Below, in pieces: positions 1-64,000 of a stretch of DNA of 64,000 bases; position 1 is the stretch's first letter, and each line of letters opens with the position of its first letter. This DNA comes from Thermoplasmata archaeon. Its GTDB lineage: Archaea; Thermoplasmatota; Thermoplasmata; GCA-020350865. The stretch is taken from assembly GCA_020348445.1 (NCBI GenBank), contig CP070751.1, positions 516,594 to 580,593 on the forward strand, given 5' to 3'. Both the position numbers and the translations under genes were made by a program. A model generated the notes under the pieces. The model saw only the letters and a list, made by a program, of their open reading frames with translations. It had not been told where the DNA came from and did no database searches.

Positions 1-1
1 T

Positions 2-3000
2 TGCATTCACTTTTATTGTAACATTTTCTCCTAAATCCACATGTATAGGGTGAGAGGGAGAGCGAAACACGTTTTCACCATTCACAACCACTGAATTTGG
101 AACTATGTCAGGTCCGATTGTAAAATGGAGCACAAACTTATTATTTTCTTCATTTTGTTCTGGAAGGGCATCATCAGGATCAATGATTATTACGATATAA
201 AAATCTCCAGCTGAATTTGGAGGAAGCCACTCTCCGATAATCTCCCCTGAATCCTCGCCAGAAAGAAGCCCGGAAAGTGTGGTTGTATAAAACGGTCCTC
301 CCAGGGGGGTTCCCCTTGGAGTTGAATTGAAGAATGATATATTGTAAGATAAGGAGTCATCAACCCCAGATAAACCAAGGTTCGTTGCATTTGCACTTAT
401 TGTGACTGGATCATTTGCTGTAGCGTTCCAGGAAATGCCGGGATCATTTGCATCGTTTCCATCAACACGAACCTCAGATATTGCATAATCAGGGGAGAAA
501 GCCAGATGCAACACAAAGACATTGTTTCCCTCGTCTATCTCGGTTGTTGTCTCGTTGTAATCGATTATAATCGCTATATAGAAATCCCTATTTTCATTGG
601 GCACATACCAAAACGCCGTCTGAGTAACGGAAGATTCACCTGCACCAAGACCCGGTAATCCATAAATCATCTGAATCGGGTTTGAGCCTATTAAATCCCC
701 CTCACTTGTGGAGTTCCAAATTGCTATGCTATAGGTGATATTTGAAGAGACTCCGGAAAAACCCGTGTTTTTTGCCACTACACCTATTTCAACTGGTATC
801 CCCAAATCCACATACCAGATAATGCTGGAATTTGATGCATCCATTCCATCCACGGTAATGTTTGCTGGAACATAGTCAGGGCCTATTGCGAAGTGTAGAA
901 CAAAGGAATTATTATCCTCGTCCACCTCCAAGATCTCGTTTCCCCAATCCACGATAATCTCCACAAAATGATCCCCAAGCAATGTAGGTGCCCGCCAAGA
1001 AAATAAAACCGTGCCCGAGTCTTGATATTGTCCCAAGGGAGCTATGGTCAAATTCAAGGGATTGCCAAAACCCGTGAGATTATAAAGACTTACATTAAAT
1101 GAAATACCCGAAGAAAAGTAGCCTATGTTCGTTATGTTCACTCCGATGAGCACCAAATCCCCTGAATCGGCGTACCATATCTTAGATTGATCAAGAGCGT
1201 CTTCACCGTCTATGCTTAAATATGATATTATAAGTTCTGCAGGGGCCTCTGTTTCGAAAGTCCATGAATAAGCATCGTCTTCATAGCCATCAGGATCGCC
1301 GTTTTCGTTGCCGTCCAGTTGCTCGCCAAATATGTTCTTTGCAGTGATATTTATTCTCACTTCATAAAGAGTACCGTATTTCAAATCAAATTCAGGGAGA
1401 AAGTATGTCCTGTTATCCTCCCAAATGAAGCTTCCGTCATCTTTGTCCCATATGGTTACACCATCAGTGATGGTAAATGACTCCAATACAGAACTCTGAT
1501 TCATCTCTTGGCTGAAGTTTATCTCAATCTCGGCATCAATATCAACATCGGTTCCCGAAGGCAGGGCCTCGTGTACTACAGGAAGTCCTATTTCTGGATC
1601 GTAGATGGTCTTAAATGTCCATGTATAATCATCTATTGGGGAGCCTTCACCTGCACCGTTTGCATTTCCATCCAATGTGTTGTCATGCCAATCAAAGGCA
1701 GTGCCCTTTAAGGTTACCGTGTAAAACTGGCTATAATTGAAGGGGGAGGACGGAATAAAGGTCATGATATAAGAGCTCCTTCCCCACGATCCATCTGCTG
1801 AGGTCCAGGTTATGGTACCATTTGTATAACTGAAAGCATCCTCCACAGAAGTTTTGTTCATGAGCTCGCTAAAGTAAATTTTGATGGGAGAATCTATATC
1901 CACCATGTTTCCTGTTGGTTGGACATTTAAAATCGAAGGGGGAGTGATATCGTATCTTGTGGTTGTAAATGACCATGAGTAATCATCTGTGGGTGAACCT
2001 TCTGCCAGCCCGTTTGCGTTGCCGTCCAAGGTATAACCAACTATGTCCTGTGCAATATTCCCGTTGATTGTGACTGTATATTCAGTCAAATCCAAAAACT
2101 CCCATTTGGGATGAAAATAAAGCGTATTGTTATCCCATGAAAATTCACCAGGTATCTCGGGATATAAGGAAAATGCAGATTCTGCGTCCTCTCGAATCAT
2201 TGTCTCGCTGAATGTGATATTTATCGCGGAGGTGTTCGTGAGAACTGCAAATCCTGTAGGAAAAACCCCTGTTATCTGAGGTGGTGTCGTATCAGAAGGA
2301 TTTTCAGTATAGAATACCAGGATGAAGGGATTTTTAAGACTCCTACCAGATCCACCAGTCGCATTTGTTTTAACTGTGACCGAATAAAACCCACCCGTAA
2401 GAAGGTCGCTTGTAAAGGTTATGATAAGCCTCTTGTTTGAGTTTTGCCAGTCATATGAAAGAATCGGGATAAAAGGTTCAACAGTGATGTTGCCTTCAAA
2501 AGTCCCTTTAATCGCGCTCTCAGAAAGGTCAAAGGTTACAGTGGTATCCACTGCAACTAATATGGATCTATTTACAGGCGTAGAGCTCATAATTTTAAAT
2601 ATTGTGTTGTTGAAATCAACCAAAGGATATCTGTCCACTCCATTGATTTGTATGGGATAAGGCTCGTCTCCTATCCCGTTCGCATCAAGATCAATACCAT
2701 CGTAATCTCCCCAGTAGTTGCCCTCTGCGCCGTCATCCCACTGATTTTGGGAGTTGGAACTGTACGAATAGTATGTATGTCCTTTTACGGTGTTGTGGTG
2801 AATTAAATTGTCATAAGAGGGGCCTAGCAAGAAGATGCCGTAGTAATTATTGTAAAGCTCGTTTTCGGAAATCACACCATTTTTCGTACCCACATACGAA
2901 ATTCCATAAAATTTGTTGGTGGAGATGTTGTTGGAAATTACATTTATATCCTCACACTGCTGTGCTGAAATGGCAATATCATTTGAAAATATATGGCTGT

Positions 3001-4156
3001 TTTCCACTGTAGTATTGTGAGAGAACCTCACCGCAATTCCATACAAATTATTTGAAATATTGGCATCTCTTACAATAATAAAGGAGGACCCAATTTTAGA
3101 CTCATCATCCCATGATATGTATATCCCATAGTCGCCTGTGGAATATATATCAAGGTTTTCAAGAGTGCAATAAGAGGAATCCAACAAAGTCAATCCAGTT
3201 TGATCATTAGTGTAAATTTGGCTATTTTCTACTGTAATCGAGGATGAGTTTGACATGTATATGCCGTTTTCATTATCATAGAAAATGCAATTTTTTATGC
3301 CACCAAAGGTGCAATCAAGCATGTACATTCCATCTTCACCATTTGAAAAAATCTCACAGTTCTCAAAGATGATGTTTTTAGAAAATCTCATGGTGACACC
3401 CAGGTTCGAATTCTGATATATGTCAGAATTTATTATGGTAACATATGAGGATTGAAGGATGTGTATCCCGTTAAGCTCATTGGAAAAAGAATCAGAATCG
3501 AATATGTTTATCTCCGATGAATTGGAGATTGAAATACCCTGAAAAGAGTTGGAATTGATGGCGCAGTTAATAATGTCAGCATTGGAAGAACCATAGAAAT
3601 ATATGCCGCTGAATCCATTTTGCCCAATATTTGAGTTTTTAATCTGAGTATTGGATGAATAGGTGGAATATATTCCGTATCTTAGATTCTGTGAAATTGT
3701 GGTATTCTCAACTAGGTTATCACTTGCTTGGTGGATGTAAATGGCGTAATTCCCGTAAAGTACATCACAGTAGTTCATACGTAGGTGGCCTGTTGAGTTT
3801 ATTCTAATAGAATCCCAATCGCCAGAAGAAGGATTCCCAGAATTTGATGTGAATGTTATATGATTTGCATCATTGCCAAGGGCGGTTAGGTCACCTTCTA
3901 TGTAGAGATTGTATTTTCCATTGAACTTTACCTCAACACCCGGTTCTATTTCAAGGGTGATCCCAGAATCAACAATAACATCACCGTTAATGATGTATGG
4001 ACTGCCTGATACTCCCCAGGTAGTAGTTGTTGAGATATGGCCCCCTGGGATTTCTGTTCCACTTGTATCCTTCCCAAAAAAGATCAACAAATCGAAGGTG
4101 CATACAAATAATGTCGTCACCAGGATTATCGAGAGCGATTTTCTGAGCAGGGTCAT
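2..4156 (-). CDS. Large secreted surface protein (3' end outside window): N-terminal signal peptide, right-handed parallel beta-helix (NosD/CASH-like), about four SbsA/Big_5-type Ig domains, then at least three CARDB-like domains
   Basis: Not in the ORF track because no stop lies inside the window. Manual translation from the ATG at 4156 gives MTLLRKSLSIILVTTLFVCTFDLLIFFGKDTSGTEIPGGHISTTTTWGVSGSPYIINGDVIVDSGITLEIEPGVEVKF. Repeated LDGNxNG...DDYxWxFxT and I-D-x-x-N-x-x-x-E-x-x-E-x-N-N motifs follow. The frame is still open at the left edge (PSHPIHVDLGENVTIKVNA). Confidence 0.85.
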   Translation of the reverse strand, partial: MTLLRKSLSIILVTTLFVCTFDLLIFFGKDTSGTEIPGGHISTTTTWGVSGSPYIINGDVIVDSGITLEIEPGVEVKFNGKYNLYIEGDLTALGNDANHITFTSNSGNPSSGDWDSIRINSTGHLRMNYCDVLYGNYAIYIHQASDNLVENTTISQNLRYGIYSTYSSNTQIKNSNIGQNGFSGIYFYGSSNADIINCAINSNSFQGISISNSSEINIFDSDSFSNELNGIHILQSSYVTIINSDIYQNSNLGVTMRFSKNIIFENCEIFSNGEDGMYMLDCTFGGIKNCIFYDNENGIYMSNSSSITVENSQIYTNDQTGLTLLDSSYCTLENLDIYSTGDYGIYISWDDESKIGSSFIIVRDANISNNLYGIAVRFSHNTTVENSHIFSNDIAISAQQCEDINVISNNISTNKFYGISYVGTKNGVISENELYNNYYGIFLLGPSYDNLIHHNTVKGHTYYSYSSNSQNQWDDGAEGNYWGDYDGIDLDANGIGDEPYPIQINGVDRYPLVDFNNTIFKIMSSTPVNRSILVAVDTTVTFDLSESAIKGTFEGNITVEPFIPILSYDWQNSNKRLIITFTSDLLTGGFYSVTVKTNATGGSGRSLKNPFILVFYTENPSDTTPPQITGVFPTGFAVLTNTSAINITFSETMIREDAESAFSLYPEIPGEFSWDNNTLYFHPKWEFLDLTEYTVTINGNIAQDIVGYTLDGNANGLAEGSPTDDYSWSFTTTRYDITPPSILNVQPTGNMVDIDSPIKIYFSELMNKTSVEDAFSYTNGTITWTSADGSWGRSSYIMTFIPSSPFNYSQFYTVTLKGTAFDWHDNTLDGNANGAGEGSPIDDYTWTFKTIYDPEIGLPVVHEALPSGTDVDIDAEIEINFSQEMNQSSVLESFTITDGVTIWDKDDGSFIWEDNRTYFLPEFDLKYGTLYEVRINITAKNIFGEQLDGNENGDPDGYEDDAYSWTFETEAPAELIISYLSIDGEDALDQSKIWYADSGDLVLIGVNITNIGYFSSGISFNVSLYNLTGFGNPLNLTIAPLGQYQDSGTVLFSWRAPTLLGDHFVEIIVDWGNEILEVDEDNNSFVLHFAIGPDYVPANITVDGMDASNSSIIWYVDLGIPVEIGVVAKNTGFSGVSSNITYSIAIWNSTSEGDLIGSNPIQMIYGLPGLGAGESSVTQTAFWYVPNENRDFYIAIIIDYNETTTEIDEGNNVFVLHLAFSPDYAISEVRVDGNDANDPGISWNATANDPVTISANATNLGLSGVDDSLSYNISFFNSTPRGTPLGGPFYTTTLSGLLSGEDSGEIIGEWLPPNSAGDFYIVIIIDPDDALPEQNEENNKFVLHFTIGPDIVPNSVVVNGENVFRSPSHPIHVDLGENVTIKVNA

Positions 4157-4257
4157 CCTCCCCTTAAGATGTATACATTACGCTTTTCTTTTAAATAGAT
4201 TTTGTCGTGGGTATGAATTTTATTAATAGAGGTTAAATATAGTGTTCACTATATTAT

Positions 4258-4282
4258 AAAAAAAATAAAAAAAATAAAAAAA
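4258..4282 (-). terminator. Oligo-T tract (archaeal-type terminator) after the 4294-5439 gene
   Basis: A 25-nt almost pure A run on + (T-rich on -) starting 12 nt after the stop codon. Confidence 0.55.
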
Positions 4283-4293
4283 GGGTTTTGGTA

Positions 4294-5439
4294 TTACTCG
4301 TCGCCTGAGTTGTTCAGGTCGTCGCAGAGGTCCTTCCAGTACTCGTCGTTTGAGGGATCACCATCAAGAAGTGCTTCTTCCGTGTTTTGGATGACCTCCC
4401 AAAGGCTTGTTTCGTATACGTCGTCATCGTCTAAATCAGCATACTCGTTTCCTGAGACGTAGTTCAACCATACTGCAAGAAGCTGCTGGACAGCCCTGTC
4501 GTACATTGGATGTTTTCCTCTCAGCTCAAGTACAGCGAGTGCATTGTTCATATCTGGATATATTCCCTGTAACTCTGGTATATCGCTGTTTTCTGAAATA
4601 TACTCGCAATATGACAGCAACGTATCATAGTCCACATGGTTGTGGCCTTTTTTGATGGCCAAAGCCGTGCTGAACTGATGCTTCCAAAAACCTATGGTCC
4701 GAATTCCCCATTCCCCTGGTTCCGGTGGTTCCTCGGGACTTATGAGTTCTCCGGTGCAGATCGTAGTGGACTGGAAAGGTCCTGGCGGTCTGTCAGGGAA
4801 AGTCGATGTCTCTTTTTTACAGCCACCACTGCTATCCGGCATAATAATATCGATATGTACGATGATGTCAAAACGCGATTGACATACACCATTGTATTGA
4901 TCGATATAGGGTATCGCCCATTCTGCGCCTGATGCAGTGGATTTGAACATTGTAGAGTAACCATTTGGCATATTGGCACTGTTGCCGTTGTTGTCCTTGA
5001 AATCTATATAACCATCTTGATCCCAGTCTATTCTGACCCAGGCACCTGGATCGCATGTTGGAATAGAATAGCCGGGAAGCGGTTTGATGCCTATATAGAA
5101 ATAGTAACCCTGTTCATCTTCGGGGCCGAAGCCTGTCGGTGGATTGTCTATTCTTGGATTTGGATAGCTTGTCAGATCATCGAACATCATGTAGACCTCG
5201 GCCACTTTTGTGCTTATCGGTTTACCTGTGACATACATGTAGTCTATGAAAGAACCAAGTGGCCATGAAACACCAACCTGCACGACACCATCGATGTTAG
5301 GTGGAGTCGGATATTGGGGTGGTACCCATAAGTTGCCGTCGACAGGCGGCATATCAGGGGGCTTTGGTCCAACCACAGAAAAGATCGATATGAACATCAC
5401 TGCCATTGCGAAGAGTGCTATGTATTTTGTTTTGCTCAT
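4294..5439 (-). CDS. Secreted hypothetical protein; possible DOMON/CBM9-like N-terminal domain and a helical C-terminal domain starting TIGFWKHQ
   Basis: 381-aa ORF with a signal peptide (MSKTKYIALFAMAVMFISIFSVVG), a GGAGG RBS, Pro-rich linkers and acidic Ca-loop-like motifs (DWDQDG, DLDDDD). Confidence 0.7.
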   Translation of the reverse strand: MSKTKYIALFAMAVMFISIFSVVGPKPPDMPPVDGNLWVPPQYPTPPNIDGVVQVGVSWPLGSFIDYMYVTGKPISTKVAEVYMMFDDLTSYPNPRIDNPPTGFGPEDEQGYYFYIGIKPLPGYSIPTCDPGAWVRIDWDQDGYIDFKDNNGNSANMPNGYSTMFKSTASGAEWAIPYIDQYNGVCQSRFDIIVHIDIIMPDSSGGCKKETSTFPDRPPGPFQSTTICTGELISPEEPPEPGEWGIRTIGFWKHQFSTALAIKKGHNHVDYDTLLSYCEYISENSDIPELQGIYPDMNNALAVLELRGKHPMYDRAVQQLLAVWLNYVSGNEYADLDDDDVYETSLWEVIQNTEEALLDGDPSNDEYWKDLCDDLNNSGDE

Positions 5440-5877
5440 GTCTATTGCCTCCCTCCTGAGGCTTTGGGTATTTCAAAGTTGGCGTCATATGCTTTTTTCA
5501 GGTTCGCCAATTTTGCCACTTTTCGGGTTTCAACGCGCCCCTCCTTGGCGCTCCAGAGGTTGCATTTGATATGTTAATGTATGTTCATGCCCCTATTTAA
5601 ACCTTCGCTTTCTACTTTAAGAAAAATAAAGTAATGGCCATAAGAATTCCGGATCATTTCGATGAAAGCAATAACAAAGTTAAAAAGAAGAAATCAAGGT
5701 AATAAAAAATTCTTTGGGCAAATCTTTCTAGATTGATTTGTGTTGTGTTACGATCCTTTTTTCATTATCTTTTTTGATAATGAAAAGCTAAGTTTTAAGG
5801 AAGGGAAAATGGTTTTTCCCTAAGTAATTAGTAGAACGTTTATTCCAACTATGTGCGAATAAATAGAGGGGGTTGTC

Positions 5878-6426
5878 TTGCCCGATGAAAAACCCATTAA
5901 ATTGAAGCTTTGTTTACTTGGACCAGGTAATGTTGGAAAGACGAGTTTAATTAAGAAATATGTTTTTGACGAGTTCGATGACAAATACATAAGTACCCTC
6001 GGCACAAAGGTAACAAAGAAAGAAATGACTGTTCAGCATCCGAATAATGGTACGTCCAAGGATATAAACCTGATGATCTGGGACATCATGGGCCAGCAGG
6101 GTTTCCGTCAGTTACTTCAGCAGTCCTATTTTTTTGGAGCCCATGGAATAATGGGTGTGTGTGATGTCACAAAAGAAAACACACTCACAGAACTTCATGA
6201 TTGGATGAGAGCGGCATTTGGTGTGACCAATCAGGTACCCGCCGTGATCCTCGGTAATAAGTGCGACCTTTCTGAGCAACAGGAAATCAATCTGGATGAT
6301 ATGAACAATTTTGCCTCTGTTTATGATAACTCAGTGGCGTACTTATCAAGTGCCAAAACAGGAGAGAACGTTGAGCTTGCCTTCAAACTATTGGCCCAAA
6401 AAATTATAGAAATAGTGTTTGATTAG
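5878..6426 (+). CDS. Rab-like small GTPase (Ras superfamily)
   Basis: G1 GPGNVGKTS, G2 STLGT, G3 WDIMGQ, G4 NKCD, G5 SAKTG; no C-terminal Cys prenylation motif. Confidence 0.92.
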   Translation: MPDEKPIKLKLCLLGPGNVGKTSLIKKYVFDEFDDKYISTLGTKVTKKEMTVQHPNNGTSKDINLMIWDIMGQQGFRQLLQQSYFFGAHGIMGVCDVTKENTLTELHDWMRAAFGVTNQVPAVILGNKCDLSEQQEINLDDMNNFASVYDNSVAYLSSAKTGENVELAFKLLAQKIIEIVFD

Positions 6427-6583
6427 GACCTGGTAATTAATTGCCTAAAGCCTCTAGGAGGGGAGTCTTCATTTTATGATAGACAAGTTGCGACTATGCT
6501 GTAAGATTTAGGAAAATTATTATGCAAGACAAACACCAAACTCATGAAAGAATGAAATTTCCCAATGCCTATCTTGGTTGTCA

Positions 6584-8065
6584 TCAATAAACCAGATTTT
6601 CAACTACCCATTCACAATCACAGGTTGCATGCATCCAGTATCCCTTGCCTGGTTCCATGTACTCCCAGTCCTCTAGATTTTTTAAGACCTTGGTTGCATT
6701 ATCCTGGTGCATGATAGTATCCACTTCACTTCCAAAAGTAAGATTGTTTAGGGCATCATCTCTCAATCTCTTTATGCTGGAAGGATATCCGACTAGGTTC
6801 CAACCTCGATTTAGTGTGATAATCTGGGAGGAGTTCGGGGATTCTTCATTGAGCGAAAGTTCGGCTCCGTTGGGATCTATTATCTGAATCCAAAAACCCA
6901 TTTTGTTGTCCAAGTCACACAAATCATTCATATGCGACGGTTTTTCTATGTAACAATGTTTCCACGGATCTGAAACATCCGAAGATTTGTAAGCTTGCAC
7001 GGCGCGATACTCAGCGGAAATAGAGCCCAGAACGTATCCCAAGCTAGTATTTGCCACCATATTTGGAAAGGAAATTAGGTTCCAACCTTTCCAAAGGGAT
7101 ATGGGAGAAATCGGGGGGGACGGGATTGAATCATTAACTGTTATCGTATTGAAGGCCTTGTTGTTTCCTTCATCTGTTTCTGATATAAGGTTATCGCAAT
7201 CAACAACAACATAGATATCGTGTTCCCCGGAGGAGCCTGTGGTGTCCCATATTGTATTCACCATTGCAGATTCACCTTGTATCAAAATATGTGGGATCTG
7301 CTGCTCATCTCCTACCTGGAGACCACCTGTATCTGGGTCACCATCAAAGAATTTAATATGTACGGGGTATGCATCTGTTACACCTAAGTTATAGATGGTA
7401 GTGGATATGGTGACCTGTTGCCCTTCATAAGGAAATTCAGGAGAGAACTCTATATCTGTTTCATCCGTAAAAAGTTCCACTGATACAGATGCTCCACCAA
7501 AGTCAGCTGTATAAAGCGCGGAATTGGAATATCCATCCCAGTCTCCCACAAGTATTCCCAAACCTATTTCTTCAAAGTTTGGATTGATAATAATATCCCA
7601 ATGACCTGGACTGTTCTTCCAGGCCGACATACACCATTCTACATCTATCCCCCAAGTATTGTAGGCTATACATTCTCCAATATAGCTGTTTTCATACTCG
7701 GCATAATTTCTAACACGCTCAGAAAAACTGACACCATTGAATTGCCCCTGTTCAGATGATGAATGATCAAAAAAGTCATAGTCTATCATATCCTGGCTGT
7801 GAGCCCTTGCAACCCACCATAAGGTGGTGTTGAGTTTCAAAGGTCCGGCTCCATTGTCAGAGCGGTTCTCGTTGATCTTGTCCAGAAGTTGAAGTTCGGA
7901 AGTTGTGGGTACTATGTTGCCGTATTTTCCAGCCTCTACATTCTGGACTATATTATATGGTGAATAAAAAAATGTAAATAGAAACATCAGTATGATTAAG
8001 ACTACCATTACCGAGTGCTTGAATTTAATTTGTGATTTATCATTTCTTTTTGTGGACATGTTCAC
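6584..8065 (-). CDS. Secreted CAP (SCP/YkwD-like) + CARDB protein with a C-terminal duplicated GWNL domain, paralog 1
   Basis: CAP motifs INENR, ARAHSQDM, IGECIA and WKNSPGHWDII; CARDB motif VVVDCDNLISETDEGNN; LWKGWNLISFP and LNRGWNLVGYP. Confidence 0.88.
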   Translation of the reverse strand: MNMSTKRNDKSQIKFKHSVMVVLIILMFLFTFFYSPYNIVQNVEAGKYGNIVPTTSELQLLDKINENRSDNGAGPLKLNTTLWWVARAHSQDMIDYDFFDHSSSEQGQFNGVSFSERVRNYAEYENSYIGECIAYNTWGIDVEWCMSAWKNSPGHWDIIINPNFEEIGLGILVGDWDGYSNSALYTADFGGASVSVELFTDETDIEFSPEFPYEGQQVTISTTIYNLGVTDAYPVHIKFFDGDPDTGGLQVGDEQQIPHILIQGESAMVNTIWDTTGSSGEHDIYVVVDCDNLISETDEGNNKAFNTITVNDSIPSPPISPISLWKGWNLISFPNMVANTSLGYVLGSISAEYRAVQAYKSSDVSDPWKHCYIEKPSHMNDLCDLDNKMGFWIQIIDPNGAELSLNEESPNSSQIITLNRGWNLVGYPSSIKRLRDDALNNLTFGSEVDTIMHQDNATKVLKNLEDWEYMEPGKGYWMHATCDCEWVVENLVY

Positions 8066-8335
8066 ATCTTCATTTTTTTAATTTTCCTTTGGTATCTTAG
8101 GGGATTTATAGGAGCCCGAGATTTTTTATCCAAACTATTAATTTATATAAAGCATATTTATTTATAAGTGGTGAGCCAGGGCCCAAATGTGATTATCAAA
8201 AGTGAATCCAGGTTAAATAGAATGAGTTTTTTGACACCAGATTAAGCAATATGCACTTCTTTGAACATATCAAGATTGGTGTTTCTTTAAAATAAAAAAA
8301 ATTACCTCAATGAATGGTGGATATATATGCAAATC

Positions 8336-9805
8336 CTAGTTATTTACCACCCATTCACATTTCTCAGTGGCGAAAATCCAGTATCCTTTCCCTGGTTCCA
8401 TATACTCCAATTCATCCAGGTGTTTGATGACCTTTGTAATATTGTCCTGATATAAGATGGCCTTTACCTCACCTCCAAAATTGAGGTTGTTCAGGGCATC
8501 ATTTCTCAATCTCTTGGTTGTCGAGGGGTACCCTACCAGGTTCCAACCCTCATTCAGTGTGACATTCTGAGGGGAGCTCGGTGCCTCCCCAGGGAGCATT
8601 AGGTCTGCTCCATCTGAATCCACGACATGTACCCAAAATCCTATTCTATTGTCCAAGTTGTACAAATCGTTCATATAAGGAAGCTTTGAGATGTGGTGAT
8701 GTTTCCAAGAATCTGAGGTATCAGAGGAATTGTAGGTCTGCACTGCGTCATACTCACCCGAAATGGAGCTTAGCACATATTCCATGCTCGTGTTTGAGAT
8801 GTTGATGGGGAAGGATACGAGATTCCAACCCAAATCAAGATGAATGGACCATGCAACAGGACTTACGATTATGGTTTTGAAGGCCTTGTTGTTATCCTCA
8901 TTGGTCTCAGAGATGAGCAGGTCATAATCCACAACAACATAGATATCATGACTGCCAACGGACCCTTTGGTGTCCCATATTATATTGACTGTTTCAGATT
9001 CCCCATGAATCAAGATGTGAGAAATCGAATACTCATCACCTATCTGTACCCCCCCGGCATCTGGATCACCATCATAGAATTCAACGTTGACAGGATAGGC
9101 ATCTGTTGTGCCCTGGTTGTAAATTGTTGCAGTGATGATCACATCCTGCCCTTCATACGGGGATGAAGGCTCAAATCCAATATCTGCCCCATCTATTGAG
9201 AGGTCTATTGAAACCGATCCTCCTCCATATACAGCTGTATGAAGCCCGGCATTGGGAGATCCATTCCATTCCCCTTCTAGCAAACCCAGTCCAATCTCAT
9301 GGAAATTGGGATCGATTATAATATCCCAATGAGAGGGGCTGTTCTTCCAACTGGCCATTGTACTCTCAACGTCTATTCCCCAGGTTTTGATGGCCAGGGT
9401 CTCACCAATGTAGGGACTTTCATACTCGGCATAATCGCCAACCCGTTCATAGAAGGTGGCACCAGCAAATGGGCCCTCCTCAGAGGAGGTATGGTTGAAA
9501 AAGTCGTGGTTTATCATATCCTGACTGTGTGCCCTGGCTACCCAGCAAAGGGAGGCATTGAATCTCAGTTCTCCCGCACCATTTGCAGTCCTATTCTCGT
9601 TTATCTTCTCCAATAGCTGAATCTCATATATTGTGGGCACGATATTTCCATACTTTCCTCCAGATACTGGGTGGATAAAATTTACAGATATTGTGAATAT
9701 GGATAAGGACAGAATAAGAAATAGAGAGACAGCAATCAACTTTCGATAAATATATCTCGATATATTCATAAACAATTCTCCCACACACACCAACAGCCTA
9801 ATCAA
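8336..9805 (-). CDS. Secreted CAP + CARDB protein with a C-terminal duplicated GWNL domain, paralog 2 (likely start ATG 9769)
   Basis: Same domain order and long identical peptides as 6584-8065 (GKYGNIVPT, VARAHSQDMI, TDAYPV, YMEPGKGYW). Confidence 0.88.
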   Translation of the reverse strand: MIRLLVCVGELFMNISRYIYRKLIAVSLFLILSLSIFTISVNFIHPVSGGKYGNIVPTIYEIQLLEKINENRTANGAGELRFNASLCWVARAHSQDMINHDFFNHTSSEEGPFAGATFYERVGDYAEYESPYIGETLAIKTWGIDVESTMASWKNSPSHWDIIIDPNFHEIGLGLLEGEWNGSPNAGLHTAVYGGGSVSIDLSIDGADIGFEPSSPYEGQDVIITATIYNQGTTDAYPVNVEFYDGDPDAGGVQIGDEYSISHILIHGESETVNIIWDTKGSVGSHDIYVVVDYDLLISETNEDNNKAFKTIIVSPVAWSIHLDLGWNLVSFPINISNTSMEYVLSSISGEYDAVQTYNSSDTSDSWKHHHISKLPYMNDLYNLDNRIGFWVHVVDSDGADLMLPGEAPSSPQNVTLNEGWNLVGYPSTTKRLRNDALNNLNFGGEVKAILYQDNITKVIKHLDELEYMEPGKGYWIFATEKCEWVVNN

Positions 9806-9893
9806 CTGGGTAACTTCTTTCTATAATAAATAACCTGGGGAGCTCAAATATTTTTCTATTGATTGATAATAAAAATATTAGAAGGTTGTTAAT

Positions 9894-10658
9894 CTATACA
9901 TTCGAAGTTGGAGGTTTGGGTCCCTGGCTCGGTGGTTGCTTCGGAGTTTGCTTCGGGGCTGTTGTTGTAGCGGGTCTAGTTTCCCTTACAGGCCGTCTTC
10001 TAGGGGGTGCCCGAGTAGGTCTTTTTCGCTGCCTCTGGTACATGAGCTGAAAAGCAGCACCCAAACCGAACATAATACCTCCAGCAAGTACCGCATAAGC
10101 CAGTGCAAAATCTCCTCCTACAATGAAATAAACTGCGACACCTATTAGAAATCCTCCTATTGCGGCGAGAAACACGCTCACTATCTCCTCAACAAAGAAT
10201 ATCGCGATTATGAACACTATTACACCAACGACCAGACCTACAATTATGGGAGTATTAAGATCATCTGGATTTGCGGTATAAGTTAGATAGGCTGCCGCAC
10301 CAAAGGCTAAAAGCGCGCAAACCAAAGCAACAGCGGCCTTGGCCAGGTACTGAAACAACATACTACCTATGATGGCAAAGATGAACATCAACCCAAATCC
10401 GCATAAATATCCGCCGATGGCATATCCTATGGCAAAACCGATCATAGAACCGATAATGGCCCCTAAAATAGAGATCATGAACTCCCAAATGATTTCACCG
10501 AAAAAACATAGAAGTAAACCCACTATTAATAATAGAAGCCAAACCCATGTTGGAACACTGGCTATACTGATATCAGAGGTATCGATTCCATAAGGCACAA
10601 ACAGGCCTCCATGATATAGATTATGGATGATTTCATGGTATTTAGATATTATCCCCAT
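9894..10658 (-). CDS. Multi-pass membrane protein, DUF4203 / TM7S3-TMEM198-like, with a basic Pro-rich C-terminal tail
   Basis: GLLLCFFG motif followed by Gly-rich TM helices (GAIIGSMIG, AAIGGFLIG); about 7 TM segments; tail RQRKRPTRAPPRRRP. Confidence 0.7.
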   Translation of the reverse strand: MGIISKYHEIIHNLYHGGLFVPYGIDTSDISIASVPTWVWLLLLIVGLLLCFFGEIIWEFMISILGAIIGSMIGFAIGYAIGGYLCGFGLMFIFAIIGSMLFQYLAKAAVALVCALLAFGAAAYLTYTANPDDLNTPIIVGLVVGVIVFIIAIFFVEEIVSVFLAAIGGFLIGVAVYFIVGGDFALAYAVLAGGIMFGLGAAFQLMYQRQRKRPTRAPPRRRPVRETRPATTTAPKQTPKQPPSQGPKPPTSNV

Positions 10659-10725
10659 ATTACAGAGAAAAAGAATATGCAGATATAGGATATAAAATAT
10701 CCCTGATTAACTGTCCCCAAAACCT

Positions 10726-11586
10726 TTAACCTTTCACCTTTTGAACCATGAAGCGCCGTTTCATTCTGTTTTCTTTTACAATGGTCGATTTTTTGTAGCC
10801 CTGTTCTACTTTAGCCAGCAAGTCTATTACCTTCAATAGACCTTTTTTTGTGGGGTTCCTTATATCCACTCCCGCCTCACTGAATTGCCTTCTTATGATG
10901 GGCATAGCCAACTCCATATTTCCGAAGTTGCTGCAGAAATCATCTATTATCCGATCAGTTGCTAAAACCAGGGTCAACTCCTCCTCCAGGTCTTCCACAT
11001 CCATTCGCCCTTCACCCAGGTCCTCTCTTTCCTCAATGAGTCTGTTACCAAGGGTGAGAAACAAATCCTCGACATTTTCACCTGTCTTTGCGCTGCTTGA
11101 AAAGCATGTTGAGTCATATTTTGATGCTACTTTCTCCAGATCATCCAATGAAAACTGAGCATCCTCGGTCAAATCCGATTTGTTGGCAACAAAAATCAAT
11201 TGAAGCTGGGAAATGTTGTTGCCGAGACTTTTTAACCAGTAGTCCTCTAGGCTCCCCACAGTATCCCTTCTTGTGAAATCGCATACAAAAATTACACCAT
11301 CTGCCCCTTTGAAACTCGCAGTTTGAACGCTTCTGTAATCCTTCTGGCCAAGTACATCCCAAATCATCATTGTAAGATATATAATGTCACCGTTGTTCTT
11401 TATCTCCAATTCTTTCTTTGTGACCTTGGTCCCAATGGTAGCTATGTATTTATCGTCGAATTTGTCCATTACGAACTTTCGAATCAGGCTCGTTTTGCCT
11501 ACAGCCTCATCACCCAAAAGCAGAACCTTTCGCTTGATGTATTTGGATGTGGATTTTTGTGATATTCCACCTGATCGTTTGGACAT
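10726..11586 (-). CDS. Rab-like small GTPase with an extra ~95-aa C-terminal helical domain
   Basis: G1 GDEAVGKTS, G2 ATIGT, G3 WDVLGQ, G4 NKSD, G5 SAKTG; followed by LATDRIIDDFCSNFG...AGVDIRNPTKKGLLKVIDLLAKVE. Confidence 0.92.
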   Translation of the reverse strand: MSKRSGGISQKSTSKYIKRKVLLLGDEAVGKTSLIRKFVMDKFDDKYIATIGTKVTKKELEIKNNGDIIYLTMMIWDVLGQKDYRSVQTASFKGADGVIFVCDFTRRDTVGSLEDYWLKSLGNNISQLQLIFVANKSDLTEDAQFSLDDLEKVASKYDSTCFSSSAKTGENVEDLFLTLGNRLIEEREDLGEGRMDVEDLEEELTLVLATDRIIDDFCSNFGNMELAMPIIRRQFSEAGVDIRNPTKKGLLKVIDLLAKVEQGYKKSTIVKENRMKRRFMVQKVKG

Positions 11587-11827
11587 TTGACCATCTCGAG
11601 TATACTGAAGACATTGAATAAGGTTGTATATGGCCTCAAAGAACCTTCTTGTTTCTATATTAGATGATAATGCTGGGGATATTTATATTTTTCTTGCTGA
11701 TTTGCCATAATTTTACAGGTTTTTCCAATACAATGGATTTTTTTCAAAGAGCTTCTGCCGTCACCAGAACCTCCACAAACTTAAAATAGCCAATCGCTAT
11801 TAGCAGGGCAACAGACGGTGATATCAA

Positions 11828-12019
11828 TTGGGAAAAATCAGGCCAACATATATAAAGAGAGTGGCAATCGACCTCGTTAAAAGGTACAACGAGAAATTTA
11901 CCGATGATTTCCAGCATAATAAAAGGATGGTTGCAGAGCTTACTGATGTTGAATCAATTACTATGCGAAACAAGATTGCAGGTTATATCACCCGTTATAG
12001 GAAGAAATATAACGCATAG
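11828..12019 (+). CDS. rps17e: 30S ribosomal protein eS17 (S17e)
   Basis: [13 protein letters not shown]...FTDDFQHNK...[12 protein letters not shown] signature; TTG start. Confidence 0.96.
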
Positions 12020-12200
12020 ATTTTTTTGTTTTAATAAAGTAGCTATTACTCCAATAATTAGCCATAATTGATTTATTGTGAGATTTCTTTTCCCAAATCG
12101 TTTGCATTCAAGGGTGAGGGAATCCAGACTTAAATGCTGGCAAATCCCCCTAAAAAGACATATTTATATTCAATGAAATCCATACCCCCTTGGCATTCCT

Positions 12201-12710
12201 ATGAACCGGATCAAGGTAGTGAATGAGGTAGCTGATTTGGTACCATTTTTAAGGGCTGTCAGCACCAATGTGAAAATGAGTGTTTTTAAAGAGGTTTCCG
12301 AGGATTGGCGTACTGGGAAGGAGATTGCCGATAAATATGGCGACGAAGGAAAAAGTTCGCTGAAATTACTTGAAAAAATGAAATTGGTGGAAACACGCTG
12401 GCAACCTCTAGAAGAGGATCCAGGATCGGCTCCGGAGAAGGCCTATCATACATATTACGCATCCTTTAGCATAAACGCCTCTTGCCCTGTTATTGAAATC
12501 AGCGACGTTTTGGCCGTTGCCATGATGAGTGAGAAGGAGTTCAAGAAAAACGAGAAGGAGATATACGAATCTGTTGGTTCAGACGGAAAGTTCGTCGGTG
12601 ATATCGCCGAAGAATTGAATCTTACACCCACGATGCTTAAAAGCTTGATTAAAAGATCTGCGAAACTCGAATACAGGGGGCATAGGGTAGAGAGGTTAGA
12701 GGAAGAGTAA
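12201..12710 (+). CDS. Archaeal ArsR-like winged-helix DNA-binding protein
   Basis: HTH-wing pattern (LKLLEKMKLVETRW...PEKAYHTYY) and a second HTH-like segment (VGDIAEELNLTPTMLKSLIKR). Confidence 0.6.
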   Translation: MNRIKVVNEVADLVPFLRAVSTNVKMSVFKEVSEDWRTGKEIADKYGDEGKSSLKLLEKMKLVETRWQPLEEDPGSAPEKAYHTYYASFSINASCPVIEISDVLAVAMMSEKEFKKNEKEIYESVGSDGKFVGDIAEELNLTPTMLKSLIKRSAKLEYRGHRVERLEEE

Positions 12711-12752
12711 TATCTAGAATAAAATCTAAAATCCGTAGGTTGCGGTGATTAT

Positions 12753-13139
12753 TTGGGAATAACCGATTTGGACTTCGAGAAAAGCTCCCTTTCTTTGCTG
12801 GCAGGTTTTGGCCTTGTTGCCATTGCAGGTTTCTTCTATCTCTTTCTGCGGGATAAACCCGTTGAAATCGTGGCAATAGCATTGGTTGCAATCGTACTTT
12901 CTACCTTGATGATACTTTTCTACCTCTTCGACAAACTCAAGTTCTGTCCAGCATTCATAACTGATAGGAATTCAAATCTTGTAGCAGGGATGCTGTTTGC
13001 TGTTATCTTCCTATTGATAATAGTTACATTCACTGAGATTGTAGATGAGGCCTTTGATGGATTACTGGTCATGGTTCTAACTGCCCTAACCTCGTTTTCA
13101 GTGTTTTTACTGCTCTACTCGCTGATGATGGAAGATTGA
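12753..13139 (+). CDS. Hypothetical 4-TM membrane protein
   Basis: 128 aa with four hydrophobic segments; GGTGA RBS before the TTG start. Confidence 0.65.
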   Translation: MGITDLDFEKSSLSLLAGFGLVAIAGFFYLFLRDKPVEIVAIALVAIVLSTLMILFYLFDKLKFCPAFITDRNSNLVAGMLFAVIFLLIIVTFTEIVDEAFDGLLVMVLTALTSFSVFLLLYSLMMED

Positions 13140-13171
13140 GCCCTAAAGAGAAATTACCCTCAAAACATTTT

Positions 13172-13939
13172 TCAATCCCATTTTAGATTCACGCCTGCGT
13201 ATTTCATTCTTTGTAAGGTAGTATCGTAGGGATCGATTCGTTCCTCCTCCAAATTTGTTGCCAGATCAACATCAATTGCAGAGAGTTTATTAAAAAGAGT
13301 TTTTCTTTCCTGGGAGTTCATAATACGCCTATCAGTCATTGCAGCCACATGAAAGCTTAAGTTGGCATCCTTAAGATACTCTATTCCTCGATATGGCAGG
13401 TCGATGCTCTCTTTTTTGGCACCTGTTCGCCTTTCAAATCCTTCGGGTGTTCCCGCTTTCAGGGAAACCCTGATATGAGGTTTTGTGAATCGGCTCAATT
13501 CCTCTACATAGGTTTTGTCTGCCCCAAAAAGTATACCATTGGTTTCCAGAATGAATATGCCGAATTCTGATTTCTCCACAAGGTTTAGCAGGGCAAGAAG
13601 GTGCTTTCTTCCCAGTGTGGGCTCTGCACCTGATATCCTCAACTTTCTAACACCAAACTTGTAAGCGGCTCTTTTCAGGTTCTCGAACGTTTGCGATGCA
13701 GTATAAAACTCCCCAAATTTCTCTGGAAAATCCCTTGAAGGGTCCACCCAGCAGTAGTAACACCGAAGACAACATCCCACAGTATAGCCCGTGGCAATGC
13801 CTCCATAAACACCAGTGGCATAGAAATCGGTGTACTTTCTTGCATCATCCCTGCATACGATTTTCTCGGTCTCTTTGGCAAGTTCCACTGGATCGTATGG
13901 CTCAAGGGATTTGGATAGTAGTCGGGGATATTGCTTCAT
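13172..13939 (-). CDS. Radical SAM protein (conserved uncharacterised archaeal family)
   Basis: CxxxCxxC motif GCCLRCYYCW, ISGAEPTL and ETNG motifs. Confidence 0.88.
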   Translation of the reverse strand: MKQYPRLLSKSLEPYDPVELAKETEKIVCRDDARKYTDFYATGVYGGIATGYTVGCCLRCYYCWVDPSRDFPEKFGEFYTASQTFENLKRAAYKFGVRKLRISGAEPTLGRKHLLALLNLVEKSEFGIFILETNGILFGADKTYVEELSRFTKPHIRVSLKAGTPEGFERRTGAKKESIDLPYRGIEYLKDANLSFHVAAMTDRRIMNSQERKTLFNKLSAIDVDLATNLEEERIDPYDTTLQRMKYAGVNLKWD

Positions 13940-14153
13940 ATGGCTTGGTTATCATATTCCACGTTTTTATAATCTATGTAAAAAATGTAGTAAAAATAGC
14001 AAAAGCATTGTATTGCCTCGATATAATCGATAAAAATCAATTATAGGTTATTTGGATGCGGGATGGTGTTTACCTACCAAGGTATAAATAGGGGTGTTGG
14101 GCATATTCCCATCGATAGTATTAAAAGGATAATCCACTTACTGTCTGATTCCT

Positions 14154-17100
14154 ATGGCATATAAGTACCAAGTGACGAAAATGATAGGAGAGCAATCCAA
14201 ATTCAAACCAGGCATAACCATTCACCTTATCTATATCTTGGCATTGATTGGCTTTATGATTTTTAGCTTTCTATCTAGCACCATGGCCTTGTCTATTGTA
14301 TCCACTCCAAACACCGAGCAATCGAGAGTATATCAAATTCCTGAGCCCTCCTCGAATATGCACATTTATATGAAGGCCGCATGCTTCGATCCTATAAAAG
14401 AAGAGCCAGGGATATCACCTGAGTGGACTTATACCTCGCCCAATCGCTATTTTTTGGTGCAATTTCATGGTCCCATTCAATCCCAATGGATTACGGACAT
14501 CCAATCATCTGGAGCTGTCATCTTGGGATACATACCGCAATACTCTTACTTACTCTCCATGGATATGGATGTGAAAGAGAGAATTGAAAATCTCCAATTT
14601 ATCAGATGGATTGGTTTATATCATCCAGCATATAAGATTCAAAGCCACCTTTATGAGAAACAAGGAGAAATCGAGCTCAATTTGCTGGTCTTTGAAGATC
14701 ATCATGACAATCTACACAAAGTGAGAACTCAACTGATGGCAATGGGGGGGGAAATTACTTATGCGGGGGAGGACAATCATATAATAAGGGTGAAGATAGA
14801 CGCATCCGAGTTAAAAAGCATAGCATTTATACCTGAGGTGGAATGGATCGATTTATACTCAAAACCTGTTGCTACAATGAATAAGATCCGCGCTTTCACA
14901 GGGGCCAACACCCTCTCTTCTGCTGGTTTCACAGGCTCCGGCATTGTGGGTGAAGTAAAGGACGACGGCATAGACCAAAGTCATCCGGATTTTGATGGAC
15001 AGCTGATAGGCACAGATGGTGGTCCTCCAAACGCATCACACGGCACTTGCGCTTTCGGTGTAGTGTTTTCCAATGGTGGAGGTGATTCAAATGCCATGGG
15101 AATGCTTCCCGGGGGAAAGGGTGTTTTTTGTGATTGGGGTGTCTCTACTACAACTTCTATTAGCAATCTCGTCTATACCTGGGGGGGTGTATTTCAGAGC
15201 AACAGTTGGAGTGCAGGTGCAGATGATAGCACCTACACCACAGTTTCTTTTGAGAACGATGAAGCTATAGACGATTTTGATATCGTCATGCTCCATTCAG
15301 CAGGCAATGACGGAATTGCACAGGAGACATGCACCCAGGACTCAGTGGCCAAGAATGTCATAGGCGTGGGTGCCGTGACTCATTATGACAATATCCTTAG
15401 ATCCGACGACAAATGGGTACTTTCGGTTGCAGGTAGCACCCCTGCACAGGGTCCTGCTTCCGATGGAAGGGTAAAACCAGATCTGGTGGGGCCTTTTGAT
15501 TCCATCTACACCACGGATGTTGTTGGAAATGGCGGATATAATCCTGGGGACTATTACAATTTCGCAGGAACAAGCGGTGCCACACCAGTTGTCGCAGGGG
15601 CTGTGGGTTTGGTTTACCAGATGTACAAGGAAAATTTTTTTGGTAACAACCCAGGGGGAGGGCTACCCCACGCCTCTACTGTCAAGGCCTTATTGATCGC
15701 AAATGCATATCAGTACGATTTCTCAAAGGCGAACAGGTTTCAGCAGGGTTGGGGAGGGGTGGATGTGGGGCGTGTATACGAAATGGGCCAGAATCACTTT
15801 ATCGTGAATGAAGATGACTCCCTTCAAACAGGTTTCAGTGAAATATATGAGATCACAACTCAAGGTGGGGAGCCCTTGAAGATATCCTTGGTATGGACGG
15901 ATTTACCACAACCACTTCCCGCAACAAAGCCTCTCATCAACGATTTGCATTTAAAGGTAACAGACCCCAACAATGTCGTTTACTGGGGGAATGTAGGGTT
16001 GAACACCTCCAAATGGTCCTCCGCAGGCGGAAGTGCCGATACAATAAACAATGTTGAGAACGTGTTCATAGAGAATCCCACACCAGGTTTCTGGACAGTG
16101 GAGGTGATCGGAGGAAATATTCCTTTGGATGGCGATCCCACAGTCCCGGGTGTAAACCAGGCATATGCTCTAATTGCATCAAATGCAATAGAAACATTGA
16201 CCGTCGATATTACGAATCCATCATCTTCCGAAATTTTGAATGATATCATTACGATAACAGGCATTTCATCTGAACATGTTAGCCAGGTTGAGGTGAGGAT
16301 AGATAGTGGTTCTTGGGAGTTGGCATCAGGAACCACAGATTGGTCTTTCGAATGGGACACCCGCTTATTTTCTGATGGGGATCATACAATATATGTTAGG
16401 GGAGTCAACGGAACAATGTATTCGAAAGTCAAGTCAGTTGAGGTATCGCTTGATAACACCCCCCCGACAACCTCGATTATTGTAGGAGATCCAAAATACC
16501 TAAACGGCTCCCAATTGTTCGTCTCTGATTTGACTCAATTCAATTTAAATGCCGCAGACAGCGGAAGCGGATTATTTTATACACGATATCGGATAGTTTA
16601 CGAGGGAAACGAGGTTGTGGGTTGGACAATTGGCAATTCATTTACACTTTCGTGGGGTGAGGGCTACTATACGATCCAATACGACAGTGAAGACATGTTA
16701 GGAAACAAAGAGGCTACCAATACAACCTTCGCGTATGTGGATTCATCCTCTCCAAAAACCAGTTTACAGATTGGAATGCCAAAATACCGCGACTACTCTT
16801 TTCATGTATTGAATGTTACTAACTCTACACCTTTTACCATATTGCTTTTGGAGGAGGCAAGCTCAGTGGATTTTTTCTGGTACACTATCGATGGGGCATA
16901 TTTTTTGGGTCAGACCTTTGATTTGACAGGTTTTCTTGACGGTATTCATATAATTACTTGGGGGAGCCAGGATGTCTTCGGCTTTAATGAATCTGGCAAT
17001 GAAATCAATGTGACTCTGGATTCAACAGCCCCCGATACATTCTTGGATATTGGTCCTTTAAAATTCCGCGAATTTTCATTTGACTTGTGGAATGTCACAT

Positions 17101-19673
17101 CAGCTACGCAATTCTCCCTTAGCGCGAGCGATACTCATGTTGGCATTAACTTCACATGGTACACCATTGATGGAATCTTTTTTATGGGGGATGAATTTAA
17201 CCTTACAGGCTTCCTGGGTGGCCTGCATACTATATGCTGGGGTAGCGAGGACCATTTTGGCAATAACGAAACTGACAAATCAAAGGATGTAATTCTTGAT
17301 TCCGGGCCCCCGAATACCATAATAGATGTGGGCCTGTCCAAGTTCCGTGGTTCTTCATTTGACTCCTGGAATGTTACTCCATCCACAAAATTTACCCTGA
17401 GCTCAATTGACGATGCAGCAGGTGTCGATTTCACATGGTATACCATCGATGGAGTCTATTTTGAGGGTACGAGCTTTACAATGGATGGTTTAGACGATGG
17501 GCTACATACAATAGCAATGGGAGCCATGGACAATTTAGGGAATAATAGATCCGAAGCCGCGATTACGGTTTACCTGGACTCCAGGTCACCTGAATCGAAC
17601 CTCTCAATCGGTGAGCCAAAATATCACTTGTCCATAGACGACATCTGGAATGTAACAGAATCCACCTCCTTTTTATTGTCATCCTGGGATGAGCATGCAG
17701 GTGTGAAGAGCATATGGTTCAAGATTGATGGTGTTTACTTTGTAGGTTCTTTATTCAATCTCTCAGGTTATACGAACGGATTTTATACAATTGTCTGGGG
17801 TGCAATAGATAACCTTGGACATAACGAGACTGGACATTCTACTACCGTATTTTTGGATACTGACTCTCCTTATACGGAACTCGCCATTGATGAGCCAAAA
17901 CATCGGGATAAAGACGGAGATATCTGGAATATATCGACATCCACCACATTTTCACTTTTATCTCTTGATAATCGCTCGGGTGTAAAATTCTCGTGGTTCA
18001 CCATTAATGGAATGTATTTTGAAGGCACAGGCTTTAGTCTTTTTGGCTATCCAGAAGGTTATTACATCATCATCTGGGGAAGTGAGGACTTCCTTGGGAA
18101 TAACGAGACAGGAAAAACAGAAACAGTTTATTTAAGCTCAGCCATTCCAACCACCACGTTGGAGATGAATGGGGAAAGATATTGGGACTCGATTAATGAT
18201 CTATGGATTGTTACAGATGAAACACTCTTTCTCTTGACACCCGAACCCACGCCTATAGGGATAAACTTCACCTGGTACATGATCGATTCTAATTATTTTG
18301 TTGGAGCTCAATTCTCGCTCTCCGGTATAGAGGAAGGAATTCACAGGATAAAATGGGGAAGTCAAGATACCATGGGTTTCAACGAAACTGAAAACTTCCA
18401 GTATGTGATTCTGGATTTACAACCTCCAGAGACAAATTTAACCATGGGCAGCCCCAAATATCGAGAACCTGAAGAAGAGGTTTGGGCCGTTAGTAGAAAC
18501 ACTAAATTCACAATTATATCCTCGGATAATCACTCTGGAGTATCCTCCATCTGGTACATGATAGATGACGATTTCTTTTTGGGCTCGAGCTTTACATTGG
18601 ATGGATACGATGACGGTCCACATAGGATAAGTTGGGGTGCAGTGGACAATCTCGGCTATAACGAGACAAAACGGGAAATGAATATCTTTATTGACAATGA
18701 CGGTCCAACAGTTACTTTTGAAATCGGGGAACCAAATATTCCCTACAACGATTATATTCTGATAAATTCTTCATCTGCCATATCTTTTAATGATGAGGAT
18801 TCGGGTGTTGGTAATACCGTGATTTATTACTCTATTGACGGTGGCATAACATATCAGGTGTACGATTCGCCTTTCACGGTCCCCTACAAAACCATGAGGA
18901 TCATTTACTGGGCTGAGGATATCCTGGGCAACAGGGCCAACGAATACGTAATCAACGTGAAGGTGGACAATACTGATACTGATTCTGATAAAATAGATGA
19001 TATCGTCGATACTGATGATGACGGGGACGGTTTACTTGACATCGAAGAAGATATAAATCAAAATGGAATCGTGGATCCTGAAGAGACGGATCCTAAGAAC
19101 CCAGATACCGATTATGACGGATATTTGGATGGAGACGATCCTTATCCTTTGGATAAGAGTGACTGGGAAGGGGAACAAGAATCCGTTTCTGTATTCCTCA
19201 TACTCATTATCCTTGTGATTGTGGTATTTGCTATCCTCTTTATCTTCATCATGATCATGGATAGGGACAGCATGGCAAAAACCCAATGGACTTTCCCTGC
19301 CCACCCACAAGTTCCTGGTCAAGGGGGATATGAACGGACTGGCCAACAAGAGACAGGTGTTAATATCCAAAAAGAGCAGGCTGAGTCAATAGGTGAAGAG
19401 GAGATTGCATTTGAACCCCATGATGAGGAATCCTATGAAGAGGAGGTCGAGTTTGAGCCCCATGATGAACCGACTGAAGAGGAAGTCGAATTTGAGCCGC
19501 ATGATGAAGAATCCTATGAAGAGGAGGTCGAGTTTGAACCACATGACGAACCGACTGAAGAGGAAGTTGAGTTTGAGCCCCACGATGAACCGGATGAGGA
19601 AGTTCAATTTGAACCGCATGATGAACTATCTGAAGGGGAGGGGGAAGAGGAGCCTCCACCTCCTGATGATTAA
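14154..19673 (+). CDS. Membrane-anchored S8 (subtilisin-family) serine protease with propeptide, P/PPC-like domain, about 9 Ig-like repeats, TSP3-like Ca loops, a TM helix and an acidic repeat tail
   Basis: Catalytic Asp (VKDDGID), His (HGTCAFG), oxyanion Asn (SAGNDG) and Ser (GTSGATPVVAG); VKPDLVGP; ~97-aa repeats DxxPPxT...WYxIDG...WGSxDxLGxNET; DTDxDG loops; TM VFLILIILVIVVFAILFIFIMIM. Confidence 0.93.
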   Translation: MAYKYQVTKMIGEQSKFKPGITIHLIYILALIGFMIFSFLSSTMALSIVSTPNTEQSRVYQIPEPSSNMHIYMKAACFDPIKEEPGISPEWTYTSPNRYFLVQFHGPIQSQWITDIQSSGAVILGYIPQYSYLLSMDMDVKERIENLQFIRWIGLYHPAYKIQSHLYEKQGEIELNLLVFEDHHDNLHKVRTQLMAMGGEITYAGEDNHIIRVKIDASELKSIAFIPEVEWIDLYSKPVATMNKIRAFTGANTLSSAGFTGSGIVGEVKDDGIDQSHPDFDGQLIGTDGGPPNASHGTCAFGVVFSNGGGDSNAMGMLPGGKGVFCDWGVSTTTSISNLVYTWGGVFQSNSWSAGADDSTYTTVSFENDEAIDDFDIVMLHSAGNDGIAQETCTQDSVAKNVIGVGAVTHYDNILRSDDKWVLSVAGSTPAQGPASDGRVKPDLVGPFDSIYTTDVVGNGGYNPGDYYNFAGTSGATPVVAGAVGLVYQMYKENFFGNNPGGGLPHASTVKALLIANAYQYDFSKANRFQQGWGGVDVGRVYEMGQNHFIVNEDDSLQTGFSEIYEITTQGGEPLKISLVWTDLPQPLPATKPLINDLHLKVTDPNNVVYWGNVGLNTSKWSSAGGSADTINNVENVFIENPTPGFWTVEVIGGNIPLDGDPTVPGVNQAYALIASNAIETLTVDITNPSSSEILNDIITITGISSEHVSQVEVRIDSGSWELASGTTDWSFEWDTRLFSDGDHTIYVRGVNGTMYSKVKSVEVSLDNTPPTTSIIVGDPKYLNGSQLFVSDLTQFNLNAADSGSGLFYTRYRIVYEGNEVVGWTIGNSFTLSWGEGYYTIQYDSEDMLGNKEATNTTFAYVDSSSPKTSLQIGMPKYRDYSFHVLNVTNSTPFTILLLEEASSVDFFWYTIDGAYFLGQTFDLTGFLDGIHIITWGSQDVFGFNESGNEINVTLDSTAPDTFLDIGPLKFREFSFDLWNVTSATQFSLSASDTHVGINFTWYTIDGIFFMGDEFNLTGFLGGLHTICWGSEDHFGNNETDKSKDVILDSGPPNTIIDVGLSKFRGSSFDSWNVTPSTKFTLSSIDDAAGVDFTWYTIDGVYFEGTSFTMDGLDDGLHTIAMGAMDNLGNNRSEAAITVYLDSRSPESNLSIGEPKYHLSIDDIWNVTESTSFLLSSWDEHAGVKSIWFKIDGVYFVGSLFNLSGYTNGFYTIVWGAIDNLGHNETGHSTTVFLDTDSPYTELAIDEPKHRDKDGDIWNISTSTTFSLLSLDNRSGVKFSWFTINGMYFEGTGFSLFGYPEGYYIIIWGSEDFLGNNETGKTETVYLSSAIPTTTLEMNGERYWDSINDLWIVTDETLFLLTPEPTPIGINFTWYMIDSNYFVGAQFSLSGIEEGIHRIKWGSQDTMGFNETENFQYVILDLQPPETNLTMGSPKYREPEEEVWAVSRNTKFTIISSDNHSGVSSIWYMIDDDFFLGSSFTLDGYDDGPHRISWGAVDNLGYNETKREMNIFIDNDGPTVTFEIGEPNIPYNDYILINSSSAISFNDEDSGVGNTVIYYSIDGGITYQVYDSPFTVPYKTMRIIYWAEDILGNRANEYVINVKVDNTDTDSDKIDDIVDTDDDGDGLLDIEEDINQNGIVDPEETDPKNPDTDYDGYLDGDDPYPLDKSDWEGEQESVSVFLILIILVIVVFAILFIFIMIMDRDSMAKTQWTFPAHPQVPGQGGYERTGQQETGVNIQKEQAESIGEEEIAFEPHDEESYEEEVEFEPHDEPTEEEVEFEPHDEESYEEEVEFEPHDEPTEEEVEFEPHDEPDEEVQFEPHDELSEGEGEEEPPPPDD
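19410..19625 (+). repeat. Coding tandem repeat: six FEPHDE-headed units (alternating 42 and 39 nt) in the protease C-terminal tail
   Basis: FEPHDEESYEEEVE / FEPHDEPTEEEVE twice, then FEPHDEPDEEVQ and FEPHDE. Confidence 0.95.
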
Positions 19674-19834
19674 GAATTTGAATCCATTATGCTCGTGATG
19701 AGAATATAAAGTTCAAGTCCCACAAGGAAAAGATCGGATTCGAGCTGGCCAAATAGATCATAAATTTTCTTATCTGCAACTTTTATTACCACGCAACACA
19801 TACCCCAACTCGACGATATGAGGTGGTTGGGAAT

Positions 19835-20719
19835 ATGATCACAGAAAATGTAGTGAAACAAGCTACTTTTGAGCTTTTAAGAAATGCCGTGACCGTTTTG
19901 CCAAGGGATATAAATGAGGCCCTTAAAAAAGCCTATGAAACTGAGGAGGAGGCCATACCCAAGATGCAACTTAAGAATATACTCGATAACATCGAACTGG
20001 CAAAAGCTGGTCCCCTCCCCATGTGCCAGGACACCGGCATCCATATTTTCTATGTGACATATGGGAAAGATATGATTATGAAAGTCGAGGAAGCGATAAA
20101 AGATGGCCTGAGGGAGGCCACAAAATCGGTTCCACTTCGACCAAATGCTGTACATCCTCTGACAAGGAACAATCCAGGGGATAACACGGGATTGAAAATG
20201 CCCTACATAAACTACCGTTTCTCGGATGAGGACTTCTTAGAAATCGCAGTGATGCCAAAAGGAGCAGGTTCTGAAAACATGAGCGCATTGAAGATGCTAA
20301 CTCCATCTCAAGGTCTTGCCGGTATAAAGGAATTTGTTTTGAACACCATGGTAAATGCGGGGGGAAAACCCTGTCCTCCCACAATAATAGGAATGGGCAT
20401 AGGAGGTTCTGCAGACATATCAATGAAGCTTGCCAAGGAAGCGCTCCTAAGACCTGTTAACGCACCTAACAAGGACCCCCAAATCGCAGAGCTGGAAAAG
20501 GACCTTTATGAGGCCATAAATACCCTGGGAATTGGACCAATGGGCCTTGGTGGAAAGACCACTGTATTGGGTGTTAACATCGAATATGCATACTGCCATA
20601 CAGCGAGCCTGCCAGTGGCTGTGAATATTCAGTGCTGGGCAGCGAGAAGGGCCACTGCAAGGATTCACAAAGATGGTTCAATTGAGCATATCACCCATCC
20701 CAAGGAGGGAGAAATATGA
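19835..20719 (+). CDS. fumA: Class I fumarate hydratase / tartrate dehydratase, alpha subunit
   Basis: PMCQDTG, MPKGAGSEN, GGKPCPP, GIGPMGLGG and HTASLPVAVNIQCWAAR motifs; ATG 19835 with a GAGGTG RBS. Confidence 0.93.
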   Translation: MITENVVKQATFELLRNAVTVLPRDINEALKKAYETEEEAIPKMQLKNILDNIELAKAGPLPMCQDTGIHIFYVTYGKDMIMKVEEAIKDGLREATKSVPLRPNAVHPLTRNNPGDNTGLKMPYINYRFSDEDFLEIAVMPKGAGSENMSALKMLTPSQGLAGIKEFVLNTMVNAGGKPCPPTIIGMGIGGSADISMKLAKEALLRPVNAPNKDPQIAELEKDLYEAINTLGIGPMGLGGKTTVLGVNIEYAYCHTASLPVAVNIQCWAARRATARIHKDGSIEHITHPKEGEI

Positions 20720-21318
20720 CTGAGTTTTCGTTGAGTACACCTTTGGATGAGGCAGCAATCAGGCAATTAAATATCGGGGATGTGGTTTATTTAAATGGAA
20801 CGATTTTCACAGGAAGAGATGAGGTACATATCCACGCATTGAAGTTACTCAATGAAGGTAAAGATATTCCCGTGGAATTAAAGGATGCTGCGCTTTTCCA
20901 TTGTGGACCAATAATGCAAAAAGAACATGAGAAATGGCATCTTGTGGCTGCTGGGCCCACCACAAGCTCCCGTATGAACTCTTTGGAACCTGAATTTATA
21001 TCAAAATTTGGTGTAAGGGCAATTATCGGTAAAGGTGGTATGTCGAAACCAACTTTGGATGTAATGGGAGATTTTGGATGTGTGTACCTGGCGATAACAG
21101 GAGGAGCAGCACTTCTTGCCGCCAAAGGCATAAAGAATGTATTAGGTGTGCATTGGCTTGATCTGGGTATGCCCGAGGCTCTTTGGGTTTTGGAGAGCCA
21201 AAATTTTGGACCGTTGATCGTCGCCATGGATAGTCATGGAAAAAGCCTATACGAGAAGGTCAGAAGTGATACCGAGAGAAATATGGAGGATGTGAGAAAA
21301 ATATTAAAATTGGACTAA
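20716..21318 (+). CDS. fumB: Class I fumarate hydratase / tartrate dehydratase, beta subunit
   Basis: GTIFTGRDEVH, AAGPTTSSRM, IGKGGM, DLGMPEALW and VAMDSHG motifs; ATGA overlap with the alpha gene. Confidence 0.92.
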   Translation: MTEFSLSTPLDEAAIRQLNIGDVVYLNGTIFTGRDEVHIHALKLLNEGKDIPVELKDAALFHCGPIMQKEHEKWHLVAAGPTTSSRMNSLEPEFISKFGVRAIIGKGGMSKPTLDVMGDFGCVYLAITGGAALLAAKGIKNVLGVHWLDLGMPEALWVLESQNFGPLIVAMDSHGKSLYEKVRSDTERNMEDVRKILKLD

Positions 21319-21321
21319 GTT

Positions 21322-21846
21322 TCAGCGGGCCTTCCATGATTCTATGAAGCTCTCCACGATATTATCCAAGAATGAGGGTCTGTAAGTGATAAGAACGTTG
21401 GCGATGGCCTCCTCATCCACAGCTTTATATATTGTCGTTCTACCCTTTTTCTTCTTTTCGATGATCTCCTTTTTCACCAACTTGTTCAGATGATATGCCA
21501 GCTTGGAGGGAGCCAGTTCGAATTTGCTGGCAATTTCGTTAAACTGCGAGTCTGGGTTGAGCATCAGAAAAAGGACCAACCCCCTTGCCGTCTCGTTTCG
21601 AAGACATGCAAGAATCCTTTTTTCACTCCCTTTTACCTTACCGACGATATAATAGCGTTTCAAATTCCCGTCATGGATGGACACCAATAAGTCATGTTTG
21701 ATCATATAATTCAGCTGATAATTTAAATTACCACTGGATATCTCAAGTCTACGCAAAATCTCCCTGAAATGAAGACCTGGGAAATTTGAAATGAGATCGA
21801 AAATATCTCTTCTGGTCTCCAAATCAACTTCTTTTGCCATATTCAA
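21322..21846 (-). CDS. Archaeal double winged-helix transcriptional regulator
   Basis: RRDIFDLISNFPGLHFREILRRL...LNYQLNYM plus a second HTH (FNEIASKFELAPSKLAYHLNKL). Confidence 0.85.
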   Translation of the reverse strand: MNMAKEVDLETRRDIFDLISNFPGLHFREILRRLEISSGNLNYQLNYMIKHDLLVSIHDGNLKRYYIVGKVKGSEKRILACLRNETARGLVLFLMLNPDSQFNEIASKFELAPSKLAYHLNKLVKKEIIEKKKKGRTTIYKAVDEEAIANVLITYRPSFLDNIVESFIESWKAR

Positions 21847-21966
21847 TGTTCTCCCGAGCTCTTCCCCCTAAAGTTCCCAAAAATCACGGTCAAACACATG
21901 ATATTTCCCCGCAAATGTCCTCTTTCACATTTACCATCAATCCATTCATAGGAATCCAACGTCACT

Positions 21967-22293
21967 TCACTTAGCATCTTTGTTTTGGTTCTTCTTGGAT
22001 TCGGACTCTGACTTTTCCCTGCTTTTCGGCGGAGTCAAAATCCAAAAGAACAAGAATATAAGGATGGCAGCATCGAAAAAGACACTGTAAGTAAGGAGGT
22101 CCGATTCGTCTTTAAAAGATGATGTAAAGATGGATAGGGTCAAGATGATACCCTTTACAAGAAAAATCAAGAACACCAGGGCTGCAAACAGTATTCCCCT
22201 GGATCTTTCCCTTTTGTAGGCAAGGGCACTTATTATTAAAAGCACGAAAGCCAACACCGTTACCATGGCTACTGCTATTTCAAAACCTTCCAT
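21967..22293 (-). CDS. Small 3-TM membrane protein upstream of the wHTH regulator
   Basis: 108 aa with three hydrophobic helices; AYKRERSR loop. Confidence 0.7.
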   Translation of the reverse strand: MEGFEIAVAMVTVLAFVLLIISALAYKRERSRGILFAALVFLIFLVKGIILTLSIFTSSFKDESDLLTYSVFFDAAILIFLFFWILTPPKSREKSESESKKNQNKDAK

Positions 22294-22367
22294 TTTATCA
22301 CATCCTTTGATAAGGAATTGATAATAAATAGACTTTTTGGGGTCTTTATCTCCCTATCCAGAAGTGG

Positions 22368-22898
22368 CTAAAATGTATGGAAGGCCAGCTTGGAATCATT
22401 GGATTTTTTTATTATTTGTATCCCATCCCCCACATATGCGTTTTGAACCATGAACTCATCGTCAGGATCCAACCTACCATTTTTATTTTTATCGTGAAAG
22501 ATGCACCGAAGATCACCTTGGGTTTCCACCACAATACCGTCTGTTAATACTTCAGTGCTATTTGAACTATCGGTGCCAGCATCCCTTAGAACCAGTTTAA
22601 CCTCCGATAAATCCACGTTCACATCCCTTACGTTGCCAGAATATGAATCCATAACATCCTGATCCCTGTAGAAAACCATATTCTTGGTGGGATTGGGATT
22701 GTTCTGCCCAGAGAATATCACTGTGGAGACGAACAAGATGATGATGATAATGGCAACGACCAACAATTTCAAGTTGGTTTTTTGCTTTGGGGCAGAAACT
22801 TCATCTACCTTTGCTTTATCCTCTCTCTCTTCCTCCCTCTCTTCCTCCCCTTCTTCCTTTACCTCTTCATCCTCTTTGTTTTCCGAATTCTCCATCAT
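22368..22898 (-). CDS. Single-pass (type II) membrane protein with an acidic N-tail and a small extracellular domain
   Basis: Glu-rich N-terminus, TM LLVVAIIIIILFVSTVIF, Ca-loop-like DKNKNGRLDPDD. Confidence 0.65.
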   Translation of the reverse strand: MMENSENKEDEEVKEEGEEEREEEREDKAKVDEVSAPKQKTNLKLLVVAIIIIILFVSTVIFSGQNNPNPTKNMVFYRDQDVMDSYSGNVRDVNVDLSEVKLVLRDAGTDSSNSTEVLTDGIVVETQGDLRCIFHDKNKNGRLDPDDEFMVQNAYVGDGIQIIKKSNDSKLAFHTF

Positions 22899-22940
22899 AT
22901 CACGAAAGAATTGTTTTTTTCGAATTTCATTCTATTTTAC

Positions 22941-23753
22941 TTATTCCACAACCACAGCCCCGTAGCCAACAACATCCCTCATCTCCATAACATCGCCGGA
23001 AGTGGAATACTTTAATAAACTGGCCTTGCTGCCATTTACAGCCTCTATCATGGCCATGACTGGGCCGTAACCGCACATGGAGATATTGTATTTATCTACA
23101 GTCTTGTACAATGACTTTGCATCCAAATTGATGATGGCATCGATTGCCATCTTATCCTTCTTTTCAGCCATCTCCTTGGGGACATAATGTGAAAAATCGG
23201 TTGAGGCGATCACAACCACATCCTTACCCTCGATAGCCTTGGAGATAATGATCCCCACTTCTTTTGCCATCTTGTAGGTTTGATGACCAATGCATAATGG
23301 AACGAATTTGATATCTGGTTTAAGAAACTGCAAAAACGGCAACTGCACCTCTATCGAGTGCTCATTTCTGTGGGCCATCAAATCGTTATCGATGACACCT
23401 GTGTGAAGTTTCTGTGCTAATTCCATATCAATGGCCACATCGCCAAGAGGGGTATTGAATTCCTCAGTTGTTATGGCAATAGGGCTTCCAAAACCACCAT
23501 GCTTTGGGCCTATTACTATGAATGTATCTGGGAAGCCATCTTTTGCCAAAGCAGTGCACACATGTGCCGCAACAGGCCCAGAAAACATATAGCCCGCATG
23601 GGGCATTACAGCTCCTTTGATATTTCTTTCCCCACTCTTCAGTTCTGGTATCTCCCCAGGGCCCAATCTGTGAAGAAAACATGCCTCAATCTGCTTTCTT
23701 AGCGCACCTTCCTTTCCCTCATAAAACTGTCCTGCCACAGCCGGGTATCTCAT
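22941..23753 (-). CDS. MEMO1 family protein (AmmeMemoRadiSam protein B)
   Basis: MRYPAVAGQFY, MPHAGYMFSG, GPKH, EHSIEVQLPFLQ, ASTDFSHY, SMCGYGP and VVGYG motifs. Confidence 0.95.
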   Translation of the reverse strand: MRYPAVAGQFYEGKEGALRKQIEACFLHRLGPGEIPELKSGERNIKGAVMPHAGYMFSGPVAAHVCTALAKDGFPDTFIVIGPKHGGFGSPIAITTEEFNTPLGDVAIDMELAQKLHTGVIDNDLMAHRNEHSIEVQLPFLQFLKPDIKFVPLCIGHQTYKMAKEVGIIISKAIEGKDVVVIASTDFSHYVPKEMAEKKDKMAIDAIINLDAKSLYKTVDKYNISMCGYGPVMAMIEAVNGSKASLLKYSTSGDVMEMRDVVGYGAVVVE

Positions 23754-23817
23754 ATTCTACCTCCGTCCCTTTGATTATGAAATATCTAAAAAACAATATA
23801 CATTTTGAGGTATAAAA

Positions 23818-24432
23818 CTATAGTGATGCTTCAAAGTCCTCCATGGTGGGGGTGAAATCCTCATCTTTCTCTATTGCGCCTTTTAATTTTAGAAATTCTC
23901 TTGTGAGTATCCAATAGACGGCCGCAAGTGCCATCCTTCCCTTGTTGTTTGCAGGGATTATCAAATCCACATTTCTTGTTTCATTGTTTGCATCACAAAT
24001 TCCAACAACTGGTATGCCGATGTTCACAGCTTCCCTTAGTGCTTGCTGATCGGCAGCAGGGTCGGTCACCATCAACACATCAGGTTCCATGTATGTGGGC
24101 AGCAGGGGATTGGTCAGGGTGCCTGGAACGAATCTTCCGGGTATTACCATGACCTTGGTATGTTGGGCAAATACCTTGACAGGTTTTTGGCCGTACTGTC
24201 TTGTGGAAACCACGAGTATCTTTTTAGGCTCATATCTCGAGAGAAACCTCGATGCTTCCCGAAGGCGAGTATCAGTCTGTTTTACATCTAAAACGTAAAG
24301 GCCATCTGTACGAACCCTGAAAATGAATGGTTTCATATCTGCGCTCTTTTGTTGAGTACCTATATGAACCCCTGCAGTCAGATAAACATCCTCAGTCACC
24401 AATAAAGGCTCTCCTTTAATTTCTTCTTCCAA
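23818..24432 (-). CDS. rps2: 30S ribosomal protein uS2
   Basis: [35 protein letters not shown] and IIPANNKGR motifs. Confidence 0.97.
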
Positions 24433-24433
24433 A

Positions 24434-25648
24434 TCAACCCTCCGATTGTATGATTTCCTCTTCTATTCTTATCAATTCATTTAGCTTGGCGGTCCTTTCC
24501 CCCCCAACCACCCCTGTCTTTATGGCATGACAACCGAAGGCAACAGCCAAATGGGCTATTGTAGAATCTGTTGTCTCACCACTTCGGTGAGAGACTACGG
24601 TCTTATAACCATTTTCATGGGCCACTTTGATGGTTTCTATTGTCCTGGTCAGCGTACCAACCTGATTGGGCTTGATTAGAACTGCATTGGTCGCGCCCAT
24701 TTGGATGCCGTTTTTTAACCTATTTACGTCAGTTACGAACAGATCGTCACCTACGATGGTGCATTTACTACCCACGGCCTTTGTTAGTTTGGAATACCCT
24801 TCGAAATCCTCCTGATCCAGAGGATCTTCCACCAGATTTAGCTCATAATTATCGATAAGATGCGTTACAAATTCTATCTGATCTTCAGTGTTCAATTTTC
24901 CGTTCTTGTAATGATAATAACCATCTTTGAAAAGTTCTGAGGCCGCGATGTCCAAGCACGGTCTGATTGAAAAACCGGCTGTATCTGATACTTCCTTGCA
25001 CGCGTCAGCAACAAGCTCCAATGCCTCCTCATTATCCATCTTCGCAACCCAGGCACCTTCATCTCCCTTGCCGATGGCTGAATCTGGAAACTTATCCTTC
25101 AACCTTTTTTTTACGTGTGCATGAACCTGGGCATTAGCGAAAATGGATTCTTTTGCTGTTTTCCCCAGGGCAATGGCCGAGTACTCCTGAATATCTGTTC
25201 CACCCACCGCGTGCTTTCCTCCCCCTAAAACATTGCCCAAGGGATAAGGTGTTCTTTTGGCAAATGCTCCACCTAAATAATGATATAACGGAAGTCCCAG
25301 GACAAATGCAGCGGCCTTGGCATTTGCAAGGGAAGTTGCCACAGACACGTTACCGCCCATATTTGAGAAGTTATCTGAGCCGTCGAGCTCGACCAAAATA
25401 GAATCTATTTCTTCCTGCTCTATCACATCCATATCAATTAGCTTTGGTGCAACGTTCTCTTGGAAATTCTGTATAGCGAAATCCACTCCTTTCGTGGGAA
25501 ATGCCGTAACTTCATTTGCCCCTGTGCTTGCTCCACTTGGTGCCGAGGCTGTGCCAAAACCACTTTGGGTATATATGTCCACTTCAACTGTGGGATTGCC
25601 CCTGCTGTCAAGAATCTTTCTTATGGCAACCTCCGTGATTTGCGTCAA
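24434..25648 (-). CDS. eno: Enolase (phosphopyruvate hydratase)
   Basis: [54 protein letters not shown] and KLNELIRI motifs. Confidence 0.97.
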
Positions 25649-25657
25649 AACTCTCCC

Positions 25658-25831
25658 TCAGATATCTCTTAACGCGTTAATGGGAATAATCCCTTTTCTA
25701 TATTCCCTCTCCGCCAACTCAACAGGGCTTATTATTCCCTTCTTTTCCCTGATTAACAACGGTGCACCCATTGTTATCTGTAATGCCCGAGCACCTATTA
25801 TTCTCGCCTTCTCGAATCTTGTATGTTTCAT
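25658..25831 (-). CDS. rpoK: DNA-directed RNA polymerase subunit K (Rpo6); not in the ORF track (57 aa)
   Basis: Manual translation: MKHTRFEKARIIGARALQITMGAPLLIREKKGIISPVELAEREYRKGIIPINALRDI*. It has the canonical TRFEKARIIGARALQI motif and its usual position upstream of eno. Confidence 0.96.
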   Translation of the reverse strand: MKHTRFEKARIIGARALQITMGAPLLIREKKGIISPVELAEREYRKGIIPINALRDI

Positions 25832-26091
25832 TTTTACCAGCCCAAAGTCGGATTATACAATGAAATGGATGGGTATACCCCTAATAAAGAGGCTATAGAT
25901 AAATGTTTTGCAGTTTGAATGAAAAAGATGATTATTAATCTTCACTTTCATTTTATATCTTTGATTATTGGGTGGGCGGAGGGGGTAATGGAAGGAGGGA
26001 GGAAAAACAACATATTGCCTACCATTAAATAAAAATGATAACTACAATAGAGAGGTAGGATTAAATAATAAATAGGTCATAAACTTATTAT

Positions 26092-26334
26092 ATGCCTCTC
26101 CCAAGAGAAATTCTAAATGAACTCAAATGGCGCGAGGATAGAAACCTGTCTTCTACAGAGATATGGTATGTTCACAGGGGCGCTGCCAACGATACAAAGA
26201 TAGTATCAGGTGGCGAGATTTTGGATTTGGAGCATTCGTTCATGATTTTAGAGGATGCATCCATCCCCTATCATAGAATTTTTAAAATCGTGTACGAGGG
26301 AGAGGTTATATTTGAAAGAGAAAAAAGAAAGTGA
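26092..26334 (+). CDS. DUF504 / MJ1316-like RNA-repair-associated domain protein
   Basis: REILNELKW, IWYVHRGA and IPYHRIFKI motifs. Confidence 0.85.
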   Translation: MPLPREILNELKWREDRNLSSTEIWYVHRGAANDTKIVSGGEILDLEHSFMILEDASIPYHRIFKIVYEGEVIFEREKRK

Positions 26335-26777
26335 TATTAATGGAATCTCGTGAAAACACCGAATTTGTCCCCTCCCCTGAAGAAATCAAGGACATCCTAT
26401 CGAAGTCGAAGGTGATAGCAGTTGTAGGGCTCTCCAATGACAGGATGAGGCCAAGCAATAGGATCGGAAAATTCCTCAAGGTCAAAGGTTATAAGGTCAT
26501 TCCCGTCAATCCAAATTACGATTCTGTATTGGATTTGAAGTCGTATCCAACCCTGCTTGATGTTCCAGAAGAAATTGATATTGTAGATATTTTTAGAAAA
26601 CCAGAAGCCGTTGGCGATGTGGTTTCCGATGCCATTAAAAAGGGCGTTAAGGTGGTGTGGATGCAGGAGGGCATAATAAATATTGATGCCGCGCAGAAGG
26701 CAAAAGAAGCGGGAATTACAGTGGTAATGGACAGATGCATCTACAAGGAATATGATATACATTTTATGCGTCATTAA
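26331..26777 (+). CDS. CoA-binding protein (YccU family)
   Basis: IAVVGLS...RPS, GYKVIPVNP, DIVDIFRKPE, VVWMQEG and VVMDRCI motifs. Confidence 0.92.
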   Translation: MILMESRENTEFVPSPEEIKDILSKSKVIAVVGLSNDRMRPSNRIGKFLKVKGYKVIPVNPNYDSVLDLKSYPTLLDVPEEIDIVDIFRKPEAVGDVVSDAIKKGVKVVWMQEGIINIDAAQKAKEAGITVVMDRCIYKEYDIHFMRH

Positions 26778-27009
26778 TTCATCATGATTGCTTGATGGTT
26801 CAATTTCTAATGATTTTGTAGGTGGGTATGGAGGTGGGGGTAGGTGGGTGGGTAAATATAATTTTCCTAATACTAAATGATCAAATCCACCGATAATTTC
26901 TATCATATTCGGCACTCCTGACACCTTATTCAGTGACAGCTCAATCTTTATATAGAGTTAACCCTATTGCGGTTATGTTAATACCGTGCAAAACCGCGGA
27001 GGTGTAAAA

Positions 27010-27420
27010 ATGGATGAACTCGAAGAGATAAGAGCAAAAAAAATACAGTCATATTGGAATGACATGCAACCACCTGCTGTAACACTTGAAAGGAAGATGC
27101 CGAATGTACCAATAGAATTAACCGACGAGAACTTTGCTGAAATAATTCAGGAATTCGACTTCATTATCGTGGATTGTTGGGCGCCATGGTGCGGACCCTG
27201 CAAGATGCTTTCTCCTGTAATAGATGAGCTTGCAGGTGACTATGAAGGTAAGTCGGTCTTTGGCAAGCTTAACACAGATATGAACAGACAGGTTGCCACT
27301 GAGTTCGGTATCATGAGCATCCCAACACTTCTATTTATTAAGAACGGAAGATTGGTTGATACCATCATAGGAGCAGTTCCAAAAGAGGTTATAGTATCAA
27401 AAATGAAAAGGTTTCTCTGA
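27010..27420 (+). CDS. trxA: Thioredoxin
   Basis: WAPWCGPCKM active site and cis-Pro loop SIPTLL; ATG 27010 with a GGAGGTG RBS. Confidence 0.95.
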   Translation: MDELEEIRAKKIQSYWNDMQPPAVTLERKMPNVPIELTDENFAEIIQEFDFIIVDCWAPWCGPCKMLSPVIDELAGDYEGKSVFGKLNTDMNRQVATEFGIMSIPTLLFIKNGRLVDTIIGAVPKEVIVSKMKRFL

Positions 27421-27446
27421 TGATGCATAAAAAGGGGTTTTGATAA

Positions 27447-27632
27447 ATGCGTGCAATTGTGGATGAAAGTCGATGTTCCGGATGCGAAGCCTGTGTGGGC
27501 CTTTGCCCCACCGATGCAATATCCATTAAGGAGGGAGTTGCCAAGATCATGGGGCCATTTTGCAAGGGATGCGGATTTTGTATCGAGGATTGTGGGGAGG
27601 AAGCAATTAGAGTCCTTGAAGATGTGTTTTGA
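27447..27632 (+). CDS. 2x[4Fe-4S] ferredoxin
   Basis: CSGCEACVGLCP and CKGCGFCIEDC motifs. Confidence 0.9.
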   Translation: MRAIVDESRCSGCEACVGLCPTDAISIKEGVAKIMGPFCKGCGFCIEDCGEEAIRVLEDVF

Positions 27633-27689
27633 CTCCGTACATTGCCATAAAAAACCTTTAAATAAGAAAAGCTTCATGCAACACCCCCT

Positions 27690-29714
27690 ATGAGCATTCT
27701 CGTTGTGTGTGAAAAACAAAACGCTGCAAAACGTATCGCAGTTATACTTTCCAATGGAAAAGCTAGGGAGACATATATCCACAAAGTGCCTGTCTATTTT
27801 TTTGAAAGAAAAGGGACGAATTACGCTGTAATCGGTCTTCGTGGCCATATCCTGGAATTGGACTACCCTGAGCAGTATCTGGGATGGCATAGGATAAAAC
27901 CAAGGGAACTAACACATATTGCCCCTGAGAAGAGGGTGTCCAAGGGTGCAAGGAACATAGTTTCTGCCCTAAAGGACCTTGCAAGGGAAAATGAGGGAGT
28001 AATCATTGCCACAGATTATGACAGGGAAGGTGAGTTAATTGGTGTAGAGGGCCTGGACATAGTAAAGGATATAAATCCAAGATTGGAGGTGAAAAGAGCG
28101 AGGTTCAGCGCCCTGACAAAGGATGAGGTAGAAGGTGCTTTTCAGAATTTGGTTGATGTTGATTACAACCTTTCAGCATCGGCAGAGTCAAGGCAGGTCG
28201 TGGATCTGGCATGGGGAGCTTCCCTTACAAGATTCATATCAATTGCATCCAATCAAAGTGGTAAGGATTTTCTATCAGTTGGAAGGGTTCAGAGCCCAAC
28301 ATTGGCATTGCTTGTAGATAGGGAGAAGGAAATCGAAAGTTTCGAGCCTGAACCTTACTGGGAAATCGAGGCGAAATTGGAGAAGAAGAATAAGTTCACT
28401 GCAAAACACATAAACGGGAGGTTCAAGGACAAGAATGAGGCCAAGAAGGTACAAAAGAGGGCAGAAGGTTCAGAGAATGGTATCGTCGCAAAAGTCATAA
28501 AAAAAGAAAAAAAGGACAAACCTCCTGCGCCGTATAACACCACCGCATTTCTCAGGGATGCCACAAGGCAGGGATTCACGGCAGCAAGGGCCATGGCTGT
28601 TGCAGAGGATCTTTATACCAATGGATTCATAAGCTACCCCAGAACAGACAACACCGTATATCCAAAGTCACTTAATTTGAGAAATCTTTTGGAAAAAATG
28701 AAGAATTCCGAGTTTTCCTCGGAGGCTTCCGAGCTTCTAGCAATACCCCGACTTATCCCCACAAGGGGAAAAACACTCGCAACGGACCACCCCCCGATTC
28801 ACCCCACAGGTGCAGCCAAGAAGAAGGACTTAAACAGGAATCAATGGAAGGTTTACGAACTTGTTGCAAGAAGGTTTTTTGCCACATTGGCAAAACCTGC
28901 CGTCCAAGAGGTTACGAATGTAGAAATCGATCTTAGCAAAGAGATTTTCACAACCAACGGACTCAGATTTATCGACCTCGGTTGGAGAAAGTATTTTCCT
29001 TATTACACCCCCAAGGAGAAAATTCTGCCCAAAATGATAGAAGGGGATATGGTGAAAGTTCTAGGGGTGGAGATGATCGAGGATCAAACCAAGCCTCCAA
29101 ACAGGTATGGACAGGGAGCCCTTATCGCCGAAATGGAGAGACTCGGCCTTGGAACCAAAAGCACCCGCCATGAGATAATCCAAAAGCTCTACGGAAGAGG
29201 CTACGTAAAAGATTCCCCGCCAAAACCCACACCCTCTGGCATAGCTGTAATAGAGGCATTAGAGGAGCATGCCAGGACCATCACCAGGGCCAGGATGACA
29301 AGTACCCTTGAAAATGACATGGCAGAGGTTGCTGAGGGAAAGAAGGATTTTGTAGATGTTGTGAATGAATCACAGGAGATGCTGGACAAGGTCTTCATAA
29401 TACTTGAGGAAAACAAGGAGAATATAGGAAGCTCCATAAAAGAGGCCTTGAAGAAGCAGAGGATCGTCGGGGAGTGTCAGCGGTGTGGTGGAGAACTTTT
29501 GATAACCCGCTCGCGGCGGGGCAAGAGATTTGTTGGCTGCTCGAATTTCCCGAAATGCAGAAACTCTTACGCCTTACCTCAAAGGGGAAAGCTCGATTTT
29601 GCAGATTTCACTTGCGAGAAGTGCGGGGCACCCATGATAAAGTTCGGAAGAGGCAGGGGAAGGAAAAAGGACGTATGCATAAACATGAAGTGCGAGGCAA
29701 GTAAGGTCTCTTAG
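27690..29714 (+). CDS. topA: DNA topoisomerase I (type IA, archaeal) with C-terminal zinc ribbons
   Basis: VCEK, IATDYDREGE, GRVQSPTL, catalytic ISYPRTD and GLGTKSTR motifs; C4 fingers; no intein. Confidence 0.96.
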   Translation: MSILVVCEKQNAAKRIAVILSNGKARETYIHKVPVYFFERKGTNYAVIGLRGHILELDYPEQYLGWHRIKPRELTHIAPEKRVSKGARNIVSALKDLARENEGVIIATDYDREGELIGVEGLDIVKDINPRLEVKRARFSALTKDEVEGAFQNLVDVDYNLSASAESRQVVDLAWGASLTRFISIASNQSGKDFLSVGRVQSPTLALLVDREKEIESFEPEPYWEIEAKLEKKNKFTAKHINGRFKDKNEAKKVQKRAEGSENGIVAKVIKKEKKDKPPAPYNTTAFLRDATRQGFTAARAMAVAEDLYTNGFISYPRTDNTVYPKSLNLRNLLEKMKNSEFSSEASELLAIPRLIPTRGKTLATDHPPIHPTGAAKKKDLNRNQWKVYELVARRFFATLAKPAVQEVTNVEIDLSKEIFTTNGLRFIDLGWRKYFPYYTPKEKILPKMIEGDMVKVLGVEMIEDQTKPPNRYGQGALIAEMERLGLGTKSTRHEIIQKLYGRGYVKDSPPKPTPSGIAVIEALEEHARTITRARMTSTLENDMAEVAEGKKDFVDVVNESQEMLDKVFIILEENKENIGSSIKEALKKQRIVGECQRCGGELLITRSRRGKRFVGCSNFPKCRNSYALPQRGKLDFADFTCEKCGAPMIKFGRGRGRKKDVCINMKCEASKVS

Positions 29715-29794
29715 ATATGACAGGATCCTTTTATTCAACAATTCCATTATTTAACAAGATTGTTATGTAAAATACGATATGTACCAACGGATAT

Positions 29795-30517
29795 TCACCT
29801 CTCCCTCATATCTTCTATCAACTTAACAAGTTCATTTATTATAAAATCGTTGATTTCATTTCCTTTTTCTTTTGAAGCATCCCTTGGATCACCCATAACA
29901 CCCGAAGGAAAATATTTTTCTGGATCTGGTAGAACCATGAACTTTGGGGGTCTATCTTTACCTGCTGTGCCTTTTCCTTTTACCAAGTCCCCCCTTATAG
30001 CCATTACCCTTGAGGTTTCTATTAAACCTGAATGACTGTCGTCATTTGGTATGCTCTCATCAGAATCTAGCAGATCATACGCGATATCGTAGTCCGAGAG
30101 AACCATGATATTGACCTTGTTCTCCCGAACCACCTTCTCTGCAGCCAAACGCAGAGCTGCCATGTGCACCCTGCCAGCGTGACCCGAAAGCACCACTATG
30201 TTTTTAATGCCGTTTCGTAAGAACTCGGAGAGAATATCGTAAACTAGAGAGCGTAGGGTATCAAAGGAGATTGTTATGGTTCCCGCTAGGTTCCTTGTGG
30301 AGGAACAAAATCCGTACCTTATGGGAGGGGCTATTAGGGCTTTTGTCTGCTGGGCAACCTTTTCTGCCACATATTCCGGCTGAATGGAATCCGTACATAA
30401 AGGTAAATGAGAGCCGTGCCCCTCTATTGCACCGATGGGTAAAATAACCACTGTATTCTCGTTTACATTTTCCTTGAATTCCTTCATAGAGAGCTCGTCG
30501 AGGTACATGAACATCAC
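29795..30517 (-). CDS. Creatininase / creatinine amidohydrolase family protein
   Basis: PIGAIEGHGSHLPLCTD, SGHAG and SHSGLIETS metal-binding motifs. Confidence 0.9.
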   Translation of the reverse strand: MMFMYLDELSMKEFKENVNENTVVILPIGAIEGHGSHLPLCTDSIQPEYVAEKVAQQTKALIAPPIRYGFCSSTRNLAGTITISFDTLRSLVYDILSEFLRNGIKNIVVLSGHAGRVHMAALRLAAEKVVRENKVNIMVLSDYDIAYDLLDSDESIPNDDSHSGLIETSRVMAIRGDLVKGKGTAGKDRPPKFMVLPDPEKYFPSGVMGDPRDASKEKGNEINDFIINELVKLIEDMRER

Positions 30518-30632
30518 GGGTACGGCATTAAAATGAAATATGAAAAAGGTTTTGATTGGAACTTAGGCAGAAACGAAACAAACCACCACAACGTTTTTTA
30601 AGCAAGCTCGCGTTTATAGAAATGGTGAGTTT

Positions 30633-31157
30633 ATGCGAAGGAGCCTGGCATTATATACGATTATAACTACATTCTGTGTCTTTGCAGGGATTGCCAGTGC
30701 AGGGGAACCGGATGTATCTGCAAATAATGTAATTGGTATTGAGCCAGAAGAGGAATTCGACTTGGTGATATTTGTTGAGAGTCATGCCGATGATTCGAAC
30801 TACACCGTGATAGTCACATTGCACAGGAGGTTCGAGTTCGTTGAGAATAAAAGTGACATGATCATCTCAGGCGATGAAGCCTCGATAACTCTTGAGGGGG
30901 ATGATAAAGATGAATTGAGGTTCGAATTTCCCATGATGGCCGAAGAGGATACTCCTGAAGGTAGTTATCACATAGACTATGAAGCATATTGGAATGGATC
31001 AGAGACTGACTTCGAAAATAAGCTCATTAAAATGGACTCGGTTCGTGTTTCTGTGGGAGAGGGAGGAAGAAGTTCCTGTTCCACCACAGATTTTTTAATA
31101 CTACCTGTCCTGGCAATAGGACTTGTATTCTGTATAGTCAAAAAGGAGAAAAGGTGA
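30633..31157 (+). CDS. Secreted protein with a C-terminal Cys + TM + basic tail (sorting-signal-like)
   Basis: Signal peptide ending ASA; acidic Ig-like middle; GGRSSCSTT-DFLILPVLAIGLVFCIV-KKEKR. Confidence 0.65.
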   Translation: MRRSLALYTIITTFCVFAGIASAGEPDVSANNVIGIEPEEEFDLVIFVESHADDSNYTVIVTLHRRFEFVENKSDMIISGDEASITLEGDDKDELRFEFPMMAEEDTPEGSYHIDYEAYWNGSETDFENKLIKMDSVRVSVGEGGRSSCSTTDFLILPVLAIGLVFCIVKKEKR

Positions 31158-31162
31158 TTATC

Positions 31163-31432
31163 ATGGAGCCAAGGGTATTTTCAAGCGGAAAAATGCGATC
31201 TGCAAGGGGATTTTCAACCCTGGAACTTAAGAAAGCAAGAATCGATGTCAGGATTGCTAAGAGATTGGGATTGAGGGTGGATTTTAGAAGAAAAACAGCC
31301 TACGATGAGAACATCAAGCTCATAAAAGAAAAGCTCGAGGATGAGAAAAAGAAGAGAGAAATAAAGAAGAAAACGAAGAAAGGGAAGGTTGAAAAGGCCA
31401 AGAAAGTACCCAAATCTAAAAAAGAGGATTAA
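31163..31432 (+). CDS. rpl13e: Ribosomal protein eL13 (L13e) with a Lys-rich tail
   Basis: RGFSTLELKKA...AKRLGLRVDFRRKTAYDENI matches the L13e core RGFSxxEL...DxRRK...EN; AGGTGA RBS before ATG 31163. Confidence 0.88.
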   Translation: MEPRVFSSGKMRSARGFSTLELKKARIDVRIAKRLGLRVDFRRKTAYDENIKLIKEKLEDEKKKREIKKKTKKGKVEKAKKVPKSKKED

Positions 31433-31446
31433 TTAGAATAAAAATG

Positions 31447-32535
31447 TCAAGGTCTAACACGTTTTAATCTCACATACTCGGATTTTACTTTGTCCACTCT
31501 TCCCAAAAGCAGCTCCTTTTTTACTCCGTGAGCCAGTCGAACTGCCCTGGAAATCTCAGGCCATGTACTGTGGTAGGTTTTGGAAACTGCATGTACCAAA
31601 TATAGGGCGTGCTCCTTGTCTGGATCCCCTTTGTAGACCCTAAAGTGCGTACCGTACTTGAATCCAGTTTTAACGATGAGGCCCCTGCTCTTCAGATCCT
31701 TGTACACCTTCAGCCTGACACCGAAATCAGGCTGGATTTTCTTTGCTTTTCTCGTGAATTGATTAAAGTTGATTCTCCTGCCCGATTTTGCGTCCCTCAC
31801 CAAAAGGGCATCCATTTCTAGTAGGTACGCTGTTTCTAATAGAGAAAGCTGCAATCCCTCTCCAATGAACTTTCCAAAGAATTCGGCATCATGTAGGATA
31901 TCTGCCTCTTCTGAATCTGAAATCATGACCCTGTCCCCAAAAAAAAGAGCCTCGCACTGGATCTCAAACTCCTTTGTTTTTATGCGGCCCTTGGGTCGAA
32001 TTAGCTTTGCCTGGTAATAGGTTAGATCACCCTCCTCGTCAACGATACCGATAAGTAGTTTCTTTCTGGCCTTAAGGACACTTCTGATGTGGTGAACCAT
32101 TCCCTCCATGTCAAATACGCCGCGCTCGCTTGCCGCATACACCCAGAATTTTGACGGATTTTTCGAGGGTTTTCCACCCCTTGGAAATACACGAAAATGC
32201 ATTGGTGAAATGTCGGGTTTGACAACGTATCCCCTCATCCTCAAATCCCTGTAGACTATGTACTTTATTTCAAAATCAGGATAGAGCTTGTTTGCATAGC
32301 GAAAGAGCCTTACGTAGTTCACCCTCCTTCTATTACGTTTAATATCCAATCTCCCTGATTCAAAAAGATATACGGCTTCTATTAAACCCAGCTTTAGTCC
32401 TCCACCTGAAAGAGGTGTGCCGTAATACCCTTTATTGTAGATCTGGCTGGCCTCCTTTTCGTCTTTTACCTCAACGAAGTCCTCGATCAACTCACCAGGC
32501 AAATTTCCAACCTCTCTATCATCTATAAATTGCAT
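31447..32535 (-). CDS. endA: tRNA-intron endonuclease, two-unit (alpha2 homodimer) type
   Basis: Duplicated YxDLxxRG-x-VK units; catalytic Tyr/His/Lys (GFKYG, EHA, GVKK) only in the C-terminal unit. Confidence 0.93.
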   Translation of the reverse strand: MQFIDDREVGNLPGELIEDFVEVKDEKEASQIYNKGYYGTPLSGGGLKLGLIEAVYLFESGRLDIKRNRRRVNYVRLFRYANKLYPDFEIKYIVYRDLRMRGYVVKPDISPMHFRVFPRGGKPSKNPSKFWVYAASERGVFDMEGMVHHIRSVLKARKKLLIGIVDEEGDLTYYQAKLIRPKGRIKTKEFEIQCEALFFGDRVMISDSEEADILHDAEFFGKFIGEGLQLSLLETAYLLEMDALLVRDAKSGRRINFNQFTRKAKKIQPDFGVRLKVYKDLKSRGLIVKTGFKYGTHFRVYKGDPDKEHALYLVHAVSKTYHSTWPEISRAVRLAHGVKKELLLGRVDKVKSEYVRLKRVRP

Positions 32536-33358
32536 CCGTCATTTTCACTGCTCTTTTTACTTCCTTTACATTGTGTACCCTAACGATATCTGCACCATTT
32601 ATTATGCTCATGGTCACGGTTGCCAATGTACCTTCAAGCCTCTCATCAACATCCAAGCCCAACGTCGTGCCGATAAATGATTTTCTCGAGGTTCCAATTA
32701 GGATCGGGAAGTTCAATTCCCTAAGTTCTCTCAACCTCTTTATTATATCATAATTGTTCTGGAGGGTCTTTCCAAAACCAATTCCTGGATCGATAATTAT
32801 ATTTTCTCTGGGTACGCCTTGGGAAACTGCAAAAGCTGCTCTTTCTTTCAAGAATTCCTTGATATCCTCCATAACATCGTTGTATACGGGATTCTTCTGC
32901 ATGTTCTTTGGGGTGCCCTGCATATGCATGAGAACTATGGGGACTTCACATTTTGCAGCCATTTCCGCGATTTTGGGATCAAAGCGCGCAGCTGAGATAT
33001 CGTTGATAATACAGGCTCCCGCATTCAATGCAGCCTTTGCCACTTCGGATTTGCAGGTGTCGATTGAGATGGGTACATTCACCTCATCAGCTATGCCTTC
33101 TATTACAGGTATTACCCTCTTCTGCTCCTCCTCTTGGGTTACAGAATCGGAACCGGGGCGTGTGGACTCACCACCAATATCGATTATGTCAGCACCTTCT
33201 TTTACAAGTTGTTTTGCATGGGAGATAGCCAACTTGGAATCATAGAACTGGCCCCCATCTGAGAATGAATCGGGTGTGACATTCACAATACCCATAATCA
33301 GGGTTCTTTTTCCCAGTGCAAGGGAGTAATTGCCACATCTTATTATTCTAGATGACAT
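32519..33358 (-). CDS. folP: Dihydropteroate synthase
   Basis: MGIVNVTPDSFSDGG, DIGGESTRPG, ISIDT, IIDPGIGFGKT, GTSRKSF and IVRVHNV motifs. Confidence 0.96.
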   Translation of the reverse strand: MSSRIIRCGNYSLALGKRTLIMGIVNVTPDSFSDGGQFYDSKLAISHAKQLVKEGADIIDIGGESTRPGSDSVTQEEEQKRVIPVIEGIADEVNVPISIDTCKSEVAKAALNAGACIINDISAARFDPKIAEMAAKCEVPIVLMHMQGTPKNMQKNPVYNDVMEDIKEFLKERAAFAVSQGVPRENIIIDPGIGFGKTLQNNYDIIKRLRELRELNFPILIGTSRKSFIGTTLGLDVDERLEGTLATVTMSIINGADIVRVHNVKEVKRAVKMTDAIYR

Positions 33359-33477
33359 TAATATCCTCTTTTATTAGTAAAGTCGATATAGTAATTCATT
33401 ATTTTAAGCTATAGGTTGACATGCATTTAATACAAAATTTTTTTATCCCTCCAGTACAATAAAGAGTACAGAGGTAG

Positions 33478-33789
33478 ATGAAAATGTTGGCAGAGTTTAC
33501 CATTTTCCCCATAGGAAAGGATGTCAGTCTCAGCAAGTACGTGGCAAGAAGCCTTAGACTCATCGATGAAAGCGGCCTTTCATACAGAATCAATCCCATG
33601 GGCACTGTGGTCGAAGGTTCATGGGATGAGGTAATGGAGCTTGTGAAAAAATGTCATATGGCGATACTTGAAGATACTGAGAGGGTATCCACCACCATTA
33701 AAATCGACGACAGAAAAGGTGTTGTCAACGCACTTGACAGGAAGATCAAAAGCGTAGAGGAGAAGGTTGGAAAGGAACTTAAGAAGTGA
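33478..33789 (+). CDS. MTH1187 / YkoF-like thiamine-binding protein
   Basis: AEFTIFPIG...SLSKYVA, NPMGTVVEG, RVSTTIKIDDR and KIKSVEEK motifs. Confidence 0.9.
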   Translation: MKMLAEFTIFPIGKDVSLSKYVARSLRLIDESGLSYRINPMGTVVEGSWDEVMELVKKCHMAILEDTERVSTTIKIDDRKGVVNALDRKIKSVEEKVGKELKK

Positions 33790-33967
33790 AAAATGGTAAC
33801 TCAAAAACTTCTTTCAACCCCCGATACAGCCATGTATTGGGCAGAATCCTACCAAAAAAAAATCAAAAACATTATATACAGACACATATATTCTCCAATA
33901 TATAGGAATATATGGCAGGTTAAAGTAAGGTTATAACCTCAAATTTCCATGGAAAAATGGTGAATTT

Positions 33968-34696
33968 ATGGCCATCTCGGAAGAAGGGCAATCTACGCAG
34001 AAAGCAAAGAAACCAGTTTCCCCCATAATAATCTTGATAATAGCATTTATTTTCATATTATGGATGATGCTATTGTTCACTAATAAGAGTGTCTACGACG
34101 ATTATGGAATGGAGATAAGCAGGGAATGGTGGGTTTACATAGGTTCCATTGTAATGATCATCTTAATCTGCGTTCTTATGGTTGCTGGGTTTCCTTCGAG
34201 AGTTAAGCTTCAGGAAATGGTCTCTGCCCAGGCAGAAACATCATCTGCGGGGGAAGGTGCTGCGGGTGAGGCTCCAAAGGGTGTCGTGATCACAGAGATG
34301 AAAACAGTTACTGCGACGCCAGTACCAGTTGAAGCTGAGATCGCTGTGGTTGAGGCCGAACCAATCGTGGTCGAGGCGGAAATAGTGGAGGCAGAGGTGG
34401 TGGAGGAGGAGGAAAAAGAGGTAAAAAAAGACCTGAAAACCAAAAAACCCAGGCTCATTGAATACCCCAAGAAAGTACCGGGCGGTGTTTACGGTGACAC
34501 CATCATAAGGGTGGATCCAAGAACGAAGTTGAATACAAGAACACTGCTGGTCAGATCCTGCATGATATGCGATCGTCAGGGCAAATGCTGGGAAGAAGTT
34601 CAGGACACAGTCCCGGAAGATATATTCTTGGAGAACATCGAATGTAAAAAGGGTCTTCGGAAGCATAAGAGTGCGGGAGGGAGTTCCCCGGGATAA
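33968..34696 (+). CDS. Hypothetical membrane protein: two TM helices, an E/A/V-rich linker and a C-terminal Cys-cluster domain
   Basis: TM1 IIILIIAFIFILWMMLLF, TM2 WWVYIGSIVMIILICVLMVAG; CMICDRQGKC...EC; GGTGA RBS. Confidence 0.7.
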   Translation: MAISEEGQSTQKAKKPVSPIIILIIAFIFILWMMLLFTNKSVYDDYGMEISREWWVYIGSIVMIILICVLMVAGFPSRVKLQEMVSAQAETSSAGEGAAGEAPKGVVITEMKTVTATPVPVEAEIAVVEAEPIVVEAEIVEAEVVEEEEKEVKKDLKTKKPRLIEYPKKVPGGVYGDTIIRVDPRTKLNTRTLLVRSCMICDRQGKCWEEVQDTVPEDIFLENIECKKGLRKHKSAGGSSPG

Positions 34697-34866
34697 ATAT
34701 AGAAGAGGAGCGATTCTGAAGATACTTTCATGTCATTACGAATCTAACTCAGTTATTTTTTCTTTAAGGATGCAAGATACTCCAAGGCAGAAGGTATAGC
34801 ATACAACAATTTTTAAGTAGTAAAAAGAGTATGCCTTTTCCTCCCGTAAACTGCTGGAGGACAAAA

Positions 34867-35322
34867 ATGGCAAGAATTCATGCAAGAAAAAAGGGAAAAT
34901 CCTCATCCACAAGACCATATAAACCCGAACCGCCTGAATGGATCACCATGAAGCCAAAAGAAATTGAAAGAACCGTAATCAGGCTCGCTGACGAAGGGCA
35001 TTCAACCAGCGAAATAGGAATGAAACTTCGTGATCAATTTGGTGTGCCCAGCGTCAAGTTATCAACAGGAAAGAGCATCTTGAAAATTCTTGCTGAAAAT
35101 AAACGATCGCCAAAGCTTCCAGAGGATCTAAAAAACCTGATGAAAAGGGCTGTAAATATAGGTGAACACCTTTCTGAGAATCCAAAGGATATCCACAACC
35201 AAAGGGCATTGGGGTTGACGGAGGCTAAGATTCGGAGACTTATACGTTATTATAAATCTCAAGGCACACTGCCAGAGGATTGGGAATATAACCTCAAGAC
35301 GGCAAAACTTTTGGTAGAATGA
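34867..35322 (+). CDS. rps15: 30S ribosomal protein uS15 (archaeal S15/S13e)
   Basis: MARIHARKKGKSSS, IGMKLRDQFG, PEDLKNL, HLSENPKD and KIRRLIRYYK motifs. Confidence 0.97.
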   Translation: MARIHARKKGKSSSTRPYKPEPPEWITMKPKEIERTVIRLADEGHSTSEIGMKLRDQFGVPSVKLSTGKSILKILAENKRSPKLPEDLKNLMKRAVNIGEHLSENPKDIHNQRALGLTEAKIRRLIRYYKSQGTLPEDWEYNLKTAKLLVE

Positions 35323-35402
35323 TTTGCATTTACACTTCTTATCCAAAATAGGGTATTCTCCAAATTTGGAGTATCTCATGAATAGAGCGGAGGAAAATAA
35401 AG

Positions 35403-36779
35403 TTGAAGAATGTAAACGATATTCCTAAGGGCCTTGTTAAAAAACTAAAGATCGCCCGGGAAATTGTGCTCAATGAAAAAGACACCATAAGATTAATTTC
35501 GCATTATGATGCAGATGGAATCTGTGCAGCTGGTATTCTTTGTCACACACTCCTTCGCCAGGGCCTCAAATTCCATGTCACCTTGACACGAAGTTTGAAG
35601 GATGAATTCGTGGATATTCTGAAGAAAGAGGATTATCCTGTCACAATATTTTGTGATATGGGAAGTGGACATTTGGATGCTCTTAAAGAATTTAAGAATA
35701 AGGTCATCATTTTGGACCACCACACCGCGCAAAGCAACTCCGATGAGCCATTATTGATCAATCCTCATTTTTATGGAATGGATGGCACATACGACATCTG
35801 TGGCTCTAGCCTTGCCTTCATGTTCGCATGCGTAATAAACGAAAAAAACTGGGATTTATCAGCATTGGCCTTGGCAGGAATAATCGGTGATAAACAGCAT
35901 TTAGACGGCCTATCTGGCTACAATGCCCATCTGTTTGAGATGGCCAAGGATAAAGGTATCGTGGATGAGAGGAAAATGTTGAAGTTCAGTTCCAATTTGG
36001 TGAAAAACGCACTGCTTGAGGATCTGGACCCATTTATTAAGGGAATGACAGGAAGGGAAGATAGGATCTTGGAATTTATAAGAAATATGAAACTCGATTC
36101 TGATATTAAATTCGAGGATCTGGATGAAGAGCAGATGCGGTTATTATTAAGTGCTATTATCATCAGGCTTCTTGCCCAAAAGGTTCGGCCGGAGATTGCA
36201 GAGGGCGTCATTACAAAGAAATACTGGATTTGGAAAATGAACCTTTATGCAAGTGATCTTTCTAACTTTATCAATTCCTGCGGTCGCATGGATAATATGG
36301 GTACTGGGTTGGCATTATGCCTTGGAGAGGAAATGGCACTAAAGAAGGCAATCAAGCTGAGGGCAACTTACAAAGACGAGCTGAGATTTGGGCTTTTAAA
36401 GCTGGAGGAAGAAGGTGCCCATGATATGCAGAACATACAGTTCTTCTACAATGATAACTCTTCGCTTGCTGGTGCCTATGCAGGTTTGGGTATGATGTAT
36501 CTTTTTAATTCCGAAAAACCCACGTTCGCCCTTTCTGTTGAGGAAGAAAAAACAAAAGTTTCGTGTAGAGGGACCAAATATCTCGTATCAAAAGGACTTG
36601 ACTTGGCAAGAGCCTGTAGAGATTCTGCAAATGAGGTGGGGGGAAGGGGAGGGGGGCATCCTGTGGCCTCAGGCGCCACGATACCCAAAGGAAAGGAGGA
36701 GGCGTTTTTAAAACATGTTGATGAAATTGTAGGGAAACAGCTTCAAGGTGCAGATGATACACCGGGAAATTCAGTTTAA
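35403..36779 (+). CDS. DHH/DHHA1 phosphoesterase (archaeal RecJ-like family usually next to rps15)
   Basis: SHYDADGI, CDMGSG, LDHH, IIGDKQ and GGGHPVASG motifs. Confidence 0.9.
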   Translation: MKNVNDIPKGLVKKLKIAREIVLNEKDTIRLISHYDADGICAAGILCHTLLRQGLKFHVTLTRSLKDEFVDILKKEDYPVTIFCDMGSGHLDALKEFKNKVIILDHHTAQSNSDEPLLINPHFYGMDGTYDICGSSLAFMFACVINEKNWDLSALALAGIIGDKQHLDGLSGYNAHLFEMAKDKGIVDERKMLKFSSNLVKNALLEDLDPFIKGMTGREDRILEFIRNMKLDSDIKFEDLDEEQMRLLLSAIIIRLLAQKVRPEIAEGVITKKYWIWKMNLYASDLSNFINSCGRMDNMGTGLALCLGEEMALKKAIKLRATYKDELRFGLLKLEEEGAHDMQNIQFFYNDNSSLAGAYAGLGMMYLFNSEKPTFALSVEEEKTKVSCRGTKYLVSKGLDLARACRDSANEVGGRGGGHPVASGATIPKGKEEAFLKHVDEIVGKQLQGADDTPGNSV

Positions 36780-36836
36780 ATGCAATAATATATATATGAC
36801 ATAATATTTTTATAATACCCAGGATCGTGATATTGT

Positions 36837-37661
36837 TTGTTAAAACAACCTGTGGATGAAAACATCTTTGAATATATTTTCAGCCGTTGGGATGTTAAAA
36901 TCAAAATAGAGGACGAGGCAAGGGAATACAAAAACAGGATTTTAACGAGTCAGTACGGATTCGAAGATGGACCAATTGCTAAAAGAAAAAAGGAACTGGA
37001 TAATCCAGAAGAAAATACGATATTTATTAAGGACCTAGCCCTGGATTTAGGTGCTGATTTGGTTGGGATCTCCAAGGTCAGGCGGGAGTACTTCTTCAAA
37101 GGCAGTGAGCTTGATCACAGGTTCGCAATATCCTTGGCCATGGAGATGGACTATGATAAAATCCAGGATTCGCCTGGTCCTCCATCCGCTACCGAAGTTA
37201 TCAAAATATATTGCCTGCTTGGGGAAATTACTATAAAACTTGCATCAAAAATCAGGGAAATAGGTTACCCTGCTTTTGCCCATCATCCCAGGGCGAGCAG
37301 GAGGATTCACGCGCGAATTCTACATATTCCAACTGCAATCGAGTCAGGTCTTGGAGAGCTTGGGAGGCTGGGTCTTTTAATAACACCTCAATATGGACCA
37401 AGGGTCAGGCTGGGCACAGTAACCACGAACCTTCCATTGATCCCTGATGAGCCCCTTAACTTCGGCGCATCCGAGTACTGTGAAAAATGCGATATCTGTG
37501 TTCGAGAATGCGAGGGGGATGCCGTCCCCAAGAAGAAATCCAATGTCCGGGGATTTAAAAAGTACAGGGTGGATCCCTATAAATGCGGGCCGTACTTTGC
37601 TGAATACGATGGCTGCTCTGTTTGCTTGAAGGTGTGTGCACTCAATAAACGGCCAGAGTGA
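36837..37661 (+). CDS. Cobalamin/2x[4Fe-4S] reductive dehalogenase-like (RdhA/QueG superfamily) protein
   Basis: DLGADLVGI, GLGELGRLGLLITPQYGPRVRLGTVTTNLPL, CEKCDICVREC and CGPYFAEYDGCSVCLKVC motifs; no Tat signal. Confidence 0.8.
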   Translation: MLKQPVDENIFEYIFSRWDVKIKIEDEAREYKNRILTSQYGFEDGPIAKRKKELDNPEENTIFIKDLALDLGADLVGISKVRREYFFKGSELDHRFAISLAMEMDYDKIQDSPGPPSATEVIKIYCLLGEITIKLASKIREIGYPAFAHHPRASRRIHARILHIPTAIESGLGELGRLGLLITPQYGPRVRLGTVTTNLPLIPDEPLNFGASEYCEKCDICVRECEGDAVPKKKSNVRGFKKYRVDPYKCGPYFAEYDGCSVCLKVCALNKRPE

Positions 37662-37696
37662 CAGAAATTGGTATTTTTGGGATTTATACTGTTATT

Positions 37697-40600
37697 TTAC
37701 CCTTCATCCCACTCAACAACCACGATCCCGATTACCGCCTTCTCGCCAGCCAGTTCCTTCTCCACAACGTAATAACCTGAATCCCCTCCCTCGAAAATAT
37801 TGTCGAATGGAAACTCCACAGAATATGAGCGAGTTTTTGATGTGATGAGTTCCTTTTGGCCTTCAAGAATCTCGGCAGTTTTATCTGGAACAAAGATCTG
37901 AGTTTCTATGTAGTCTTCCTCTTTGATCTTCAATTCCTTTCTCATGTCATTTATGTACCCGATAAGCTCATCAACGATCCCTTCAGATTTCATCTCCTCT
38001 GTCAATTCTTTATCGATGTAAATCTTTCCCTTTTCGAACTCCTTTTCCACCACATTTTCAGGTGTGCTCAGCTTGAATTCCAACATAGCGTTTGTGATTT
38101 TTACAGGATAACCCTCTACACCAAGGGTGTATTCCCCTTCCTTTTCTAGGCTCTCTTTGATCTTCCATGGTGATTGATATCGAAGGAGAGTCATCACCTT
38201 GCTGGCCTGCTGCTTGTAGGCACGAAATATTACCTCTTTTTTTGGAATCAATTCCAAATTTAGACCCTGCCATTCCGTACCCGGCTTTAAGAGCTCCAAA
38301 TTCTTTGCCTTCACCTTTCTAATAATTGGGATCTCAAACTTTGTTACAGCGTCTCTTACCTCATCTTCCGAGGATTTTATCACTACATTCTTTATTGGAT
38401 CTGTTTCATTTAATCCAGATTCATTTCGCATACCTAAAATAACCTCGATAACCCCGTCTACTATTTTCAGATAGTGCTCTAGGCTGTCACCGATATCCCT
38501 TATAATATGCTCATCAACATCACTTAATAACGCATGTTTGAGCTCTTCCATTCCCTCCTTTTTTGTCCGGTATTCTGCACTGGTTTCCTCTGCTTCGCGG
38601 CTCATCTTTTCCAGGTAGTTCCACGCGTTTTCAAATCCCTCCTTTTCTATGATTTCGATGAGCTTATTGGTAAAGGTCTCAGGGCCCACGATGTCAACAC
38701 CCTCCTCGCTTGCAGCTTGGATCAGTCTGATCGTCGAGGCCACGGTTCCTGATTCAAATCCCTCAACCTCTGCTCCCTTTTCATCCGTGACCTTCATTAA
38801 CTTTTCTATTAGTTCTTCTAAACCTCCCAGTTTATCATAAGTACCATCCCAGTCTCCGAGTACAGAACCGTACTTCTGCTCCACTTCATTTACAACTTCT
38901 AACATGTATAGCGGCAGATATTTGGGTTCTCCCCCTATAAGGACGGCAACCAGGTAGGTATATCGACCATGCTCAATCATCAACTTGCTCGGTCCAAAAT
39001 CCATTCTTTTAAGACCCACATCCTCCATTCTCTTAAACGAATCCTTAACAAAATCCTGAATCGCTGTCAACATCCCACTGAACACATCACTGTCCACATC
39101 CGTCTGCAATCTTCTGGTAACCTGAGTTACCAAAATCCCGCTATTATGTATGAGAAATACATTTTCTATTGAGTATGTCCCGCTCTCATCAATTTCAATT
39201 TTCTTTCCCAGGGTAAGCTGATAGATGGTATCATCAAAGGCTCTTTGGTATGTAAGGAGGACATCTGTATCGAGATCTCCGGATTCTTTAGGTTTCAATC
39301 CTATTTCTATCTGCTTCTTCTCACCTGCATCGAGTTTTTCTAATCTGTCAAGCCCCTTAACTTCCACCTCCCCCTGAAAGCTGATATCCACATTTTTAGC
39401 TGCAAGGTCTCCTGTGTTGTCTATCTCGATTACACATTTGTTCCAATAATCAGCCTCCATGCCGCCCTTTGGAAGTTTCAAAGTAAACTTTGGGAATTTA
39501 CCTTGTATATACTCTTCTACATTGCTTGAGGTTATACCTCTTGCTTTTTCTATCAATTCCTTTGCCTCATGAAAGTGATCAATATTCAGCTCATTTTCGG
39601 CCTCAACCAAAAGATCATATGCCTCCTGAACATCAACCTTCATTTCCTTTATCTCGGCCAAAGTCTCCTTTACAGTTTCAAGTTCCACTTTTATATCGTG
39701 TTTTATCCTCAGGTCCTCGGCAAGTTTTTCTGCCTCATCAACATGTTCCTTTGCAGATTCGAATTTATTGGTTTTAAATTCCTTGTCTGCGAGAGCCAAA
39801 ATTGCCTCTGGTTTTTCGACATCAATTCCCATTTCCTTAAATTGTGATATAAGGACCATTGCGTTTTTGATCCTTCTCCATATTATGTCTGTCTTTTGCT
39901 TTAATTTCACTTCCTCAAGTTTCTTTTGGAATTTATCCTGAAAATTATCGATTTCTTCGAAGTTACCAGCATCTATGGCGCGTTCGGCCTCTTCAATTAG
40001 GGCCAAGAATTCATCCTCACTCATTCCCCCTTCCTTTGCAACCGACATAAGATCCCTCATAGCAGAAATCTTTGTCCTGGCGGTGTCGGTGCTTATCTCT
40101 TTTTCCACCTCTTTTCCTTTATTTTGAAGGTAGGACCATGCTCGTTCGAATCCCCCTTCTTCAATGTTCTCGAGAAACTCATTTATAAATGCTTCCTGTC
40201 CGCTCTCCAATACACCCTTTTCCTCAGCTTCCTCGATTTGCCTGATTGTGGAAGCTACCAATCCTGATTCAAATCCTACAATATCTGCACCTTTCTCGTC
40301 AGTGACCTGCAACAGCTTCTTAATGTAAATTTCTATTCCTTCGAGTTGGGAAAGATCACCACGCCATCCTTCAAGAATAGCGCCGTACTCCTCCTCCAAT
40401 TCCTTTATCACCTCAACCATATACAATGGAAGGTATCTTGGCTCACCGCCTGCAAGTATAGCAGTAAGAAAGATGTCGTGACCGTGCTCAATCAATATCT
40501 TGTTTCCGCCAAAGTCCATTCTCTTAAGTCCCACATCATCTGTTCTCTGAAAGGAATCCTTTATGAAGTCCTGAACAGCCGTGAACATACCGCTGAATAT

Positions 40601-43600
40601 GTCTCTGTCAAGTTCTGTTTCCATTTTTCTGCTAGCTTGGCTGATAAGGATACCACTGTTGTGTATCAGCAGAACCTCTTCTATCATGTAAGTGCCACTA
40701 GCGTCAGCTATGATATTCTTCCCGATATTTAGCTGATAGATGGTATCATCAAAAGCCCTTTGATAGGCCAAAACAACATTCATATCCAATTTTCCGGCTT
40801 CTTTTGGTTTTATACCGATGTCCACCTGCCATGTCTCTCCAATTTCGATTTTTTCAATTCTTTCTATGCCTTTAACCTCCAAATTTCCGCTGATGCTTAT
40901 GTTCACATTCTTTGCATAAAGTTCCCCTATATTTGAAATCTCTATTTGACATTTGTTCCATACATCGGCCTCCATTCCCCCCTCCGGTATATCTAATGTG
41001 AACTTTGGATATTTCCCTTCGATAAAATCCTCAATATTATTTGAAATGATGTTCCTCGCCTTTTTAATCAATTCCCTTGCTTTTTCCAAGTTGAACACTA
41101 TTATCTCATTCTCTGCTTCAATCAAAATAACATCCGATTCACCAACATCAACACCCAACTCCCTGATCTCATCTTGGGTCTTGCGTACAGAATTTAGCTC
41201 GATTTCTACATCATGCTTTCGCCGCATTTCATCGGCAATCTGTTCAGCTTCATCCACGAGCTCCTCTGCTTTTTCGTATTCACCTGCCTTAAACTTTAAA
41301 TCGGCCATGGCCAAAAGCTCCTCTGGCTTTCCCACATCAACTCCCATATCCTTAAACTGAGAAATCAGAACCAAGGCGTTATTTATCCGCCTTTCGATGA
41401 TATCTGTCCTTTGTTTAAATTTAGCTTCTTCCATTTTTTTCTCGAATGTATCCTTGTATTCATCGATAACGTCAAAATTTTCAGAGGCAAGGGCTGACTC
41501 GGCCTCGCTAACTATAGAGAGGGTTTCTTCGGTGCTTATACCCCATTCCTTTGCAGAGGATAAAAGGTCTCTCATAGCCGATATCTTTTCTTTGGCCTTC
41601 TCGGTATTTATTTCCTTAGTTACATATTCTCCTTTATCTTCAATATAGTTCCAGGCATGTTCAAATCCCATATTTTGCATGGTTTCTATGAACTCTTCTA
41701 CAAAGGCTTCCTGCCCCCCCTTGAGAATACCATCAGCTTCAGCAGCCTCAATGAGTCTTATTGTCTCAGCAACCTTACCAGATTCGAATCCAGCTACATC
41801 AGCACCTTTTTCATCTGTTACATGCAGAAGTCTTGCAATAATTTCGTCAACACCATCCACCTCTGAATGGTCCCCCCGCCATTTTTCAAGAACAGGACCG
41901 TATTTCTCTTGCACCTCCCTTAGAATCTCCACCATGAACAGCGGTAAAAATCTCGGTTCACCTCCAATAGTTATGGCTGTAAGAAAAATATTATTCCCGT
42001 GCTCTAGTAATATCTTATTTGCCCCGAAATCCATCCTTTTTAGCCCCACATCAGCGGTTTTTTGAAAAGAATCCCTGATAAAATCCTGAACAGCCGTGAA
42101 CATCCCGCTAAATATATCTCTGTCAATATCCATCTCCATTTTTCTGCTGGCTTGGGAAATGAGGATGCCGCTTCTGTGTATCAAAAGTACCTCTTCGATA
42201 AGGTAGGTTCCGCTGGTGTCAGCCATGATCTTCATCGCCATATCGAGCTGGAAAACGGTTTCATCAAAGGCTCTTTGATATTTGAAGAGAACATCCATAT
42301 CGAGTTTTCCAGACTCCTTTGGTTTTACCCCGATTTCCATACGTTTTTTCTCACCTGCTCCCAGCTTTTCGATTCTGGAAAGCCCCTTTACATCCATGTC
42401 ACCCTTGAAAATCATATCAACATTTTTAGCCCCTATATCACCTGTGTTAGCTATCTCGATTGTACATTTATTCCATGTATCTGCCTCTATACCGGTTTCA
42501 GGGAGTTTTACCAAAAACTTGGGGGATTTGCCCTCGATGAAGTCCTGAATTCTGTTTGAACTGATGCTTTTTGCTTTTTGAATCAATTCTGTTGCCTGGT
42601 TAACATTGTTGGCCCCAATTTCAATCTCAGCTTGGGTCAATAGAGAATTTGCCTCTTCAATATCGACACCTGAATCCCTTGCTTCAGTTATTATGTTTTT
42701 AATGGACTCAAGTTCATGTTCTGTGTCGTGTTTCTGATGATGCTCTTTTGCTGTTTTTTGGGCATTATCCGCGTGCTCATCGGCTTTTTCGAAATTATGT
42801 GCGGACAATTCTTGATCTGCAAGCATCAGAAGTTCCTCGGCCCTTTCGACTTTTATCTTCTGTTCTTTTAATTGGGCAATCATAGCTCGGACTTTCTCGA
42901 TTTTCTTACCGATTATATCGGTCCTGTGCATTACTTTGGCTTCATCCAGCTTATCCTCAAATGACTCCTTGTACTCCTCAATTATGTCGAAATCCTTGGC
43001 CTCGAATGCCTCCTCGGCCTTTTTTAGCAGGGTCATGAATTCTGGTCCCTCTATCCCCAATTCCTTTGCTGAAGTTAAAAGGTCCCTCATGGCAGTTATT
43101 CTTGCCCTAGCCATCTCCGCACTTATCTTTCTTTCAGCCTCACTGAAAATCATATCGATCTTCTCGAGATCCACGAGCTTTGCTTTGGAGAACAGATCGG
43201 ATGCAAGACTTCCTATGGGTATATTCAATGATTTGGCTATTGCATTTAACTCCGAGATTATCTGTTCTATTTCTGAATGGTCTATTTTCTCAGCTGCCAC
43301 CTTGGCCCTTTCAAAGAGCATTCTTAAATCAGTTGCATCAAGGCCTCTTGCCTCGGCCTTATGCATTATATGGTCTATGGTTGCTATCAAAACGTTTGCG
43401 GCTTTGCGTTCCATGGCCTTTTTAATCCTTCTTTTTATCTTCCTAATCAGGCTTCTGACCTCTGCATAATCTCGCATCTCCAGGGATGACTCCGCCTCTA
43501 CAAGCAGCTCCTCGATTTCCTCGGTCTGAACTCCCACGTGTTTTAAAGATTCTACTTCTGGTTTCAAACCCGCTATGAGTTCTTTAACCTTCATATGTTT

Positions 43601-44212
43601 TTGAAGTTTGGTTGCTGCGTTTTTTGCATTTCTTACCAATTGGCTGACAACACCGTAATCCTTTTTTTCCAGGGCGGCCCGAGCCTCATCTAGGAATTTT
43701 TCGGCCTCTGTTACATCAGCTCCCACCATTTTTGCGTTTGCGATATCGTTCTTACTATTTTCGATCATGAGATATGCCCTATGGTATCTCTTAGCCTCCT
43801 TGGCCTCACGCTTGGCAGATCTTATATGTTCACTAACATCACCGTACATCTTATTTTGAAGGGATTCCCTGGCCCTCTCAATAAAACTCTCGGCTGCGCT
43901 TGCATCGGCTCCGGCCCTTCTCGCATCATTTACCACAGGCAAGGCATGTTTGATAAGAAGATCAGCACGGTGATAGCGTTTTGCATCAGCAGCAGCGGTT
44001 TTAGCCTTTTTAACAGAGATCCTTACCTGTTTAATATTCAATTCAGAAAGAAAGGCCCTAGCCTCATCCAGGTACATCTTTGCCTCAGATAAATCTGCAC
44101 CTGTTTTCTCGGCCTCATTTATGTCGATTTCCGCACTTTTTACAAGTACTTCTGCGTCTTCAAGCTCTTTCGAGCTCACTTGGGGTCTTTCACCTGTATC
44201 TTCATCTGCCAC
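37697..44212 (-). CDS. Giant cytoplasmic repeat protein: N-terminal helical repeats + 3x(helical repeats, Ig-like, longin-like) + IleRS C-terminal-like region
   Basis: 2171 aa, GTG start with a GGAGG RBS, no signal peptide or TM helix. Three modules have an exact 505-aa period. C-terminal LTEEMKSEGIVDELIGYINDMRKELKIKEEDYI resembles the type-2 IleRS tail. Confidence 0.9.
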   Translation of the reverse strand: MADEDTGERPQVSSKELEDAEVLVKSAEIDINEAEKTGADLSEAKMYLDEARAFLSELNIKQVRISVKKAKTAAADAKRYHRADLLIKHALPVVNDARRAGADASAAESFIERARESLQNKMYGDVSEHIRSAKREAKEAKRYHRAYLMIENSKNDIANAKMVGADVTEAEKFLDEARAALEKKDYGVVSQLVRNAKNAATKLQKHMKVKELIAGLKPEVESLKHVGVQTEEIEELLVEAESSLEMRDYAEVRSLIRKIKRRIKKAMERKAANVLIATIDHIMHKAEARGLDATDLRMLFERAKVAAEKIDHSEIEQIISELNAIAKSLNIPIGSLASDLFSKAKLVDLEKIDMIFSEAERKISAEMARARITAMRDLLTSAKELGIEGPEFMTLLKKAEEAFEAKDFDIIEEYKESFEDKLDEAKVMHRTDIIGKKIEKVRAMIAQLKEQKIKVERAEELLMLADQELSAHNFEKADEHADNAQKTAKEHHQKHDTEHELESIKNIITEARDSGVDIEEANSLLTQAEIEIGANNVNQATELIQKAKSISSNRIQDFIEGKSPKFLVKLPETGIEADTWNKCTIEIANTGDIGAKNVDMIFKGDMDVKGLSRIEKLGAGEKKRMEIGVKPKESGKLDMDVLFKYQRAFDETVFQLDMAMKIMADTSGTYLIEEVLLIHRSGILISQASRKMEMDIDRDIFSGMFTAVQDFIRDSFQKTADVGLKRMDFGANKILLEHGNNIFLTAITIGGEPRFLPLFMVEILREVQEKYGPVLEKWRGDHSEVDGVDEIIARLLHVTDEKGADVAGFESGKVAETIRLIEAAEADGILKGGQEAFVEEFIETMQNMGFEHAWNYIEDKGEYVTKEINTEKAKEKISAMRDLLSSAKEWGISTEETLSIVSEAESALASENFDVIDEYKDTFEKKMEEAKFKQRTDIIERRINNALVLISQFKDMGVDVGKPEELLAMADLKFKAGEYEKAEELVDEAEQIADEMRRKHDVEIELNSVRKTQDEIRELGVDVGESDVILIEAENEIIVFNLEKARELIKKARNIISNNIEDFIEGKYPKFTLDIPEGGMEADVWNKCQIEISNIGELYAKNVNISISGNLEVKGIERIEKIEIGETWQVDIGIKPKEAGKLDMNVVLAYQRAFDDTIYQLNIGKNIIADASGTYMIEEVLLIHNSGILISQASRKMETELDRDIFSGMFTAVQDFIKDSFQRTDDVGLKRMDFGGNKILIEHGHDIFLTAILAGGEPRYLPLYMVEVIKELEEEYGAILEGWRGDLSQLEGIEIYIKKLLQVTDEKGADIVGFESGLVASTIRQIEEAEEKGVLESGQEAFINEFLENIEEGGFERAWSYLQNKGKEVEKEISTDTARTKISAMRDLMSVAKEGGMSEDEFLALIEEAERAIDAGNFEEIDNFQDKFQKKLEEVKLKQKTDIIWRRIKNAMVLISQFKEMGIDVEKPEAILALADKEFKTNKFESAKEHVDEAEKLAEDLRIKHDIKVELETVKETLAEIKEMKVDVQEAYDLLVEAENELNIDHFHEAKELIEKARGITSSNVEEYIQGKFPKFTLKLPKGGMEADYWNKCVIEIDNTGDLAAKNVDISFQGEVEVKGLDRLEKLDAGEKKQIEIGLKPKESGDLDTDVLLTYQRAFDDTIYQLTLGKKIEIDESGTYSIENVFLIHNSGILVTQVTRRLQTDVDSDVFSGMLTAIQDFVKDSFKRMEDVGLKRMDFGPSKLMIEHGRYTYLVAVLIGGEPKYLPLYMLEVVNEVEQKYGSVLGDWDGTYDKLGGLEELIEKLMKVTDEKGAEVEGFESGTVASTIRLIQAASEEGVDIVGPETFTNKLIEIIEKEGFENAWNYLEKMSREAEETSAEYRTKKEGMEELKHALLSDVDEHIIRDIGDSLEHYLKIVDGVIEVILGMRNESGLNETDPIKNVVIKSSEDEVRDAVTKFEIPIIRKVKAKNLELLKPGTEWQGLNLELIPKKEVIFRAYKQQASKVMTLLRYQSPWKIKESLEKEGEYTLGVEGYPVKITNAMLEFKLSTPENVVEKEFEKGKIYIDKELTEEMKSEGIVDELIGYINDMRKELKIKEEDYIETQIFVPDKTAEILEGQKELITSKTRSYSVEFPFDNIFEGGDSGYYVVEKELAGEKAVIGIVVVEWDEG
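38545..43110 (-). repeat. Three tandem intragenic repeats of 1515 nt (505 aa); boundaries approximate
   Basis: The ATG of AMRDL falls at 43090, 41575 and 40060 (spacing 1515, 1515). YQRAFD, GLKRMDFG, GGEP, VTDEKGA and GFESG are present in every copy. Confidence 0.95.
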
Positions 44213-44376
44213 TACTTTATCCTCCCCAGGTGTTGTGAATATCTATCTCCAACACTACCACTTAAATATATATTAATTATTAAATTTATCGACATTTTTA
44301 TCAAGTATTTAAGTATATCATATTAAAATCAAAAAAAAAAAAGCGGCCAGTGCCTCAAAATGAAGGAAAAGTGGAA

Positions 44377-45678
44377 TCAATGTCCCTCTATATTTAAGGT
44401 AGCCATGGCCTCACTGACATTGAAAATCGAGCCTGATATGCATATAATCCCGTTTTTTTCCGCTTTTTTTATTGCTTGGCTAACAGCCTCTGCAACATTT
44501 TCGATAACAACAACATCGCTAAGGTACTTTTTTGCCTCGCTTTCTATCCTTTCAGGTAAAGCAGCCCTTTCGAACTTCGGTTTCGTGACTATGATGCAAT
44601 GTGCCTTAGGGGCCACCTCCTTTATAATCCCTGGGATATCCTTATCCCTCATTATACCAATTACAAATGTAAGTGGTCTTTTTGAAAACAAATCCGTCAA
44701 TGTGGATACCAAAGCCCTCATCCCCGCAGGATTATGTGCGCAATCAAGTACTATAGTTGGCTCTTTTTGTACTATTTCCATTCTGGCGGGCCACCTTGTG
44801 GTCTCAAATCCCCTTTTGACACTTTCTTCGGGAATGTCCATTCCTTTCTTTTTTAAAACCTCCAGCGTTAACACGCAAACCAGTGCATTTTTAAGTTGAT
44901 ACTCCCCCAAAAGTGGTATCTTTAAATCTTTATATCGACGATCTTTCAATTCTATCTCAAATATCTGCCCATCAAGACTCGATTCATTACTAATTATATT
45001 CCCTTGCTCCTTATGAGAATATATCTGGGCCTTTTTCTCCTCACATATCTTTTTTATAATATTTAGTATGTCATCATCCTCTATCCCCGTTACAACCGGA
45101 ACATTATTCTTTATTATACCAGCTTTTTCCCTTGCCACTTCCTTAAATGTTTTTCCCAGAACATGTGTATGATCCAAGGCAATGGTTGTAATGACCGAAG
45201 CTGTGGGATATACGACGTTCGTGGCATCCAGTCTTCCACCTAGTCCCACCTCCAGTATGGCGATATCCACTTTTTCTTCCTTAAAGTGCTCAAATGCCAT
45301 TGCACATGCGGTCTCAAAAAAGGTTGGATGGTCGAATTTTCCGCTCTTTACCATTGATTCGGATATGGACTTAATTCTTTCTGCCAGCTGGATTACCTTG
45401 TCCTTGGAAATTTTATTTTGGTCAACCAGAATACGCTCCTCGAAGGATAATAGATGGGGAGATGTAAACAAACCCACCTTGTAACCTGCCGAAACCAAAA
45501 TAGATGAAAGCATGGCACAGACCGAACCCTTGCCGTTTGTACCAGCGACATGTACGGCCTTCATGTTTTTTTGCGGATCGCCCAGTGTTTTTAAAAGAAA
45601 CTCGATTCTCTCAAGCCCCAAGCTCATTCCGTATATCTTGAGGTTAAAGAGATATTCAATGGCTTCATCGTAGTCCAT
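44377..45678 (-). CDS. folC: Folylpolyglutamate synthase / dihydrofolate synthase
   Basis: HVAGTNGKGS, FTSPHL, EVGLGGRLDATN, IAxDH, REKAGIIK, WPARME and DCAHNP motifs. Confidence 0.95.
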   Translation of the reverse strand: MDYDEAIEYLFNLKIYGMSLGLERIEFLLKTLGDPQKNMKAVHVAGTNGKGSVCAMLSSILVSAGYKVGLFTSPHLLSFEERILVDQNKISKDKVIQLAERIKSISESMVKSGKFDHPTFFETACAMAFEHFKEEKVDIAILEVGLGGRLDATNVVYPTASVITTIALDHTHVLGKTFKEVAREKAGIIKNNVPVVTGIEDDDILNIIKKICEEKKAQIYSHKEQGNIISNESSLDGQIFEIELKDRRYKDLKIPLLGEYQLKNALVCVLTLEVLKKKGMDIPEESVKRGFETTRWPARMEIVQKEPTIVLDCAHNPAGMRALVSTLTDLFSKRPLTFVIGIMRDKDIPGIIKEVAPKAHCIIVTKPKFERAALPERIESEAKKYLSDVVVIENVAEAVSQAIKKAEKNGIICISGSIFNVSEAMATLNIEGH

Positions 45679-45800
45679 TTTTCTCCTGCCACCCAAAGCC
45701 TTTCTGGTTAATAAGGCTGACGAAAGAGCAGGTAACCTACTACAACACTCACTGAGGTTTTATGTCCCCTTAAAATCCAAAAGGTATCTTTCGAAAAAGC

Positions 45801-46079
45801 CTATGTTTTTTTAAGAAAGATTTCTATTGAGGACACATTAGCCGTGGTTCCTTCCTCCCCTCTTTCTAAGATCTCAGTGTCAATCTTTATGTCTTTGATG
45901 ACTGCATCTTGCACGAATCTGTGTCTTACGATCTCTGCAACGTCAACTGCTCTGGAAATGGCTCTTCCCCTGGCTTTTATTATGACCTCGTCGAGACCGC
46001 TGTTGAATTGCGTCACCACTGCCAAGACATAGTTCATGGTTGCTTTTTTCCCGATGAATACTGTGTTGTCATCTGCCAT
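45801..46079 (-). CDS. albA: Archaeal chromatin protein Alba
   Basis: [31 protein letters not shown] and VSSIEIFL motifs. Confidence 0.97.
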
Positions 46080-46206
46080 ATTCTCTCACCTCTCTGTAAC
46101 TATGGGGGTAAGACAGAAGCAGATATACATATAAATATCTTTCGTCAAAAATAGTACGAGTGGAGTAAATAGAGTTCGGGATAGCTCAATTCCATATCCT
46201 AGCAAT

Positions 46207-49164
46207 TTATTCCTGAACATATTCAGGTTCAACTTCTGCTACCTCCCCCTTGAACTCCACTTTGTCTGTTTTTTCGGCACTGAGAATTGCATAGATGGAA
46301 GGCAACAGGAGCATGGCACCTGCCATACTGAAAATGAGCAAGATAATAACCATGGTTATGAATTCCTGGATGGATTGGATATTGATTAAGAAAATGGAAA
46401 GCAGTCCCGCAACGATGGTGGCGGTGGCCTCCAAGAATGTATAACCTGAGGTCTCCACTGATTTTCTTATGCCAGAGAAATCTTCGCCTGATTCCCTTAT
46501 TCGTTCCGTCATGTGGATACCATAATCGATACCTATGCCAACTATAATTGAGCCTATCATGGCTGTAATCAGGTTCAGATCTATACCAGTCACACCCAGG
46601 GTGAGGGGTTCCCAGGCCACAACCATGGAAACGGGTATCATGGTCAGTGCGGCAAGTCTAAGGGAGCGGAAGATAATTATTAGAACAAAGAATACTATGA
46701 CCAGTGCCACGAACAGGCTGAACAGGCTATTGAACATGATCAGGTTGTTCACGGCAACAATAAGGGCCGCAAACCCAGTCAGCTTGGACGTTGATTTTCC
46801 AGCAGGAAATTCATCAACAACGTCGTTTACTGCATCAACAGCTTTCTCTGTTCTTGCCGCATCCATAGAGGGCATGTCGATATAAACCAAGGCCTTGGAA
46901 TAATCTTGGTTAACAAGAAAACCCCTCATTTCCACGGTGAGGCTGTTGTAAAAAATATCTATGATGGCATCTTGAAAGGTTTTTCCCTTTTGATTCAACC
47001 ATAAAGTGTTGATGTTGTCCAGTTGCCCAGCCCTGTCAATAGCATCCCAGAAACTCCTGTTAAGGGTATCTTCCACCTGAGCATCAAAAGCATCAGGCAC
47101 CACCGTTAATATTTGATCTACTATATCTTGGGGTATCTTGATCATCTTCATTACATCTACAACGCTGATGGGCGGGTTTATCTTTATTTTTGGATCATCA
47201 ATCCTTTCGTTAATTTTCTTAAGCTCGTTTTCCATGTCATTTATTTCGTTTAAAACATCGATGTCTTTCATGGAACCTTGACGTCTTTGCACATCCTCTT
47301 CGTAAGGATTTCCCCGAATAAGAACCATACCCAGCATTCCTCCGCCGAACTGCTCGGTGTATTCTTCCATTTTTATTATGGTGGGCTCATCCTGGGGTGC
47401 CATCTCAGTGAGATTCATATTGGCCTGTATCGAGGGAATCAGGGCCAGGGAAAAAATCGTGATAATTATCGCGGCAATTACTATCTTTTTTCTATGTCTT
47501 ATTGGAATCATGCCTATCTTTTCGGCGGAATAAATCTTACCCTTCTTCTCGTAGTCCAAAAGCAAGACCAAACTTGGCACCGTGAGCATGGTGACAATGT
47601 AACATATCATGATGCCAGTTGTTAAACCAAAGCCCAAGACTATCATGGGTACCATGTTCACGAACATAAGAGAGGAGAATCCCACAGCTGTGGTGACTGC
47701 AGAGAGGAATATCGCCTTTCCCGTGGTGTCAATGGCCACCTTCATTCTTTCCTTTTTATCTTTAATATTCTTTTTTTCATCTGAGTATCGATTGGCTATA
47801 TACAAGCCGTACGCCACCCCCAAGGCGAGAAGGATAGGTGCCACCAGAATCACCTGGGGTGAGAGAACCCAGCCCGTAAGACCCATAAGGCCCAGGGTTA
47901 TAATCAAAGAACAGAATATCGGGAATCCCGAAATAATAACTATCTTCGGGGTCCTGTGAAGTAAAATGAGCATACCGCATATCAGGAGCAAGGCAGCAGG
48001 CAATACCACAGAAAATTCCTGATAAGTCCTTGCGGTCAGGGCCACTGTCATGGGAACAGGCCCTGTTGGGGTCATGGCACAGTGAACATTTTGGGCTTCA
48101 ACTCTTTCCCACCATTTCTCTTTACTGTTTTCATGGCCACTTTCCACCCTTGTGTCTATAAAATATGGCTTTATTAACTTGTATACATCATCCATCAACT
48201 TTTCCTGATTATCACTTACAACACCCATTATGACGCCTGCGCTGTCCCATATTCCGTCATTGTTTGTATCTGCCACCAGTAATCTTCTGGTGTCCTCTGG
48301 GATTTGGGCAACTATCCGGTCTATATCCTCCTGATCATCGGGTATCTCGTAATCCCCCGAAGGCTCAAAGAGGCTAAATGGAATCCCGACTTCATTTGAT
48401 GCCTCTTCTTGTATGCGTTTTGGTGCGGAGTTTATTTCTTTTATAAGGGTCGATATGCTCAAAACAAAGGATATCTCGTCCTCTTCCCCATTATCTTCCT
48501 TGTTATAATCCAAGGTCTCCTCGATTGTGCTGATTTCATCTAAAACAACTTTATCGGTGATATTTGTGGGATAGGTGATATCGAATTTATTCGGGGTTTC
48601 CACAAAAAAAACTATCATATCTGTGGACCAATCTTGGTTTACCTCGTTTAAAATCTTCGATGTATCATCATCCTGGGGAAGATAGACTTTCATGTCACCG
48701 CTTATATTTTCTATCATTCGCGGGATTCCTGCGACACCGATTATTATTGTAATAAGCAGAACGATAATGATTATCATTTTGGGGTAGGTAAGTACGGTAT
48801 CCATTATTGCAGTAGGTGAACTGGCTCTGCGCATTCTCTTTGTGAAATAAAGACTCTTTTTTTCGATTACTTGGGCCTTTTTCTCGGCTTTTTCTGTAAT
48901 TTCCGTTGCTTTAACCACAGCCTGCTTCCCTATGGTCTCCAGACCCTCCTTTGCCTCATCTGCGGTATCCACGGCCTTTGACATCTTGGAATCTATCGCC
49001 GTATCCATCCTGTGGAATCTTTCCTTTATTTTTGTTATGAACAGTGGGGTTGTACTTGCCGCTGTTTCCTCTGCTGGTATTACCAAACCCACCCCGCATT
49101 CATCGCAGAGATTCCAATCCTCTTCAAACTCCTTTTGGCATTTTGGGCATATCTTTTGGGTCAT
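46207..49164 (-). CDS. RND/MMPL-family transporter (archaeal type) with an N-terminal zinc ribbon
   Basis: Two repeats of TM + large loop + 5 TM; LGVAYGLYIANRY and GIGIDYGIHMTER; N-terminal CPKC...CDECG. Confidence 0.88.
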   Translation of the reverse strand: MTQKICPKCQKEFEEDWNLCDECGVGLVIPAEETAASTTPLFITKIKERFHRMDTAIDSKMSKAVDTADEAKEGLETIGKQAVVKATEITEKAEKKAQVIEKKSLYFTKRMRRASSPTAIMDTVLTYPKMIIIIVLLITIIIGVAGIPRMIENISGDMKVYLPQDDDTSKILNEVNQDWSTDMIVFFVETPNKFDITYPTNITDKVVLDEISTIEETLDYNKEDNGEEDEISFVLSISTLIKEINSAPKRIQEEASNEVGIPFSLFEPSGDYEIPDDQEDIDRIVAQIPEDTRRLLVADTNNDGIWDSAGVIMGVVSDNQEKLMDDVYKLIKPYFIDTRVESGHENSKEKWWERVEAQNVHCAMTPTGPVPMTVALTARTYQEFSVVLPAALLLICGMLILLHRTPKIVIISGFPIFCSLIITLGLMGLTGWVLSPQVILVAPILLALGVAYGLYIANRYSDEKKNIKDKKERMKVAIDTTGKAIFLSAVTTAVGFSSLMFVNMVPMIVLGFGLTTGIMICYIVTMLTVPSLVLLLDYEKKGKIYSAEKIGMIPIRHRKKIVIAAIIITIFSLALIPSIQANMNLTEMAPQDEPTIIKMEEYTEQFGGGMLGMVLIRGNPYEEDVQRRQGSMKDIDVLNEINDMENELKKINERIDDPKIKINPPISVVDVMKMIKIPQDIVDQILTVVPDAFDAQVEDTLNRSFWDAIDRAGQLDNINTLWLNQKGKTFQDAIIDIFYNSLTVEMRGFLVNQDYSKALVYIDMPSMDAARTEKAVDAVNDVVDEFPAGKSTSKLTGFAALIVAVNNLIMFNSLFSLFVALVIVFFVLIIIFRSLRLAALTMIPVSMVVAWEPLTLGVTGIDLNLITAMIGSIIVGIGIDYGIHMTERIRESGEDFSGIRKSVETSGYTFLEATATIVAGLLSIFLINIQSIQEFITMVIILLIFSMAGAMLLLPSIYAILSAEKTDKVEFKGEVAEVEPEYVQE

Positions 49165-49288
49165 TTCTTACCGCCCTATAAGTTCTGGTTGATGGTAATG
49201 AAGTTGCGAGGTAAATATATTATGGTTTGGATTTTTGACTTTTTGTGCATCTGGACGCATCATCCTGCTTCACCTCGTAATCTAAATT

Positions 49289-49597
49289 TCAACCATCATC
49301 TGTTTTTTTTGTGGATTTACCACTCCCGTTGCACACGCTGCATGTTACAGGAATAACAACAGGTCTTTCAAGAATCCTGAACTTCTTTGCACAAGCGCCG
49401 CATCTGCAAGTTCCTGTTCCATAGCAGTGGGGACAGCGATCAGATTCCTTTCTTATAATCAATGTATCTTCTTCGCAGTAGATGAGCACCTCATCCTTGT
49501 CTTTTATATCCAGGGCTGTGCATATCTCGTTTGGAAGTGTTACCTGAAGGGAACCGCCCCGCTTTTGAATTCTCCTCTTCCACTGGATTCTGCCCAT
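49289..49597 (-). CDS. AbrB/MazE/SpoVT-type DNA-binding protein fused to a Cys-rich zinc finger
   Basis: RRIQKRGGSLQVTLP...ALDIKDKDEV...LIIRK followed by CPHCYGTG, CRCGAC and CSVCNGSG. Confidence 0.75.
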   Translation of the reverse strand: MGRIQWKRRIQKRGGSLQVTLPNEICTALDIKDKDEVLIYCEEDTLIIRKESDRCPHCYGTGTCRCGACAKKFRILERPVVIPVTCSVCNGSGKSTKKTDDG

Positions 49598-49811
49598 AGT
49601 TACACCCGAGTGGCATTCAAGTTACATTTAGATATAACTTATTATACTATTTAAATGTTTCTTGGAATAGAACATTTTTTAGATAATTTTGGGCAGTTCC
49701 TCTAATTGGTGACAAACTAAAGGTTATAAGAAATCCGAGCCCATACTTGTCTTTTTGTAAGTAGAAATATAACCAATAATCGGCATACTATTTCGAAAGG
49801 GCGTAAGATGT

Positions 49812-50834
49812 ATGAACAGAGGCTGGAACATTATTATAATACTGGCAATGGTGTTTGGAATCATAATTGCTATAATCGCTGTAAATATATCCACCCAATC
49901 AGAGATAACACCAACAAATGAATTCTTTGTAGTATCAATTAGCGAGTCTCCAAAAATCGATGTGGAAGATTGGACCCTCAGGGTGAACGGTCTTGTTGAA
50001 AATCCATTGAACTTATCCTATGATAATATTACCAATTTCCCTTCCACAAGTGAAATAGTGACTCTTCAATGTGTCGCGGGCCCATCAGGTACGGCAAACT
50101 GGACTGGTGTGAGGTTGAAGGCTGTACTGGATATGGCTGGAATATTGCATAATGCACATGAGGTGATTTTTTATGCCGCAGACGGATATTCCAGCAGCCT
50201 AACCCTGGACTATGCCCAAAATCCTGATGTGATACTTGCCTACAAAATGAATGGTGAAACCCTGCCCAGGGACCACGGATATCCCCTTCGTTTGGTTGCA
50301 CCTGGAAAATATGGATACAAATGGGTCAAATGGATCACGCATATTGAGGTTGTTGATTACGATTACAAGGGATACTGGGAAAGCAGGGGATACGATGATG
50401 AGGCAGATATACCGGCGTATTCAAATTGGGGAGCTCACAGCATCGCCCTTACTGTGTCGGCCTATTTTGGATCCCTTGCCCTTATTTCTGGTTTAAACTA
50501 TTCAAATCAAGTGGAATTTGGTAAGAAATCACAAAAGATGTTTTCCAGGAAATTTCATTTTGGAACGTCCATTATGTACCTTGGTATCCTGCTTCCAGTT
50601 TCTATTCATCGTGTTTTTTTTACCATTGAAAATCGGGGTAGTTTTCCCAATTCAAGTCATGGATATCTAGCATTGGCCGTGATAATTCTCGGAATCCTGA
50701 ATGTCAGTACAGGTTATCTTTTAGCCAAGAAAGTCGAAAAGATGAGGATGATTCACTTTATCGTAACCTTGTTTGGATTTCTCATTTTACTTGGAACGAT
50801 ATTGACAGGATTATTCATCATTGGATTGAATTAG
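49812..50834 (+). CDS. Molybdopterin-dependent oxidoreductase (sulfite oxidase/MsrP family) with a C-terminal 4-TM His-containing module
   Basis: WTLRVNGLV, Mo-ligand LQCV, WTGVRL, LAYKMNGETLPRDHGYPLRLVAPGKYGYKWVKWI and GYWE motifs; then four TM helices. Confidence 0.88.
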   Translation: MNRGWNIIIILAMVFGIIIAIIAVNISTQSEITPTNEFFVVSISESPKIDVEDWTLRVNGLVENPLNLSYDNITNFPSTSEIVTLQCVAGPSGTANWTGVRLKAVLDMAGILHNAHEVIFYAADGYSSSLTLDYAQNPDVILAYKMNGETLPRDHGYPLRLVAPGKYGYKWVKWITHIEVVDYDYKGYWESRGYDDEADIPAYSNWGAHSIALTVSAYFGSLALISGLNYSNQVEFGKKSQKMFSRKFHFGTSIMYLGILLPVSIHRVFFTIENRGSFPNSSHGYLALAVIILGILNVSTGYLLAKKVEKMRMIHFIVTLFGFLILLGTILTGLFIIGLN

Positions 50835-50942
50835 AAAGAATGTTACCCATCTGAAAAATTCTAAGACTGTTGAATTTTCCCATAATTATTAAAAGCAGTA
50901 TTTCATAAATCTTATTACCATCAAACCACCTTCTCCCTTACA

Positions 50943-51887
50943 ATGAATTTCACTGAATATTTCTATTCTCTTGTGAAGCAGATACCAAAAGGCAAAGTGA
51001 GCACTTACGGTGCACTGGCCAGGGCGTTGGGTGATATCAGGGCCTCAAGGGCAGTGGGAAGGATGCTAAATCAAAATCCCTACGCCCCTATTGTTCCATG
51101 TCACAGGGTTGTGATGAGCGACGGCTCCCTGGGCGGATTTGGGACCGGAATCGAGAAAAAGATCAAGCTTCTTAAAAAGGAGGGTGTGAAGGTATCTGGA
51201 AACGACATCTTGGATTTTGAAAAGGCATTATTTACGGATTTTATGTCTGATTTCCCCCTAAAAAAGATGAGGAATGAGCAAAAGAGGTTAAGAAAATCGG
51301 TAAGGCTAGAAGATGGGTTTGATGACATTGAAACTGTTGGTGGGGTGGATGTTGCGTATTCCCACAAGGGCTTCGGGGGATTGGTGGTATATGATTACAA
51401 GAGTTTCGATATAAACAAAAGGGTAAGTGTAAAGGATGAGATCGACATGCCCTACATTCCAACATACCTTGCATTTCGTGAATTGCCCCTCATCGAAAAA
51501 TTACTAAAAAAATACAAGCAAGGGCCTTCTGTTCTTCTGATCGATGGAAACGGTGTACTTCATCCGTATGGAATGGGCATAGCCTCCCATGTTGGTGTGA
51601 AACTAGATATACCCACGATCGGTGTGGCAAAAAAATTATTATGTGGAGAACAAAAGGATGATAAGATTTTACCTGGTGAGTATTCTGAGGTGGAGTACGA
51701 GGGTAATCTGGTTGGATACGCATACCGGAGTTCTCCAAGGACAAAAAAACCGATCTACATCTCCCCTGGACATATGGTTTCCTTTGAAACTTCATTAGAG
51801 GTTATCAAGAACTTTTGTAAATACAAATTACCTGAACCAATTAGGTCTGCACACAAACTTGCCACAGAAGCGAGAAATTCCGCATAA
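50943..51887 (+). CDS. nfi: O6-alkylguanine-DNA alkyltransferase / endonuclease V fusion (AGT-EndoV)
   Basis: IPKGKVSTYG, RAVG and active-site PCHRVV; EndoV motifs GGVDVAY, YIPTYLAFRE, IDGNGVLHP, TIGVAK and PEPIRSAH. Confidence 0.93.
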   Translation: MNFTEYFYSLVKQIPKGKVSTYGALARALGDIRASRAVGRMLNQNPYAPIVPCHRVVMSDGSLGGFGTGIEKKIKLLKKEGVKVSGNDILDFEKALFTDFMSDFPLKKMRNEQKRLRKSVRLEDGFDDIETVGGVDVAYSHKGFGGLVVYDYKSFDINKRVSVKDEIDMPYIPTYLAFRELPLIEKLLKKYKQGPSVLLIDGNGVLHPYGMGIASHVGVKLDIPTIGVAKKLLCGEQKDDKILPGEYSEVEYEGNLVGYAYRSSPRTKKPIYISPGHMVSFETSLEVIKNFCKYKLPEPIRSAHKLATEARNSA

Positions 51888-51964
51888 CAGATATTACTTT
51901 CATTCACCCCCTCTGTCCTGATTTAAGTATTTAATAAACATAGCTTCCCATAAGAGGGGAGCAT

Positions 51965-52099
51965 TTGGATAAAAATAATCACCATAGAATCCTTCGATTT
52001 GGAAAATATTCACACTTATGTCCCGATTGCGGGGAGGATCTTGTGGCCTTGAGCGGTTGCCTTGTTTGTCGAAGCTGTGGATATTCACCCTGCGGATGA
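51965..52099 (+). CDS. 44-aa CPxCG zinc-ribbon microprotein; not in the ORF track
   Basis: TTG start after GAGGGGAG; MDKNNHHRILRFGKYSHLCPDCGEDLVALSGCLVCRSCGYSPCG*; AT-rich TATA-like element about 30-40 nt upstream. Confidence 0.8.
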   Translation: MDKNNHHRILRFGKYSHLCPDCGEDLVALSGCLVCRSCGYSPCG

Positions 52100-52256
52100 G
52101 GGTGTTATAACCGTTAGTATAACATTAATTCTTATTATTGATACTTTCACCCACCTCCTGAAATCTCACTTAAATAAGACTTTGCTCATATCATATATTG
52201 TCTTCGGAGTTCCCGTTTCCCGGAGACAGAGAATAACCAAACGGAGGTGAAAATGT

Positions 52257-52478
52257 ATGGTACAATCCGATCTGATTGGCTATGTGCGCAAGAGCAACGG
52301 CGGTAACGCTTTGAAGCTCAGCATATCGGCAGAGGCTTTTGATTCGGCTCAGAGGTACCTGTCCCAGGATGGGAAGGAGTACGTCGGCCTTATAGTCAAC
52401 CTCGCAAAAGTTCAGGAAATCCTGGACGACACAAGAGATGTGACAAGCATCTGCCAGATAATAAATGAGGAAGTGTAA
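52257..52478 (+). CDS. Small hypothetical protein (73 aa)
   Basis: Strong GGAGGTGA RBS, its own oligo-T terminator and a folded beta-rich composition (IGYVRKSNGGNALKLSIS...EYVGLIVN). Confidence 0.75.
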   Translation: MVQSDLIGYVRKSNGGNALKLSISAEAFDSAQRYLSQDGKEYVGLIVNLAKVQEILDDTRDVTSICQIINEEV

Positions 52479-52493
52479 AGCCCCCTTCTATCT

Positions 52494-52543
52494 TTTTGAT
52501 TTTTTTATTTTTTTTTATTTTTTCTAATTTTTTTTTACTTTTT
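52494..52543 (+). terminator. Oligo-T terminator tract after the 73-aa gene
   Basis: Several T5-T10 runs just after the stop, between convergent genes. Confidence 0.6.
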
Positions 52544-53404
52544 CAAAGTGAATTTTTCCCCGCAGTCCGGGCATTCGAAGACGATTGTATCTTTCGTGCT
52601 CTTTGTGGTTATAAAAACATAATTTTGGCATTTTATGCACTGCTCGAAGGTCTGCCCATCCTCGTTTATGTGTCTTGCCCATCGAAGTAATGCCTTTTCT
52701 TCTTCGCTTGAGGGCTCCCTTGTGAGCATTTCCACTTTCTCGGATACAGTAGGTGTTGGTTTGAGCTCAGTAACCACCTCTTTTGGTCCGACATCTTCCT
52801 TTACCACCACACTGACAGGTCTTTCGGGCTCAACAGGGGCAACAACCTCTGAAGATGGTTCTGCTGTTACCTCTGCAGTGGGTTTTGGTTCTCTTTTGGG
52901 GAGACGAACTTTTGGGACTCCTGGGCCTGATGCGCTTGGAAGGCGCCATTCGAGAAAACCCACGACGGCGCATAATAAAAATCCGATAATAATCAGCCAG
53001 AGCCCCACACCAGGATATCGGGCATATTTGCCATAGCCACTATCCCAAGAATCTGTAAAACGGGAGGCTTCAACAGCATAAGTTAAAAAGAACCAAAAAC
53101 CCCAAATCATAAGAATAAATGGTTTAATATTGATTCGTGTAGTACCTTTCTCAACAAATAAATTGAACTTCAAATAAAGGAGGGTAGCAATTAGGATCGC
53201 TGAGAATAGGGGTAACAATATGAATAAACCCCAAAAATCATAGTCAAAATAAGAAATAGAACCGGAATTTGTAGTGCCCTCATACTCAAAATCTTCGACG
53301 AAATAGGGTAAAAACGGTCCAATAATCAAGAAAAGGACGGCCAGTAATCCCAGCTTCTTTCCAATTGACCAAGTGGAAGGCTTCTCGAAATCCAAAGAGA
53401 CCAT
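52535..53404 (-). CDS. Hypothetical membrane protein: ~4 TM helices, a P/E/V/T-rich linker and a C-terminal zinc ribbon
   Basis: Hydrophobic helices in the first ~150 aa; CIKC...CPDCG at the C-terminus. Confidence 0.75.
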   Translation of the reverse strand: MVSLDFEKPSTWSIGKKLGLLAVLFLIIGPFLPYFVEDFEYEGTTNSGSISYFDYDFWGLFILLPLFSAILIATLLYLKFNLFVEKGTTRINIKPFILMIWGFWFFLTYAVEASRFTDSWDSGYGKYARYPGVGLWLIIIGFLLCAVVGFLEWRLPSASGPGVPKVRLPKREPKPTAEVTAEPSSEVVAPVEPERPVSVVVKEDVGPKEVVTELKPTPTVSEKVEMLTREPSSEEEKALLRWARHINEDGQTFEQCIKCQNYVFITTKSTKDTIVFECPDCGEKFTLKK

Positions 53405-53604
53405 ATTACCTCTCTCACGCCGGCAAATGGTTTTAATTATAATAAAGATGTTGGTAATCCCTGTTAAAACCCTGTTTTTCAGAAAAACAATAATAACAAA
53501 ATCAAATCAAAAATTTTATATAGACACATCACATTACCCTATTTGTCTGACACATGTAAGTCGCAAGAGGTCATATTGACCTACGTCAGAGGAACAGTGG
53601 ATTT

Positions 53605-53841
53605 ATGAGGCCAGAGACCGAAAAAATTACAATACGTGTGCCTACAAAGTTCGTTTCCGCCTTGGACTTCCTAGTGGAAGTAGATGACTTCCCTTCGAGG
53701 TCAGAGGCGATACGCGCTGCCATTCGCGATTTGGTCTATTCCCGAGTTGAATTGGTGATGGACAAAATCAAGAAGATGCAAGAAGCAGAACAAACACTTT
53801 CTGCGATGAAGGAATTCGAAAGCGAGTTCCTAAAAAAATAG
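53605..53841 (+). CDS. Ribbon-helix-helix (CopG/NikR-like, CdrS-like) transcriptional regulator
   Basis: EKITIRVP...LDFLVEVDDFPSRSEAIRAAIRDLV. Confidence 0.88.
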   Translation: MRPETEKITIRVPTKFVSALDFLVEVDDFPSRSEAIRAAIRDLVYSRVELVMDKIKKMQEAEQTLSAMKEFESEFLKK

Positions 53842-53960
53842 GATGGTAAAAAGCAAGCCTTGTCAGAGGGATCACGACTCTACACCAATTATTCGGATGG
53901 GAAGTGACAGGACAATAAACTAGTGTAAACTCACAAGTTCAGGATTACCCTCCCCCCTTA

Positions 53961-53994
53961 AGGATGCTGGGAAAACCTGGCATCCTCTTTTTTT
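53961..53994 (+). terminator. Stem-loop plus T7 tract (intrinsic-terminator-like)
   Basis: AGGATGC-TGGG-AAAA-CCTG-GCATCCT followed by CTTTTTTT: 7 perfect bp extended to 11 with G-U pairs. Confidence 0.65.
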
Positions 53995-54153
53995 CTGTTT
54001 TGTATTTACCTGTGAATTTACTATAATTGATTACTATTGAAATCGTAAATTCACATTGGAAAACCAAGGGATAAGCTGGAAGGATGGAGGATTGGGATTG
54101 ATTTAGAAAAAGGATTATATGATTTGCTTCTTATTGGGGAGGCGGGAATTTGT

Positions 54154-55797
54154 ATGCAGAAAGAGATTAAGGCCCATCGGGGGACGCAGATTTCATGCAA
54201 AGGCTGGAGGCAGGAAGCATTTCTAAGAATGCTGCAGAATAATCTGGAGAATGCAGAAAAACCTCAGGAGCTCATCGTCTACGGGGGAACTGGCAAGGCA
54301 GCTCGAAACTGGGAATGTTACGAGAAGATAGAAGAGAGCCTTAAGAATCTTGAGAAGGATGAAACTCTCCTTGTTCAATCAGGAAAACCAGTAGGAGTCT
54401 TCAAGACCTTTGAAAATTCTCCCAGGGTGCTTATCGCAAACTCAAATCTCGTACCTGCATGGTCAAACTGGGAGATTTTCAACGACCTTGAAAAACAGGG
54501 TTTGATGATGTACGGCCAGATGACAGCAGGCTCATGGTGCTATATCGGAACCCAGGGAATAATCCAAGGCACCTACGAGACCTTTGCGGCAGTTGCAAAA
54601 AAACATTTTGGTGGTTCATTAAAAGGAAAGTTCGTTTTATCAGGTGGATTAGGTGGAATGGGGGGTGCTCAGCCCTTGGCAATTACCATGAATTTCGGCG
54701 TGGCCTTGGTGGTGGAGGTTGATAAGAATAGAATAGAAAGGAGATTGAAAGCAGGCTTCTGTCACGAGATGGTAGGAGACTTGAATGAGGCCTTGGAGAT
54801 TGTCAGCAATGCTAAAGAGGAAGGGGAGCCTAAATCTGTTGGCCTTATTGGAAATACCGCCGATATTCATACAGAACTGGTAAAACGGGGTATCGTACCT
54901 GATGTTGTGACAGACCAGACGTCCGCCCATGACGAGCTCAACGGGTACGTCCCTGGGGGTATGAGTTTTGAGGAGGCCCTTGAACTGAGAAAAAATGACC
55001 CAAAGAAATATATAAATCTCTCTTTCGAGAGTATGGCAAGGCATGTCAAGGCGATTTTGGAATTCCAAAAAAAAGGAGCTATTGCATTTGACTATGGAAA
55101 CAATCTGCGGGGACAGGCAGAGAAGGCAGGTGTAAAAAATGCTTTTGATTATCCCGGCTTTGTACTGGAGTACATCAGGCCAATGTTCTGTGAGGGAAGG
55201 GGACCTTTTAGATGGCTTGCACTTTCTGGAGAGCCCGAAGACATATTGAAAACCGATGAAATTGTTATTAAAGAATTCCCAGAGAACCAGCAGCTAATAA
55301 ACTGGATTAAATTGGCTGAAAAGCATCTGCCTTGGGAAGGCCTGCCGGCAAGGGTTTGCTGGCTGGGATATGGAGAAAGAGCGCATTTTGCAAAGATCAT
55401 AAACAGCATGGTGGGTTCTGGAGAGCTCTCGGGACCCATTGCCATAACCAGGGATCATCTTGACTGCGGTTCAGTTGCCTCACCTAATAGAGAAACCGAA
55501 GATATGAAGGACGGCACAGATGCAGTTGCCGATTGGCCCCTTCTCAATGCACTTTTAAATTGCGCGGCAGGAGCTGATTCTATTTCAGTCCACAACGGTG
55601 GTGGAGTGGGAATCGGTCTTTCCACACATGCGGGGATGGTTGTTGTGGCAGATGGATCCAAAGAGGCAGAAGAGAGAATCGAGAGGGTATTTACAACTGA
55701 TCCAGGTATTGGCATAGTGAGGCATGCGGATGCTGGATACGATAAGGCAGTGGAGATTGCAAAAAAAAGTGGAATTAAGATGCCTATGTTACCATAA
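54154..55797 (+). CDS. hutU: Urocanate hydratase
   Basis: [58 protein letters not shown] and [15 protein letters not shown] motifs. Confidence 0.97.
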
Positions 55798-55858
55798 AAA
55801 TAGAGGAATATAATGCACGGGATCAGGGTCTTGCACAATTTATTTTGGAGGAGCAATC

Positions 55859-56617
55859 TTGACATCTGAAAATGAAAAAGATGAACAAAGATTGTACCAT
55901 GACCTTGCTTGGGTATGGCCAATTATCAGCCCTCCTGAGGATTACATCGAAGAGGCTGAGCTTATTGCAAAGAGTATTTTGAAGGCCTCGAAAATTCCTG
56001 TAAAAACACTTCTTAACCTCGGTTGCGGAGGGGGACATGAGGATTATACATTGAAGAAATATTTTACTATTACAGGGGTGGATGTAAGCGAAAACATGCT
56101 TGAGATCGCAAGGAACCTGAATCCTGAAAATACCTATTGTCAAGGTGATTGGAAAACAGTTTCTTTAAATAAACTCTTTGATTCAGTTATCGCCACTTCA
56201 CTAATCTATGTGAAGAGTGAAGAGGAACTTCGCATAACCTTTCTCAATGTTATTAAACATCTGAAACCAGGGGGCGTCTTCATAACTTTTGCCGAGAAAT
56301 TGAAAGGATCTTTTCAACAAAACGATACCATTTGCTCAACTCATAAAAAGGACGATGTGGAAATCACTTTTTTAGAGAATTATTATGATCCCGATCCCTC
56401 TGGTACCATCTTGGAGGCAACATTTATTTATCTGATTCGAAGAAATGGCAAACTTGATGTCCAAAAAGATAGTCATCTGTGCGGCATCTTTCCATTGGAT
56501 ACCTGGCTTGAAATTTTAAAAGAGGTGGGATTTGATGTGGAGACAAAGATAGTAAAGCTTTCAGTTGCTACAGTTAAAGAATCTTTTCCAATGTTGGTCT
56601 GTACAAAACCTTTATGA
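55859..56617 (+). CDS. Class I SAM-dependent methyltransferase
   Basis: Motif I LLNLGCGGG, TGVDVSENML, QGDW and HLKPGGVFI. Confidence 0.9.
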   Translation: MTSENEKDEQRLYHDLAWVWPIISPPEDYIEEAELIAKSILKASKIPVKTLLNLGCGGGHEDYTLKKYFTITGVDVSENMLEIARNLNPENTYCQGDWKTVSLNKLFDSVIATSLIYVKSEEELRITFLNVIKHLKPGGVFITFAEKLKGSFQQNDTICSTHKKDDVEITFLENYYDPDPSGTILEATFIYLIRRNGKLDVQKDSHLCGIFPLDTWLEILKEVGFDVETKIVKLSVATVKESFPMLVCTKPL

Positions 56618-56922
56618 TGGCCTACAATGAGTACCAAAATTCCTTGTCTTATGATTTTTTAAAAAATATAAACACAACATACCAAATTTGTCGGTCCCTT
56701 TGTTGGTGAATATCATGGTTATAACCACATCATTTTTATATATAGGTAGTAAAAAAACATAAAGATTGGCATGTTTTTTTTGTTAGTTTTTTTCTTTTTT
56801 ATTGAATATGATTTGGTGTAAAATCAGGTTATAACCACACCAGGTATAAATATGGTGATTGTCATAATATGCCATGATACGAGATATCAATGTTGATCTC
56901 AAAAAATCAAGAGGGTGTTAAG

Positions 56923-58578
56923 ATGGGTGAAAAGGTCAAGATAAAGAAGATATGGAATGAAGATGGTGTCACGGAAATTTACGGTGATCTGCTCATATTG
57001 GGCATAACAATGACTCTGTTTACAGGTATTTTTCTCTTCGTGTATACGATGCCCGCACCAGAAAAAGGTGTTTCCGCGGAGTTCGATTCTGCATTCGAGT
57101 TTTGTTCCGGAGGAGGAACCATCAATGTAACCCATATGAGTGGAGAGACATTGCTTGGGGAATATACGAGAATCTTGCTAACAAAAAACTTTGATGAGGA
57201 GATCAGGATTTTAAATACGCAAGGCTCTGATTTGGACAATCCTTTCTACGGTATCGAGGGCGATCTCAATTGGGACCCACAGGAGAGATGGAGCTATTTC
57301 TATAAAGACATTGTATCAAGTGATGACCTGCAGATTTCTGTAGTTGATATAAAATCGGGCGTGAACGTCATGAAATCCAATTTGTACGGCTCAGGTTTTA
57401 ATTCCCCTCCCATAATCATGGAAAGAGGTTATAATCCTGTGCCTGTAATTAATGGCAGCGAGGTAGTTATAAATTCGAAAGTGTTCGATCCCAATGGTCA
57501 CTATGATATAGATTCAGTTTATTTCAATGCATCAGTATTAAATCATGAACTTGGAAATGTGGAATTGACTGATGGGGATGGAGATGGAATCTTTCAGGGA
57601 AATGCCATGATCACAAGTGGGGGTGGTAACTACAATCTAACCATCGTTGCCCAGGATATGGAGGGTAAAATGGAGAAGAGAAGGCTTCATATCCAGGTGA
57701 TGGATGCATCAAGACCAATTGTAGAGTTCATAACAATAGAGCCAAATAGTGTGGAAGCAAAAAAGGAGTTTGCGATAAGGGCGGTTGTGGTGGACCTGGA
57801 GGATGATTTGAATTTCTCTGATATCACAATTACACCTGAGCAAATATTCTATGATAACCTCGGTACAATAGAAACATCATTATCACTGGTTGATGAAATT
57901 CCAAATGGGGGGATATTTGAAACAACGGGTTCTTCTCCTACAAACGAAAGGTTTTACAACATGACTCTTAAAGCATACGATTATTCCGGCCTTGTTACCA
58001 CCAAAATAATAAATCTTGCAGTTATTGAGGATGCGGCTTTTGGGAACGGTTCCTTCAACGACACCATATGGGCTTACCTGGGTCCCGAGAGTTTGGATTT
58101 TAAAAAATTTTATTACACTATTGACGATCCACCTACCAATTCGTCAACGTATCATCTTGCCGTATATATCCAAGAAGAGCACATAGGTGATGACTGCTTT
58201 TTACATGTCAATATCATCAATCATTACTATGAGGATGTTTACATAGACGGTAATTCAAAGATAAGGCTCCTTCAAATTGGAGGAGCAGCATCCAACAAGG
58301 ATCTTGGCATCGTGCAGAATGGATCCAGTTTTGGTGATCCTGTAGGTACAATCCCTGATGGTTCGTGGTACAGAATACATGCCCCTTCCGATGGAAATTA
58401 CTTTAAGGGAGGCGATCCAGTATCGTTGGTGTTCGGACCATTTGACATGAGCTCTGCAAATGAAAATGATGTATTTGGCTCGATTTTGGTACTTACTGGA
58501 AGCTTTGGATCGGAAAGCATAACACCTGAAGACAGGTACGGCCAGACTATACCTTTTCAGGCTATAGTGATCGCTTGA
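56923..58578 (+). CDS. Large archaeal type IV pilin-like protein (class III signal peptide, Pilin_N) with extra Ig-like domains
   Basis: Basic leader KKIWNEDG followed by the hydrophobic stem VTEIYGDLLILGITMTLFTGIFLFV; NVTHMSGE; LTDGDGDGIF; ATG 56923 with a GAGGGTG RBS. Confidence 0.8.
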   Translation: MGEKVKIKKIWNEDGVTEIYGDLLILGITMTLFTGIFLFVYTMPAPEKGVSAEFDSAFEFCSGGGTINVTHMSGETLLGEYTRILLTKNFDEEIRILNTQGSDLDNPFYGIEGDLNWDPQERWSYFYKDIVSSDDLQISVVDIKSGVNVMKSNLYGSGFNSPPIIMERGYNPVPVINGSEVVINSKVFDPNGHYDIDSVYFNASVLNHELGNVELTDGDGDGIFQGNAMITSGGGNYNLTIVAQDMEGKMEKRRLHIQVMDASRPIVEFITIEPNSVEAKKEFAIRAVVVDLEDDLNFSDITITPEQIFYDNLGTIETSLSLVDEIPNGGIFETTGSSPTNERFYNMTLKAYDYSGLVTTKIINLAVIEDAAFGNGSFNDTIWAYLGPESLDFKKFYYTIDDPPTNSSTYHLAVYIQEEHIGDDCFLHVNIINHYYEDVYIDGNSKIRLLQIGGAASNKDLGIVQNGSSFGDPVGTIPDGSWYRIHAPSDGNYFKGGDPVSLVFGPFDMSSANENDVFGSILVLTGSFGSESITPEDRYGQTIPFQAIVIA

Positions 58579-58746
58579 GTATCACTTTTGAAATTTACGA
58601 TTTCAAGACAATCCAGAAGTAGAATGTACCTGTTATATACTATTGGTACATTAGCAATTATGAAAATCACCGTTAAATCCCGGTTCAAAATTATTATATA
58701 TATCCCAAATCGTTCTGAAAATTCCAATATCCTGGTGCGAGTTGAA

Positions 58747-59034
58747 ATGGCGATGAGAACCATACCAAAGGAAATAACAAGGAAATTATCAACAAAAGAA
58801 ATTAAATTGGCCCGGCAGATGTATAATGTAGGCATGGAAGCAGGTGAGTACATGACCAACGTTGGTTTGGCTTGGGCTGATTTTAAAAAGAACGAAATAT
58901 TGACGTTCATAAACAGTGACCCCGAGATGGCGAATTTTTTTAATGAGGTATTTGAGAGGGGAAAATCAATGGGTGAGAGAAGGAAGCATAAAAATAGATT
59001 TTTTGACATCTCATCTATAGGTAAAGAAAGGTGA
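58747..59034 (+). CDS. Hypothetical protein (~95 aa); the track ORF from 58588 is probably over-extended
   Basis: TATATA-like element near 58692-58703; protein-like composition from MAMRTIP onward; 24-nt convergent overlap with the next gene. Confidence 0.5.
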   Translation: MAMRTIPKEITRKLSTKEIKLARQMYNVGMEAGEYMTNVGLAWADFKKNEILTFINSDPEMANFFNEVFERGKSMGERRKHKNRFFDISSIGKER

Positions 59035-60297
59035 TCTTAACAGAATCCTTCCCATAAGGTAGGTATCTCTTGCCTCTATAATCTCAATCTCAAAAAAATT
59101 ACTGAGCGCAACATCATCCTCAACAACAACAGGTAAGTATGAATCTGTTCTTCCCATCATGGTTTTGTTCTTTCCCGGCTCTGTAACAAGGATCTGTTCC
59201 CTTTTTCCCACAAATCCCTCGTTTATGTTGCGGGATATGTCAGAATGAATCTTGGTTATTGCCCTTGATCTGTCCTTCGCAATTCTGCTTGGGATCTGGT
59301 GGTCCATTTCCATTGCTATTGTTTTTGGCCTGGGGGAGAATCTAGTGATGTTTAGAATATTTGGTTTTAATTTTTCCACCAGTTGCACAGTCTTAGTAAA
59401 ATCATCATCTGTTTCCCCAGGGAATCCAACTATAATATCAGTGGAAATAGTGATGTTGGGAAAGGTTTTTCTTGCCTGGTTCACAACGTAAAAAAAGTCA
59501 TCTATCATGTACTTTCTTCCCATACGTTTTAATACATCTTCACTTCCACTTTGAACTGGTATATGAAGAAACTTGTAGATTCTTGAGTCCTTGTATGCAT
59601 TCAATACCTCATCCAAAATCGGAATCAGATTATTTGGATTCATCATCCCGATTCTTACCCTGAAATCACCTCTTAATTTCTGGATTTCATTGAGTAAGAA
59701 AGGCAAGTTAAAATTGATGTCCAAACCGTATATTGCATTGTCCTGGGAAGTGAGCCTTATTTCCTTATTGCCTTTGGCCAGGGCTTCTTTTATTTCTTTG
59801 ATAAGCACCTCAGGAGGGCGGCTTCTTAAGTCTCCCCTTGCTATCTTTGTTATGCAGTATGTGCAGCTTCCAAAGCACCCGCTGGAAATGGGTATTATGG
59901 CTTCAGTTGTTTTCTTATCATAATCTAGTGATTCAGTTGATGCTTTCCCATCAATTGGCCTTTCTTTTGAAAGCTCATCTGCAATTGCTCCTATCCTTTT
60001 TAAATCCTGAGGAACAAGAATATGGGCATCTGGATTGAGTTCCAATATCTGATCCTCTTGTACAGATGCCATACAACCTGCAACCACAACAGATTTTCTT
60101 GTCTTTGAATATGCTCTAATTCTTTTTTTCATCTTGAGTTCTGTGGTCTCTATGACCGTACAGGTCACTAAAACCAGGGCATCTGATTGTGTAATGTCAT
60201 CCACAATAACATGACCTTTTTCTTTGAGAATACCTTCCATTTGCCTTGCTTCACCCTGGTTCATCGTGCATCCATAGGACTCAAAATAGAACCTCAT
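59011..60297 (-). CDS. mtaB: tRNA t6A37 methylthiotransferase (archaeal MtaB/CDKAL1-like radical SAM + TRAM)
   Basis: YGCTMN, TCTVI, GCFGSCTYC, HIPVQSGS and DIIVGFPGET motifs; C-terminal TRAM domain. Confidence 0.88.
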   Translation of the reverse strand: MRFYFESYGCTMNQGEARQMEGILKEKGHVIVDDITQSDALVLVTCTVIETTELKMKKRIRAYSKTRKSVVVAGCMASVQEDQILELNPDAHILVPQDLKRIGAIADELSKERPIDGKASTESLDYDKKTTEAIIPISSGCFGSCTYCITKIARGDLRSRPPEVLIKEIKEALAKGNKEIRLTSQDNAIYGLDINFNLPFLLNEIQKLRGDFRVRIGMMNPNNLIPILDEVLNAYKDSRIYKFLHIPVQSGSEDVLKRMGRKYMIDDFFYVVNQARKTFPNITISTDIIVGFPGETDDDFTKTVQLVEKLKPNILNITRFSPRPKTIAMEMDHQIPSRIAKDRSRAITKIHSDISRNINEGFVGKREQILVTEPGKNKTMMGRTDSYLPVVVEDDVALSNFFEIEIIEARDTYLMGRILLRSPFFTYR

Positions 60298-60323
60298 TTC
60301 TTCACCTTAACATATTATGATCT

Positions 60324-61631
60324 TCAATCGAAAAGTACCTTTTTTACAACCTTCTCCACCTTAGTCACATATCTAGGCGAAGATGAAACCATGATCTCCC
60401 AGTCATATACCTCTCTGACCTCCAGGGCCCTTGCCAAGGGACTGAAACGGGAAAGGGGAGCCAACTTGTCGTTGTCCAGTATTTTTACGTTCGTTGCCCT
60501 GATTCTCGGCTCAGATATCTGCAGTTCCTTTTCTGGAACATCGATGATCACATATCCATTGGGTACCTGGGCCCTTCTGCAGATTTCTTCCTCTTTTTTC
60601 CTTCTTTGCTTTGGCTCCTTCAGCTCTTTTATTACCCGCATTTCAGTGTCACTGGCCTGTCCTTTGGTCAATGTGAAGGCCCTTTTAAACAGCTTCCTGA
60701 ACTTGAGCATCGAGGCGATTTCCTTCTGAAAACCTCCGTGCTCCTTCAATCTCGCCATGAGCTCGGAGTCGTTCATCTCGTGAATTTCACCAAGTGGTTC
60801 ATCTAGTAATTCCACGGCCCTTGCAAGCATGAGCTCGGCTATGCGCACTGTTTTATGGAAGTAAACCGAGGTGTACATCAGAGCACGGGCAACGAGCATC
60901 CCTTCGACTGCTGGAACCCCCCGCTTGTGAACCACAAGATCGTTGTTGAATATCTCCATAGTCTGGATCAACCTGTCTATGTCGATTGTGCCATGGGCAA
61001 CCCCCGTGTAAAAAGAATCCCTTAAAAGGTAATCTATCTGATCCGCATCGATTGCACCGTGAATCATCTGGGAAATGTATCTCTTTTCGTTGAAGAATTT
61101 CTGGTTCTTGTGTGTCGGAAAATCCTCGATCTTTGTTGAACCATCGTTCGCACTGTAACCAAATATGAGGCTCGCCACATCCTCGGGATCTAGATCGTAT
61201 TTCTCAAGAAGATCAGGTATGTAATCTCGATTTTTATCGGGTTCATCATCAGATAGTATCCTGCGCTTGCCCAATATGATTTCTTTTGTTATGTCCATGT
61301 GATCGGCCTGCATATCGCTGTGAACCGCGATCTCCAGTGTATGGGAATAGGGACTGTGTCCTATGTCATGGAGCATTGCAGCCGCCATTGCCAATTTTTT
61401 TTCATCTTCCAAAAGACCCAGTGAATCGGCAATTCTGCTTGCCACAAAACAGGTGCCAATTGAATGCTCCAATCGGGTGTGATTCGCGCCTGGGAAGACT
61501 AAATATGCCAATCCAAGCTGATTTATTCCGTGAAGTCTTTGTATCTCGGGAGTCTCCAGCAAATCAAGGAACAGGCCCTGGAGCTTTATGCTGCCATGAA
61601 CTGTATCATGGATGATCTTGTAATCGGGCAT
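60324..61631 (-). CDS. HD-domain phosphohydrolase (dNTPase/SAMHD1-like archaeal family)
   Basis: IHDTVHG, QRLHGINQLG, HTRLEHSIG, LHDIGHSPYSH and DADQIDYLLRDS motifs. Confidence 0.92.
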   Translation of the reverse strand: MPDYKIIHDTVHGSIKLQGLFLDLLETPEIQRLHGINQLGLAYLVFPGANHTRLEHSIGTCFVASRIADSLGLLEDEKKLAMAAAMLHDIGHSPYSHTLEIAVHSDMQADHMDITKEIILGKRRILSDDEPDKNRDYIPDLLEKYDLDPEDVASLIFGYSANDGSTKIEDFPTHKNQKFFNEKRYISQMIHGAIDADQIDYLLRDSFYTGVAHGTIDIDRLIQTMEIFNNDLVVHKRGVPAVEGMLVARALMYTSVYFHKTVRIAELMLARAVELLDEPLGEIHEMNDSELMARLKEHGGFQKEIASMLKFRKLFKRAFTLTKGQASDTEMRVIKELKEPKQRRKKEEEICRRAQVPNGYVIIDVPEKELQISEPRIRATNVKILDNDKLAPLSRFSPLARALEVREVYDWEIMVSSSPRYVTKVEKVVKKVLFD

Positions 61632-61719
61632 GGGATTGGAAAAGCATAAACGTTGTATTTATGGTTGTCGGAGATGTAGTCTCAGGACTAGCCGACATTC
61701 TTGTCACTTATCATCCCTA

Positions 61720-63999
61720 TTATGTCACTTGTATTAATATGAAATTATGCGAAATCCAATTTTCCTCCTCACCAGGCGGCCCTACATAAACGGGCTCTCC
61801 GGTTGCGAAATCCCAATACCAATACATATCGTCGTCGATAATCTGCAAATCCACATAGTACAAGCCAGTTTCATTCCAAACATGCGATATTGTAGGTATA
61901 TCCTCATTGCAACTTCCAAGATAATCCCAATCTGTGATGGTACCGTCTCCAAAATCCCATCTATATGCAAACCATTCCGTGGGCTGGCACATAGCGGGAT
62001 CAGATACTTTATATCCTTCGAAATCGTGGGGCTCGTCTACCCTTGCTGTATCAGAGGATTGACCCACTGCTGCTGGGAACTCGTTGTAAATGGTAAGCTC
62101 TTCTGTGGCACTACCTAGACCATTTATTATGTTTATTTTTAGCTGATAGAATTTTATATTATCAATTGCCCATGTACCACCATTCTCGATTACAGCCCTG
62201 AACCTCAAACACACATCAGAATGACCTCCAAGGAAGGAAACATCGAAAGTCATCATATCTGTGAAATCAGAGGGAGGCATCTCCCAGATCAAGTTCCAAT
62301 TGGACCCTCCATCGGAACTTGCTTCAATATAGCCATTCTGTATTCCGAAACCCCAATTTTCCCATTCAGTTTCAAATTCCAATATGATCTGTTCATTAAG
62401 GTCGGTTAGATCAAAGTGAATAGAAGACAAAATTCCGGTACTGTTGGTTATCGCCCAATAACCACCTGTTGAATCAGGATCAAGTCTCCATCCACCACTT
62501 CCACTCCAGCATGGGGGCCATTCTTCTGAAGGGAAGTCTGTCTCACAGATGATAGTTTCACATGGAACATTTCTATTGTGGTCGTCGTCTCTTACCTGCA
62601 CCTCAACTTGGAAGATATCCCAAGGAGTCATGGTTTCTGGGTGGTCATCTGCATAGATATGTGTTATTGGATCCAATTGAATGGGCATATCCAATGGATT
62701 GGGAGGTGGTTGTCCTGAAGTCCATACAATCGCGTTAGCTATCAATTCTACCCAGTCGTCATCTACATGGGTAGCTATTGGGTAGAATTGAAGTGCACAG
62801 GATCTGGCATCATTTGGAAATTCTTTTACAGCTGCAAGTACAGTACCATCTGTCCAATCTACAATCCTTATTGCACCGGGAGTAACGCTTATTGCATTAT
62901 ATCTGTAAAATGCTCTTACATTTGAAACGCCCTCTAATATTGGATGGTCGACCTCGTATATAGTTCCCTTATCTGCCCAGCCAAAGTTTAAGGAGCTAAA
63001 CTCCACAGCATTGTATTGATCATCTTTGAATCTCCCTTTTATTCCAAATGGACCATTATCCAAAGCAGCACACATCGTAATCACATTACCTCCAAAATCC
63101 ATATAATCAGCCAGAACATCCCCCACATCCTCTGCAACAGACATTGAAGGAGCATAGTTTGTGCCAACAATAACTACATCATAATTTAAAAGAAGTGCCA
63201 AAGTAGGTGCAGCATCATTGCCAAATGGACCGAAATCATAATCATCGATAATCCTGCAACAAGGAGGACTATTCTCTTCCAGAGTAACCTTGAAATCATC
63301 GATAATATCAGTCCATGTATGGAGTATGAGAATGTCCGCTCCTCCTGCATACTTTTGTATTGGATACCATTCTGTTGCCGTACCATCTCCGAAAATCCAT
63401 CTGTATTCCCAGGTATCGCACGTACCTGGATCGATAAACGAAGCTGTAAACTCAACCTCTTCTCCTTCATAGGCAGGATTTGGAGTCATGGCAATTTCGC
63501 CTACAATGGGGGGTCTATTTGTTACCCATACATCTGCGGTATCCTCGCATATCTCAAGTAATGTCTCATTCCAACCTATATGTATATCCACCATAGGAAG
63601 GGGTGAGTCGCCAATATATATACTCGGGAACGATATGCTCCAAAAATAATATGCTCCAGTTGGCTCTACACAATGATTTGGTCCTGGATTTTCTACTGCC
63701 GGGCATTCGCGACCATAGTAGCTTATACTCACTCTGTAATATCTGCCAGCTAAAAGTGGGACATCGGGAATATCGTACCAGTTCCATTGGTCGGGAATCC
63801 CCCATGGGTACCATACCTGGCGTAGGAGGACTCCATTATCTGTCCAAAGGCGGAGGTTGTATACGTAGTATTGGGACAAGGAATCATAATATCCAAGTTC
63901 TTTTACCCAACAATCCTTAAATACCTCAAACCGCCATCCAACTGTTTTTATCATTGGTGTTGGCACCATGGATGTAGTCGGGTCTGCTTCACCTAACAC
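61720..63999 (-). CDS. PKD-domain mosaic surface protein, C-terminal part (5' end outside window)
   Basis: The frame is open at the right edge. PKD motifs WIFGDG and YRWDFGDG...HVWNETGLYYVDLQIIDDD; DUF4082-like, GATase/ThuA-like and jelly-roll (WAIDNIKF) domains. Confidence 0.85.
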   Translation of the reverse strand: MLGEADPTTSMVPTPMIKTVGWRFEVFKDCWVKELGYYDSLSQYYVYNLRLWTDNGVLLRQVWYPWGIPDQWNWYDIPDVPLLAGRYYRVSISYYGRECPAVENPGPNHCVEPTGAYYFWSISFPSIYIGDSPLPMVDIHIGWNETLLEICEDTADVWVTNRPPIVGEIAMTPNPAYEGEEVEFTASFIDPGTCDTWEYRWIFGDGTATEWYPIQKYAGGADILILHTWTDIIDDFKVTLEENSPPCCRIIDDYDFGPFGNDAAPTLALLLNYDVVIVGTNYAPSMSVAEDVGDVLADYMDFGGNVITMCAALDNGPFGIKGRFKDDQYNAVEFSSLNFGWADKGTIYEVDHPILEGVSNVRAFYRYNAISVTPGAIRIVDWTDGTVLAAVKEFPNDARSCALQFYPIATHVDDDWVELIANAIVWTSGQPPPNPLDMPIQLDPITHIYADDHPETMTPWDIFQVEVQVRDDDHNRNVPCETIICETDFPSEEWPPCWSGSGGWRLDPDSTGGYWAITNSTGILSSIHFDLTDLNEQIILEFETEWENWGFGIQNGYIEASSDGGSNWNLIWEMPPSDFTDMMTFDVSFLGGHSDVCLRFRAVIENGGTWAIDNIKFYQLKINIINGLGSATEELTIYNEFPAAVGQSSDTARVDEPHDFEGYKVSDPAMCQPTEWFAYRWDFGDGTITDWDYLGSCNEDIPTISHVWNETGLYYVDLQIIDDDMYWYWDFATGEPVYVGPPGEEENWISHNFILIQVT

Positions 64000-64000
64000 C

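Follow-up and report, generated by a model that had tools for sequence, protein, structure and literature searches.

A rod-like Thermoplasmata scaffold with repeated, predicted longin-fold domains and an IleRS-like tail

Introduction

What could a very large soluble protein, assembled from three near-equivalent modules that each carry a longin-like domain, be doing in an archaeon outside the Asgard lineage? The question is raised by a gene of an uncultured Thermoplasmata archaeon (GCA-020350865; assembly GCA_020348445.1, contig CP070751.1, positions 516,594-580,593 of the forward strand). This 64,000-nt stretch is referred to here as the window, and all coordinates are positions within it. A sequence-only reading had described the gene product as an undescribed scaffold of TRAPP-type layout. 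Here its architecture, distribution and genomic context are examined, and a possible role is weighed against the alternatives.

Results

Gene and module architecture

The reading frame proposed earlier is open throughout from its GTG start to its end (Table 1), and the absence of a TM helix claimed for its product agrees with the hydropathy scan, which found no TM segment. The scaffold is soluble, very acidic, rod-like and multivalent. Searched against NCBIfam it returned no family, and PF26403 is listed for one orthologue.

Comparison of the protein with itself gave sharp peaks at offsets of 505 and 1010 aa, with 614 identities (37%) at offset 505 against a background of ~9%. It is this self-comparison that shows the 1515-nt period, which Tandem Repeats Finder, with a longest period of 500 nt, cannot see. 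The three modules align ungapped over 505 aa each, bearing out the indel-free repeat that had been described, and share 50-57% of their amino acids and 62-65% of their nucleotides in pairwise comparison. Where two modules carry the same amino acid about half of the codons differ, which, together with the conservation of the modules in orthologues, supports the old duplications suggested previously.

The AlphaFold model of module 2 (pLDDT 88.3) places helices at module residues 2-194, strands at 201-300, an alpha/beta domain at 305-432 and further helices at 448-504, in agreement with the domain sizes estimated from the sequence. The Ig-like beta sandwich, earlier called CARDB-like, is matched by Pfam CARDB (PF07705) three times in the scaffold (E 1.2e-11, 45.2 bits against a gathering cut-off of 22.7), and in the module 2 model it aligns to transglutaminase and macroglobulin domains with VIA-align Z of 9-11.

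The helical part of each module is modelled as three 63-aa three-helix units. The same unit builds the N-terminal 365 aa, a relationship that the sequence-only reading had missed: the region is self-identical at offsets of 63 and 126, and the unit HMM matches it at aa 19-78, 87-141, 150-200, 210-265, 284-325 and 347-367. In the ESM Atlas the N-terminal region found only unnamed Thermoplasmatota clusters. Helical repeats are thus present in every module as claimed, but AlphaFold and VIA-align indicate a rod of three-helix bundles joined by continuous helices, and the alpha-solenoid interpretation was rejected. Spectrin-repeat and EzrA-type rods are joined in the same manner; the analogy is one of shape only, with no sequence relation, and a spectrin repeat spans ~106 residues as against 63 here. 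EzrA itself appeared as a weak lead (Atlas score 0.76). Foldseek gave no global match for the whole module, and its adaptin-appendage and BBSome rows, with rmsd >10 Å, were set aside.

Table 1. Positions of the scaffold gene and its parts within the window
Feature	Position	Strand	Description
Scaffold gene, whole	37697..44212	-	2171 aa, GTG start, soluble, net charge ~-141
N-terminal region, aa 1-365	43118..44212	-	63-aa helical unit: 4 clear and 2 weak copies
Module 1, aa 366-870	41603..43117	-	3 helical units, CARDB, longin-like domain, helical linker
Module 1 CARDB	42209-42526	-	
Module 1 longin-like domain	41822-42205	-	
Module 2, aa 871-1375	40088..41602	-	Module modelled by AlphaFold, pLDDT 88.3
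Module 2 helical units	41021-41602	-	AlphaFold model; VIA-align matches by region
Module 2 CARDB	40694-41011	-	AlphaFold model; VIA-align matches by region
Module 2 predicted longin-fold domain, aa 1175-1302	40307..40690	-	Topology b-b-a-b-b-b-a-a
Module 2 linker	40088-40306	-	AlphaFold model
Module 3, aa 1376-1880	38573..40087	-	3 helical units, CARDB, longin-like domain, helical linker
Module 3 CARDB	39179-39496	-	
Module 3 longin-like domain	38792-39175	-	
C-terminal domain, aa ~1907-2165	37718..38494	-	Homologue of IleRS C-terminal domain (DUF5915)

The alpha/beta domain is modelled as a longin fold

The sequence-only reading had staked its case on a longin-like fold of the alpha/beta domain, and this is the fold that was found. 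In the domain model (pLDDT 80.3 alone, ~88 within the whole-module model) DSSP assigns E9-18, E23-28, H37-55, E62-68, E71-77, E81-89, H95-114 and further helices, giving the b-b-a-b-b-b-a-a topology of the longin superfamily with a five-stranded sheet between helices. The best VIA-align match is Sec22 (Z 13.1, rmsd 2.7, 124 residues aligned), followed by VAMP7 (Z 12.9), synbindin (11.7), Ykt6 (11.3) and sedlin (11.2), and the top 13 matches are all longin domains or longin-fold subunits (Z 10.6-13.1, 116-131 residues aligned). Foldseek agrees (Sec22b, TM 0.68/0.75), and Roadblock domains score lower (Z 8-9, ~100 aligned). According to these models, the alpha/beta domain has the longin fold.

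In profile searches the relationship is marginal. The scaffold's own longin-like domains reached the curated cut-off of no Pfam family (PF13774, PF19036, PF03259 and others), and an alignment profile of the domain gave only chance matches, to designed proteins, among PDB sequences. PF13774 found no match in the genome, in a search whose controls were likewise silent. An invariant Gly, Trp, Gly set characteristic of the family (W-x-G motif) is retained in all three scaffold copies.

The family is large, with 6616 clusters at E<=1e-3. In this genome it comprises 21 domains in 19 ORFs, which encode surface proteins of 1643-5179 aa with the domain in a TM-anchored tail, four AAA_16/TPR STAND NTPases carrying it as an insert, and two soluble proteins; in ~11 of the giant surface proteins it directly follows the single TM helix. 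Among the 21 domains Pfam matches are sub-threshold only, to Robl_LC7 in three (best E 0.004) and to Fuz_longin_1 in one (E 0.003). In Thermoplasmata the longin-like domain makes up a large family that has no name, and giant single-pass surface proteins carry it as their cytoplasmic tail.

Distribution of the scaffold

The scaffold gene occurs in 40 of 201 genomes, from ~10 families of the class, and is a single ORF in the 17 loci examined (16 genomes and the window). Orthologues have modules of 503-505 aa, and those of the same length are 60-67% identical; two-module forms lack one repeat (2171-505 = 1666 aa). Two modules are the usual state and three a genus-level variant, module 3 being orthologous to the last module of the two-module relatives. 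In many genomes the longin-like domain and GTPases occur with no scaffold, which shows that this network does not require it. In families f22, f25 and f29 the synteny involves housekeeping genes (ribulose-phosphate epimerase, FEN1, DUF92) and was taken to carry no information.

Association with Ras/Rab-like GTPases

The small-GTPase link proposed for the scaffold domain is supported by both phyletic co-occurrence and gene neighbourhood. The longin-like domain is found in 132 of the 201 genomes and Ras (E<=1e-20) in 135, with nearly matching patterns by family: family f6 has neither (0/20), and in f18 each is present in one genome of 20, the same one (G194). This genome encodes 34 full-length Ras-family genes, and a Ras gene lies <=2 kb from six of the 19 longin ORFs, against 0.93 expected and a maximum of five in 2000 random placements. 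The longin-like family co-occurs with, and is often encoded beside, Ras/Rab-like small GTPases.

For the scaffold gene itself a Ras/Roc GTPase gene abuts it in all three f9 loci examined, downstream of it in two and, in the third, upstream, where the two genes overlap by 14 nt. These are the only three of the 17 scaffold loci with an adjacent GTPase gene, and in the present genome the nearest is 26 kb away. Complex prediction of two longin heads with the adjacent f9 GTPase scored 0.37, against 0.16 for the best of three controls, with runs agreeing in >=70% of contacts and partner pLDDT >=70. Of the solved complexes 58 of 80 attain the pass mark, as do two of 110 mismatched pairs, a calibration not strictly applicable here, and passes at a score <=0.60 include only seven of those 80 complexes and both mismatches. 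Solved structures of longin-GTPase complexes already exist, so that resemblance to them may be all that the pass reflects, and the prediction lends weak support to a scaffold-GTPase pairing. SNARE motifs and coat subunits are also bound by longin domains, which can pair among themselves too, and a fold in common does not prove a function in common.

An IleRS-derived C-terminal domain

The C-terminal end of the scaffold, which had gone unremarked in the sequence-only reading, matches DUF5915 in Pfam (E 2.5e-10, 40.7 bits against a cut-off of 27). BLASTP aligns this tail to aa 808-1060 of the genome's own IleRS with 39% identity (E 1.2e-53), and a weak PDB match to IleRS (8wnd) was also obtained. 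By sequence homology, this stretch of ~260 aa at the end of the scaffold is paralogous to the C-terminal domain of that IleRS. Homology to archaeal/eukaryotic-type IleRS covers the C-terminal domain over these ~260 residues; unlike the synthetase, the scaffold has the domain at its own end without the catalytic, editing and anticodon-binding domains, and neither tRNA-synt_1 nor Anticodon_1 was found in it by Pfam. No full-length scaffold lacks the tail, and its copies group in one clade to the exclusion of the IleRS C-termini, a pattern that fits one ancient capture; the tail must matter for scaffold function. The scaffold gene has the IleRS gene immediately behind it in four loci from families f15 and f20.

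Discussion

Possible roles of the scaffold

Taken together, we tentatively infer that the scaffold could be a multivalent cytoplasmic hub for GTPase docking, a reading we consider quite possible without calling it probable. Each longin head would dock a small GTPase, serving as platform, regulator or effector site and acting as GEF, GAP or passive dock; the scaffold would in this way form a cytoplasmic centre of the GTPase network that the surface proteins are also connected to. Spacing between the heads would be set by the rod, which would explain the exactly held module length, and the IleRS-derived tail may bind something more, tRNA-Ile or IleRS itself being the simplest candidates. Against this reading stand the 26 kb between the scaffold gene and the nearest GTPase gene in this genome, the restriction of GTPase adjacency to f9, the many genomes of the network that have no scaffold, and the weak complex score.

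The same module length would also suit a spacer in a cortical skeleton, in which the heads pair with the longin tails of surface proteins and the rod ties these receptors together under the membrane while GTPases have their role in other parts of the network. Dimers are common among longin and Roadblock domains, an Asgard longin domain having been solved as one (8yqg), and the Thermoplasmata lineage is often without a rigid wall. The position of the domain directly behind the TM helix of ~11 giant surface proteins is consistent with such a crosslinker, as are the spectrin-type joining of the bundles and the weak EzrA lead. However, many genomes with longin-tailed proteins have no scaffold, and crosslinking leaves both the IleRS-derived tail and the GTPase adjacency in f9 unexplained; we regard it as unlikely. 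The tail takes centre stage if the protein is instead a translation- or tRNA-linked factor, a scaffold associated with an aminoacyl-tRNA synthetase, whose functional core binds tRNA-Ile or IleRS, the longin modules being protein-binding accessories unrelated to GTPases. Its homology to the genome's own IleRS (E 1e-53), its retention in full-length scaffolds and the four f15/f20 loci with IleRS directly downstream speak for this, but the catalytic and anticodon-binding domains are missing, the adjacency is confined to two families, and the longin modules hold most of the protein mass as well as the motifs that are most conserved. Binding of tRNA by DUF5915 is itself an assumption from class I synthetases, and a translation factor appears rather improbable.

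The tail and the heads could also act together as a sensor of nutrient or translation status, the tail reading tRNA-Ile (e.g. its charging state) or IleRS and the heads setting the state of a Rab-like GTPase, for which the eukaryotic leucyl-tRNA synthetase/Rag GTPase/Ragulator arrangement offers the comparison. This is a highly speculative elaboration that we consider very improbable. If true, the scaffold would be a prokaryotic, single-chain counterpart of that arrangement, and small-GTPase signalling would be coupled to a sensor of synthetase origin in an organism that is neither a eukaryote nor an Asgard archaeon.

Relation to known systems

The TRAPP-type layout suggested earlier is a loose analogy. 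PF04051 (Bet3/TRAPP) found no match in the 82%-complete genome, the search controls being likewise silent. The fold and topology of the scaffold domain recur in a range of longin platforms (TRAPP sedlin/synbindin/Bet5, Mon1-Ccz1 and Fuzzy-Inturned as tri-longin GEFs, AP sigma/mu, SRX and the Lokiarchaeota Roadblock-Longin 8yqg; Z 10-13). Like the scaffold, eukaryotic and Asgard platforms have several longin domains per assembly and a tie to small GTPases, which on the side of the scaffold domain is the genomic coupling to Ras/Rab-like GTPases. They differ in that no profile of their Pfam families matches the scaffold significantly, and the scaffold belongs to Thermoplasmata rather than to an Asgard archaeon or a eukaryote, and carries its heads ~380 residues apart on one chain, separated by helices and CARDB, in place of packing in a heterodimer core or the three contiguous longin domains of tri-longin GEFs.

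MglB/Roadblock-LC7 with MglA, from bacteria and archaea, likewise pairs a related alpha/beta sandwich with the small GTPase that it regulates. One relative is named 'roadblock/LC7 domain-containing' by NCBI, but the C-terminal helices and strand order of the scaffold domain match longin better, and this genome has separate true Robl_LC7 genes.

The gene of a bacterial Group 1 Rup GTPase adjoins those of two proteins, one cytoplasmic and coiled-coil, the other combining OmpA and a TM helix with a conserved domain that has no name; Group 1 Rup proteins are without the G3 glutamine, and four of their neighbour genes are conserved, one for an output enzyme among them (PMC4316618, Wuichet and Sogaard-Andersen 2014). 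The longin-like profile weakly matches cyanobacterial 'OmpA family' fragments. By contrast, most GTPases of this genome keep W-D-x-x-G-Q with its G3 glutamine, neither a diguanylate cyclase nor a histidine kinase lay beside the scaffold gene in the loci examined, and the system does not belong to Group 1 Rup. That study names no longin fold, multi-module scaffold or IleRS-derived domain. In line with the novelty claimed for the architecture, searches of the literature on longin or small GTPases in Thermoplasmata and other archaea, and on DUF5915, yielded no description of the scaffold or its domain family.

Significance

Longin platforms and expanded families of Rab-like GTPases commonly count as distinguishing marks of eukaryotes and the Asgard archaea. 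The lineage described here is not an Asgard one, and it carries dozens of Rab-like GTPases. In it an unnamed, predicted longin-fold family occurs on the tails of receptors and on NTPases, and a conserved soluble protein, with two or three such heads strung along a rod, has a synthetase-derived tail that is a concrete candidate for binding a second ligand. If the heads dock GTPases, the scaffold would offer, in one chain, a simple system in which to study the engagement of small GTPases by longin platforms, and would suggest that wiring of this kind arose, or existed, outside the eukaryotic stem.

Module organization and fold

The scaffold reading frame is open throughout, and comparison of the protein with itself gave peaks at offsets of 505 and 1010 residues, with 614 identical positions at offset 505 (ca. 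9% at other offsets). The 2171-aa protein of three exact 505-aa modules described in the sequence-only reading is thus upheld. The same applies to its claims of synonymous divergence with retention of the protein, as the modules share 50-57% identity in protein and 62-65% in DNA and about half of the same-residue positions use different codons, and of a missing transmembrane (TM) helix, since a hydropathy scan found no membrane segment. Tandem Repeats Finder, which handles periods of up to 500 nt, for that reason reported no repeat in the gene. Pfam recognized three CARDB domains and a DUF5915 close to the C-terminus, NCBIfam gave no match to the protein, and the net charge is approximately -141. 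In the surroundings, a Mur-ligase-family gene lies 165 bp upstream on the same strand, and at the matching position in a genome of the same genus (G039, locus L056) there is a 475-aa long ORF.

Features of the scaffold protein, its window and related loci
Feature	Position	Strand	Remarks
Scaffold ORF	37697-44212	-	2171 codons, GTG start
Module 1	aa 366-870		ungapped vs other modules
Module 2	aa 871-1375		ungapped vs other modules
Module 3	aa 1376-1880		ungapped vs other modules
Helices	module 2, 2-194		AlphaFold model; short-short-long, 63-residue repeat
Beta sandwich	module 2, 201-300		AlphaFold model
Alpha/beta domain	module 2, 305-432		AlphaFold model
Helices following alpha/beta domain	module 2, 448-504		AlphaFold model
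Mur-ligase-family gene	44377-45696	-	Mur_ligase_M + Mur_ligase_C
Subtilase	14154-19673	+	1839 aa, several bacterial Ig-like domains
Long-class Ras/Rab-like GTPase	10726-11586	-	286 aa
Protein without Pfam match	9894-10658	-	254 aa
CAP+CARDB protein	8336-9805	-	
CAP+CARDB protein	6584-8065	-	
Short GTPase	5878-6426	+	
Soluble paralogue (L019)	C1:3106502-3110035	-	1178 aa
Own-genome IleRS	C1:2199006-2203025	-	adds zinc ribbons + DUF835
f15/f20 IleRS	L060:1258-5745	-	adds helix-hairpin-helix motifs

Module 2, modelled with AlphaFold from 22 module sequences, was predicted with confidence (pLDDT 88.3, pTM 0.62). In VIA-align searches each 60-76-residue helical unit matched small three-helix bundles (Z ~10, a common level for helices), the sandwich resembled Ig-like domains of transglutaminase and macroglobulin (Z 9-11), and the matches for the alpha/beta domain were longin domains. 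A unit HMM found three helical units per module and, over the first 365 residues of the protein, four clear plus two weak ones; a degenerate unit makes up the linker that follows the longin domain. In the model the long helices continue from unit to unit, and the helical part is therefore likely to be a chain of bundles, forming a rod. The alpha-solenoid proposed earlier does not agree with this predicted secondary structure, being apparently ruled out by the bundle units together with the continuous long helices.

The alpha/beta domain, folded alone from an alignment of 21 paralogous sequences, gave the order b-b-a-b-b-b-a-a (pLDDT 80.3). Searched against ~48,000 PDB representatives, it placed only longin domains and longin-fold subunits at the top, led by Sec22 with Z 13.1 (124 residues aligned, rmsd 2.7 A) and followed by VAMP7 (12.9), synbindin (11.7), AP-3 sigma and Fuzzy (both 11.4), Ykt6 (11.3), sedlin (11.2), a longin domain from Lokiarchaeota (11.0) and Mon1-Ccz1 (10.3), whereas Roadblock domains ranked lower (Z 8-9 over ~100 residues). 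Foldseek concurred, and the longin-like assignment made from sequence is supported by the predicted fold order and the matches. No Pfam model covers the domain, with sub-threshold Robl_LC7 or Fuz_longin_1 matches in 4 of the 21 own-genome copies only.

The longin-like family and Ras-like GTPases

A profile of the domain matched 6616 clusters at E<=1e-3, 707 of them at E<=1e-30; the named records are Thermoplasmata almost throughout, and their precomputed Pfam lists hold no family for the domain. Nineteen own-genome ORFs together carry 21 copies. Approximately eleven encode giant surface proteins (1643-5179 aa) comprising, from N to C, a signal/anchor segment, Ig-type repeats, a single TM helix followed by basic residues and, as the cytoplasmic tail, the longin-like domain. 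A further three are small membrane proteins, and four are AAA_16/TPR STAND NTPases (L020-L023, 937-986 aa) with the domain inserted just after Walker A. Two are soluble, namely the scaffold and the SAP-domain protein L019, whose longin-plus-linker unit is 51% identical to that of the scaffold and which has three SAP-domain stretches. A Ras-like GTPase gene lies <=60 bp from each of L020 and L022; L023 adjoins L022, 2.8 kb from the GTPase gene of the latter.

The family is genomically coupled to Ras-like GTPases. The own genome has 34 full-length Ras-family genes, and one lies <=2 kb from 6 of the 19 longin ORFs, against 0.93 expected and a maximum of 5 in 2000 random placements; six GTPase genes follow the gene of the 5179-aa surface protein. 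In a sample of 201 genomes of the class, 132 have the domain and 135 have Ras (E<=1e-20), with almost identical distributions by family (both 0/20 in family f6; both 1/20, in the same genome, in f18), which, related genomes being non-independent, is a pattern rather than a statistic. A Ras/Roc GTPase gene abuts the scaffold in 3/3 loci of family f9, in two different gene orders, and its best own-genome match is the long-class GTPase of the window, 26 kb from the scaffold gene. Outside f9, f15 and f20 the scaffold neighbours are housekeeping genes. The 34 GTPases (loci L072-L088) form a short (~180-200 aa) and a long class (~285-305 aa), the latter with a conserved helical C-terminal extension (D-x-I-I-x-D-F-C ... 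A-M-x-I-L-R-x-Q-F). Downstream of the window's long-class gene, on the same strand, follow the 254-aa protein and the two CAP+CARDB proteins.

A complex of three chains, two longin heads of the f9 scaffold L067 (genome G173) and the adjoining GTPase, was weakly supported by prediction (score 0.37; best of three controls, 0.16), with custom alignments and a chain number that depart from the calibration. The runs shared >=70% of contacts, with partner pLDDT >=70. In calibration, 58 of the 80 solved complexes passed, against 2 of the 110 mismatched pairs, and passes at <=0.60 comprised only 7 of the 80 and both mismatches. Likeness to solved longin-GTPase complexes may alone account for the pass.

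Relatives and the IleRS-derived tail

The scaffold is conserved in the class, its gene being present in 40 of the 201 sampled genomes (about ten families); full-length relatives came only from Thermoplasmata metagenome bins, some labelled Methanomassiliicoccales. All 17 loci examined contain one scaffold ORF each, with two modules in nearly all forms. The three-module form is confined to the source genus, where proteins with two modules are also present; at 1664-1669 aa, their length corresponds to 2171 minus 505. In a quick module tree the last modules cluster together, and the first two modules of the three-module form group with the first module of the two-module form; the additional module may consequently have arisen by duplication of the first, perhaps on more than one occasion. 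Distant orthologues (L057, P0018/P0021; ~2290-2430 aa) have ~1100 residues of helical units ahead of the first module, and P0018 and P0021 begin with a zinc-ribbon-like Cys motif.

Scaffold residues ~1907-2165 derive from isoleucyl-tRNA synthetase (IleRS): they share 39% identity with residues 808-1060 of the own-genome enzyme (E 1.2e-53), and the same enzyme is matched by a profile of scaffold tails at E 1e-92; solved IleRS 8wnd matched weakly. Since the tails form a single clade separate from IleRS C-termini, they fit one old capture. Given this tail and the SAP stretches of L019, both soluble family members end in nucleic-acid-binding-type domains. Extended IleRS of this lineage measure 1340-1495 aa.

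Proposed role

Literature searches found no description of the scaffold, in line with the earlier statement that no described protein is known to have this architecture. In bacteria, the Group 1 Rup neighbourhoods described by Wuichet and Sogaard-Andersen (2014, PMC4316618) include a coiled-coil protein together with one that combines an unnamed domain, a TM segment and OmpA; neither the longin fold nor such a scaffold is named there.

The tail, with IleRS as the next gene at four f15 and f20 loci, bears on a synthetase- or tRNA-centred factor, which is quite improbable for a protein in which Pfam found no catalytic or anticodon-binding domain. The cytoplasmic longin-like tails of surface proteins and the predicted rod bear on a protein that crosslinks receptor tails or forms a cortical rod, which is rather unlikely beside the GTPase genes that abut the scaffold gene in f9. 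We tentatively propose instead that small GTPases would be docked by the scaffold's longin heads, and that the whole protein may act as a multivalent hub.

What the first reader, a model, noticed from the sequence alone, without database searches (positions are those of the whole stretch)
37697..38480. Non-catalytic IleRS C-terminal-like region fused to the longin scaffold
Seen: VIEVILGMRNESGLNETDPIKNVVI ... LELIPKKEVIFRAYKQQASKV ... IYIDKELTEEMKSEGIVDELIGYINDMRKELKIKEEDYIE. It parallels type-2 IleRS tails (V..GR..R.....RQPL; VKPNF..LGP..G; LDT.LT.EL..EG.ARE..R.IQ.MRK....V.DRI), but there are no HIGH/KMSKS motifs in the protein. Established: the eukaryotic-type IleRS C-terminus contacts tRNA and mediates multisynthetase-complex assembly. 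Inference (speculative): it tethers tRNA or synthetases to a GTPase switch, analogous to amino-acid sensing by synthetases and longin-regulated Rag GTPases, which would suit a peptide-fermenting cell.
Basis: partly seen in the sequence, partly recalled or inferred. Interest (0 to 1): 0.7.

Follow-up and report, generated by a model that had tools for sequence, protein, structure and literature searches.

The report
IleRS tRNA-binding tail on longin scaffold
The last ~270 residues of a 2171-residue cytoplasmic archaeal protein are a true duplicate of the tRNA-gripping tail of this genome's own isoleucyl-tRNA synthetase, without the enzyme, welded to three longin-domain modules; this fusion is conserved across many Thermoplasmata and has not been described.

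Summary
Residues 1907-2164 of the 2171-aa ORF (window 37697-44212, minus strand) are 40% identical (E 2e-58) to the C-terminal tail of the genome's own IleRS. They pass Pfam DUF5915 (55 bits against a cut-off of 27). They fold with pLDDT 94 into the IleRS tRNA-binding domains ARD2/C-ter A, INS/C-ter B and ARD3/C-ter C (Z 19.3 to PmIleRS2). The protein has no catalytic or anticodon-helical domain.

The junction is not a chimera. The longin domain and the tail lie in one frame in at least 45 of 301 Thermoplasmata genomes, in 10 families. The paralogue tails form one clade, and dN/dS is about 0.1.

The wobble-reading arginine is kept (R2091). Neighbouring basic residues that IleRS conserves are lost. 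The elbow-binding INS is the most conserved part.

The modules contain a true longin fold (Z 13.7 to Sec22).

My best reading (about 45%) is a non-catalytic tRNA-docking appendage on a multivalent scaffold. The main rival is a repurposed protein-binding module.

I found no evidence for a link to a GTPase or to amino-acid sensing. I class it as a new variant of the known aaRS-domain paralogues.

The parts
37697..44212 (-). Whole gene, 2171 aa (P0001). GTG start at 44212, stop at 37697-37699. Cytoplasmic and acidic (441 D+E against 300 K+R), with no TM segment.
   Evidence: orthologues of the same length and with the same N-terminus (P0003, P0009, P0012)
43133..44212 (-). N-terminal region (aa 1-360) of ~63-aa helical repeats
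   Evidence: internal repeat BLAST
41618..43132 (-). Module 1 (aa 361-865): helical repeats + CARDB Ig sandwich + longin fold (aa ~671-804) + helical linker
40103..41617 (-). Module 2 (aa 866-1370), same architecture; longin at aa ~1176-1309
38588..40102 (-). Module 3 (aa 1371-1875), the one folded. Helices 1-199, Ig 206-305, longin 310-444 (Sec22 Z 13.7), helices to 504.
38513..38587 (-). Linker helices (aa 1876-1900) between module 3 and the IleRS-derived part. No sequence similarity to IleRS ARD1.
38249..38512 (-). ARD2 / C-ter A (aa 1901-1988). Its helix carries R1929, equivalent to ScIleRS Arg838. The IleRS 'LRWP' motif reads NETDP here.
   Evidence: PMC11685878
38090..38248 (-). INS / C-ter B (aa 1989-2041), the basic helix-turn-helix subdomain that contacts the tRNA elbow in IleRS. 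It is the most conserved part among the paralogues and carries the paralogue-specific motif Q-x-P-W-K-I-K.
   Evidence: PMC11685878, PMC13752280
38003..38089 (-). Three beta strands (aa 2042-2070) connecting INS back to ARD2/ARD3
37700..38002 (-). ARD3 / C-ter C (aa 2071-2171), the wobble-base (N34) recognition domain of type-2 IleRS. Its helix reads YINDMRKELKI.
37940..37942 (-). Codon of R2091, the equivalent of ScIleRS Arg999 / PmIleRS2 R964, which reads the N34 carbonyl. Kept in 91% of the paralogue tails.
   Evidence: alignment, counts; PMC11685878, PMC13752280

Best explanation
The region is a duplicated, non-catalytic copy of the archaeal IleRS C-terminal tRNA-binding unit. That unit is ARD2/C-ter A with the inserted INS/C-ter B subdomain, followed by ARD3/C-ter C (Pfam DUF5915).

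Shown: the copy arose once within Thermoplasmata. It is fused to the C-terminus of a cytoplasmic scaffold built of one to three [helical repeats - Ig sandwich - longin] modules. It is kept under purifying selection.

Inferred: the tail most likely still works as an RNA-docking appendage. It would grip the elbow of an L-shaped tRNA through the basic, highly conserved INS subdomain. It may also touch the flipped-out wobble base through the retained arginine R2091. It lacks the ARD1 helical domain that reads A35/U36, and it has lost several IleRS-conserved basic residues next to the wobble pocket. Any tRNA binding should therefore be weaker and less isoleucine-specific than in the enzyme.

The scaffold would then hold tRNA, or a tRNA-like RNA, near whatever the longin domains bind. 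What that partner is remains unknown.
For: Homology and anatomy:
- DUF5915 at 55 bits.
- 40% identity, E 2e-58, to the genome's own IleRS residues 800-1072.
- AF2 model with pLDDT 93.7.
- Foldseek E ~1e-14 and VIA-align Z 19.3 (272 residues aligned) to PmIleRS2 with its resolved tRNA-binding domain; Z 16.7 to the ScIleRS-tRNAIle complex.

Not an artefact:
- Longin plus tail lie in one open frame in all 23 named MAG loci and in at least 45 of 301 class genomes from 10 families.
- 49 representative clusters carry module plus tail, 57 carry the catalytic body plus tail, and none carries both.
- The paralogue tails form one clade, SH-aLRT 99.
- dN/dS is 0.07-0.11 within the genus.

Retained RNA-binding features:
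- R2091 aligns with ScIleRS Arg999 and is kept in 91% of the paralogues. R999A in ScIleRS and R964A in PmIleRS2 abolish tRNA charging (PMC11685878, PMC13752280).
- INS is the most constrained region of the paralogues (entropy ratio 0.74 against IleRS) and stays net positive at +2.5, with near-invariant K142 and K144.
- The same INS fold is an elbow binder in GlyRS (Z 10.3, 27% identity).
- A second paralogue in this genome (P0165) joins one longin domain, three SAP nucleic-acid-binding motifs, ARD2+INS and a basic tail.
Against: - No RNA binding was or could be tested here.
- IleRS-conserved residues around the wobble pocket are variable in the paralogues: the RR at tail positions 210-211, Q213 and K217; the R/W of LRWP; W277 and G121. 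The recognition helix shifts from net charge -0.2 to -2.8.
- The retained Arg also has a structural role in IleRS (Arg838/Arg999 bind nearby loop backbones; PMC11685878), so its conservation does not prove base reading.
- ARD1, which supplies the essential A35/U36-reading arginine, is absent.
- The tail as a whole is strongly acidic (net -20).
- The same ARD3 fold serves as a protein-binding module in vertebrate UNE-I.
- One congeneric closed genome (G001) has a truncated orthologue without the tail.
Confidence: 0.45

Rival explanations
1. The tail is a repurposed protein-protein interaction module. It no longer binds tRNA but docks the scaffold onto a protein partner, for example IleRS itself, another translation factor, or copies of the scaffold. 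This would parallel the ARD3-like repeats of vertebrate IleRS UNE-I, which bind EPRS in the multisynthetase complex.
For: ARD3 of the model superposes on chicken IARS1 UNE-I bound to EARS1 (Z 12.4, rmsd 2.7, 91 residues). IleRS-specific basic residues near the wobble pocket are lost and the recognition helix has become acidic. New, paralogue-specific invariant residues have appeared that IleRS does not conserve (W106, G108, Y124, Q138, W141, K142). In families f15 and f20 the gene lies directly upstream of ileS on the same strand, in 8 genomes.
Against: No partner has been identified. In the genome under study the gene is 1.6 Mb from ileS. The most conserved surface, INS, is basic and is the tRNA-elbow binder in IleRS and GlyRS. 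Adjacency to ileS can equally be a relic of origin by tandem duplication.
Confidence: 0.3
2. The tail binds a nucleic acid other than tRNA, such as rRNA, another structured RNA, or DNA, using the basic INS helix-turn-helix.
For: The sister paralogue P0165 combines ARD2+INS (without ARD3) with three SAP motifs and a Lys/Arg-rich C-terminus. INS basic residues are conserved. The loss of anticodon-specific residues suggests the original ligand is no longer being read.
Against: There is no precedent for this fold binding anything other than tRNA or protein. No RNA gene or Rfam hit lies nearby. ARD3 with its Arg is retained and conserved in P0001-type proteins.
Confidence: 0.12
3. One reading: the tail brings tRNA or a synthetase to longin domains that regulate a small GTPase, giving a Rag/GATOR-like amino-acid sensor.
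For: Both halves are real: an IleRS tRNA-binding tail and longin folds resembling those of GTPase regulators and adaptors. The genome encodes at least one Ras-family GTPase (window 5878-6426).
Against: No GTPase gene is adjacent in the window or in any of about 25 related loci. The neighbours are housekeeping genes: a Mur-ligase-like gene, ileS, FEN1 and sugar metabolism genes. Longin folds also act as non-GTPase adaptors (SNAREs, sigma-adaptins). Nothing ties the protein to amino-acid sensing.
Confidence: 0.08
4. An artefact: a misassembled chimera of ileS 3' sequence and an unrelated gene, or a decaying pseudogene remnant.
For: None, apart from the unusual architecture. One relative (G001) has a truncated gene without the tail.
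Against: The genome is a single 5.16-Mb contig with a separate, intact ileS. The same junction occurs in independent MAGs from many studies. The frame is open over 6.5 kb. dN/dS is ~0.1.
Confidence: 0.01

Closest known systems
C-terminal tRNA-binding domains of type-2 / archaeal IleRS (Pfam DUF5915; ARD2-INS-ARD3, also called C-ter A/B/C)
   Same: Same sequence family: 40% identity to the host's own IleRS tail. Same three-subdomain fold (Z 19.3). Same position of the N34-reading arginine and of the C-ter A arginine.
   Different: It is detached from the Rossmann catalytic body, the editing domain and the ARD1 anticodon-helical domain. It is attached instead to a longin/Ig/helical scaffold. IleRS-conserved basic residues beside the wobble pocket are lost, while INS is more conserved than in IleRS, where it is often lost (PMC13752280).
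Vertebrate IleRS UNE-I repeats (multisynthetase-complex anchor, PDB 7wrs)
   Same: The ARD3-like fold (Z 12.4). It is a precedent for this fold being duplicated and reused for a job other than reading the anticodon.
   Different: UNE-I is an extra extension beyond ARD3 on a catalytically active IleRS and binds EPRS. The protein here has no UNE-I-type extension and no catalytic domain, and its partner is unknown.
Free-standing or fused aaRS-derived tRNA-binding modules (Trbp111, Arc1p, AIMP1/EMAPII) and aaRS-like paralogues (HisZ, AlaX, YbaK, SbzA)
   Same: The general principle: a synthetase-derived or synthetase-associated domain is used in trans or in a new protein. Trbp111 and Arc1p also recognise tRNA shape rather than identity. 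This comparison rests on my own knowledge and on the review PMC9437257.
   Different: The fold differs (those tRNA binders are OB folds). Known IleRS paralogues (IleRS2, SbzA) keep the catalytic domain (PMC9437257). I found no described paralogue made of the IleRS C-terminal domains alone.
Longin-domain adaptors and GTPase regulators (Sec22/VAMP7/Ykt6, sigma-adaptins, TRAPP, Mon1-Ccz1; Asgard Roadblock-Longin 8yqg)
   Same: The alpha/beta domain of each module has the beta-beta-alpha-beta-beta-beta-alpha longin fold (Z 13.7-10.4).
   Different: No Pfam longin hit. The domain is repeated three times, each preceded by an Ig sandwich. It occurs in Thermoplasmata rather than Asgard archaea or eukaryotes. 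No GTPase or SNARE context was found.

Membership tests
DUF5915 / type-2 IleRS C-terminal tRNA-binding domains | Profile match above Pfam's gathering score | tested here: met
   55.1 bits on the excised tail and 40.7 bits on the whole protein, against a cut-off of 27. Orthologues carry PF19302 in precomputed annotations.
DUF5915 / type-2 IleRS C-terminal tRNA-binding domains | Sequence homology to the tail of a bona fide IleRS | tested here: met
   40% identity over 258 aa, E 2e-58, to the genome's own IleRS. That IleRS has tRNA-synt_1 + Anticodon_1 + DUF5915.
DUF5915 / type-2 IleRS C-terminal tRNA-binding domains | Three-subdomain fold ARD2-INS-ARD3 | tested here: met
   AF2 pLDDT 93.7. Z 19.3 with 272 residues aligned to 8c8v; Z 16.7 to 8wnd_A.
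DUF5915 / type-2 IleRS C-terminal tRNA-binding domains | Arginine that reads the N34 carbonyl (Sc R999 / Pm R964) | tested here: met
   R2091 aligns with R999. It is kept in 91% of 44 paralogue tails.
DUF5915 / type-2 IleRS C-terminal tRNA-binding domains | Supporting wobble-pocket residues (Q961, K965, L969 of PmIleRS2) and the flanking RR | tested here: inconclusive
   P0001 has N, K and I at these positions and G, Y in place of RR. Across the paralogues Q, K and RR are variable (32%, 43% and under 30% consensus) against 80-92% in IleRS.
DUF5915 / type-2 IleRS C-terminal tRNA-binding domains | Binds tRNAIle | not testable with these tools
   No RNA-protein prediction or assay was available.
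Isoleucyl-tRNA synthetase (enzyme) | Class I Rossmann catalytic domain with HIGH and KMSKS motifs | tested here: not met
   No tRNA-synt_1 hit, no phmmer match to IleRS residues 1-790 and no such motifs.
Isoleucyl-tRNA synthetase (enzyme) | ARD1 anticodon-binding helical domain with the A35/U36-reading Arg | tested here: not met
   No Anticodon_1 hit. Sequence similarity to IleRS starts only at IleRS residue 800.
Longin domain | beta-beta-alpha-beta-beta-beta-alpha fold superposable on known longins | tested here: met
   Sec22 Z 13.7 (rmsd 2.4, 124 of 137 residues), VAMP7 Z 12.9, Ykt6 Z 11.1, Lokiarchaeal longin Z 10.4. Topology.
Longin domain | Sequence-profile membership (Pfam longin or Roadblock families) | tested here: not met
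   No longin or Robl_LC7 hit for P0001 at E<=1. There is one sub-threshold Robl_LC7 hit in a distant family member.
UNE-I (vertebrate IleRS MSC anchor) | Extra ARD3-like repeats beyond ARD3 on an active IleRS | tested here: not met
   The protein ends with ARD3 and has no catalytic domain. Only the fold of ARD3 resembles UNE-I.

The most novel reading that the evidence does not exclude
Thermoplasmata have a cytoplasmic, multivalent longin scaffold that uses an IleRS-derived reader to sense or sequester tRNA(Ile), for instance its charging state or its wobble modification. It would couple that signal to longin-dependent switching. This would be a prokaryotic counterpart of synthetase-linked nutrient signalling, functionally tied to the lineage's unusual IleRS-DUF835 fusion.
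Probability: 0.07. Interest if true: 0.9.

Novelty: new variant of a known kind. Interest (0 to 1): 0.6.

Why it matters
Synthetase-derived domains reused outside translation are a recurring source of new biology. For IleRS, however, only catalytic-domain paralogues are on record.

Here the complete tRNA-recognition tail has been copied once, detached from the enzyme and kept under selection for a long time on a giant repeat protein. That protein carries longin folds, a domain better known from eukaryotic and Asgard trafficking and GTPase regulation. This lineage is not close to eukaryotes.

If the tail still binds tRNA, the family is a natural example of tRNA recruitment to a non-translational scaffold. 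It would also be a ready-made system for asking what the INS and ARD3 subdomains can do on their own, which is an open question in current IleRS work (PMC13752280). If the tail binds protein instead, it is an archaeal parallel to the UNE-I solution of vertebrates.

Either way it gives a function-bearing handle on an otherwise opaque giant protein family.

Tried and rejected
- Complex prediction of the tail (alignment A4) against the C-terminal half of the genome's IleRS (ARD2-INS-ARD3, Zn ribbon, DUF835; alignment A5) returned 'no answer' (score 0.00). This is neither support nor evidence against binding.
- The protein-atlas search on the longin+linker part gave no usable hit.
- The search for related loci with the broad paralogue alignment A3 failed for lack of a conserved stretch. 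A narrower alignment, A4, worked.
- NCBIfam gave only a weak, far sub-threshold match to MupA (E 0.0057, 14 bits against a cut-off of 1900).
- A sequence search of the PDB gave only a marginal IleRS hit (E 0.0055). The structural search was what made the match clear.
- A whole-protein self-BLAST returned only the identity hit. Windowed BLAST was needed to show the repeats.
- Rfam found no RNA in the window.
- A neighbourhood comparison of about 25 loci found no conserved partner gene beyond ileS in two families and FEN1 in another subclade. No GTPase and no tRNA-modification gene appeared.
- Rejected: trans-complementation of a tail-less IleRS, because the genome's IleRS keeps the full tail.
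- Rejected: a secreted or S-layer protein, despite the CARDB domains, because there is no signal peptide or TM segment.
- Literature searches for DUF5915 and for IleRS C-terminal paralogues found nothing.
Full report
**What is there.** The finding lies at the 3' end of a 6516-nt ORF on the minus strand, window 37697-44212, giving 2171 aa (P0001). Windowed self-comparison shows three parts. First comes an N-terminal stretch of ~63-aa helical repeats (aa 1-360). Then come three tandem 505-aa modules (361-865, 866-1370, 1371-1875) that are 45-77% identical to each other. A unique C-terminal ~296 aa follows. The protein has no HIGH or KMSKS motif and no hydrophobic segment, and it is strongly acidic.

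**Is the tail really IleRS-like?** Yes.
- Pfam DUF5915 matches the excised tail at 55.1 bits (E 9.4e-15; cut-off 27) and the whole protein at 40.7 bits.
- The genome is a single 5.16-Mb contig, and a DUF5915 search of it finds its ileS.
- That IleRS (P0002, 1332 aa) has tRNA-synt_1, Anticodon_1 and DUF5915. Unexpectedly, it also has a C-terminal zinc ribbon and a DUF835 domain.
- P0001 residues 1907-2164 align with P0002 residues 800-1072 at 40% identity, E 2e-58.
- An AlphaFold2 model of aa 1876-2171, built on 115 aligned tails, has mean pLDDT 93.7.
- Foldseek places the model on type-2 IleRS structures at E ~1e-14.
- VIA-align gives Z 19.3 (272 residues) to Priestia megaterium IleRS2, which has a fully resolved tRNA-binding C-terminus, and Z 16.7 to the yeast IleRS-tRNAIle complex 8WND.

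In the nomenclature of the two recent structural papers, the tail comprises three subdomains (PMC11685878; PMC13752280):
- ARD2/C-ter A, aa ~1901-1988 plus strands 2042-2070.
- The inserted INS/C-ter B subdomain, aa 1989-2041.
- ARD3/C-ter C, aa 2071-2171.

Nothing in P0001 matches the catalytic body or the ARD1 anticodon-helical domain.

**Is the fusion real?** Yes.
- A word-indexed search returned 14 clusters of 1315-2188 aa with CARDB + DUF5915. One is named by NCBI 'DUF5915 domain-containing protein [Thermoplasmata archaeon]'.
- An exhaustive phmmer search with the tail found 495 representatives at E<=1e-3. Of the 164 proteins held, 57 contain the IleRS body, 49 contain the Ig+longin module, and none contains both.
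- In 23 named MAG contigs, the tail is preceded by one to three modules on the same strand whenever upstream sequence is held (one short contig, L029, starts too close to the match).
- I scanned 301 genomes of the class with a query spanning the longin domain and the tail. The two lie in one open frame in at least 45 genomes of 10 GTDB families: f1, f7, f9, f15, f20, f22, f25, f27, f29 and f32. One scanned genome, G097, is unpublished.
- A maximum-likelihood tree of 115 tails puts all 44 module-linked tails in one clade (SH-aLRT 99), next to the IleRS tails of the same genus (quick search, midpoint root). This points to a single duplication.
- Within the genus, dN/dS of the tail is 0.07-0.11, with dS near saturation.

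Misassembly and pseudogene readings are therefore excluded.

**What the residues say about function.** In yeast IleRS the flipped-out wobble base is read by Arg999, helped by Gln996 and the backbone of Leu1004. R999A abolishes charging (PMC11685878). The equivalent pocket in PmIleRS2 is Q961/R964/K965/L969 (PMC13752280). The HMMER alignment to 8WND puts P0001 R2091 on Arg999, inside the helix YINDMRKELKI.

I compared columns between 49 IleRS tails and 44 paralogue tails.
- The arginine is kept in 91% of the paralogues. Its IleRS-conserved neighbours are not: the RR two turns earlier falls from 82-92% to under 30%, Q213 from 80% to N at 32%, and K217 from 84% to 43%.
- The R/W of the LRWP motif, G121 and W277 are also lost.
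- The net charge of the recognition helix drops from -0.2 to -2.8.
- The INS subdomain behaves the opposite way. In IleRS it contacts the tRNA elbow (G19/U20) and is repeatedly lost in prokaryotes (PMC11685878; PMC13752280). In the paralogues it is the most constrained region (entropy ratio 0.74) and stays net basic.
- INS has also acquired near-invariant residues that IleRS does not conserve: Y124, Q138, W141, K142 and K144, forming the 'QxPWKIK' motif.
- The same INS fold superposes on the elbow-binding insertion of human GlyRS (Z 10.3, rmsd 1.6, 27% identity).

ARD1, which supplies the arginine essential for reading A35/U36, is absent. I read this pattern as retention of a shape-recognising, elbow-directed nucleic-acid contact, plus a possibly vestigial wobble contact, with loss of isoleucine-anticodon specificity.

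The same data leave room for a protein-binding role. The retained arginine also has a structural role (PMC11685878). ARD3 also has the fold of the UNE-I repeats that bind EPRS in vertebrates (Z 12.4).

**A second family member in the same genome.** A 1178-aa protein (P0165; L018:3500-7036, minus strand) has these parts in order:
- One longin+linker unit, 49% identical to that of P0001.
- About 450 aa of coiled-coil repeats.
- Three SAP motifs.
- ARD2+INS, then a proline-rich, Lys/Arg-rich end in place of ARD3.

Its tail is 42% identical to the P0001 tail and 31% identical to the IleRS tail. This pairing of the ARD2-INS unit with classical nucleic-acid-binding motifs is my main circumstantial reason to prefer a nucleic-acid ligand.

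**The scaffold.** An AF2 model of module 3 (36 aligned modules; pLDDT 82) shows about 200 aa of helical hairpins, an Ig sandwich (CARDB), a beta-beta-alpha-beta-beta-beta-alpha domain and a helical linker. An exhaustive structural comparison puts the alpha/beta domain on longin domains: Sec22 Z 13.7, VAMP7 12.9, synbindin 11.5, sigma-adaptins ~11, Ykt6 11.1, and a Lokiarchaeal longin 10.4. Foldseek also listed adaptor appendages and BBS9 for the Ig+alpha/beta pair. So 'longin scaffold' is structurally justified, although no Pfam longin model matches.

**Genomic context.** In the window the gene is flanked by a Mur-ligase-like gene, an MMPL transporter, a ferredoxin-like gene, a DHH phosphoesterase and ribosomal protein S15. 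The only small GTPase found is a Ras-family gene about 31 kb away.

In families f15 and f20 (8 genomes), the scaffold gene lies about 300 bp upstream of ileS on the same strand. This may be a relic of the duplication or a sign of co-expression. In another subclade the downstream gene is FEN1. A closed congeneric genome (G001) has a syntenic but truncated orthologue with no tail. The tail is thus not indispensable everywhere.

I put about 45% on a non-catalytic tRNA-docking appendage, about 30% on a repurposed protein adaptor, about 12% on another nucleic-acid ligand, and under 10% on the GTPase-coupled sensor.

I found no description of an IleRS C-terminal-domain paralogue in the literature searched. 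A review of aaRS paralogues lists only IleRS2 and SbzA for IleRS (PMC9437257). I class this as a new variant of a known kind, namely synthetase-derived domains reused in non-synthetase proteins.

Noticed in passing
L004:504-4502 (-) = G000:C1:2199003-2203001: The genome's own IleRS is 1332 aa. After the normal DUF5915 tail it carries a zinc ribbon, an acidic linker and a DUF835 domain. Across the class, IleRS open frames of 1300-2300 aa add HhH, double zinc ribbons, TPR and DUF835. I found no description of an IleRS-DUF835 fusion; the single paper mentioning DUF835 concerns two-component systems.
   Followed up: partly
L018:3500-7036 (-) = G000:C1:3106499-3110035: A second paralogue, P0165 (1178 aa). 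It has one longin unit, coiled-coil repeats, three SAP motifs, then IleRS ARD2+INS without ARD3, and ends in a Pro-rich, Lys/Arg-rich tail. Representatives of similar architecture exist (P0030, P0093).
   Followed up: partly
L019:3080-13579; L022; L031; L034/L047; L035: In two GTDB families (f15, f20) the scaffold-tail gene sits ~300 bp upstream of ileS on the same strand. This is a conserved gene pair that could mark the site of the original duplication.
   Followed up: partly
L046:2874-6995 (G001:C1:1466873-1470994): In a closed congeneric genome the syntenic orthologue (same upstream Mur-ligase-like gene) stops inside its second module and has no tail. Glycosyltransferase genes follow instead.
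   Followed up: partly
window 5878-6426 (+): A Ras-family small GTPase (Pfam Ras, E 5e-35) in a Thermoplasmata genome. It is the only GTPase seen in the parts of the window I scanned, about 31 kb from the scaffold gene.
   Followed up: no
tail model residues 112-174 (P0001 aa 1987-2049; window 38066-38254): The INS/C-ter B subdomain superposes closely on human GlyRS residues 442-506 (Z 10.3, rmsd 1.6, 27% identity). phmmer also gave weak GlyRS hits to the same stretch. This suggests a shared mobile tRNA-elbow module between IleRS and eukaryote-type GlyRS.
   Followed up: no
window 14154-19673 (+): An 1839-aa subtilase (Peptidase_S8) with several bacterial Ig-like domains, consistent with a protein-degrading lifestyle.
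   Followed up: no
module model residues 204-450 (for example window 38753-39493): The Ig sandwich followed by the alpha/beta domain drew Foldseek hits to AP2 alpha/beta appendages, COPI and BBS9 (E 1e-4 to 1e-5). The pair may therefore resemble adaptor 'ear' architecture as well as a plain longin.
   Followed up: no
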